A stretch of DNA of 64,000 nt from Dendrobates tinctorius (taxonomy: Eukaryota): positions 2,852,001-2,916,000 of the forward strand of contig NW_027361819.1 in assembly GCF_039654945.1 (NCBI RefSeq), given 5' to 3'. The translations under genes and the position numbers were made by a program. Every line of letters begins with the position of its first letter. Position 1 is the stretch's first letter. Below are positions 1 to 64,000 of this stretch, piece by piece. The notes below the pieces were generated by a model that was given only the letters and a program-made list of their open reading frames with translations, ran no database searches and was not told the DNA's origin.

Positions 1-1129
1 CTGCGCCACCTGTGCTCAGAGAGTGATCACTGGTGTTACATAGGACTTCAGGTGACAGCGACTGCACCACCTGTGCTCAGAGAGTGATCACTGGTGTTAC
101 ATAGGACTGCAGGTGACAGTGACTGCGCCACCTGTGCTCAGAGAGTGATCACTGGTGTTACATAGGACTTCAGGTGACAGTGACTGCGCCACCTGTGCTC
201 AGAGAGTGATCACTGGTGTTACATAGGACTTCAGGTGACAGCGACTGCACCACCTGTGCTCAGAGAGTGATCACTGGTGTTACATAGGACTGCAGGTGAC
301 AGCGACTGCACCACCTGTGCTCAGAGAGTGATCACTGGTGTTACATAGGACTGCAGGTGACAGTGACTGCGCCACCTGTGCTCAGAGAGTGATCACTGGT
401 GTTACATAGGACTGCATGTGACAGCAACTGCACCACCTGTGCTCAGGGAGTGATCACTGATACTACATAGGACTGCAGGTGACAGCGACTGCACTACCTG
501 TGCTCAGGGAGTGATCACTGGTGTTACATAGGACTGCAGGTGACAGCGACTGCACCACCTGTGCTCAGAGAGTGATCACTGGTGTTACATAGGACTGCAG
601 GTGACAGCGACTGCGCCACCTGTGCTCAGAGAGTGATCACTGGTGTTACATAGGACTTCAGGTGACAGCGACTGCACCACCTGTGCTCAGAGAGTGATCA
701 CTGGTGTTACATAGGACTGCAGGTGACAGTGACTGCGCCACCTGTGCTCAGAGAGTGATCACTGGTGTTACATAGGACTTCAGGTGACAGTGACTGCGCC
801 ACCTGTGCTCAGAGAGTGATCACTGGTGTTACATAGGACTTCAGGTGACAGCGACTGCACCACCTGTGCTCAGAGAGTGATCACTGGTGTTACATAGGAC
901 TGCAGGTGACAGCGACTGCACCACCTGTGCTCAGAGAGTGATCACTGGTGTTACATAGGACTGCAGGTGACAGTGACTGCGCCACCTGTGCTCAGAGAGT
1001 GATCACTGGTGTTACATAGGACTTCAGGTGACAGCGACTGCACCACCTGTGCTCAGAGAGTGATCACTGGTGTTACATAGGACTGCAGGTGACAGCAACT
1101 GCACCACCTGTGCTCAGAGAGTGATCACT
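1..1129. repeat. Tandem minisatellite, 61-bp unit (runs off the window start)
   Basis: Unit ctgcgccacctgtgctcagagagtgatcactggtgttacataggacttcaggtgacagcga repeated head-to-tail about 18 times with few variants. Confidence 0.95.
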
Positions 1130-1905
1130 TGTGTTACATAGGACTGCAGGTAACATCTACTACATTATCTGTACTCACAGAGCTATCACTGTGCTATCTG
1201 TGGTGTTACATAGGACTGCAGGTGTCATCTACTACATTATCTGTACTCAGAGAGTTATCACTGTGTTATATGTGTTGTTACATAGTGTAGTAGATGAAAC
1301 CTGCAGTCCTATCAGTACTCAGAGAGATATCACTGTGTGATCTGTGGTGTTACATAGGACTGCAGGTGACATCTACTACATTATCTGTACTCAGAGAGTT
1401 ATCGCTGTGTTATCTGTGGTGTTACATAGGACTGCAGGTGACATCTACTACATTATCTGTACTCAGAGAGTTATCACTGTGTGATCTGTGGTGTTACATA
1501 GGACTGCAGGTGACATCTACTACATTATCTGTACTCAGAGAGTTATCACCGTGTTATCTGTGGTGTTACATAGGACTGCAGGTGACATCTACTACATTAT
1601 CTGTACTCACAGAGCTATCACTGTGCTATCTGTGGTGTTACATAGGACTGCAGATGACATCTACTACATTATCTGTACTCAGAGATATCACTGCTATCTG
1701 TGGTGTTACATAGGACTGCAGGCGACATCTACTACATTATCTGTACTCAGTTATCACTGTGTTATATGTGTTGTTACATAGGACTGCAGGTTTCATCTAC
1801 TACACTATTGGTACTCAGAGAGATATCACTTTGTGATCTGTGGTGTTACATAGGACTGCTGGTGACATCTACTACATTATCTGTACTCAGAGAGTTATCA
1901 CTGGT
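1130..1905. repeat. Tandem minisatellite, 72-bp unit, related to the adjacent 61-bp array
   Basis: Unit ggtgttacataggactgcaggtgacatctactacattatctgtactcagagagttatcactgtgttatctgt shares its core with the 61-bp unit. Confidence 0.9.
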
Positions 1906-1969
1906 ATATAGGGGATATATATTTGTATATAGGAAGTGAACACTCCTATATAAGGGATATACATTTGTA

Positions 1970-3615
1970 CAGTTGTGCTCAAAAGTTTACAAACCCCGGC
2001 AGAATTTTTGCTTTCTTGGCCTTTTTTTCAGAGAATATCAATGATAACTCCAAACCTTTTCCTCCACTCATAGTTAGTGGTTGGGTGAAGCCATTTATTG
2101 TCAGAGTACTGTGTTTTCTTTTTTTAAATCATAATGACAACCCAAAACATCCAAATGACCCTGATCAAAAGTTTACATACCCCATTTCTTAATACCGTGT
2201 ATTGACCCCTCTAACATCAATGACAGCTTGAAGTCTTTTGTGGTAGTTGTGGATGAGGTTCTTTATTTTCTCAGATGGTAAAGCTGCCCAGTCTTCTTGG
2301 TGAAAAGCCTCCAGTTCCTGTAGATTCCTGGGCTGTCTAGCATGAACTGCGCGCTTGAGATCTCCCCAGAGTGGCTCAATGATATTGAGGTCAGGAGACT
2401 GAGATGGCCACTCCAGAACCTTCACTTTGTTCTGCTGTAGACAATGACAGGTAGACGTGGCCTTGTGTTTTGGATCGTTGTCATGTTGGAGCATCCACGT
2501 ACGTCCCATGCGCAGCTTCCGGGCTGATGATTACAAAGTTGCCTCCAGTATTTGCTGATAAAATACAGCATTCATCTTTCCTTCAACTTTGACCAAGTTT
2601 CCTGTGCCTTTGTAGCTCACACATCCCCAAAACATCAGCGATCCGCCTCCATGCTTTACAGTAGGAATGGTGTTCCTTTTATCATAGGCCTTGTTGACCT
2701 CTCTCCAAATTTAACGTTTATGGTTGTGGCCAAAAAGTTCAATTTTGGTCTCATCACTCTGAATTACTTTGTTCCAGAATTTTTGAGGCTTGTCCCTGTG
2801 CTGTTTTGTGTATTGCAGCTGAGATACTTTGTGGCGTTTGCTCAGTAATGGCTTTCTTCTGGTGACTCGACCATGCAGCCCACTTTTCTTCAAGTGCCTC
2901 CTTATTGTGCATCTTGAAACAGCCACACCGCTAGTTTTCGGAGAGTCCAGTATTTCAGCTGATGTTATTTGTGGGTTTTTCTTTGCATCCAGAACAGTTT
3001 TCCTGGCAGTTGTGGATGACATTTTTGTTGGTCTACCTGACCGTGGTTTTGTTTTTACAGAGCCCCTGATTTTCCATTTGTTAATCACAGTTTGAACACT
3101 GTTGACTGGCATTATCAATTCCTTGGATATCTTTTTGTATCCCTTTCCTGTTTTATACAGTTCAGCTACCTTTTCCCGTAGATCCGTTGACAATTCTTTT
3201 GCTTTCCCCATGACTCACAATCCAGAAATGTCAGTGGCTGGATGAAAGATGCAAGAGTCTGTCTGGATCCCAGAAACTCACTCAGCTTTTATGCACACAC
3301 ACTGATTACAAGCAAACAGGTCACAGGTGAGGATGTTACCTTTAGTAGACAGTCAAACCCATTTGTATCAACTTCTGTGCATGTTATTAGGCCAAAATCA
3401 CCAGGGTATGTAGACTTTTGATCAGGGCCATTTGGATGTTTTGGGTTATCATTTTGATTTAAAAAGAGAAAACACAGTAGTCTGACAATAAATGGCGTCA
3501 CCCAACCACTAACCATGAGTGGGGAAGAAGGTTTTGAGTTATCATTCATGTTCTCTGAAAAAAGGCCAAGAAAGAAAAAATTCTGCCGGGGTGTGTAAAC
3601 TTTTGAGCACAACTG
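1970..3615 (-). mobile_element. Full-length Tc1/mariner DNA transposon (IR/DR type), decayed
   Basis: TA at 1968-1969 and 3616-3617. Termini cagttgtgctcaaaagtttac / gtaaacttttgagcacaactg. TIRs about 210 bp with an internal direct repeat (ctgatcaaaagtttacatac). Length 1646 bp. Confidence 0.95.
2189..3211 (-). pseudogene. Tc1 DD34E transposase with two in-frame stops
   Basis: 1023 nt in a single frame: MGKAKELS...GRPTK HTH region, SDETK, HDNDPKH, SPDLNIIEPLW. Premature TAA at 2711-2713 and near 2532. Confidence 0.92.
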
Positions 3616-3937
3616 TAATATATATGAGGTATCCACTGGTATACAGCCACCCATAGCAGAGGCCAACTCCACCTCCCTGATGTCTGTGTCCATCCAGAGT
3701 CGTCTCATCTCATCAGACCATAAAACCTGGGAACAATCTGTATTGGATATTTCTTCGCCCAGTTCTGATGGTTTGCTTCTGTCTTTTGCTCAGTGGTGGT
3801 CGGGCTCGGCCTCCTCTCCTCTCAGGATTGGTCTCTTTTTTGACCATTTTCCCTGAGGACAAAGAGCTGCTGATGATTCTGCACATAGAGATTAATGGGG
3901 AGATGTCTGGGGGCCACAAGTGCAGAGGCCAGACTCC

Positions 3938-6675
3938 CAGCAGTCAGTATCACACAGGAGAGGATTAGATACACGGCTCAGCAGTCAGTATCACACAGGA
4001 GAGGATTAGATACACGGCTCAGCAGTCAGTATCACACAGGATAGGATTAGATACATAGCTCAGCAGTCAGTATCACACAGGATAGGATTAGATACACAGC
4101 TCAGCAGTCAGTATCACACAGGATAGGATTAGATACACGGCTCAGCAGTCAGTATCACACAGGATAGGATTAGATACACAGCTCAGCAGTCAGTATCACA
4201 CAGGATAGGATTAGATACACAGCTCAGCAGTCAGTATCACAGGATAGGATTAGATACACAGCTCAGCAGACAGTATCACACAGGATAGGATTAGATACAC
4301 GGCTCAGCAGACAGTATCACACAGGATAGGATTAGATACATGGCTCAGCAGTCAATATAACACAGGACAGGATTAGATACACGGCTCAGCAGTCAGTATC
4401 ACACAGGATAGTATTAGATACACGGCTCAGCAGTCAGTATCACACAGGAGAGGATTAGATACATGGCTCAGCAGACAGTATCACACAGGATAGGATTAGA
4501 TACACGGCTCAGCAGTCAGTATCACACAGGATAGGACTAGATACACGGCTCAGCAGTCAGTATCACACAGGAGAGGATTAGATACATGGCTCAGCAGACA
4601 GTATCACACAGGATAGGATTAGATACACGGCTCAGCAGTCAATATCACACAGGACAGGATTAGATACACGGCTCAGCAGACAGTATCACACAGGATAGGA
4701 TTAGATACACGGCTCAGCAGTCAGTATCACACAGGAGAGGATTAGATACATGGCTCAGCAGTCAGTATCACACAGGATAGGACTAGATACATGGCTCAGC
4801 AGTCAGTATCACACAGGAGAGGATTAGATACACGGCTCAGCAGTCAGTATCACACAGGAGAGGATTAGATACACGGCTCAGCAGACAGTATCACACAGGA
4901 TAGGATTAGATACACAGCTCAGCAGTAAGTATCACACAGGATATGATTAGATACACAGCTCAGGAGTCAGTATCACACAGGAGAGGATTAGATACACGGC
5001 TCAGCAGTAAGTATCACACAGGATATGATTAGATACACGGCTCAGCAGTCAGTATCACACAGGAGAGGATTAGATACACGGCTCAGCAGTAAGTATCACA
5101 CAGGATATGATTAGATACACGGCTCAGGAGTCAGTATCACACAGGAGAGGATTAGATACACGGCTCAGCAGTCAGTATCACACAGGAGAGGATTAGATAC
5201 ACAGCTCAGCAGTAAGTATCACACAGGAGAGGATTAGATACACAGCTCAGCAGTAAGTATCACACAGGATATGATTAGATACACGGCTCAGGAGTCAGTG
5301 TCACACAGGAGAGGATTAGATACACGGCTCAGCAGTCAGTATCACACAGGATAGGATTAGGTACACGGCTCTGCAGTCAGTATCACACAGGATAGGATTA
5401 GATACACGGCTCAGCAGTCAATGTCACACAGGAGAGGATTAGATACACGGCTCAGCAGACAGTATCACACAGTATAGGATTAGATACACAGCTGAGCAGT
5501 CAGTATCACACAGGATAGGATTAGATACACGGCTCAGCAGTCAGTATCACACAGGATAGGATTAGATACACGGCTCAGCAGTCAGTGTCACACAGGAGAG
5601 GATTAGATACACTGCTCAGCAGTCGGTATCACACAGGAGAGGATTAGATACACGGCTCAGCAGTCGGTATCACACAGGATAGGACTAGATACACGGCTCA
5701 GCAGTCTGTCACACAGGAGAGGATTAGATACACGGCTCAGCAGTCGGTATCACACAGGAGAGGATTAGTTACACGGCTCGGCAGTCAGTATCACACAGGA
5801 TAGGACTAGATACACGGCTCAGCAGTCAGTGTCACACAGGAGAGGATTAGATACACGGCTCAGCAGTAAGTATCACACAGGATATGATTAGATACACGGC
5901 TCAGCAGTCAGTATCACACAGGAGAGGATTAGATGCACGGCTCAGCAGTCAGTATCACACAGCATAAGATTAGATACACGACTCAGCAGTCAGTAACACA
6001 CAGGATAGGATTAGATACACGGCTCAGCAGACAGTATCACACAGCATAGGATTAGATACACGGCTCAGCAGTCAGTATCACAGGATAGGATTAGATACAC
6101 GGCTCAGCAGTCAGTATCACACAGGATAGGATTAGATACATGGCTCAGAAGTCAGTAACACAGGATAGGATTAGATACACGGCTCAGCAGTCAGTATCAC
6201 ACAGGATAGGATTAGATACACGGCTGAGCAGTCAGTATCACACAGGAGAGGATTAGATACACGGCTCAGCAGTCAGTATCACACAGGAGAGGATTAGATA
6301 CACGGCTCAGCAGTCAGTATCACACAGGAGAGGATTAGATACACGGCTCAGCAGTCAGTATCACACAGGAGAGGATTAGATACACGGCTCAGCAGTCAGT
6401 ATCACACAGGATAGGATTAGATACACGGCTGAGAAGTCAGTATCACACAGGAGAGGATTAGATACACGGCTCAGCAGTCAGTATCACACAGGAGAGGTTT
6501 AGATACACGGCTCAGCAGTCAGTATCACACAGGAGAGGTTTAGATACACGGCTCAGCAGTCAGTATCACACAGGATAGGATTAGATACACGGCTCAGCAG
6601 TCAGTATCACACAGGAGTGGATTAGATACACGGCTCAGCAGTCAGTATCACACAGGAGAGGATTAGATACACGGC
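3938..6675. repeat. Tandem minisatellite, 41-bp unit
   Basis: Unit cagcagtcagtatcacacaggataggattagatacacggct, more than 60 copies. Confidence 0.95.
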
Positions 6676-7020
6676 CCGGATTAGCTGCAGTATTCTGCCT
6701 CCTGCCCCGGCCGCTCACTATATATTTAGCTCGGTCAGGGAAGGTATTATGGGAATTCGGATCTTGTAGATTCGTCGCCTCTGACCTTTGTGGTGAATGC
6801 TAGAACTGCAGTTACTGGAGCCGAGGGCCGGCGTTCACAGCACTACAACCCCCATCATGCACAGCATACTGCCCCGATCCTCGGCTGCCTGCGCTACAGT
6901 GACTGAGTGTATACGAGTATACAGTGCGGAGTTATACAGGTTATAGCTGAATACAGGGTCATAGGAAACACTCCAAGTCCCATAATGCAACACAGCGGAG
7001 AAAGAACCAGGAGAGAAGGG

Positions 7021-8230
7021 AGGGCCTTGAAAAAGTTTTCACACCCTGCAAACGTTTCCCCAGTTATTCATGTTACAACCACAAACTTGCTTGTATTTTA
7101 TTGGGATTTTCTGTGACACAACACTAAGTACAATTATTTGTGACGTGTAAAGGAAATGATAGAGATTTTCCAAGTATTTACAAAATATAAATCTGATAAT
7201 TGTTCTGTGCATTAATATTCAGCCCACTGTTGCCCGATTCCCCTAAATAACCTACTGCGTGACCGATCGCCCTCAAAGTCACATAATTAGTACATTGCGT
7301 CCACCTGGGTGTGATGTTTTTTCTCAGTATAACTACAGCTGTTCTGTGAAGGCCTCGGAGGTAGGTGTGAGAATATTAGGAATCATACAGTATCATGGAA
7401 ACCAAGGAGCCCACCAGACAAGTCAAGGATAAAGGTGTGGAGAAGAAGGACGCAGGATTAGGTTATAAAAAATAGCCCAAGCTGTGAACATCTCACGGAG
7501 CATCAATCCATCATCCAAAATGGAAGGAGTATGGCAACTGCAAACCTCACAAGACATGGCCGTCCACCTAAGCGGACATCCCAAGCAAGGAGAGCACTAA
7601 TTAGAGAAGCAGCTGAGAGGCTCATGGTCACTGGAGGAGCTGCAGAAATCAAAAACTAAATGGGAGACTCTGTCCACAGGAGAACTATTAGTCATATATT
7701 CCACAAATCTTGCCTTTATGGAAGAGTGGCAAGAAGAAATCACATGTAGGGGACACAGCAAGCATGTGGAAGAAGGTGCTCCGGTCAGATGAGACCAAAG
7801 TGTTGCAGAAAACTAACACAGCACATCATTCTGAAAACGCCATGCCCACTGTCACACATGGTGGAAACATAATGCTGTGGGGAGGCTTTTCCTCAGCAGG
7901 GGCAGGGAAGCTGGTCAAAGGTGATGGGAAAATGGATGGACCTAAACTCAGTGCAATCCTGGAGGAAAACCTGTTAGAAGCTGCAGGAGGCCTGAAACTG
8001 GGACGTAGTTTACCCTCCCGCAGGACAACGACCCTAACCATCCTGCCAGAGCTACAATGGAGGGTTTAGATCAGAGCATATTCCTGTGTGTGAACGGCGC
8101 AGTCACCGTCCAGACCCAAATCCCAGAGAATCTGTGACAACACGTGAAAATTACTGATCACAGACGTATCCATCCAGTCTCACTGAGCGAGAGTGAGGGA
8201 GCAAAATGTCAGCTCTAGATGTGCAAAGCT
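7021..8230 (+). mobile_element. Old degenerate Tc1 transposon; its 3' tail resumes at about 15545-15620 after nested insertions
   Basis: Frameshifted transposase remnants: METKEPTRQVKDK, GLGYKK, HGRPPK, MWKKVLRSDETK, PTVTHGGNIMLWGGFS, QDNDP. TIR-like ccttgaaaaagttttcacaccc near 7025. Confidence 0.8.
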
Positions 8231-8397
8231 GGAGAGACAGGCCCCAAAAGAGTGCAGAGAAAGGTGGAGAGACAGACCCCAAAAGACTGCAGGGAAAGGT
8301 GAGGAGACAGACCCCAAAAGACTGCAGAGAAAGGTGGAGAGACAGAGCCCAAAAGACTGCAGACAAAGGAGGGAGAGACAGAGCCCAAAAGACAGCA
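8231..8397. repeat. 35-bp minisatellite, left part (split by the Gypsy insertion)
   Basis: Same unit as 14243-15558. Confidence 0.85.
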
Positions 8398-9165
8398 TGT
8401 TAGTGTGGGTGGTCAGGAGCCGGAATCTCCAGGAGTGGATCCTCTGGACCGTGGCACTGAGGGGCCCCGGGCGAGCTGCCAGGTGGAACCGACCCCTATA
8501 CAGAGACCGTTAGGAGCAGGCCCAGGGGTTCGAGTACCCCGGTAGCCGGTACCAAGAGGGGCAGCTCAGGATGGACTGGAATAGGACTGTGGGACTGAAG
8601 TGTAGATGACAGGACAGAGCTGGAACACAGGAGACAGGAATAGAGTAAGACAGTAGACTGGAATGTGGAGGGATGGCTGGAGCAGGAACACAGGAGACAG
8701 GATTAGAGGAGGACGGAAGGACTGGAGCAGGATGGAACAGGAACACCGGAGGCAGAACTGGAGTAGGATGGCAGGACTGGAGCAGGACTGAGAATACTGC
8801 AGGGAACACGGAAGACAGGCTGCAGGAAACACCGAGGATGGCACCGAGAGGCTGCAGAGAGCAGGAGGAAGCAGGGCCCAGTGTGAAAGGTAACACAACG
8901 ATCAGGCGCCTCCCTCAGGGGTAGGCAACCTGATATGGCCCCGTCTGGTCTGCCATTAGTCCGAAGGTGCTTCCGGGTCAGGGCACAGCCGGAGCACAAG
9001 AAGCAGAAGGGAGGCGCGGTCTATGGCGCATTGCATGCAGAGATGGCGTCGGCCGCGAGCCTGTCAGAGGTGACCGCCGTCGGGTGGCGAGAGGCGGAGG
9101 CCGGGTGAATATGCAGAGACGGCGTGAGAGCGGAGTCCGGGTGAGTATGATGGAGCGGTGTAACA
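8398..9165 (-). repeat. 3' LTR of the Gypsy element
   Basis: tgttagtgtgggtggtcagg...ggtgtaaca, a near-copy of 13449-14242 and adjacent to the PPT. Confidence 0.92.
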
Positions 9166-9189
9166 GTACCCCCTCCCCTAAGCCGCCCT

Positions 9190-12100
9190 CCCCGGAGATT
9201 AGCAAGAAATCTCTTGAGGATATGGGGAGCATTGATATTCTCCCGAGGTTCCCAGGATCTCTACTCAGGACCAAAGCCCTTCCAATCAACAAGAAAGAAT
9301 GTCCTACCTCTAACCCTCTTCATAGCGAGAATGTCCTGCACTTCAAAGACATCATCGGCAGCCACCGGCTGAGGACCAGGATCAGGCAAGGAATGGAAGC
9401 GATTCAGCATCACAGGTTTCAGGAGAGAGACGTGAAAGGTGTTCGGGACCCGGAGCGAAGCAGGCAACCTCAATTTATAGGTGACCTCGTTGATACATCC
9501 AAGAATCTGAAACGGACAGATGTAGTGTGGTCCCAACTTGTAGGAGGGCAGTTTCAACCAGATGAATTTGGAGGAGAGCCAGACTTTGTCCCCGACACGA
9601 TACGGTGGATGATCCAATCTCCTTTTGTCTGCATAATTCTTCATCTGATCAGCGGACCTCTTGAGTGACGTATTGGTCTCGGCCCAAATCTTGGAGAATT
9701 CAGAGGACAAGGCGTTGGCCGTGGGTACCTCGGAGGTAGGGGTTATCGGAAGGGGAACACCTGCCAAAGACAATAAAGAACGGAGACTTGGCCGAGGACT
9801 CGCCAGCATGGTTGTTATAAGCGAACTCTGCCCAGGGGAGTAAGTCGACCCAATTGTTCTGGTGGGCGTTAGAGAAATGACGTAGGTACCCAGTCAACGT
9901 CTGGTTGGTACGCTCTACCTGTCCGTTGGACTGTGGATGGTAGGCCGAGGAGAAGTCGAGGGAAACGTTCATGAGCTTACAAAGTGATCGCCAGAACTTG
10001 GAGGTAAACTGAACCCCTCAATCAGACACGATGCGTTGAGGTAGTCCATGGAGTCTGAAGATTTGGTGAATGAAAAATTTAGCCAGCTTCGGCGCCGAGG
10101 GAAGACCGGGCAGAGGGACGAAGTGAGCCATCTTGGAAAAACGATCCACCATCACCAAAATGACTGTGCAGCCCGAAGAGCAGGGTAGGTCAGTGATGAA
10201 ATCCATGGCGATGTTTTCCCAAGAGACCGCAGGGACGGGCAACGGAAGCAACAAGCCGGACGGAGGTCTTCGTGGCACTTTGTTTTTAGCACAGGATGGA
10301 CAAGAAGCCACAAAGTCGAGTACATCTTGGCGAAGCGTGGGCCACCAGTAGTGACGCGTGATAAGGTCAAGGGTCTTCTTAGTTCCGGCATGGCCAGCCA
10401 GTGTGGATGAGTGCCCCATAGGAGCACTTTTTGCTTGAGGTTCTCAGGCATAAGCGTCTTGCCTGGAGGAGGAGCAAGCCAGTTCACTGGAGCCACTGTG
10501 ATGATCCTAGTGGGATCGATGATATGCGAAGGTTCCTCCGTGGTTTCGTGTGGCTGGAAGACCCTGAACAGGGTGTCGGCTTTGGTATTCTTGTTGCCAG
10601 GACGGAAGCAGAGCTCGAAGTCAAATCGGGCGAAAAATAAGGACCATCTGGCCTGACGAGGTTTGAGTCTCTGGGCAGACCGGAGATGGACCACAAGAAT
10701 CTGGCCTGAGAAGATGACAAAGAGATGGACAGCTCCCTCCAGGAGGTGACGCCATTCCTCCAGGGCCAACTTGATGGCCAGGAGTTCCCGGTCGCCGATC
10801 GAGTAGTTACACTCGGATGGAGAAAAGGCCTTCGAGAAGAAGCTACAAGAGTGCAGGCGACCGGAGGCGGATCTCTGGGACAATACAGCCCCGGCACCTG
10901 TCGAGGAAGCGTCCACCTTCGGTACAAAAGGTCGATTGCTCTCAGGGCGATGCAGGACCGGAGCCGTGGAGAAAGCCTGTTTTAGGGTCAGAAAGGCCTC
11001 TTCCCCCTCAGGAATCCAATCTTTGGGGATAGTCCCTTTATGGGTGAGAGCAGAAATAGGTCTTGTGATCGCGGAGAAGTGGGAGACAAATTGCCGGTAA
11101 TAATTGGCAAATCTGAGAAAGCGTTGAATTGCCCTTACTCCGACGGGGAGAGGCCATTTGAGAATGGCAGACTTCTCGGGATCCATCCTTAGTCCAGCGT
11201 CAGAGATAATGTATCCCAGAAACGGCAGAGAGGTCTGTTCGAAGAGACATTTCTCCATCATGGCATACAGGCGGTTCTCCCGAAGACGCTGTAGCACCAG
11301 GCAGACACTCTTTCTATGGGACGAGAGATCCGGCGAGAAGACGAGGATGTCGTCTAAGTACACGACCACACAAGAGTACAAGAGATCCCGGAAGATCACA
11401 TTGAAGAACTCTTGAAACACCGCAGGAGCATTGCAGAGACCAAAGGGCATGATCAGGTACTCGTAATGGCCGTCTCGAGTGTTGAAAGTGGTCTTCCACT
11501 CGTCACCTGCACGGATACGGACCAGATTATAGGCTCCGCTGAGGTCCAGCTTGGAGAAGACCCGAGCCCCTCTGAGACGGTCACACAGCTCTGGAATGAG
11601 TGAAAGAGGGTACCTGTTCTTGATGGTAATCTCATTCAAGCCCCTATAGTCAATGCACGGCCGTAGAGTTCCATCCTTCTTTTTGACGAAGAAGAACCCG
11701 GCTCCCTCGGGCGAAAAGGATTTCCGTATAAAACCTTTTGGCGAGGTTCTCTCGGACGCACTCGGACATGGAGGTAGTCTCTCCGGGAGACAGGGGGTAG
11801 ATTCTGCCCCTTGGAGGGGTTGAACCGGGAACAAGTTCAATTGGGTAGTCAATCAGCCGGTGTGGAGGAGGACCTCCGCTTCCTTCTTATCAAAAACATC
11901 GGCGTAGGAGCTGTAGGCTGGAGGAAGACCCGGAAGGTCTGGAGGTGACCGAGGAGCTGCTGCCAGGCGGACAGGAGTCAGACAGCGAGCTTGGCACTGG
12001 TTCCCCCAGCAGAGTATCTCCCCAGAAGACCAGTCGAGAACAGGCTGATGAGTCCTTAACCATGGAAGACCGAGTAGAATGGCGTGAGAGAGCTTAGGCA

Positions 12101-13435
12101 AAACGTAAAAGGCTATCTTCTCTCGGTGTAAGGCTCCGACTTGCAACTCCACTTCTTCAGTGACCAAGGTGACGGTCACCTGTAACGGTTTGCCATCCAC
12201 TGCGGCAATCTGGATAGGGTTAGATAGAGTTACCACGGGAATTTGGTATTTGTCCACCTCTTCAGGTCGAATGAAGTTACCTTCCGAGCCCAAATCCACG
12301 TAGGCAACCTCGGACCCACGTCTCTCCCCTGGAACAAAAAGCACAGAAATCGTAAGAGGTTGAGAGGGAACATCATCACATAGGGAGGCCTCTCTTACCT
12401 GACCTAGGTGGAGAAGTTTGCCTGTCTCTTAGGACAGGTGCGGACATAGTGTGACGAATCACCGCAACAGAGGCACAGACCTTGTGCCCGCCTCTCTCTC
12501 TGATGCAACTCGGCCAACTTTAGGCGATCTATCTGCATGGATTCGACCGAGGAGGGAGAAGAGGACCCGGCCGAACGGGGACTGGCAGAACGGGTGAAAA
12601 GAGGAACTGGCCTGGTGGACCTCCTGTCTCTCGCTGACTCCCGAGCGCGCTCCTGGAAGCGTAGGTCTATGCGGGTAGCCAGCGAGATAAGGTCCTCTAA
12701 GGTGGATGGGGTATCTCAACCTGCGAGTTCATCTTTTATTCTGCCTGAAAGATCTTTTATTCTGCCTGAAAGATCGCACCAGAATGCCCCTACCAAAGCC
12801 GCGTTATTCCAGCCGAGCTTGGAGGAGATAGTGCGAAAGCGAATAGCGTACTGTGAGAGAACCCTGATGTAAGTTAAAGAGTGACTCAGTGAGAGAGGCT
12901 AAACGACCCGGCTCATCGAAGACCCTGCGAAAAGTAAAAACCGGGAGACTCGAGACTACAGGGTCATCACATTCCCAGAGGGGATTCAACCAAGACAGGG
13001 CCTCCCCTTCCAGATGGGACATGATGAAGGCCACCTTGGCCCCGTCAGAGGGATATTGCTGCGGTAACCATTCAAAGTGGAGGCTACACTGATTTAAAAA
13101 CCCCATACAGAGCTTGGGATCCCTGGTGAAGCGAGGCGGGGCGTCGGAAGAGCTGTAGACGCGGAATGAGGAGTCGGGGCTGAGGTGGCAGCCTGGAGGG
13201 CCGACAAGCGACTGTCAAAGGAGGCCATGTAAGACAAAATGTGGGCTTGAGTATCTTATTGCTGACCCAGCTCCTGTTGGAGACTGGCCAGCTGAGTGGC
13301 ATTTCCAGGATCGGCCACCTGCAAGGCCGACAAACGGGTGTCCATAGACTTCATGACCGACATAATGCATCCCTGATTCTCCCGCACGAAGAGCAACTCT
13401 TTCTGAGTAGCAGCGGTAGTACCGGCGGAGTCCAT
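9190..13435 (-). pseudogene. Gypsy gag-pol with multiple frameshifts and stops
   Basis: Gag FLNQCSLHFE..AKVAFIMSHLEGEALSW and knuckle CLCCGDSSHYVRTCP; protease AYVDLGSEGNF; [26 protein letters not shown]; RNase H DAS and ELLAI; integrase HHCC, IAMDFI, IVSD, GQVER; chromodomain FEVQDIL...FLVDWKGFGPE. Confidence 0.9.
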
Positions 13436-13448
13436 GGCCTGATCGTAC

Positions 13449-14242
13449 TGTTAGCGTGGGTGGTCAGGAGCCGGAATCTCCAGGAGTGGATCCTCTGGAC
13501 CGTGGCACCGAGGGGCCCCGGGCGAGCTGCCAGGTGGAACCGACCCCTATACAGAGACCGTTAGGAGCAGGCCCAGGGGTTCGAGTACCCCGGTAGCCGG
13601 TAAGGAGAGGGGCAGCTCAGGATGGACTGGAATAGGACTGTGGGACTTAAGTGTAGATGACAGGACAGAGCTGGAACACAGGAGACAGGAGTGGAGTAAG
13701 ACAGTAGACTGGAATGTGGAGGGATGGCTGGAGCAGGAACACAGGAGACAGGATTAGAGGAGGACGGAAGGACTGGAGCAGGATGGAACAGGAACACCGG
13801 AGGCAGGACTGGAGTAGGACGGCAGGACTGGAGCAGGACTGAGAATACTGCAGGGAACACGGAAGACAGGCTGCAGGAAACACCGAGGATGGCACCGAGA
13901 GGGTGCAGAGAGCACAGGAAGAAGCAGGGCCCAGTGTGCAAGGTAACACAACGATCAGGCGCCTCCCTCGGGGTAGCGGCCTGATATGGCCCCGTTTGGT
14001 CTGCCATTGGTCCGAAGGTGCTTCTGGGTCAGGGCACAGCCGGAGCACAAGAACCAGAAGGGAGCCGCAGCCTATGGCGCATGCGCATTGCGTGCAGAGA
14101 TGGCGTCGGCCGCGAGCCTGTCAGAGGTGACCACCTTGGCCGTCGGGTAGCGAGAGGCTGCGGCGTGGGAGCGGAGGCCGGGTGAATATGCAGAGACGGC
14201 GTGGGAGCGGAGGCCGGGTGAGTATGTCGGAGTGGTGTAACA
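13449..14242 (-). repeat. 5' LTR of the Gypsy element
   Basis: Direct repeat of 8398-9165. On the minus strand it is followed by the PBS-position sequence and the gag ATG (13435). Confidence 0.92.
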
Positions 14243-15558
14243 CTGCAGAGAAAGGTGGAGAGACAGAGCCCAAAAGACTGCAGAGAAAGGTGGAGAGACA
14301 GAGCCCAAAAGACTGCAGAGAAAGGTGGAGAGACAGAGCCCAAAAGACTGAAGAGAAAGGTGGAGAGACAGACCCCAAAAGACTGCAGAGAAAGGTGGAG
14401 AGACAGAGCCCAAAAGACTGCAGAGAAAGGTGGAGAGACAGAGCCCAAAAGACTGCAGAGAAAGGTGGAGAGACAGAGCCCAAAAGACTGAAGAGAAAGG
14501 TGGAGAGACAGAGCCCAAAAGACTGAAGAGAAAGGTGGAGAGACAGAGCCCAAAAGACTGAAGAGAAAGGAGGAGAGACAGAGCCCAAAAGACTGCAGAG
14601 AAAGGTGAGAGAGACAGAGCCCAAAAGACTGCAGAGAAAGGTGGGAGAGACAGAGCCCAAAAGACTGCAGAGAAAGGTGGAGAGACAGAGCCCAAAAGAC
14701 TGAAGAGAAAGGTGGAGAGACAGAGCCCAAAAGACTGCAGAGAAAGGTGGAGTGACAGACCTCAAAAGACTGCAGAGAAAGCTGGAGAGACAGACCCCAA
14801 AAGACTGCAGAGAAAGCTGGAGAGACAGACCCCAAAAGACTGCAGAGAAAGGTGAAGAGACAGACCCCAAAAGACTGCAGAGAAAGGTGGAGAGACAGAG
14901 CCCAAAAGACTGAAGAGAAAGGTGGAGAGACAGACCCCAAAAGACTGCAGAGAAAGGTGGAGAGACAGAGCCCAAAAGACTGCAGAGAAAGGTGGAGAGA
15001 CAGAGCCCAAAAGACTGCAGAGAAAGGTGGAGAGACAGAGCCCAAAAGACTGAAGAGAAAGGTGGAGAGACAGAGCCCAAAAGACTGAAGAGAAAGGTGG
15101 AGAGACAGAGCCCAAAAGACTGAAGAGAAAGGAGGAGAGACAGAGCCCAAAAGACTGCAGAGAAAGGTGAGAGAGACAGAGCCCAAAAGACTGCAGAGAA
15201 AGGTGGGAGAGACAGAGCCCAAAAGACTGCAGAGAAAGGTGGAGAGACAGAGCCCAAAAGACTGAAGAGAAAGGTGGAGAGACAGAGCCCAAAAGACTGC
15301 AGAGAAAGCTGGAGTGACAGACCTCAAAAGACTGCAGAGAAAGCTGGAGAGACAGACCCCAAAAGACTGCAGAGAAAGCTGGAGAGACAGACCCCAAAAG
15401 ACTGCAGAGAAAGGTGAAGAGACAGACCCCAAAAGACTGCAGCGAAATGTGGGAGAGACAGACCCCAAAAGACTGCAGAGAAAGGTGGGAGAGACAGACC
15501 CCAAAAGACTGCAGGGAAATGTGGGAGAGACAGCCCAGAAGACTGCAGAGAAAGGTGG
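14243..15558. repeat. 35-bp minisatellite derived from the Tc1 transposase 3' end
   Basis: Unit ctgcagagaaaggtggagagacagagcccaaaaga, with a higher-order duplication of about 562 bp. Confidence 0.92.
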
Positions 15559-16092
15559 TCTTACAAAGTCCTGTCCCAGGGGCTGAATACAAATGCACGG
15601 CTCAATTGTCAGACATGTGAGGAGGCCAAGAGCTCGTTATCTGCATTAGTCTAAATCTGCTATTCCTCTGGAGGAAAGACTCTTCCTGTAGAGCTATGTT
15701 ATGGGGGTCTCTGCTGACTAGGGGTCCTCTCAAAATGTAACATTTGGGACTCTTGCTTAGAAACTATAAAGATGGACAAACACCCTCCCTAGTTTCCCCT
15801 CTAGCCCACCCTGGCATGTATCTGACATACTTGACAGTATTAAATTTGCTGTTGTTGCAGCTGCCTGGCACTAAGGGCATTTACCATCATCCTCCAATAC
15901 AGACTGCATGTTATTTTGCTCTCTGCCTCAAAATGATCCACGTTTTTCCAAAATGTCCTGAATTTTTGCTGTTCACAAAGATTTATCATTAAAGTTTCGA
16001 GACTTTATTTATTTGCACTCCACTTCTACTGTCTCTTCATATAATCCAAACTTACACACCATAAATAAGTCAGAAATTCTACCCTGATTAAT

Positions 16093-19000
16093 GTATAAGA
16101 TCCTGTCTGTAGTCACCACTAGGGGGAGCTCTCTGAGCTTTCTGTATACAGAGATACATGATGAGATCTTGACTGCAGTCACCACTAGGGGGAGCTCCCT
16201 GTATACAGAGATACATGGTAAGGTCCTGTCTGCAGCCACCACTAGGGGGAGCTCCCTGTATACAGAGATACATGATAATATCCTGTCTGCAGCCACCACT
16301 AGGGGGAGCTCCCTGTATACAGAGATACATGATCAGATCCTGTCTGCAGCCACCACTAGGGGGAGCTCCCTGTATACAGAGATACATGATCAGATCCTGT
16401 CTGCAGCCACCACTAGTGGGAGCTCCCTGTATACAGAGATACATGATAATATCCTGTCTGCAGCCACCACTAGGGGGAGCACCCTGTATACAGAGATACA
16501 TGATAATATCCTGTCTGCAGCCACCACTAGGGGAGCTCCCTGTATGCAGAGATACATGATAAGATCCTGTCTGCAGTCACCACTAGGGGGAGCTCCCTGT
16601 ATACAGAGATACATGATAAGATCCTGTCTCCAGCCACCACTAGGGGGAGCTCCCTGTATACAGAGATACATGATAAGATCCTGTCTGCAGCCACCACTAG
16701 GGGGAGCTCCCTGTATACAGAGATACATGATAATATCCTGTCTGCAGTCACCACTAAGGGGAGCTCCCTGTATACAGAGATACATGATAATATCCTGTCT
16801 GCAGCCACCACTAGGGGGAGCTCCATGTATACAGTGATACATGATAAGATCCTGTCTGCAGCCACCACTAGGGGGAGCTCCCTGTACACAGAGATACATG
16901 ATAAGATCCTGTCTGCAGTCACCACTAGGGGGAGCTCCCTGTATACAGAGATACAATGATAAGATCCTGTCTGCAGCCACCACTAGGGGGAGCTCTCTGT
17001 ATACAGAGATACATGATAAGATCCTGTCTGCAGCCACCACTAGGGGGAGCTCCCTGTATACAGAGATACATGATCAGATCCTGTCTGCAGCCACCACTAG
17101 GGGGAGCTCCCTGTATACAGAGCTACATGATAAGATCCTGTCTGCAGCCTCCACTAGGGGGAGCTCCCTGTATACAGAGATACATGATATTATCCTGTCT
17201 GCAGCCACCACTAGGGGGCGCTCCTTGTATACAGAGATACATGATAAGATCCTGTCTGCAGCCACCACTAGGGGGAGCTCCCTGTATACAGAGATACAGG
17301 ATAAGATCCTGTCTGCAGCCACCACTAGGGGGAGCTCCCTGTATACAGAGCTACATGATAAGATCCTGTCTGCAGCCTCCACTAGGGGGAGCTCCCTGTA
17401 TACAGAGATACATGATATTATCCTGTCTGCAGCCACCACTAGGGGGCGCTCCCTGTATACAGAGATACATGATAAGATCCTGTCTGCAGCCACCACTAGG
17501 GGGAGCTCCCTGTATACAGAGATACAGGATAAGATCCTGTCTGCAGCCACCACTAGGGGGAGCTCCCTGTATACAGAGATACATGATAAGATCCTGTCTG
17601 CAGCCACCACTAGGGGGAGCTCCCTGTATACAGAGATACATGATAAGATCCTGTCTGCAGCCACCACTAAGGGGAGCTCCCTGTATACAGAGCTACATGA
17701 TAAGATCCTGTCTGCAGCCTCCACTAGGGGGAGCTCCCTGTATACAGAGATACATGATATTATCCTGTCTGCAGCCACCACTAGGGGGCGCTCCCTGTAT
17801 ACAGAGATACATGATAAGATCCTGTCTGCAGCCACCACTAGGGGGAGCTCCCTGTATACAGAGATACAGGATAAGATCCTGTCTGCAGCCACCACTAGGG
17901 GGAGCTCCCTGTATACAGAGATACATGATAAGATCCTGTCTGCAGTCACCACTAGGGGGAGCTCCCTGTATACAGAGATACATGATAAGATCCTGTCTGC
18001 AGTCACCACTAGGGGGAGCTCCCTGTATACAGAGATACAATGATAAGATCCTGTCTGCAGCCACCACTAGGGGGAGCTCTCTGTATACAGAGATACATGA
18101 TAAGATCCTGTCTGCAGCCACCACTAGGGGGAGCTCCCTGTATACAGAGATACATGATCAGATCCTGTCTGCAGCCACCACTAGGGGGAGCTCCCTGTAT
18201 ACAGAGCTACATGATAGGATCCTGTCTGCAGCCTCCACTAGGGGGAGCTCCCTGTATACAGAGATACATGATATCCTGTCTGCAGCCACCACTAGGGGGC
18301 GCTCCCTGTATACAGAGATACATGATAAGATCCTGTCTGCAGCCACCAATAGGGGGAGCTCCCTGTATACAGAGATACAGGATAAGATCCTGTCTGCAGC
18401 CACCACTAGGGGGAGCTCCCTGTATACAGAGATACATGATAAGATCTTGTCTGCAGCCACCACTAGGGGGAGCTCCCTGTATACAGAGATACATGATAAG
18501 ATCCTGTCTGCAGCCACCACTAGGGGGAGCTCCCTGTATACAGAGCTACATGATAAGACCCTGTCTGCAGCCTCCACTAGGGGGAGCTCCCTGTATACAG
18601 AGATACATGATATTATCCTGTCTGCAGCCACCACTAGGGGGCGCTCCCTGTATACAGAGATACATGATAAGATCCTGTCTGCAGCCACCACTAGGGGGAG
18701 CTCCCTGTATACAGAGATACAGGATAAGATCCTGTCTGCAGCCACCACTAGGGGGAGCTCCCTGTATACAGAGATACATGATAAGATCCTGTCTGCAGCC
18801 ACCACTAGGGGGAGCTCCCTGTATACAGAGATACATGATAAGATCCTGTCTGCAGCCACCACTAGGGGGAGCTCCCTATATACAGAGCTACATGATAAGA
18901 TCCTGTCTGCAGCCTCCACTAGGGGGAGCTCCCTGTATACAGAGATACATGATATTATCCTGTCTGCAGCCACCACTAGGGGGCGCTCCCTGTATACAGA

Positions 19001-19500
19001 GATACATGATAAGATCCTGTCTGCAGCCACCACTAGGGGGAGCTCCCTGTATACAGAGATACAGGATAAGATCCTGTCTGCAGCCACCACTAGGGGGAGC
19101 TCCCTGTATACAGAGATACATGATAAGATCCTGTCTGCAGCCACCACTAGGGGGAGCTCCCTGTATACAGAGATACATGATAGGATCCTGTCTGCAGCCA
19201 CCACTAGGGGGAGCTCCCTGTATACAGAGATACATGGTAAGATTATGGTCTGCAGCCACCACTAGGGGGAGCTCCCTGTATACAGAGATACAGGATAAGA
19301 TCCTGTCTGCAGCCACCACTAGGGGGAGCTCCCTGTATACAGAGATACATGATAGGATCCTGTCTGCAGCCACCACTAGGGGGAGCTCCCTGTATACAGA
19401 GATACATGATAAGATCCTGTCTGCAGCCACCACTAGGGGGAGCTCTCTGTATACAGAGATACATGGTAAGATTATGGTCTGTACCACTGATAGGGGGAGC
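16093..19500. repeat. 57-bp minisatellite with a CTCF-like motif in each unit
   Basis: Unit gataagatcctgtctgcagccaccactagggggagctccctgtatacagagatacat, about 59 copies. Confidence 0.95.
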
Positions 19501-19802
19501 TCTTGTTTTTCGTCCTATTTCCTTCATTGTCTGTCTGGACAGAGTGATCCCCATCCCATTCTCTGCCTGTTTGCAGCTTGTGGTGTGTGTGGTGCCTGCA
19601 CTGTGTGTATACAGGGATAGACGGTCTCTGGCTCGATTGGTGCATGGTCTGCTCCATCACCACATTCGGGCAGGGCTGTGGCCCTGTGTGTCGCACATCT
19701 GTCGGTCCCCTGGCAGCGCCCAGGCCCCTCTGGCTGTATATTTGTGCCGCGTCCCCGTATACCGCGTCTCCTCCTCTGAGCTCCTCTCTCCTTCCATTAC
19801 AG

Positions 19803-33514
<13,712 letters not shown>

Positions 33515-35118
33515 CCTCCCATAGACGCTCCCACCCGGCCGGCTCCAGAAAGCTCACCTCCACATCTGAGACTCGGTGTGACCGCTGCGGCATTATGGAC
33601 TGTGCTTGCTGGATGCATATACAGCACGGTGTCATGTACTGCTATGGAGGTCACCGGGGGTCTCCAGAGAGGAGAGGGGGCGCTAGGGCGACATCCTGAC
33701 CTCTCTCTGAAGGCTCTCACCCCACAGTGTGACAGTATTAATGGATTCTAATACCGATTCCTCCTCCGCAGTCCTCTCAGTGACCACCGGGTGGCACTCA
33801 TCCTTTCCACGACCGTGCAATATCCTCAGTGTCCACCAGGGGTCAGTGTTTTTGTGCAGAACACAGCACGTCTGACAGAGAGAAATCGCCCCACCTGCAA
33901 AATAGGGCACAGGGATGGTAGCAAATGCATCCTGCAGTACTCACCGCCACCACTAGGGGGAAGGGTTAGGGTTCAGCTCTGCGCTATGAACACCCCACCC
34001 TGGGGTATATAGTAACCTCCACCTTCCCCCCCTTTAATTGTGTGGGTGAGGGGTCAGCGCTTTCCGCATCCCTCCCTGTAGATATGGGAGAGTATTGGGC
34101 AGCAGCATGTTAGGGGTTAAGTCTAACTGCCCGGACAATTAGGGAATGGCTGCAATGAAATAAGCAAAAAAAAAAAAATTAAAAATAGTTAAAAAAAATA
34201 TTAAAAGTTTGCTCAAAGCTGCACATTTAAGGGTTAAGCATGGCGAGATATTAGCCAATCAGCCAGCTGTGTTTGCCTTGATCAGAACCCGTCGATCGCT
34301 GAGCGCTCCGCCCCTTTTAGTTTCGTCACCGCTAATAATTTTCCATATATTTATTTTTTACGATATCTTAGAAATGGTCCGTCCCTTAAAAAAGAACACA
34401 TAAAATCCCCTCCCCCTCACCTTCTGAATAATGGTTCAGTCCATAAAATGGCCGCCTCAGTGATGTCACCGAATCCCCCAGCGAACCGATAGGAATCCTT
34501 AATGTGTAGCAATGGCGGCCGCGTGCAAGGATCAGATAAACACCCCTCATTGTAGTAATGGTATAGACCGGGTTTGAGCAGGGGAGGGACTTCCCGATAA
34601 ATTGGGAGGTGCTAGGGATCCAGGTGCGTTGCAATGTGTCTGTTCTCCTCCAGGGGGCGACTTCTCCTACAGAAATGATATCTATTTTTTATAGGTTGCT
34701 GCTATTCCAGGGTTTGTGGGCGGTTCTGACGGATCGGCTCCGCGCGCACACACAGACGTCTCCGTTAACCCCGCCCCCGCGGATCCCATCTTTTTCCCGT
34801 CCTCATTTATTTATTATTAATTTATTCCGCCTCTTCTGATTATTTTTGATGAATGTAAATATTTCAGCCGAGCGAAATGTTAGTAAATGTAACGCAATTT
34901 ATAAAACGTGTACAAAGGTATTAACGGGATTAAACTCAAATCCAAAGAGCGGCTGTGGGGAGAGCGTCAGTGTGTGGGGAGAGCGGTGCATGCTGGGAGG
35001 AGGGCCCCCGACCTCGGCACACGAGGGGCCCCTGGAATAATGCGCCAGACAGAAGTGATTACTGCTCATAGTATTACTATAGAGATGAGCGAGCGCTCCA
35101 CAAAGGGAGAGTCTCCGG

Positions 35119-35860
35119 TCACACCCCGAAAGCACAAAACCTGTGGGAACAAAGAGAAATCTGTGAGGTGCAAGGAACACGAGGGGAAAGGGTTAACTAC
35201 AGCTCTACATCTGCCATTGGTCTGATCAGTCCACATCTTATACTCCAGTCACCTCCAGAGCTGCGGTCACTATTCCTCATTTACATCTTGTCTTATGCTC
35301 CAGTCACTTCCAGAGTTTCACTCACTATTCTGCTGTTACATTATGTCTTGTCCTCCGGTCACCTCCAGAGCTGCAGTCACTATTCTGATGTTACATCGTG
35401 TCGTATCCTCCAGTCACCTCCAGAGCTGCCCTCACTATTCTGCTGTTACATTGTGTCTTATCCTCCAACTCTTTTATTTTACAAAATTATCAAAATTACA
35501 CTCAGAAACAAACCACAATACATAAACTAAAGAAAACCAACATAGACAGACATAAAATGTGCAAAACATGCGCAAACAACTGAAAGTCCAAATCCTTTCC
35601 TTGTCCCCCACTGAGCTCGGCAGCTTAGGGTCCCCCAGCAGGAATCCACTTAAAAGAGAATACAAAGAAACATAAACCCCTCTCCCCACTCTCACTCCAT
35701 TCACCCCCATTCACACCTCACCGATTTTACTAGTTTACTATTTACAATTTTACTATTTACAAAAACCAAACGAAAATAACCCTTTCCTGGCCCTCCGCCT
35801 TGAAAAAAAACAAGAACTCTGCCACTTTGGCCGACAAACCTTACCTCCTATTACACAGCA

Positions 35861-35896
<36 letters not shown>

Positions 35897-38800
35897 CCCC
35901 CTCTCCCACACATGGCAACAAGTTCGCAGCCTTTTTTTTCCCACCACCTTGCACCGCAGGTCCTACAAGTTTGTAGCCTTGTCACTGCAAAATCTGGTCC
36001 ACGAAAGTTTATGGCCTTTTGATTCCACACGAAAATTATTTCCAGGGTCCGCAGAGTCTACTTCTCCTGCCCTGCTCCTTTGCTCCTTCATGTTGCTCTT
36101 GGCATCCGGTCATCCATCCACCACCCCCCATGCACCCCCCTCCCAACCTGACTACACCCCATCCACACATTCTAACTAAAAAAAACAAAAAAAAACGTGT
36201 GTTATATGTTTTTCCTTTTACCAAAGTACAACCAAAAGACATTTTCCAAAACTCTCAATACCATCCCATCTACTTACGCATTAATATACAAACTAAACAC
36301 AGCATTTACATACCCAAGGCCCAAGTTTGGCACCTGTAAGCCCAATATCCATTATATGTCCTGTTTTTAAAACAAAAAGCTAAGGTGGCATGCACCAGCC
36401 CACCACCAGGAAAAAGGGGTTCTAGAGGCTCCATCCCTCACTAACACATTCATCCTATCCCTCAAGAACTAAGACTGTCCCTACTTCTGTCCCTAAAAAA
36501 GAAACCTGTCCCTATCTGCCCCTACCTGCCCCTACTCTACCTAACTTATCATAACTAACTCTCTATCTGTCCCTCAGTGCCTGTCCCTCCCTGTCCCTAT
36601 CTGCCCCTACTTCTGTCCCTAACACACCCAGTGAAACTTATGCTATCCCTACCCTCATTCACACGGAGCTAGCTCTCCCTTGAGTGCGTTTTTAAAAGGA
36701 GAGGCCTCTCCAAAGCCAAGAGGCCTTCCTCACACCCAACCTTTCGAACTCCAAAGAACGGACCTTCACCAGGTCACCCAAGATGTTTCCTACCACCTCA
36801 TCCCTTGGGAGGGTTTTTTTCCGCGTCGTAACTAGGCACCGTGCATTCCAAGTGTGGAACCTAACCGCTGCACTGACTAGGAATAAAGTGCACGGGTCCC
36901 GGCCACCCAGGGATCTGAACGCTCCATAGGCCCACTCAGCGTAGGAGAGGGACGCCAGCCGCGGCCAACGTATGGAAGCACCCACCCTGTTGTAAACCTC
37001 TGCATTAAAGGGACAATGAAGCAGGAAGTGCTCCATGCTTTCCAGCACGTCGCCACACTCCTCACGAGGGCAACCCCGATCATCGGATTTCCTGCACTTC
37101 AAGTTGTCCCTTACATACAGCCTCCCGTGGAAGCAACGCCAGGTCAAGTCCCAAAACTTCATGGGGATCCGCTTAGAATTTAAAAGCCCCAGCCCGACCT
37201 CCAGATCCCGGCCTGGGCAATCCTTAAGGGCCAGGGGCTTCTGGAAATGGGTCAACAGGACCCTCCTGTCAAGGCACTGCCTCGACATGGTCCTGATTTC
37301 CCACATTCCCAGACCCCACCGGCGGATCACCTTCAGAACCGGGGTAGCATAAGCCGGGAGATGCCCATGAGGTGTGCGTAGGTCCTTCACCCGCCCTCCT
37401 GTCTCCCATTCCTGGAAGAAAGGCCAAAGCCAACCCTTGCAGGAGACTACCCACAGAGGAGCCCTCTCTAGCCAGAGGTTGGAGATGTTAGTCTTAAGAA
37501 AGGTGTTTACTAGAAACACCACCGGGTTGACCATACCCAACCCGCCTAGTCTCCTCGTACGGTATGTAACCTCCCTCTTGATTAGGTTAAGCCTATTCCC
37601 CCATAACAATTGGAAGAACAGGCTATAGACCCGCGTCCAGAGAGGTTCCGGCAAGATGCACACACTGCCCAGGTATATCAATAAAGGTAGCAGATAGCCT
37701 TTAGCCAGGGCAACCCTTTCCCTCAGGGTTAAAGACCAACCCTTCCATTGGTCCACCTTTTGGGTGGCGATCTTAAGTCTGCCCTCCCAATTTTGCTGGG
37801 GGTAGTCCCCGGGGCCAAATTCGATGCCTAGAATTTTGGCGGTGGCCTGGGGCCCTGGAAGGGTGTCCGGGAGATCAAAACTAGGATCTCCCCCTCCCAG
37901 CCAGAGACTTTCACACTTATCCCGGTTGATCATGGACCCGGATGCCTCCGAGTAGCGCACTACCTCCGACATGACCCAGTCCGCCTCCCCTCTCGAGGAT
38001 ACGAACAGGGAAACATCATCGGCGTACGCCACCACCCTCAGAGAGGAGCCAGAGCCCGCCCGGTCCATCCCGACTCCCGCCAACGGTCCACGATCTACCC
38101 TCCTTAAGAAGGGATCGATCGCGAACACGTATAAAAGCGGGCTCAGCGGACAGCCCTGACGGACCCCAGAACCCACCTCAAAAGGACGACCTGACCAACC
38201 ATTCACCAGCGGAAAAGTCTCAGCCCCTTGGTACAAGATCTCTAACCATTTTACAAACCTCCCAGGCAGACCATACCTCAAAAGGACGGACCAGAGGTAC
38301 TCGTGGTTGACCCGGTCAAAGGCCTTCGCTTGATCTAATGACAGCAAGTACCCCTTCCAGTGACCTGCCCTACCCTGCTCCACTGCCTCTCGGACACCGA
38401 GCACAGCACTAAAAGTACTGCGGCCTGGAACAGAGCAATGCTGGGCCCCTGAAAGGAGCCGGGGTGCAAACTTCACCAGCCGATTAAACAGCACCTTGGC
38501 CAGAACCTTCCGGTCCGTATCGAGAAGCGCTATGGGACGCCAGTTCTCGATTCGGGACGGATCCTTACCCTTTGACAGAATAATGAGGGCTGACTTCCTC
38601 ATTGAGCCGGGAAGAGTGCCCGAGGAGAGACACTCATTAAAGACCCCTGTCAAGAGGGGGACCAAGGAGTCCCTAAAAGTCTTATAGAACTCAGATGTTA
38701 AGCCATCCGGACCTGGCGATTTCTTGAGCCGAAGCCCATCAATGGCCAGTCTCACTTCCTCTTCCCTGATTTCTTCTGCCAAAACACCAAGAGAGGGATC

Positions 38801-41800
38801 ACCCCCTGGCTCAGGGACGGTTTCAGCCAGGAAAGCCGACATCCTGTCCCGATCCAGATCCTTCTTTTCCAAGAGGTGTGAGTAGAAGGATCTGACTACC
38901 TCCAGGATCCCTGATTTGGATCTGTTCAGGGACCCCGTACTGTCGATCAGTCCTGTCACCATCTTACAATTCACTGACATCTTACAGTTTCTGTAAGGGT
39001 CGGGCGAGCGGTACTTCCCGAAGTCCCTCTCAAAAACCAAAGATGTGTGTCTATCATACTGACACCTCTTGAGCAAAGATTTCACTCTGGAGATTTCCTC
39101 TCGGTCACCTCCAGTCGAGACAAGCTGCTCGAGTTTCCTCCCCAGAGCCCGGTACAAGCGGTGCCTGTTCAGACTCCTGAGGCTCGAGAGCTGACGGAAG
39201 AACCCCGCCACCCGCTTTTTGAAGATCTCCCACCACTCTGACTTACTACTACAGAGATCCAACAGCGGTACCTGGCTCTGAAGAAAATCCTCGAAGGATT
39301 GTCTCACCTCCGCTTCTTCCAGCAGGGACGAATTGAGCTTCCACAGCCCTCTTCCCATCCGAGGAGTCTCTGCAACATTCAGAGAAAAGAAAATTAGACA
39401 GTGATCGGAGAACTCCACCTCAACGGCGGACACAGCAGAAAAGATGGCGTCCTCCTTCAAAAAAAACCTGTCTATTCTAGACCTACAGCTACCCCTATGG
39501 TAGGTGAAACCTCCGTGACCTGGGGTGTGCCGGATGTGGGCATCCACCAGGCGAGCTTCACTGGCTATGCTATTCAACGCGACGCTATCATAAGCCAGGC
39601 GATCTCCGGGACCCCCCCGGTCACGGGACCTCGTAACGGTGTTGAAGTCCCCACCGAAGACCACCTGTCGGCTCGTAAAAAGAAAGGGCTTGATCCTCAG
39701 GAAGAGACATTTGCGGTCCCACTTGGACTGCGGGCCGTAGATGTTGATGAGCCGGAGCTCTTGTCCCCTCATGAAGACATCTAGGATCAGGCACCTCCCC
39801 ATTTCCAACTCAGTAACCCGTCGGCATTCAACTGCTGCAGTCTTAAAAAGGACTGCCACCCCGCTATACGGCTCGGCCGCAAGAGACCAGTATGAGGGCC
39901 CGCACCTCCACTCCCTCCGTGCTTTATAGATGGCCCCCATGTCTGTTAGTCTGGTCTCTTGCAAAAATAAAATTTCTGCCTCAATCCGGGAGAAAAAATC
40001 AAAGGCCGTGAAACGAGCCGCATCTGACTTAATGCTGGCGACATTAATAGACGCCAGCGTCAACGGGGCGAGTTCCGCCATCATGGGTGATCGAGTTGGA
40101 TGGCCAATTTCTTCCCTACCCCGCTATTACCTCCTCCTGGGGAGGGGTCAGACACCTTCCTTTTCAGGGAAGCTCCCGACGTGTCCATCCCACCCCCCCG
40201 GTGTCCTCGCCCCCGGGTTCCAGGTCTGTCCCCCCCTCAGGAGGAGCAATGCCCCCTGAGGGACGGACTCCGCCATCCCCTGAAGGACCCTCCGGTGTTG
40301 CCCCCGGCCCAGTACCCTCGTCTTGCGGTTCATCATCTGAACCCCCGAGGGCGCTGAACCGGTTGGAGAGTCTGATCAGAGGGGGGTCAGCAGGCCCTTC
40401 CGTATGCACCCTTGTGGTCGGGGGCGGGGGGGACTTTGAAGGCTTGTCAGCCTTCCTCCCCACCGCTTTGCGCTTGGCACGCCTGGTTTTGCCACCTGGT
40501 GCTGTAGGCTGCTCTTGGACATCCTCATCAACACTTTCATACTGAGAGGAATTGCCCAAGTCAGCCGCTTTCTCCTCTCTCTCCATCCTCCTGATCTCCT
40601 CACTCACCGCACTCTCCCCCAGGGCCTCAGAGGCTTTGGCCACGGGCCTGGAGGGAGGAGCAGGCATCACCCCGGTTGCCCGAGGCTCCACCTGTCCCTT
40701 ACCTCCCTGGCGCTTTTCCTGCCTCCGCTGGTACGCGGGGCCCCTTGCAGCATTGCCCTTCCTCACTGGCCCCTCAGCCCTTCCCCCTTCGCCACCACCT
40801 GCCACAGCAGAAGCAGCGCCACCGGGGGTTGCCCCCCCGCGGTCTCCCCCCACCGGGCCTGTGGCGGCATTAGAGAAAGAGCGAGGGCAGCGGCTGAGAG
40901 GGTGACCCAGGTCACCACACAGGTGGCACCGAATGTCTTTGCACAAGGCAGCCAGGTGACCTACCCCACCACACAACGCGCACTTCTGCACCTTGCAGTT
41001 GGCGCTGAAGTGAGTGGGGTCGCCGCACTTGTGGCAGACCTTCGGTTGCCCCTGGTAGAAGACCAGGATCCTGTCCCTTCCCAGGAACGCCGAGGAAGGG
41101 ATGTGGGTGACCGTGCCGCCGGAAACCTTCAATTTGACCATGAAGGTCCAGCCCCCCGACCAGATGCCAAACTCGTCCCTGTTCTTTTTTGGGACCTCGG
41201 TGACCTCCCCGTAACGGGAAAGCCACGTCATGATGTCCACGCCTGCGAGTGACTCATTACATGTAACCACGGTCACTCGCTTGACGGAATTTTGGCGAGA
41301 CACCGCTTGAGCCACGAAGTCTCGCCATCCGGGCTCTTCTCGCACCAGCTCGTAGTTTGACCAGAAGAGCTCAAGCCCCTCTGGCCGCACGAAGCTGACG
41401 TCGAAGAAGCGGGACGCCGAAGGATGTATCAGGGCAAAGATGTCATTCGCCCCAAAGCCCATCTTAAGGAGGAGCTCCACCACCCTGCTCCTAGGTGGAC
41501 AAGCTTCACTGCCCCCCCACCTAAGACGGACCACATTCCTTCTTGGCGGCCCCTGCCCGGCTGTGGGGAGAGACCAAACAGTCCCTCCCTCCCTTTGATT
41601 TTGGAAGGCTGCTAGGCCATGTCTCTCTATCCAGAAAGACAGGTCCACTGTCCTCCCCTCTACCATGATCGATCTTTCTCCCCTTTGGAGGGCCTCCAGG
41701 AAACGGCGGTGCAAACCGCCGTCCCCGGAGCCCGGAGGCGAGGAGACCCCCCCGGAACCACCCCGACCCCCAGCCGCGACCCCCGCATAATTACGTTGGG

Positions 41801-44800
41801 GCCTCGCGGCTGGGGGGGCAGACGGGCCAGCCCTCCCACCACTACCACCACTTGTGCCAGCACCCTCATTCATTCTCCCGTTCACTCTTTTATTATTTCC
41901 ACTCGCTCCGGCACTCACTCCAGCATTTACTGCCACATTCACACTCGCACTCACTCCCTCATCCATATCGCTCACATCACCATTTATGTCCTCAAACAGC
42001 TCTTCAAAAATATCTCCTATCTCACTCCCACTCTCACTTCCAGATAGACCACTATTTACATTAGCAGACTTGGTGTTGCAGTACCCCTGCCTGCCTGCTG
42101 GGGGCCCTGACTGGCCAGTGCTCTGCTCCTTGGAGCTGCTGGCACTGCTCCAACTCTTGTCCAGGAGTGCCGCTGCCCCTTTAAATACCTCCGAGCAGAG
42201 CGCACTCAGTACGCCCTGCCCGAGCCTGGGAGCAGCAGCAGCTCCTGGGTTCTCTGGCTCCACTTTTTTTTCTTTTTGTGGTGTCTTTGCACTGAGGACA
42301 GGGACGGCCACTGCCACCGCACCCTGCCCTCTGCTGTTCGCCCCCGCCGGCTTCCCAAGGAGCGCCAGAGCCCCCGCACCACCAGATGGAGGTAAGCGGG
42401 CTGGGGACCCCGACAACTCCCTACCGACTTTTGGGGGCACTATGCTGCTTGAGGGGGTAGGCGGGACAGGAGGCAGTGGGCCCGCCAAGGCCACGCCCCC
42501 CCCGCCGGCCGCAGCCACCCCGGGCAGAGCAGTGACCCCTTGCGAGGCCACGCCCTCCCCAGGTGACGCGGGCACAGCGGGCGGGACAGCGGCCGAGGAG
42601 GACACGCCCCCCCGCATGCCGCAGCCTTTGCAGGCTGGGAAACACTCGGGGAGGCCACGCACCCCTCACGGACTGTCACTGCGCCCCTGAACCCACCACT
42701 TGATGTTGGCAGGGCTGGCCACTCCCCCTCGTCGCCCAGCGGCGGCGGTGCCCCCAGCACGGACCCCTTTTTGGGTCTACGCGCCGGGGACCCCGCTCTT
42801 GCCACGGGCGCCGTCAGAGGAGCTACCAGCCCCTTGCATTTTTTTAGCTGCTGCTTCACAGCAGCCTCCACGCCCTTTCTAGGTCTCTGGACCCCCATAA
42901 GTGGACCAGACTTAACGGACCCGTGCGTGGGGGATCCAGAGACCCCAGCACTCACCGCCGGAGGTGCGGTCCTGGCTGTACCCGTGCTGAGCGCCAGGCC
43001 AGCCCCCCCTGCCACCGGGGACTGAGCCCGGACACCACTACTGCCAATACCGCCAGCGGCTGTTACACCACTGGCACCAGCACCGACCTCCATGTCGCTG
43101 CCTGAACCCTCACCGCCACCACCAGATGTGACGGTAAGGTCCAGGCACACATCACTCTGCCCGCGCCCCCGCTGCGGACCCACCACAGGGCCCGAGCCGG
43201 GGTGGGCAGCGGGTTCCATACAGCGGGACAGAGGGGCCCCGGAAAGAGGGTCAAACATAAGTTTGTCAGCCACGGTGTTTTTTGGCTTGCGCTTGTTTTT
43301 TTTCTTTTTCCTCTTTCCGGTTGCCTCGTCCTCAGGGCAGACCTCATCCCCAAAGAGCAGTGTGCCAAACCGCTCTGGGGACTCGATCCGCCTCACCTGT
43401 TGTAGGACGAGGCAGCCCCCCTCACTACTACTGTCCCCACTCCCACCAGCCTCCCCCTCGCCCCCACTTTCCTCCGAGTAACTGGAGTCCGGTGGGAGAG
43501 CCACTTGCTCAGGGGCCACCCCGCTGCATGTTACCTGGGTGTTGTTGCTCACCAGGCCTTCAGGTGGGGCAGGCGTAGATGTTCCGCCATCCTCCTCCTC
43601 CTCTTGGCCCTCCACCTGGCAGGGGCCTCCCGACCCCCCAGGAGACCCTCCGGTCATGGCTCTAAACCGGTCATCGTTTTTCAGTTTCTCTGCAAAGGGG
43701 CCGCTCCCACTCAGGATAGCCGCCCGTATCTCCTCCAAGGCCCTGATAGCCCCCTTCAGCCTCTCCACCGTGGCGGAGACCTCAGCTCGTCTCGAGGCGG
43801 GGAGCCGGTTCTTAGCCACCGCTCGTGCTCCCCTTAACTCCTCCCGGAGTTTTCTCAGCTGTTTGGCGGCCTCCTCATATTCGCAGAGGTGCGCATGGAT
43901 GCGGGAGGCGTAGATGGTGGATGGCTCTCCCTCAGCTCTGGAGCCCCAGATGTTGGGGGGCTCTGCCACTGCACCTCTGCTCTGGGCCGCCACTCCTCCG
44001 GGAGGAGGAGCCGCCACGGTACCAGCTTCGGGGGGCCCGGTGTCCCGGGGCTCCTGGGTCCTGCGACCCCCTCTCTCCTGGCTCCGTCTCTTCCCCATCT
44101 CCCTGGGACTGGCTGGCTGCACCCTGGCCTCCGGATGGTGCTGAGGCCCCCCACCCCCAGCTGGCTTGCCGGGGGATGGGAGCCAGGGGCACAGCCCCGG
44201 CGCTCAGTCCCAGGGAAAGTCCTCTTTCCTGGGAAGGGGGCAGATGGAAAGTCCTTGCTGGAAAAAAACCTCCCTTCCCAGGAGCTTAGCAAGGCCCTAG
44301 CCTGCAGACGCTCAGCACAGATGCTCCTCCTCTTCCTGGGCGTGCTCTATCCTCCAGTCACCTCCAGAGCAGCGGTCACTATTCTGCTGCGACATCGTGT
44401 CTTATCCTCCAGTCACCTCCAGAGCTGCACTCACTATTCTGCTATTACATCGTATATTATCCTCCAGTCACCTCCAGAGCTGCAGTCACTATTCTGCCGT
44501 TACATCGTGTCTTACCCTCCAGTCACCTCCAGAGCTGCAGTCACTATTCTGCCGTTACATCGTGTCTTATCCTCCAGTCACCTCCAGAGCTGCGGTCACT
44601 AATCTGCTGTTACATCGTGTCTCATCCTCCAGTCACCTCCAGAGCTGCGGTCACCCACAGTGATAGCATACGGTTACATGCTCTGTACAGACAAGGAACC
44701 AGCAGGTGGCACCAAGGAGTGAACTATAAAGTTGCAGATTTGCGGCTGCAGCTTTGAGTGTGACTGGAGAGATTTCTTTGCAGCATTTCATGTCGCTTTC

Positions 44801-45521
44801 TGGTTGTAGCTGAGATACTCACAGGCGGCAGAAGATGTGATACAAGAGGAGGATGATGAACGCCAGCAGCGCGCCCAGCAGCACGATCCGCAGGATCTGG
44901 GCCTCCGTCACTAGAGGACACGGAGCTCACATCATCCCCAGCAACAACTCCACCAATCATGTACCCCGAGATCTACTCCAACCCCCAACATCCCTGAAGG
45001 CTCTACAATGGGCTCCTGTTGTTCCTGGGAAACCAATATGGCCACCATCAGGGCTCCTCGGGGGCCGTCCCCGGACAAGAGGGCGGAGCTTCACCTCTGT
45101 GCTAACCAGTCACAGTGCTGGGCAGGATAATGACGGCCATGTTGGTGGCCTCTGGGAGTTAACCCTTCATATTCCAGGGGGGGTACCTCTAGTTTCCAGT
45201 GAGGAGACTTCTCCGATGATGCCGGAGATCTCAGCAGCTTTAATTTTGTCATCATCAGCGTAGTCAAAAAACAGGGCGGTGCGGGGGGTGACGCCAGAAG
45301 CCTGGGGGGTGACGCTGGGGGACGCCGCGGGGTGCGAGACTGTACGAGGACGCGCCGTGCCTGTAAGAGGAAGCAGCGGCGACATTGACCAGACCGGCGG
45401 CCATTATGACATATACTGACCCCCTATGTGTGGGGGATCGGGGCGGAGCACGAGGGTCACCTGCAATCACTGTGAGGGACACCGACAGCAGCCACCAGCA
45501 GAGGGCGACACTCGCTTCCAT
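35119..45521 (-). CDS. fimp1: Candidate FIMP / C16orf92 orthologue: 114-aa type I single-pass membrane protein, 4 exons
   Basis: Exons 45521-45461 (MEASVALCWWLLSVSLTVIA, signal peptide), 45360-45187 (GTARPRT...RTALFFDYADDDKIKAAEISGIIGEVSSLETR), 44910-44823 (VTEAQILRIVLLGALLAFIILLLYHIFCR, TM) and 35140-35119 (LFCAFGV*). All introns are GT-AG, phases 1,1,2 join in frame, total 345 nt. Resembles human C16orf92 as recalled (FFDYPDSDQARLLAVAQFIGE, TM, FCTHINCQKGA*) and is convergent with tlcd3b. Confidence 0.8.
35238..35467. repeat. 55-bp tandem repeat, left block (target of the Tx1 insertion)
   Basis: Unit tcctccagtcacctccagagctgcagtcactattctgctgttacatcgtgtctta. Confidence 0.85.
36692..40084 (-). 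CDS. Tx1 ORF2: APE endonuclease + reverse transcriptase + C-terminal zinc finger, 1130 aa, uninterrupted
   Basis: LFLQET, GGDFN, SRIDRF, FSDH (endonuclease); KSPGPDG, NWRPIALL, DQAKAFDRV, GVRQGCPLSP, YADD (RT); CPREECGDVLESMEHFLLHC. Confidence 0.95.
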   Translation of the reverse strand: MMAELAPLTLASINVASIKSDAARFTAFDFFSRIEAEILFLQETRLTDMGAIYKARREWRCGPSYWSLAAEPYSGVAVLFKTAAVECRRVTELEMGRCLILDVFMRGQELRLINIYGPQSKWDRKCLFLRIKPFLFTSRQVVFGGDFNTVTRSRDRGGPGDRLAYDSVALNSIASEARLVDAHIRHTPGHGGFTYHRGSCRSRIDRFFLKEDAIFSAVSAVEVEFSDHCLIFFSLNVAETPRMGRGLWKLNSSLLEEAEVRQSFEDFLQSQVPLLDLCSSKSEWWEIFKKRVAGFFRQLSSLRSLNRHRLYRALGRKLEQLVSTGGDREEISRVKSLLKRCQYDRHTSLVFERDFGKYRSPDPYRNCKMSVNCKMVTGLIDSTGSLNRSKSGILEVVRSFYSHLLEKKDLDRDRMSAFLAETVPEPGGDPSLGVLAEEIREEEVRLAIDGLRLKKSPGPDGLTSEFYKTFRDSLVPLLTGVFNECLSSGTLPGSMRKSALIILSKGKDPSRIENWRPIALLDTDRKVLAKVLFNRLVKFAPRLLSGAQHCSVPGRSTFSAVLGVREAVEQGRAGHWKGYLLSLDQAKAFDRVNHEYLWSVLLRYGLPGRFVKWLEILYQGAETFPLVNGWSGRPFEVGSGVRQGCPLSPLLYVFAIDPFLRRVDRGPLAGVGMDRAGSGSSLRVVAYADDVSLFVSSRGEADWVMSEVVRYSEASGSMINRDKCESLWLGGGDPSFDLPDTLPGPQATAKILGIEFGPGDYPQQNWEGRLKIATQKVDQWKGWSLTLRERVALAKGYLLPLLIYLGSVCILPEPLWTRVYSLFFQLLWGNRLNLIKREVTYRTRRLGGLGMVNPVVFLVNTFLKTNISNLWLERAPLWVVSCKGWLWPFFQEWETGGRVKDLRTPHGHLPAYATPVLKVIRRWGLGMWEIRTMSRQCLDRRVLLTHFQKPLALKDCPGRDLEVGLGLLNSKRIPMKFWDLTWRCFHGRLYVRDNLKCRKSDDRGCPREECGDVLESMEHFLLHCPFNAEVYNRVGASIRWPRLASLSYAEWAYGAFRSLGGRDPCTLFLVSAAVRFHTWNARCLVTTRKKTLPRDEVVGNILGDLVKVRSLEFERLGVRKASWLWRGLSF
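40081..44122 (-). CDS. Tx1 ORF1 (coiled coil, low-complexity linker, three CCHC knuckles), broken by two apparent 1-nt deletions in G7 runs
   Basis: Track ORFs 42440-44122 and 40164-42662 overlap in a -1 frame relation. Knuckles CHKCGDPTHFSANC, CALCGGVGHLAALC, CHLCGDLGHPLSRC. Adding one G at 42607-42613 and one at 40193-40199 gives a single ORF ending at TGA 40083-40081. Confidence 0.75.
44348..44655. repeat. 55-bp tandem repeat, right block
   Basis: Continuation of the unit at 35238-35467. Confidence 0.88.
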
Positions 45522-45544
45522 CTTCCTGTGGATTCTGCTCCTTC

Positions 45545-45660
45545 ACCACAGTGACATCACAGAGCAATGTGTGACATCATCACTGGCTGGGGGCGGAGAC
45601 CATGGCGACCAATGGAGCGCTCTGGAGTGGGCGGGGCTAGGGGCGGGGCAAAATTGTGAC
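45545..45660 (-). promoter_or_regulatory. Putative proximal promoter of the FIMP-like gene
   Basis: TGACATCA twice (45552-45559, 45572-45579), X-box-like gagaccatggcgac (45596-45609), CCAAT (45609-45613) and three GGGCGG boxes within 130 bp of the ATG. Confidence 0.55.
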
Positions 45661-45959
45661 ATTTATGCCAGAAAAGCCCATCACAGAGCATCTGACGCCG
45701 CGGCGGACGGAGCCGCAGTCCCGGTGTTTTCCCCTCGCCCGGTGACACCGCTTTCTACATTAGTAAGACCTGTCAGTGATTGTAAGCTAAGCAGCGTTCA
45801 CCCGGACCCGTCCTGCTGCCGCAGCTGAGGGCTCGTCACCATGTAGGAGTCTGGGTCTGGTACAAGGTGACGAACCCGCAGCAGTGAGTTGCATCAGGTC
45901 CGGGCAGGTTTCCAGCTATTGGATGGAAAGGGCACGCCGATTACTGGTGTCATTACTTA

Positions 45960-48900
45960 CACACAGGACGCCCCCGTACACAGGATACTCGGCCCCCGCA
46001 CACAGGACACTCCGCCCCTGTACACAGGACGCCCCGCCCCCGCACACAGGACACTCCGCCCCCGCACACAGGACGCCCCGCCCCCGCACACAGGACACTC
46101 CGCCCCCGCACACAGGACACTCCGCCCCTGTACACAGGACGCCCCGCCCCCGCACACAGGACACTCCGCCCCCGCACACAGGACACTCCGCCCCTGTACA
46201 CAGGACGCCCCGCCCCCATACACAGGACACCCCGCCCCCACACACAGGACACTCTGCCCCCGTACACAGGACACCCCGCCCACAGGACACTCCGCCCCCG
46301 TACATAGGACGCCCCGCCCCCGCACACAGGACACTCCGCCCCCGTACACAGGACGCCCTGCCCCCGCACACAGGACGCTCCACCCCCGCACACAGGATGC
46401 TCCGCCCCCCGCACACAGGACACTCCGCCCCCGCACACAGGATGCCCCACCCTCATACACAGGATGCCCCGCCCCCGCACACAGGATGCCCCACCCCCAT
46501 ACACAGGACACCCCGCCCACAGGACACTCCGCCCCCGCACATAGGACGCCCCGCCCACACACACAGGATGCCCCGCCCCCGCACACAGGACACTCCGACC
46601 CTGCACACAGGACACTCCGCCCCTGCACACAGGACACTCCGCCCCCGCACACAGGATACTCCACCCTCATACACAGGACGCCCCACCCTCATACACAGGA
46701 TGCCCCGCCCCCGCACACAGGACACTCCGCCCTCATACACAGGACGCCCCACCCTCATACACAGGACACCCCGCACACAGGACACTCCGCCCTCATACAC
46801 AGGACGCCCCCGTTCACAGGATGCCCCACCCCCGCACACAGGACACTCCGCCCCCGCACACAGGACACTCCGCCCCTGTACACAGGACGCCCCGCACCCA
46901 TACACAGGACAACCCGCCCCCGCACACAGGACACTCTGCCCCCGTACACAGGACACCCCGCCCACAGGACACTCCGCCCCCGTACATAGGACGCCCCGCC
47001 CCCGCACACAGGACACTCCGCCCCCGTACACAGGACGCCCTGCCCCCGCACACAGGATGCTCCGCCCCACGCACACAGGACACTCCGCCCCTGCACACAG
47101 GACACTCCGCCCCCGCACACAGGATACTCCACCCTCATACACAGGACGCCCCACCCTCATACACAGGATGCCCCGCCCCCGCACACAGGACACTCCGCCC
47201 TCATACACAGGACGCCCCACCCTCATACACAGGACACCCCGCACACAGGACACTCCGCCCTCATACACAGGACGCCCCCGTTCACAGGATGCCCCGCCCC
47301 CGCACACAGGACACTCCGCCCCCGCACACAGGACACTCCGCCCCCGTACACAGGACGCCCCGCCCCCATACACAGGACACCCCGCCCCCGCACACAGGAC
47401 ACTCTGCCCCCGTACACAGGACACCCCGCCCACAGGACACTCCGCCCCCGTACATAGGACGCCCCGCCCCCGCACACAGGACACTCCGCCCCCGTACACA
47501 GGACGCCCCGCCCCCGCACACAGGACGCTCCGCCCCCGCACACAGGATGCTCCGCCCCACGCACACAGGACACTCCGCCCCCCGCACACAGGACACTCCG
47601 CCCCCGCACACAGGATGCCCCACCCTCATACACAGGATGCCCCGCCCCCGCACACAGGACACTCCGCCCCCGCACACAGGACACCCCGCCCACAGGACAC
47701 TCCGCCCCCGCACATAGGACGCCCCGCCCCCACACACAGGACGCCCCTGCACACAGGACACTCCGCCCCTGCACACAGGACACTCCGCCCCTGCACACAG
47801 GACACTCCGCCCCCGCACACAGGATACTCCACCCTCATACACAGGACGCCCCACCCTCATACACAGGATGCCCCGCCCCCGCACACAGGACACTCCGCCC
47901 TCATACACAGGACGCCCCACCCTCATACACAGGACACCCCGCACACAGGACACTCCGCCCTCATACACAGGACGCCCCCGTTCACAGGATGCCCCGCCCC
48001 CGCACACAGGACACTCCGCCCTCATACACAGGACGCCCCCGTACACAGGACGCCCCGCCCCCGCACACAGGACACTCCGCCCTCATACACAGGACACCCC
48101 CGTACACAGGATGCCCCCGCCCCCGCACACAGGACACTCCGCCCTCATACACAGGACGCCCCACCCTCCCGCTCACAGGATGCCCTGCCCCCCGCACACA
48201 GGACACTCCGCCCCCGCACACAGGACGCTCCCGCACACAGGATACTCCACCCTCATACACAGGATGCCCCGCCCTCGCACACAGGACACCCCCGCCCCCC
48301 CGCACACAGGACACTCCGCCCCCGTACACAGGACGCCCCGCCCCCGCACACAGGACACTCTGCCCCCGCACACAGGACGCCCCCGCACACAGGATACTCC
48401 ACCCTCATACACAGGACGCCCCACCCTCATACACAGGATGCCCCGCCCCCGCACACAGGACACTCCGCCCTCATACACAGGACGCCCCCGTACACAGGAT
48501 GCCCCGCCCCCACACACAGGACACTCCGCCCTCATACACAGGACGCCCCCGTACACAGGACGCCCCGCCCCCGCACACAGGACACTCCGCCCTCATACAC
48601 AGGACGCCCCCGTACACAGGATGCCCCCGCCCCCGCACACAGGACACTCCGCCCTCATACACAGGACGCCCCCGTACACAGGACACTCCGCCCTCATACA
48701 CAGGACGCCCCCGCACACAGGACACTCCGCCCTCATACACAGGACGCCCCCGTACACAAGACACCCCCGCCCCCGCACACAGGACACTCCGCCCTCATAC
48801 ACAGGACGCCCCACCCTCCCGCTCACAGGATGCCCTGCCCCCCGCACACAGGATACTCCGCCCTCATACACAGGACACCCCGCACACAGGACACTCCGCC

Positions 48901-50033
48901 CTCATACACAGGACGCCCCCGTACACAGGATGCCCCGCACACAGGACACTCCGCCCTCATACACAGGACGCCCCCGTACACAGGACGCCCCGCCCCCGCA
49001 CACAGGACACTCCGCCCTCATACACAGGACGCCCCACCCTCCCGCTCACAGGATGCCCTGCCCCCCGCACACAGGACACTCCGCCCCCGCACACAGGACG
49101 CCCCCGCACACAGGATACTCCACCCTCATACACAGGATGCCCCGCCCTCGCACACAGGACACCCCCGCCCCCCCCGCACACAGGACACTCCGCCCCCGTA
49201 CACAGGACGCCCCGCCCCCGCACACTGGACGCCCCGCCCCCGCACACTGGACACTCTGCCCCCGCACACAGGACGCCCCCGCACACAGGATACTCCACCC
49301 TCATACACAGGATGCCCCACCCTCATACACAGGATGCCCCGCCCCCGCACACTCCGCCCTCATACACAGGACGCCCCCGTACACAGGATGCCCCGCCCCC
49401 ACACACAGGACACTCCGCCCTCATACACAGGACGCCCTCGTACACAGGACGCCCCGCCCCCGCACACAGGACACTCCGCCCTCATACACAGGACGCCCCT
49501 GTACACAGGATGCCCCCGCCCCCGCACACAGGACACTCCGCCCTCATACACAGGACGCCCCCGTACACAGGATGCCCCGCCCCCGCACACAGGACACTCC
49601 GCCCTCATACACAGGACGCCCCCGCACACAGGACACTCCGCCCTCATACACAGGACGCCCCCGTACACAGGACACCCCCGCCCCCGCACACAGGATACTC
49701 CGCCCTCATACACAGGACCCCCCGCACACAGGAAACCCCGCCCCCTCCCAAAGGACACCCCGCCCTCGCACACAGGACGCCCCACTCACGCACACAGGAC
49801 GCCCCGCCCTCGCACACAGGACGCCCCACCCTCGTGCACAGGAAGCCCCACAAACAAGACGCCCCGCCCTCATACACAGGATGCCCCGCCCCACACACAG
49901 GAAGCCCCACAAACAAGACGCCCCGCCCTCATACACAGGATGCCCCGCCCCACACAAAGGAAGCCCCACAAACAAGACGCCCCGCCCTCATACACAGGAG
50001 GCCCCAGCCTCGTACACAGGACGCCCCGCACAC
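45960..50033. repeat. C-rich, CpG-rich minisatellite, about 22-bp unit
   Basis: Variants of acacaggacactccgcccccgc fill most of the interval between mvp and the FIMP-like gene. Confidence 0.93.
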
Positions 50034-50089
50034 AGCATGTCCCCACCTTTGCATACACAACGCTACACTGATGAGTTTGTGTTTCTAGG

Positions 50090-50095
50090 TTTATT
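50090..50095 (-). terminator. Putative mvp polyadenylation signal AATAAA
   Basis: tttatt on +; first such hexamer seen, about 510 nt after the mvp stop. Confidence 0.6.
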
Positions 50096-50208
50096 AGAGA
50101 TGTCTGCCCCACACTGGGCTTAAGGCACAAGTCAGAACCTGAGAATATCATGCAGGATCTCAACAGTGATTGCAACAGTGCAAGGAGGAATGGAGTGGGG
50201 TAAGGCTA

Positions 50209-50507
50209 CAGCACAGTACATAACAGTGCTGGAGAGCAACTACCGCTGAGGAGCAGCACAGTACATAACAGTGCTGGAGAGCAACTACCACTGAGGAGCA
50301 GCACAGTACATAACAGTGCTGGAGAGCAACTACCGCGGAGGAGCAGCACAGTACACAACAGTGCTGGAGAGCAACTACCGCGGAGGAGCAGCACAGTACA
50401 TAACAGTGCTGGAGAGCAACTACCGCTGAGGAGCAGCACAGTACATAACAGTGCTGGAGAGCAACTACCGCTGAGGAGCAGCACAGTACATAACAGTGCT
50501 GGAGAGC
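50209..50507. repeat. 45-bp tandem repeat in the predicted mvp 3' UTR
   Basis: Unit gcacagtacataacagtgctggagagcaactaccgctgaggagca, about 6.6 copies. Confidence 0.88.
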
Positions 50508-50606
50508 CCAGGCCAGCAGGACACACAGCAAGTAAAGGGGTGGGATAGGTGGGAGGGGGCAGAGACCAGGGGTAGCCACATGACTGGGTTGGAAGGGGGA
50601 GTTCTT

Positions 50607-53600
50607 TCATTTCTCGTCATCTTTCTTTTGGGGTCCGATGCCGGGAAGCCCCAGGAGTCCGGTTGCAGTGCTGAAGAGGTTGATGGGAGTGGAGCCATCT
50701 GTGATCAGTGTTGACTGGATGCCCAGACCCTGCAGCAGCTTCACCTGGGAGAACAAAGGGTTAATGGTCAGGCTGCAGACGATGACGCTGCGGCCGCAGT
50801 GCAGAGAGAAGACAGGGGCACCCACCTGCAGCTCCGGCCCGGCCAGCGCGATGTCCCGCAGGGTTCCCGCACCGATCGCCTCGGTCATTCCCCGGAACTT
50901 CTTGATGGCGATGTCGGCCAGCTCCTGCTCCTTCTCCACCTCCAGCTTGTTCTTCTCCTGCAGATACTTCAGCTCCTCGCTGCGAGCCTGGCGCAACCGC
51001 TGCAGCTCCGCATCCTGGACATGGCAGGAAGAGGGCACTCAAGAGATGACCACACCCATGAGGAAACCGCCCATCACCGCCCTACCAGGCATCGCACTGC
51101 CATCACCCAGCCCGGCACCGCCCCACCCGGCACTGCACCACCCAGCCCAGCATTGCCCCGCTCGGCACCGCCCCACCCAGCCTGGCACCATCTAACCTGG
51201 CACCGCTCCACCCAGCCTGGCACCGCCCCGACACCATCCAGCCTGGCACTGCCCCAACACCATCCAGCCTGCACCACCCCGACACCACCCAGGCACCATC
51301 CAGCCTAGCACCATCCAACCTGGCACCGCTCACCGTCTCTATGGCCAGGGCCTCCGCTCGCAGCTTGGCTTGCAGCACCGCTCCCTCGCCCTCGATCTTT
51401 GCGGCCTCCGCTTTGGACTGCGCTTCGGCTTTTGCGGCTCCGGTGCTCTCTACAACGGTGCTGATAATGGAGGACGTGGGGTTAAAGGGGCACCCCAACC
51501 ACAGACATAAAGCCTCCTATTCACTATTAGGGGGCTCATCCTAGACTCATATACAGGGCCTCCCCTCTACCTTAGGGCCTCCAGCTCCAGCAGCTCCTTG
51601 CGCGCTCTCTCGGCCTCCGCCTGGTCGGTGATTCGCTGCCTCTCCAGACGACCCTTCGCCTCTTGCTCCAATCTTTCAGCTTCGTGTCTGCAGGGAGACA
51701 GCAAAAAAGAGGTTAACATCCCAAAATATCTACCGGGTGCAGTACCCACTAACACAACTAGGTGGCACTTCAGGCACAGGAAAAATCCCTGCACGGGCAG
51801 CCCTCTGTGTTAACCCTTTCGCGCCTGTTCTCGTTTTCCAACAGGCATTAATGGGGAAGGGGCAGTTTCGCCTTTGATTTTAGGATCTCTGCTTTCTGCA
51901 AGTAAATGTAAACCTTGTAAAAAAATCCCTTATACTTCTCAGAGCTGAGGCTTTGGTACAATTGTATCAAACCCTCAGCTGTGAGACGCGAGAGGTCTCT
52001 GAAAGGAAGCAGAGATCTCGGAAACGAGAGGAATCGAGACAGAGGGACGCATGGGAGGCTGCGGGGCGTCACCTGGCCGTCGCCTCCTGGGAGTTGGTGG
52101 TGATCTCGATGGCGAGCTGCACGCTCTTCTGCAGGGCGTCGCGGGTGCGCTGGTCCACGGGCTCCACCGATTGGATGTCCACGCTGGTGATCACCAGGTT
52201 GTTCTGCGGGAACTTGAAGGAGCTGCGGATCTTCACCGAGTCGTCGAAACCAAAGACGGCCGAGCAGATGATGCGGTTGGAGTTCTGGGCGCGAGAGGAG
52301 AAGAGCAGGATCAGCCATCATGGCGGGACAAAACCATTGGGGCCCCTAGAGATGGTGCTTGTGGCCCCTTATGTCTCACCTTGTGGAAGTCATCAAACTG
52401 CACCGAGGCCACGGCTCCTCTGATCCGGGAGGCGATGGCTTTACAGGCGTCGCCCACGAAGTCCGGGACGCTGAAAATGGTTGACGCCTCCAGCGGATCA
52501 GTCTTATCCTTTATCTCGAAATGCCTGTGAGACACGGAGAACACCGACATCAGCGCCTTCTGCACCGAACAGTCGCCACAGGGAGCTAGCGCCTCCCACC
52601 TGACTCTTTAAAGACAAGTCTGCGGGCACTTGACCCATCTCGGCTCTGCTGATTGGCTGTCGGAGTTCACAGGGGAGGGGCCAGACCTAATCAATCTCCA
52701 TGTCGGGTGTTTGGTGCAGTTGTGGCCTCTAATTCAGGGTCATTAGAAGAGAGACCCTTCCTGCTGACTGACTCCTTTAAGAATTTGCTCCAACTCATCT
52801 CATGACTCATTTACGGTTTCCTTACCGACGATCAAAAAACGAGGAACGAGAAATTCCCCAAATATTTATCTGATGAGTAAATGCAAATAAAAGGCCGGGA
52901 AATTGGGAAATAGTCGCTGACTAAAAGGCTCCCATTACCAAGTGTAGGCGGATATAAAGGGGAAACTCATAAACAACTCCCCGCACCCCGACCTTAGCGA
53001 CCTCTGACCTCAGACTCACCAGTTGTATGACAGCTGGATCTGGAGCCGCGCGTGATCCGCCGTCTCAATATTGATGAGGTCGGTGCAGAAGTCGGGCCCC
53101 AGGAGGAGGCAGATGGCCTTAATGACGTTGGAGCGTTTCGGGGTTCCTCCTGAGAGACTGAGGACTGTGAACTGCTCATCGGGGCCAAGGATCACCAGCT
53201 CGGGGCCAAACACAACCCTGCAAGACAGAATGAGATGGTTAAATACAAACCCTGCAAGAATACAAGATCACTCCCATCATCCACATTATAACAGAGTAGA
53301 TAATATGATGCCTCTTGCTCCTCTCCTGGGCCTTGTATGCTTCCACACTGTCATGCAGAAGGCAAGGGCCGGGAGAGGAGCAAGAGGCAAGGGCCGGGAG
53401 AGGAGCAAGAGGCAAGGGCCGGGAGAGGAGCAAGAGGCAAGGGCCGGGAGAGGAGCAAGAGGCAAGGCCCGGGAGAGGAGCAAGAGGCAGGGGCCTGGAG
53501 AGGAGCAAGAGGCAGGGGCCTGGAGAGGAGCAAGAGGCAGGGGCCTGGAGAGGAGCAAGAGGCAGGGGCCTGGAGAGGAGCAAGAGGCAGGGGCCTGGAG

Positions 53601-56600
53601 AGGAGCAAGAGGCAGGGGCCTGGAGAGGAGCAAGAGGCAGGGGCCTGGAGAGGAGCAAGAGGCAAGGCCCAGGAGAGGAGCAAGAGGCAAGGCCCAGGAG
53701 AGGAGCAAGAGGCAAGGGCCAAGAGAGGCAGGGGCTTGGAGAGGAGCGAGAGGCAAGGCCCAGGAGAGGAGCAAGAGGCAAGGGCCAAGAGAGGAGCAAG
53801 AGGCAAGAGCCAAGAGAGGAGCAAGAGGCAAGAGCCAAGAGAGGAGCAAGAGGCAAGAGCCAAGAGAGGAGCAAGAGGCAAGAGCCAGGAGAGGAGCAAG
53901 AGGCAAGAGCAAGGAGAGGAGCGAGTGGCAAGGGCCAGGAGAGCAGCAAGAGGCAAGGGCCAGGAGAGGAGCAAGAGGCAAGGGCCAGGAGAGGAGCAAG
54001 AGGCAAGGGCCAGGAGAGGAGCAAGAGGCAAGGGCCAGGAGAGGAGCAAGAGGCAAGGGCCAGGAGAGGAGCAAGAGGCAAGGGCCAGGAGAGGAGCAAG
54101 AGGCAAGGGCCAGGAGAGGAGCAAGAGGCAAGGGCCAGGAGAGGAGCAAGAGGCAAGGGCCAGGAGAGGAGCAAGAGGCAAGGCTTGGGAGAGGAGCGAG
54201 AGGCAAGGTCTGGGAGAGGAGCGAGAGGCAAGGTCTGGGAGAGGAGCGAGAGGCAAGGTTCAGGAGAGGCAAGGCCTGGGAGAGGAGCGAGAGGCAAGGC
54301 TCGGGAGAGGAACGAGAGGCAAGGGCCAGGAGAGGACTGAGAGGCAAGGTCTGGGAAAGGAGCGAGAGGCAAGGCTCAGGAGAGGCAAGACTCAGGAGAG
54401 GACTGAGAGGCAAGGTCTGGGAAAGGAGCGAGAGGCAAGGCTCAGGAGAGGCAAGACTCGGGAGAGGAGCGAGAGGCAAGGCCCAGGAGAGAAGCGAGAG
54501 GCAAGGCCCAGGAGAGAAGCGAGAGGCAAGGCCCAGGAGAGAAGCGAGAGGCAAGGCCCAGGAGAGAAGCGAGAGGCAAGGCCCAGGAGAGAAGCGAGAG
54601 GCAAGGCCCAGGAGAGAAGCGAGAGGCAAGGCCCAGGAGAGAAGCGAGAGGCAAGGCCCAGGAGAGAAGCGAGAGGCAAGGCCCAGGAGAGGAGCGAGAG
54701 GCAAGGCCCAGGAGAGGAGCGAGAGGCAAGGCCCAGGAGAGGAGCGAGAGGCAAGGCCCAGGAGAGGAGCGAGAGGCAAGGCCCAGGAGAGGAGCGAGAG
54801 GCAAGGGCCAGGAGAGGAGCAAGAGGCAAGGGCCAAGAGGAGCAAGAGGCAAGGGCCAAGAGGAGCAAGAGGCAAGGGCCAGGAGAGGAGCAAGAGGCAA
54901 GGGCCAGGAGAGGAGCAAGAGGCAAGGGCCAGGAGAGGAGCGAGTGGCAAGGGCCAGGAGAGGAGCGAGTGGCAAGGGCCAGGAGAGGAGCGAGTGGCAA
55001 GGGCCAGGAGAGGAGCGAGAGGCAAGGGCCAGGAGAGGAGCAAGAGGCAAGGGCCAGGAGAGGAGCAAGAGGCAAGGGCCAGGAGAGGAGCAAGAGGCAA
55101 GGGCCAGGAGAGGAGCAAGAGGCAAGGGCCAGGAGAGGAGCAAGAGGCAAGGGCCAGGAGAGGAGCGAGAGGCAAGGCTCAGGAGAGGCAAGGCCCAGGA
55201 GAGGAGCGAGAGGCAAGGCTCGGGAGAGGAACGAGAGGCAAGGGCCAGGAGAGGACTGAGAGGCAAGGTCTGGGAGAGGAGCGAGAGGCAAGGCTCAGGA
55301 GAGGCAAGACCCGGGAGAGGAGCGAGAGGCAAGGCCTGGGAGAGGAAAGGCCCAGGAGAGAAGCGAGAGGCAAGGCATGGGAGAGGAACGAGAGGCAAGG
55401 TCTGGGAGAGGAGCGAGAGGCAAGGCTCAGGAGAGGCAAGGCCCAGGAGAGGCAAGGCCCAGGAGAGGAGTGAGAGGCAAGGCTCGGGAGAGGAACGAGA
55501 GGCAAGGGCCAGGAGAGGACTGAGAGGCAAAGACCAGGAGAGGCAAAGCCAGGGAGAGAAGCAAGAAGCAAGGCCTGGGAGAGGAGTGAGAGGCAAGGCA
55601 CGAGAGGCAAGGTTCAGGAGAGGCAAGGCTCAGGAGAGACATGAGATGCAAGGCCCAGGAAAGGCAAGCCCAGGAGAGGAGTGGGAGGCAAGGCCTGGCA
55701 GAGGATGAAGCAAGGCCTTGGAGAGGCAAGGCCTGGGAGAGACATGAAAGATAAGGTCCAGGAGAGGCAAGGCCCGGGAGAGGAGCGAGAGGCAAGACCC
55801 AGTAGAGGAGTGAGAGGCGAGGCACGAGAGGCAAGGCTTAGGAGAGACATGAGATGTAAGGCCCAGGAAATGCAAGCCCAGGAGAGGAGTGGGAGGTAAA
55901 GCCTGGCAGAGGAGTGAGGCAAGGCCTGGAAGAGACATGAAAGGTAAGGTTCAGAAGAGGCAAGGCCCAGGAGAGACACGAGGTGCAAGGCCCAGGAAAG
56001 GCAAGCCCAAAAGAGTAAGAGGCAAGGCCCATGAAAGGCAAGGCCCGGGAGCGACAAGCCTCAGGAAAGGCAATGCCTGGGAGAGGCGTAAGAGGCAAGG
56101 CCCAGGAGACATATGAGATGCAAGGCCCAGGAGATGCGAGGTAAGAGAGGCGAGGCCTGGAAGAAGCGAGGCCAGAGACATAATGCCCAAGAGAGGCGTG
56201 AGATGTAAGAACAAAAACCGTTGGCACAACCCTGAAGATTAAAGGTGGTGCCCAAGTAGGATCCCAATCCGTGAATCTGATATATGTAAGAACTTGGCAC
56301 ACACCAAGAGCTCTGATGCAGAAAGGTGATTTTTAATAGATAACAGTACATACATACACAGACGTTTCGGTCTAGGACCTTCATCAATGTACGATATAAT
56401 GCACTGTGAGATTCTTAGTGACTGGGCTCTGTGAAATGGATCAGTCCTATGAGGAGGCACATGTAGCCGTCCCACGTGGTAATATGCAGAGTGTGGACGC
56501 GGTATCCGCACCTTGGATTCGCGGCGGATACCGTGTCCACACTCTGCATATTACCACGTGGGACGGCTACATGTGCCTCCTCATAGGACTGATCCATTTC

Positions 56601-59600
56601 ACAGAGCCCAGTCACTAAGAATCTCACAGTGCATTATATCGTACATTGATGAAGGTCCTAGACCGAAACGTCTGTGTATGTATGTACTGTTATCTATTAA
56701 AAATCACCTTTCTGCATCAGAGCTCTTGGTGTGTGCCAAGTTCTTACATATAATAGGCGTGAGATGTAAGACCCAGGACAGGCATGAGGCTACACACAGC
56801 ATGTCACATGCAGTGAGCAAACATCAACTCACAGTTAAGCTATGTGCACACGGTTCGGATTCTGCTGCATTGTACAGTACCATTGTTTTCAATGGTAAAA
56901 CCAAAAACGCTGTGCACATGTTGCGGTTTTTTCCACGCGGTTTTGCTGTGGGTTACAATCCGCAGCATGTCAATTCTTTGTGCGGATTCCGATGCTGTTT
57001 CACACCTTCCCATTGTGAGGTGTGAAACCGCAGGACTTTTGACCTGCGGATTTACCTGCGGATTTTTACAAATCCGCACGGAAAAATCCGCGGCTCTCCA
57101 AACTACATGTGCTCATAGCCTTACAATGTAGCGGCCAAAACTTATCACGTGAGATGCCCGGATTAAGGGGGGGGGGGAGGGAGTCAAGAGGGTTAGCAGG
57201 TTTTGCCTTTAGGTCGCAAAACGGTTATTTTGGCGGGGAGGCAGAGAAGTTGTAGACGGCTCACCTGGCCTTCTTCTCCCGGTAGTCATACACTTGGACA
57301 GCAGCATTATGCGGCACTCGGTAGGTCACCACTTTGGTCTTGTCTCGGGGTTGCGCCTCTTGTGTTCTGGCCCCACGGTTTGATCTGTCCGCCACAGGGT
57401 CCTTACCAGAGGCCAGGAGGGTCTCCACATTAGGAGGAAGCTCCTTCTCCCACTGCTCCTCATCATGTGTCAGCATGTAGGTGTGCCCGACGACCGCCCG
57501 CACCTGGTGGAGGCAAGAGCGCAGGGGAGTCATCTGTAGTGCATGGTGTAAGGCACAGGTGTGTCGTGAGGAAAGGGTTACATCTGGTGACCGACATGTT
57601 GGGGATGATGAGGGCGACCGTGCCAGTGGTCAGGATTCGGGGTGCGGCTCGTCTAGGATTTCACAGAGCGGCGTCCATGTTCTATTCCTGACCACAGTGA
57701 TGACTGATGAGGATACAGATGGAACGCGGCCGCCAACGTGTCCCCAGCTGCGAGGACACATCTCCATGTGCAGATGATGGGATGATGGTGGTGGTAGTCA
57801 CACTGACCTTCCCAGTTTTGATGTCTCGCACATAAATCCCTTCATTCTCATCCAGGGGGATGGACTGTCTCCGCACCACAACCTCCACCTCTACTGGGGG
57901 GACGTACTCCAGGGGACCCCTGATCATCCAGCGATCTCCAGGTTTTCGCTCAACATCGTTTCCATCCTGACAACAGAGACAATCAAGTGATGGTGGAGAG
58001 GAAGATGAGGAGCCCGAGGTCACCTCCATGGGTCATACCCACCTCGTCCTTCTCCTCCAGGACCTGCAGAGCTCTCAGGACCAGACCCTCCTCCTCCGAC
58101 AGGATGTAGACATCTTGGATTCCCGACTCCAGGCTTTCTCCAGGCTGCAAGAAGAAGGACTTCTCCCCCTGTACAGGAAAACAGACACAGCTAGGCTACG
58201 CGAAAGAGGAGAAGAGGCACGAATTCGCTACGCAGCAGAGGAGCAGAGGTGAGGATAGGCTACACGGCAGAGAAGCAGAGGCACGAATAGGCTACGCAGC
58301 AGAAGAGCAGAGGCACGAATAGGCAATACTGTATATGACTTTGGCTGATCGTCATATATGTCGGATGCGCTGGGTTTTCCGTCATCGCTGTGGGACTATT
58401 AACCATTTCATCGTTACCTTCACGACTTTCTTCTGTCCGAGTTGCGGTTTGCCGTCTGCCCCCACCGGGTCCAGGATGACACAATACTGCCGGCTGTTGA
58501 GGGTGGTGATGTCCACGACTCCCACCACCTCCTCGTACACGTTGGGGATGTAGGCCTCCGTGTCCTCCATGGTGACCAGCCATTCCTCTCCAGTTCGCCG
58601 CAGGTTACGCTTCTCATCGTTGAATGTCTTGGTGGCTCGGATATGCAGAGCTTTCTAGAAGAAAACAATCATTGCTCCTCAGGGGTTCTGCCACTTTAAG
58701 AGCTTTCCCCTAAAGCAAGAAACTCTGCAAACAGGGAGTGCACAATGTCAGGTGGATTGTGGAAAGCCGCCCTCTCACCGCGCGGCAGGTGTTCCCTTAT
58801 TGTAGCCGAGGTCACATTTCTACTGTGTAGGTGGAAGGGCGAGGCCTGGCACCCCCGACCCAGGTGCAAAGCGGTTACAGCGACATACAGACCTTTACAC
58901 TTACTAAACAGAGCCCATAAAAGTCACAGCTTTGGGGCCCGGGAAATACAGTGGCCCAATGCCAGAAGCCACTCTGGGTCTTTTATGGTGAGAATGGAGA
59001 AAGCAACACCATTGTGGAAAGTGTTGTACCAGAACCAGTGACTAACCACAAGCCTAGGCTCCTGCTGTGTCCTCCACCATGATTTACACTGCAGCTCTGA
59101 CTGTTTAAATTGCATGCAGGCAGAACAGTGTGATATGGGCAGGTAACTGTGATGTCGTATTTTACCTTGTCTGTTAGGACAAAAGCGTCTACAACATCCA
59201 CGACCTCTTCATATACACCCGGAAGATACGCGCCGACCTTCTTCACCAGCCATTCCTCCCCTACAAGGAGCAGAGAAAAGTGAGACTGACACGGACTGAG
59301 CACTGCACACTGACGGGGACGCGATGTACGCAGACCGACCCCCGACCCATTATCCGCAGACCCACCCCCGACCCATTATCCGCAGACCCACCCCCGACCC
59401 ATTATCCGCAGACCCACCCCCGACCCATTATCCGCAGACCCACCCCCGACCCATTATCCGTAGACCAACCCCCGACCCATTATCCGCAGACCCACCCCCG
59501 ACCCATTATCCGCAGACCAACCCCCGACCCATTATCCGCAGACCCACCCCCGACCCATTATCCGCAGACCCACCCCCGACCCATTATCCGCAGACCCACC

Positions 59601-61350
59601 CCCGACCCATTATCCGCAGACCCACCCCCGACCCATTATCCGCAGACCCACCCCCGACCCATTATCCGCAGACCCACCCCCGACCCATTATCCGCAGACC
59701 CACCCCCGACCCATTATCCGCAGACCCACCCCCGACCCATTATCCGCAGACCCACCCCCGACCCATTATCCGCAGACCAACCCCCGACCCAATATCCGCA
59801 GACCAACCCCCGACCCAATATCCGCAGACCCACCCCCGACCCATTATCCGCAGACCCACCCCCGACCCATTATCCGCAGACGACCCCCGGCCCATTATCC
59901 GCAGACCCACCCCCGACCCATTATCCGCAGACCGACCCCCGACCCATTATCTGCAGACCCACCCCCGACCCATTATCCGCAGACCCACCCCCGACCCATT
60001 ATCCGCAGACCAACCCCCGACCCAATATCCGCAGACCAACCCCCGACCCAATATCCGCAGACCCACCCCCGACCCATTATACGCAGACCCACCCCCGACC
60101 CATTATACGCAGACCGACCCCCGACCCATTATACGCAGACCCACCCCCGACCCATTATCCGCAGACCCACCCCCGACCCATTATCCGCAGACCCACCCCC
60201 GACCCATTATCCGCAGACCCACCCCCGACCCATTATCCGCAGACCCACCCCTGACCCATTATCCGCAGAATGACCCCCGGCCCATTATCTGCAGACCCAC
60301 CCATCATTTGTAGACTCACCGGTGACTCTGGCGCGGTCCTCGCGGTCCTGGCACTCTTTGCGCGCCCGCAGGCGGATGGCCTGATTGTGCCGGATCACTG
60401 TTGCTTGGATGGTCTGTACCACTTCCACCTCCTTCCGGGGGATGTAGGTGCCTACATGGGGCGACGAGTCACACCTCAGTGCCCCCATATTAGAGGCTCA
60501 CAGTCACTGATCATCTACATCAGATCCTACCTGGACCCTCGAAGAGCCACTCGTCACCGGCCACAAACTTCTCACTGTCATCCTCGAAATCCAGCAGAGC
60601 CTTGAGGTGAAGGGCGGTGTTGGCGAGGACCACGGTCAGCGGGATGATGCCCTGAGCCCAGGAGGAAAGAGTTAATTGTTAAATTCTGTGTATTCTAATT
60701 GGTTGTCCAACAGATTAACGAGTCACATGATGTTCCTGCCGCCTGACTCTTTGCAAACGGGAAGAAGTCAGGGGGGCGGGCACACTTCTGAGTGGCTTTA
60801 AAGGGGCGTTGCGATTCGGCAGTAGATATATATAAATTTACACACCAGCTGCTGCTGCTCCCCCGGGTACAGCGGGAACGGATCCTGGGCCAGCCGGATC
60901 TCTCGGTCTCCATGTCGCAGCTTGGCCTGTCCTACGTCATCGAACTGAACGCTGCTCCCGGCGTCCCGCAGCACTGGGTTCTGGATCACACAGTAGTGAC
61001 GCGGCGGCACCATCACCATGCGGACCGGGTGGAAGAGAACCCTGCAGGACAGGACATACACGGCGCGTGCGAGTCAGCAGGGGGCGCCACAGAGCAATGG
61101 AGGAAGCGCCGTCCTGAGGCATGATGGGATATACACGCCATCGATTATAACGGGTCTTTACGACGCGGCTCAGGAGAGACCCCTTTAAACTTATACCCAT
61201 GTCACTCCCCAGCCCGCAGGGGTCTCACCTCTCATTGTCCTGCCGGATGTAGGTTTTGGGTCCGGTCTCCACGCGGGAGATGTTGCTGTTCTGGTCCAGT
61301 ACATGGATGTAATGATACGGTGGGATACGGATGATGGACTCTTCAGTCAT
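50607..61350 (-). CDS. mvp: Major vault protein, 16 coding exons, 850 aa
   Basis: GT-AG exons: 61350-61229, 61041-60846, 60651-60531, 60451-60320, 59260-59166, 58654-58418, 58168-58043, 57966-57808, 57503-57265, 53217-53020, 52524-52380, 52284-52073, 51687-51571, 51460-51334, 51014-50826, 50744-50607. Sum 2553 nt, in frame. Starts [23 protein letters not shown]; vault repeats GEEWLV; shoulder [17 protein letters not shown]; cap [17 protein letters not shown] and [14 protein letters not shown]. Confidence 0.97.
53358..56193. repeat. Purine-rich 25-bp minisatellite in an mvp intron
   Basis: Unit ggcaagggccaggagaggagcaaga, degenerating towards 56190. Confidence 0.92.
56211..56754. mobile_element. 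Palindromic Penelope-like element remnant (inverted pseudo-LTR segments plus a tail)
   Basis: 17-bp direct repeat aggcgtgagatgtaaga at 56194-56210 and 56755-56771. 229-bp arms at 56281-56509 and 56524-56752. 70-bp unpaired tail at 56211-56280. Hammerhead-like motif in each arm. Confidence 0.75.
56641..56677 (+). ncRNA. Minimal type I hammerhead ribozyme-like motif (mirror copy on the minus strand at 56356-56392)
   Basis: gtaca-TTGATGA-a-GGTC-cta-GACC-GAAAC-GTC-tgtgt: core boxes, 4-bp stem II, palindromic ACGT stem III, GUC cleavage triplet. C3-to-U variant and one extra A. Confidence 0.6.
56835..57123. mobile_element. MITE, probably PIF/Harbinger-like
   Basis: Imperfect TIRs taagctatgtgcacacg / catgtgctcatagcctta, TTA/TAA flanks and internal tgcgg/ccgca repeats. 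Confidence 0.6.
59329..60302. repeat. 26-bp C-rich minisatellite filling an mvp intron
   Basis: Unit cagacccacccccgacccattatccg, about 37 copies. Confidence 0.93.
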
Positions 61351-61886
61351 TCTCAGGCCGGACACGACTGGGGGGGGGGGGGGGGGGGGGGGGAGAATAC
61401 GCCATGATTAGCGAGAGCGGCACCGTAATGAACCGGATATTATAACTCGCCCATATTCTGGATATTGGGGGGCAGAAGCCGCCATCATGGGACCTCCATC
61501 ATTCCCATCACTATCACCCCATAAAATACTCTTAGAGGCTCAGCCTATGACATCATCGCGGTTTCGCCATCGTCCACCAACCTACAAGAAACGCTCCGTA
61601 TTCGCCGCTTTCATCTACGTGACTGGGAAGTGAAAGTAAAATCCAACATCCCCCCCCCCCCCCCCGGACAGACGGACGGAGGGACAGACGGGGGGCTGCA
61701 CCGACGCAGCCTCTACCCGCGCTGCAGACCCCACGCTGCCACTTCTGCGAGACGCTCCCCTCCCCCCGGTCTTCTTTACATTTCCAGGAAGCTCTGCGCG
61801 CCCCCCTCTGCTGCCCCCCAACTGTGCACCCTGCTGGCCGCCTAGGGGCAGGCGAGACCCCCAACATTCCCCAGTAACCCAGTTAC

Positions 61887-61990
61887 CTTCCCAGTGCTCC
61901 CAGCACAGCAGATGGAAGGAGGAAGCAGAAATCAGGAAGGAGAGGCCGTCCAGTCAGCGGCAGCCGCTCCCCTGCTCCACCTGTCATGTG
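61887..61990 (-). other. Probable non-coding first exon of mvp
   Basis: The ATG exon has an acceptor (poly-C tract + AG, exon starting at 61367), which implies an upstream exon. Strong donor AAG|GTAACT at 61887. The 5' end is uncertain. Confidence 0.5.
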
Positions 61991-63177
61991 TCCGGGGTGG
62001 AGCGCTCAATATCACTGCAGGGTTTATTATTACACGAGGCAATGACGCGGTTAACGCTTCTGATTCCGCCACGTTTTCCACGAGGTTTTTGATGCGTTTT
62101 GTTCACAATAATTTTTTTTTTTTTACGTGGATTTTTCAGTTGGAAGAAAATCTATGTGCAAAACAAAGCGGCGGATCTTGGCGCAGTTTTGTAAAGACTC
62201 GCGTCTTAAGCGCCGTTTTTAGGGGGCTCATTTATCCCTCTTTAATATTAATGTGGAGAGTAATAAGATTGTGGGATTCTGCTGCGTTTCTGGAATAAAA
62301 ACCTTTGATGAAACCTAATGGAAAACCGCGTGCAGAAAATGCGCCAAAGAATTGATGCGACGCTTTCTCTCTGTGTTTTTTCTCATACAAGTGAATGATT
62401 TAGCAGATTTGAAGCATTTTTGGACCTGTATTTTGGTGTCCGTGCTTCACTCTCCTGCACTGAGACACTGTAACGAACACTCAGCTGTGATTTTTGCACC
62501 AAAAGGTTCCTAAAATAAGTTAAAAACTTGGGATCCGCCTCCGCTTTTATGGTGTGGACACATCTGAGACGAAGATCAGCTGCGGATTTAACTGTAAATT
62601 CCCCATCTGAACACGGCCCAAAGGGTGCAGTCTGCCCCGGGAAGTGACAGGCGCACGCTGGGAGTAGTAGTGCACTCAGGAGAGTGCGGGATGTGTGCTC
62701 AGTGTGGGACGGTCGGGGCGCGTCCGTTATTCTGGGGATTATGGCGTTGACTTTCCCCAGGTGATTGTGGCGCTGAGCCGGAGGCGCCGGGGGAGAAGGA
62801 GCCGGTTCTTCCACATATCAGGTTTAGGTGGAGATCGGAAAGACAAAGGTCTGAGATAAGGAGCGTACATGGCCACCCGAGGAGGGCGTTATATAGGGTA
62901 TATATGTATACGTGCGGTCACTGCGATGTCACCGTGGTCAGACCGCAGCGGTGGTCAGTGTCAGTGAATTATGCCAAGTACTGCCCATACAGTGGGGTTG
63001 GGGGCCCACCGGGGGATTGCCCTGTTCCCCCACAGGCCAGTCCGAGTCTGGCAGTGTTTATTAGGGGCAGGCAGGTTTTCAGACTCTGAATGTAAATGTG
63101 AATATTTCCATTCGCTGACAGCAAGCAGAGAACAGGAACAAAGAAACAGAAAGGTGAACATTTAGGAGACTGTCTGT

Positions 63178-63270
63178 GTTGCCCCTAGCAACCAATCACT
63201 GCTCAGCTTTCATTTCAAATGCTGCGCTGGTAAAATTAAAGCTGTGCTGTGATTGGCTGCTACGGGTAGT
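63178..63270. repeat. Short palindromic MITE-like repeat
   Basis: gttgcccctagcaaccaatcactgctcagcttt pairs with aaagctgtgctgtgattggctgctacgggta. Confidence 0.6.
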
Positions 63271-63509
63271 AATGCTATCTTTGTGGCAGCGGTGACTTTT
63301 CACATCACCGTCACCACAGCCTGCCGCCCCCGGTGTATCTGCCGCTGTATTTACTGTTACCCGGATGCTAATTACCCTACACCTTATCTGCACTGTTTTC
63401 CATACAAGTACTTAGCCCTTTTATTGCCGTCTAGGCCTCAGCAGATGAAGAACTGGGTGCAGCCGTAACAGGACAGCGCCCCCTGCGGTCCAACGAGAAT
63501 CACTACAAG

Positions 63510-64000
63510 TTCTGGGGTGCGGGGCTCTCCCTCCTCTGTTCTGGGGTGCGGGGCTCTCCCTCCCCTGTACTGGGGTGTGGGGCTCTCCCTCTATATTGGG
63601 GTGCGGGGCTCTCCCTCCCCTGTACTGGGGTGCGGGGCTCTCCCTCCCCTGTACTGGGGTGCGGGGCTCTCCCTCCCCTGTACTGGGGTGCGGGGCTCTC
63701 CCTCCCCTGTACTGGGGTGCGGGGCTCTCCCTCCTCTGTACTGGGGTGTGGGGCTCTCCCTCCCCTGTACTGGGGTGTGGGGCTCTCCCTCCTCTGTACT
63801 GGGGTGCGGGGCTCTCCCTCCTCTGTTCTGGGGTGCGGGGCTCTCCCTCCCCTGTTCTGGGGTGCGGGGCTCTCCCTCCCCTGTTCTGGGGTGCGGGGCT
63901 CTCCCTCCCCTGTACTGGGGTGTGGGGCTCTCCCTCTATATTGGGGTGCGGGGCTCTCCCTCCTCTGTACTGGGGTGCGGGGCTCTCCCTCCCCTGTACT
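63510..64000. repeat. 29-bp minisatellite (runs off the window end)
   Basis: Unit ggggtgcggggctctccctcccctgtact. Confidence 0.92.

What the first reader, a model, noticed from the sequence alone, without database searches (positions are those of the whole stretch)
35119..45521. Hidden 4-exon gene: candidate amphibian orthologue of the sperm-egg fusion factor FIMP (C16orf92)
Seen: four GT-AG exons splice in frame to 114 aa, comprising signal peptide MEASVALCWWLLSVSLTVIA, an ectodomain with LFFDYADDDKIKAAEISGIIGE, TM ILRIVLLGALLAFIILLLYHIFC and tail RLFCAFGV*. The last coding exon is only 22 nt and lies 9.7 kb away, behind a LINE. Known (from memory): human C16orf92 has FFDYPD...FIGE, a TM, and a tail HINCQKGA with C and G at the same spacing, and it is convergent with TLCD3B. 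FIMP is required for sperm-oocyte fusion in mouse and, as I recall, is usually described as mammal-restricted. Inference: FIMP predates the amphibian-amniote split, and is missed because it is short, divergent and buried in repeats.
Basis: partly seen in the sequence, partly recalled or inferred. Interest (0 to 1): 0.92.

Follow-up and report, generated by a model that had tools for sequence, protein, structure and literature searches.

The report
Frog orthologue of sperm protein FIMP
A small, unnamed four-exon gene in this frog genome is very probably the counterpart of mammalian FIMP, a sperm membrane protein needed for sperm-egg fusion that the literature treats as lacking clear non-mammalian relatives.

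Summary
Four GT-AG exons on the minus strand (45521-45461, 45360-45187, 44910-44823, 35140-35119) splice in frame to 114 aa: signal peptide, short ectodomain with FFDY...IIGE, one transmembrane helix and a tiny tail.

An exhaustive HMMER search found two annotated but unnamed frog proteins, from Ranitomeya variabilis and Anomaloglossus baeobatrachus. They align end to end with the spliced product (78% and 66% identity), across all junctions and the 6-residue tail of the distant exon 4.

RNA contigs of a closely related frog show intron 2 spliced out. They also show the exon 3 donor in use.

The Anomaloglossus protein passes Pfam's own cut-off for the FIMP family (27.0 bits against 25). Its ectodomain alone hits only FIMP. 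The transmembrane exon is 88 nt, as in mouse Fimp. The gene lies beside and convergent with tlcd3b, matching human C16orf92 next to FAM57B.

FIMP orthology is well supported (about 0.85). It is a new member of a known family, not a new kind of gene.

Not shown: a direct profile score for the window's own protein, the tissue of expression, expression in this species, and any function. The scan had noted the LINE in intron 3 on this same stretch, but no FIMP-like gene on other DNA.

The parts
45522..45700 (-). Putative core promoter and 5' UTR
   Evidence: Read directly: three CCCGCCC boxes, an ATTGG box and two TGATGTCA (CRE-like) motifs within 180 nt of the ATG. The frame upstream of the ATG closes at 45542, so the N-terminal extension in the Ranitomeya model is not open here. 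Function is inferred, not tested.
45461..45521 (-). Exon 1 (61 nt coding): start codon and signal peptide, ends in phase 1
   Evidence: The peptide MEASVALCWWLLSV is identical in P0001 and close in P0003, and the junction residue G is kept in both. RNA contigs of run X3 do not cover it.
45187..45360 (-). Exon 2 (174 nt): Pro/Ser/Thr-rich linker, then the FFDYADDD...IIGE motif
   Evidence: Depth is about 500 in RNA run X3 against 0 in intron 2. The HMMER query from this exon found P0001 and P0003. It aligns to Pfam FIMP profile positions 65-90.
44823..44910 (-). Exon 3 (88 nt): transmembrane helix, ends in phase 2
   Evidence: The joint 44910-45187 (skips 276, GT..AG on the minus strand) is seen in a contig of RNA run X3 at depth 133. 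This exon has 0 differences from the relative, against about 5% in the flanking introns. Mouse Fimp exon 3 is also 88 bp.
35141..44822 (-). Intron 3 (9,682 nt)
   Evidence: GTGAGT donor and polypyrimidine-CAG acceptor. In Ranitomeya and Anomaloglossus the whole gene spans only 1.6 and 2.8 kb.
35468..44347 (-). Full-length LINE in sense orientation inside intron 3 (ends approximate)
   Evidence: ORF2 of 1130 aa with Exo_endo_phos, RVT_1 and zf-RVT. ORF1 with ZCCHC3-type RNA-binding domains and a zinc knuckle. Bounded by the 55-bp array on both sides.
44348..44654 (.). 55-bp tandem repeat, upstream part (5.6 copies)
   Evidence: Very high depth in all runs, so it belongs to a dispersed repeat family.
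35236..35467 (.). 55-bp tandem repeat, downstream part (4.2 copies)
35119..35140 (-). Exon 4, coding part (19 nt plus stop): tail FCAFGV
   Evidence: The tail is identical in P0001 and differs by one residue in P0003.
34815..35118 (-). Likely 3' UTR with two AATAAA signals 292 and 303 nt after the stop
   Evidence: Inferred; the transcript end was not observed.
24292..33514 (+). Neighbour: tlcd3b-like gene, last coding exons, convergent
   Evidence: Pfam TLC domain at 33158-33511 (44.8 bits) and at 24292-24792 (24.8 bits).
50610..61073 (-). Neighbour: mvp (major vault protein), upstream on the same strand
   Evidence: Pfam Vault_2, 94.8 bits, at 60801-61073. Further MVP-like open frames run down to about 50610. 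The order is the same in two other frogs.

Best explanation
This is a real, conserved protein-coding gene and the frog orthologue of FIMP (C16orf92 / 4930451I11Rik). It encodes a 114-aa type I membrane protein: a cleavable signal peptide, a disordered Pro/Ser/Thr-rich linker, an aromatic FFDY loop followed by a short amphipathic helix, one transmembrane helix and a cytoplasmic tail of a few residues.

By analogy with the human and mouse protein, it most likely sits in the sperm acrosomal membrane and uses the FFDY loop and helix to bind the alpha3/alpha4 surface of TMEM95. That would form a heterodimer needed for sperm-egg membrane fusion.

Shown here: the exons, splicing of intron 2, use of the exon 3 donor, conservation in at least three frog genera, family membership of an orthologue, and gene order. 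Inferred: testis expression, TMEM95 binding, and a role in fertilisation in frogs.

In this species a full-length LINE has entered a 55-bp repeat array in intron 3, stretching the gene from about 1.5 kb to 10.4 kb. The reading frame and all splice sites remain intact.
For: Exon anatomy and in-frame splice. Two full-length frog proteins found by exhaustive HMMER with the exon 2 peptide (E 7.7e-16 and 1.9e-9) align end to end with the spliced product at 78.5% and 65.8% identity, including the exon 4 tail.

RNA run X3 from a relative about 5% divergent has a contig joining 45187 to 44910. Depth is about 500 on exon 2, about 130 on exon 3 and 0 in intron 2. The contig leaves the genome at the exon 3 donor with 28 more letters.

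Against that relative, exon 3 has 0 differences in 88 nt, while intron 2 has at least 15 in 276. In the motif region of exon 2 (codons 50-78), three of the four listed changes are synonymous and the fourth is I to V.

Pfam PF17672 FIMP: 27.0 bits for P0003 (cut-off 25) and 19.5-21 bits for P0001. The ectodomain alone gives 15.9 and 12.9 bits, with FIMP as the only family hit.

Mouse Fimp has four exons and an 88-bp TM exon. The TMEM95-contacting residues of human FIMP fall at the same spacing.

The gene order mvp, this gene, then tlcd3b convergent holds here and in two other frogs. The human order is DOC2A, C16orf92, FAM57B.
Against: The window's own spliced protein was never scored against the FIMP profile, because no reference exists for a spliced product. 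The exon 2 peptide alone gave no Pfam hit.

Family membership therefore rests on one orthologue that is 2 bits above the cut-off and another that is below it. No mammalian FIMP reached E 0.001 in the HMMER search with exon 2, and no frog-mammal alignment could be displayed.

Exon 1 and the exon 3-exon 4 joint were not seen directly in RNA. RNA runs with the window's own species label held none of the sampled words, so expression in this species is unshown. Tissues of all runs are coded. No orthologue turned up in any frog outside the dendrobatoid group.
Confidence: 0.85

Rival explanations
1. It is a real small membrane-protein gene restricted to frogs, or to dendrobatoid frogs, and unrelated to FIMP. 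On this view the FFDY motif, the size and the single TM helix are convergent.
For: Only two database relatives were found, both dendrobatoid. The profile score is marginal: 27 bits against a cut-off of 25, with the second orthologue below it. Single-pass proteins can pick up score from TM composition.
Against: The ectodomain without the TM still hits FIMP and nothing else among 24,736 families, while the TM plus tail alone does not. The 88-nt TM exon, the four-exon layout, the position convergent with tlcd3b and the exact spacing of six TMEM95-contact positions would all have to be coincidences.
Confidence: 0.08
2. The gene is a FIMP orthologue but is disabled or altered in this species. The sense-oriented full-length LINE in intron 3 would cause premature termination or mis-splicing, so the main product ends at ...FCRL (intron read-through) or in LINE sequence, or the gene is silent.
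For: The LINE is absent from the compact 1.6-2.8 kb genes of two other frogs. Reading through the donor gives a stop after two codons. RNA runs labelled as the window's species held none of the sampled words.
Against: The frame, start, all six splice sites and the stop are intact. A 9.7-kb intron is ordinary for a vertebrate. The tissues of the blank runs are unknown, and a testis-restricted gene would be absent from most. Losing only six tail residues need not abolish function.
Confidence: 0.1
3. The gene has three coding exons only, and the 22-nt 'exon 4' is a chance match.
For: The stop two codons past the donor gives a complete 108-aa protein. The second search of sequencing runs, on the exon 4 region, was uninformative: the same 0.24 share appeared in many species.
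Against: The tail FCAFG[VL] is present in two independent gene models from other genera. The RNA contig stops matching at the donor and continues for 28 letters. Mouse Fimp also ends in a few codons on a fourth exon.
Confidence: 0.03

Closest known systems
FIMP (fertilization influencing membrane protein; human C16orf92, mouse 4930451I11Rik; Pfam PF17672)
   Same: Size of about 110 aa. Signal peptide, short ectodomain, single TM helix and a minimal tail. FFDY aromatic motif followed by a helix, with hydrophobic residues and a Glu at the spacing of human V82, F85, I86 and E88. Four exons with an 88-nt TM exon. Location beside and convergent with TLCD3B/FAM57B.
   Different: The linker before FFDY is unrelated and varies even among frogs, including a 7-residue repeat gained or lost. 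By the arithmetic on the published mouse lengths, the tail is two residues longer than in mouse. F93 of the human protein has no aromatic counterpart. The upstream neighbour here is mvp, whereas the human gene table lists DOC2A before C16orf92. Expression site, TMEM95 binding and fertility role are untested in any amphibian.
XP_077130134.1 (Ranitomeya variabilis LOC143785276) and KAM4026035.1 (Anomaloglossus baeobatrachus ACNLHF_026432), both 'uncharacterized protein'
   Same: Orthologues. They are colinear over the whole length at 78.5% and 65.8% identity, with the same tail and the same flanking genes.
   Different: Their genes span 1.6 and 2.8 kb with no LINE. The Ranitomeya model carries a 46-residue N-terminal extension whose frame is closed in this window. 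Neither is named FIMP.

Membership tests
FIMP (Pfam PF17672) | Profile match at or above Pfam's gathering score (25 bits), tested on frog orthologues | tested here: met
   P0003 scores 27.0 bits, E 4.7e-6, on profile positions 59-127 of 130, and 27.3 bits without its signal peptide. P0001 scores only 19.5-21 bits, below the cut-off.
FIMP (Pfam PF17672) | Profile match of the window's own 114-aa spliced product | not tested
   There is no reference for a spliced protein, and I did not type it in. The exon 2 and exon 3 peptides alone gave no hit. Membership is carried over from orthologues that are 66-78% identical.
FIMP (Pfam PF17672) | The match is not due to transmembrane composition alone | tested here: met
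   The ectodomain alone scores 15.9 bits (P0003:40-82) and 12.9 bits (P0001:90-132), with FIMP as the only family listed. The TM plus tail alone does not hit FIMP.
FIMP (Pfam PF17672) | Type I single-pass architecture of about 110 aa with a cleavable signal peptide | tested here: met
   Translation. The AlphaFold model of P0003 has helices at 2-22 and 56-114 with a disordered linker. No dedicated signal-peptide or topology predictor was available.
FIMP (Pfam PF17672) | FFDY aromatic motif and following helix that contact TMEM95 | tested here: met
   FFDY-A-D, then I at +14, I-I at +17 and +18, and E at +20. Human has F68, F69, D70, Y71, D73, V82, F85, I86 and E88 by the residue numbers. The comparison uses published numbering, not an alignment.
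FIMP (Pfam PF17672) | Four exons, with the TM encoded by an 88-nt third exon | tested here: met
   Exon 3 is 88 nt and exons 1-2 encode 78 residues plus 1 nt. In mouse, exon 3 is 88 bp and residues 1-77 are common to both isoforms.
FIMP (Pfam PF17672) | Conserved position next to TLCD3B/FAM57B | tested here: met
   A TLC-domain gene is convergent here and in two other frogs. The human table order is DOC2A, C16orf92, FAM57B. Convergent orientation in human is from memory.
FIMP (Pfam PF17672) | Testis-specific, post-meiotic expression | not testable with these tools
   Spliced RNA is present in one run of a relative, but the tissues of the runs are coded.
FIMP (Pfam PF17672) | Binds TMEM95 and is required for sperm-egg fusion | not testable with these tools
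   Needs binding assays and genetics. No complex prediction tool and no frog TMEM95 sequence were at hand.

The most novel reading that the evidence does not exclude
FIMP arose no later than the tetrapod ancestor, alongside TMEM95, and the TMEM95-FIMP pair is an ancestral part of the tetrapod sperm fusion machinery that also works in externally fertilising frogs. Its apparent absence outside mammals would then be an annotation and search artefact caused by a 110-aa, four-exon, fast-evolving gene. [quoted passage not shown]
Probability: 0.55. Interest if true: 0.6.

Novelty: new member of a known kind. Interest (0 to 1): 0.5.

Why it matters
FIMP is one of the few sperm proteins known to be essential for gamete fusion in mammals. 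A 2026 preprint shows that it works as the partner of TMEM95.

Published surveys say it lacks clear non-mammalian homologues (PMC8488580), and the same preprint says TMEM95 is older than FIMP. A frog orthologue with the TMEM95-contact motif intact pushes FIMP back to at least the amphibian-amniote ancestor. TMEM95 is reported as far back as amphibians (PMC9482655), so frogs would then carry both proteins. This would also open the TMEM95-FIMP pair to study in animals with external fertilisation and accessible gametes.

It is also a practical warning. Tiny multi-exon genes of this kind are left unnamed or unannotated in amphibian genomes, so presence/absence tables built from protein BLAST are unreliable for them.

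Tried and rejected
- Word-indexed protein search with the open frame around exon 2, scoring residues 16-72: no hit at E <= 10. The same tool with P0003 found only P0003 and P0001, so no protein of the window's own species and no other frog is in that collection.
- Pfam on the exon 2 and exon 3 peptides alone: nothing.
- ESM Atlas look-alikes of P0003: only weak, unrelated small membrane proteins, best score 0.65.
- Profile of the two frog proteins against all PDB chain sequences: no match, so the human TMEM95-FIMP structure could not supply a human sequence.
- AlphaFold model of P0003: a signal helix, a disordered linker and one long helix (pLDDT 65). Foldseek against Swiss-Prot models gave only meaningless hits at E about 9. 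Fold comparison has no power for this protein.
- Second search of sequencing runs, on exon 4 plus 3' UTR: the same 0.24 share in many species, probably a conserved or repeated piece, so it says nothing about exon 4.
- Supplements of two papers held no FIMP sequences or taxon lists as text. The SPARK preprint is not held.
- I left the third protein search unused. A two-sequence frog profile could not reach the roughly 30 bits needed against 5.8 billion sequences for a mammalian FIMP.
- I did not type the 114-aa product into any tool, because of the rule on long sequences.
Full report
**What is in the sequence**

On the minus strand there are four exons: 45521-45461 (61 nt), 45360-45187 (174 nt), 44910-44823 (88 nt) and 35140-35119 (19 nt plus stop). 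All three introns start with GT and end with AG, and the acceptors follow pyrimidine tracts. The phases are 1, 1 and 2.

On the sequence alone a three-exon product of 108 aa was therefore a real alternative. Any phase-2 donor of the form GTGA produces this stop, so it carries no weight by itself.

**The long intron**

Intron 3 is 9,682 nt long. It contains a LINE on the same strand as the gene. The LINE has an uninterrupted 1130-aa ORF2 carrying endonuclease, reverse-transcriptase and zf-RVT domains, and an ORF1 with ZCCHC3-type RNA-binding domains and a zinc knuckle.

A 55-bp tandem repeat flanks the element on both sides, at 44348-44654 and 35236-35467. The LINE therefore landed inside one array of about ten copies, and intron 3 was about 0.8 kb before the insertion. 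I confirmed its domains and the flanking repeat, but not its assignment to Tx1.

**Relatives**

- A word-indexed search with the open frame around exon 2 found nothing.
- An exhaustive HMMER search of 1.84 billion cluster representatives with the 57-aa exon 2 peptide gave six hits at E <= 0.001.
- Two of the six are short full-length proteins. P0001 is 167 aa (E 7.7e-16) and P0003 is 117 aa (E 1.9e-9).
- The other four are much longer proteins of 685 to 1586 aa. The only one I read (P0006) is a repetitive protein with no resemblance to this gene, and I treat all four as spurious matches to the Pro/Ser/Thr-rich linker.
- P0001 is XP_077130134.1, 'uncharacterized protein LOC143785276' of Ranitomeya variabilis. 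P0003 is KAM4026035.1, 'uncharacterized protein ACNLHF_026432' of Anomaloglossus baeobatrachus.

The window's spliced product aligns with both from the first Met to the last residue, at 78.5% and 65.8% identity. There are no gaps at any exon junction. The tail reads RLFCAFGV here against RVFCAFGV and RVFCAFGL. This settles exon 1 and the distant exon 4.

The 46-residue N-terminal extension of the Ranitomeya model is not open in this window, because the frame closes at 45542. The Anomaloglossus protein also starts at the same Met.

No protein of the window's own species appeared in either search. The gene is thus unannotated here, or its annotation is not in that collection.

**RNA**

Contigs of three RNA runs of a close relative (organism A, about 5% different in introns) and one DNA-like run of another relative (organism B) were laid on 44360-45800.

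- Run X3 has depth of about 500 on exon 2, about 130 on exon 3 and 0 across intron 2.
- One X3 contig joins 45187 to 44910. The 276 skipped letters read GT..AG on the minus strand.
- That contig matches exon 3 without a single difference. It stops matching at 44821, two letters past the donor, and carries 28 more letters. The two extra matched letters are GT, which is how exon 4 begins.
- The exon 3 donor is therefore used and the transcript continues elsewhere.
- Exon 1 is not covered in X3. Runs X1 and X2 show only low, unspliced coverage.
- RNA runs labelled with the window's own species held none of the sampled words. Tissues are not disclosed.
- A second run search on the exon 4 region gave the same 0.24 share in many species and is uninformative.

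**Selection**

Against organism A, intron 2 has at least 15 differences in 276 nt, and the start of intron 3 has several more plus small deletions. Exon 3 has none in 88 nt.

In the motif region of exon 2 (codons 50-78), three of the four listed changes are synonymous and the fourth is Ile to Val. The three other replacements all lie in the linker before FFDY.

The linker also gains or loses a 7-residue repeat among species. There is a 21-nt in-frame deletion in organism B and a 7-residue insertion in Ranitomeya. The counts are small, but the pattern is that of a constrained motif and TM helix behind a free linker.

**Is it FIMP?**

*Profile.* Pfam holds a family PF17672, 'Fertilisation-influencing membrane protein'.
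- P0003 scores 27.0 bits (E 4.7e-6) against a curated cut-off of 25, over profile positions 59-127 of 130.
- P0001 scores 19.5 bits, or 21 bits without its spurious N-terminus.
- Because a TM helix can inflate such scores, I scanned the parts separately. The ectodomain alone gives 15.9 and 12.9 bits on profile positions 65-90, and FIMP is the only family listed. The TM plus tail alone does not hit FIMP at all.

*Gene structure.* Mouse Fimp has four exons. Its third exon encodes the TM helix and is 88 bp long. Residues 1-77 are common to the TM and secreted isoforms, and the TM form has 111 aa (PMC7196805). Here exon 3 is also 88 nt, and exons 1-2 encode 78 residues plus one base. By the same arithmetic, the last exon contributes 19 coding bases here against 13 in mouse.

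*Contact residues.* The cryo-EM study of human TMEM95-FIMP names F68, F69, D70, Y71 and D73 in a loop, and V82, F85, I86 and E88 in the following helix, as the conserved contacts (bioRxiv 10.64898/2026.05.14.724122). Counting from the first F of FFDY, the frog protein has F, F, D, Y, then D at +5, I at +14, I and I at +17 and +18, and E at +20. Every position matches in kind and spacing. Only F93 has no aromatic counterpart. This comparison uses the paper's numbering, not an alignment.

*Position.* The window has a TLC-domain gene on the plus strand, with its coding sequence ending at 33514, and mvp on the minus strand from about 61 kb to 50.6 kb. The order is therefore mvp, this gene, then tlcd3b convergent. 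The same order and orientation are annotated around both frog orthologues. In the human 16p11.2 gene table, C16orf92 stands between DOC2A and FAM57B (TLCD3B), and MVP is in the same block (PMC11211608). Convergent orientation in human is from my memory only.

Taken together, I put orthology with FIMP at about 0.85.

**Weak points**

- The window's own product was not scored directly, since a spliced protein has no reference and I did not type it.
- One orthologue is below the Pfam cut-off.
- No mammalian FIMP reached significance with the exon 2 peptide.
- No mammalian sequence could be fetched for an explicit alignment. The PDB held no match, the paper supplements held only images, and the Atlas search and the fold search were uninformative.

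**How it probably works**

By analogy, the protein is made in spermatids and inserted as a type I membrane protein. It would present the FFDY loop and helix to the conserved basic surface of TMEM95, forming the heterodimer that mammalian sperm need for fusion. TMEM95 is reported as far back as amphibians (PMC9482655), so the partner should exist in frogs. All of this is inference. Nothing here shows tissue, localisation, binding or phenotype.

**Novelty**

The 2021 survey found no clear non-mammalian FIMP homologue, and Xenopus and reptiles were among its search targets (PMC8488580). [quoted passage not shown] A 2022 paper is vaguer, likening the distribution of FIMP to that of proteins found in mammals and in select birds, reptiles and amphibians.

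Frog sequences exist in public databases but are unnamed, and one carries a precomputed FIMP hit. The finding is therefore a new member of a known family in a new vertebrate class. It has a modest but real consequence for the evolutionary account of the fusion machinery. It is not a new kind of gene.

How widely the gene occurs among amphibians is open. Only dendrobatoid frogs were recovered, and the tools here cannot search other amphibian genomes.

Noticed in passing
window 45969-49843: A 3.9-kb minisatellite of about 183 copies of a 22-bp C-rich unit (consensus CGCCCCCGCACACAGGACACTC). GC is about 0.69 with a strong strand skew. It fills most of the space between the 3' end of mvp and the promoter of the FIMP-like gene, and it produces the spurious 1395-aa open frame in the ORF list.
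   Followed up: partly
window 45552-45578: Two TGATGTCA motifs, one base from the cAMP-response element consensus, lie 30-60 nt upstream of the ATG, next to GC boxes and an ATTGG box. CRE-like sites are typical of post-meiotic testis promoters. This is a reading by eye only.
   Followed up: no
window 44348-44654 and 35236-35467: The 55-bp tandem repeat that the LINE interrupted has a depth of thousands in every run laid, RNA runs of other species included. It is therefore part of a very abundant dispersed element, possibly the preferred target of this LINE family.
   Followed up: partly
window 45282-45302: The linker of exon 2 varies by whole 21-nt (7-codon) units among close relatives. Organism B lacks one unit and Ranitomeya variabilis has one more (TPEASGP). 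This is an in-frame repeat-number change in a disordered segment.
   Followed up: partly
window 42443-44122: A 560-aa open frame at the 5' end of the LINE, upstream of ORF1 and on the same strand, has no Pfam match. It could be a third ORF or a repetitive 5' region of the element.
   Followed up: no
window 16000-24000 and 53000-55500: Further long open frames in several frames at once, with extreme AT/GC skew, point to more large tandem arrays inside tlcd3b and mvp introns. One example is a peptide unit LQPPLGGAPCIQRYMIRSC repeated many times at 16.9-19.6 kb.
   Followed up: no
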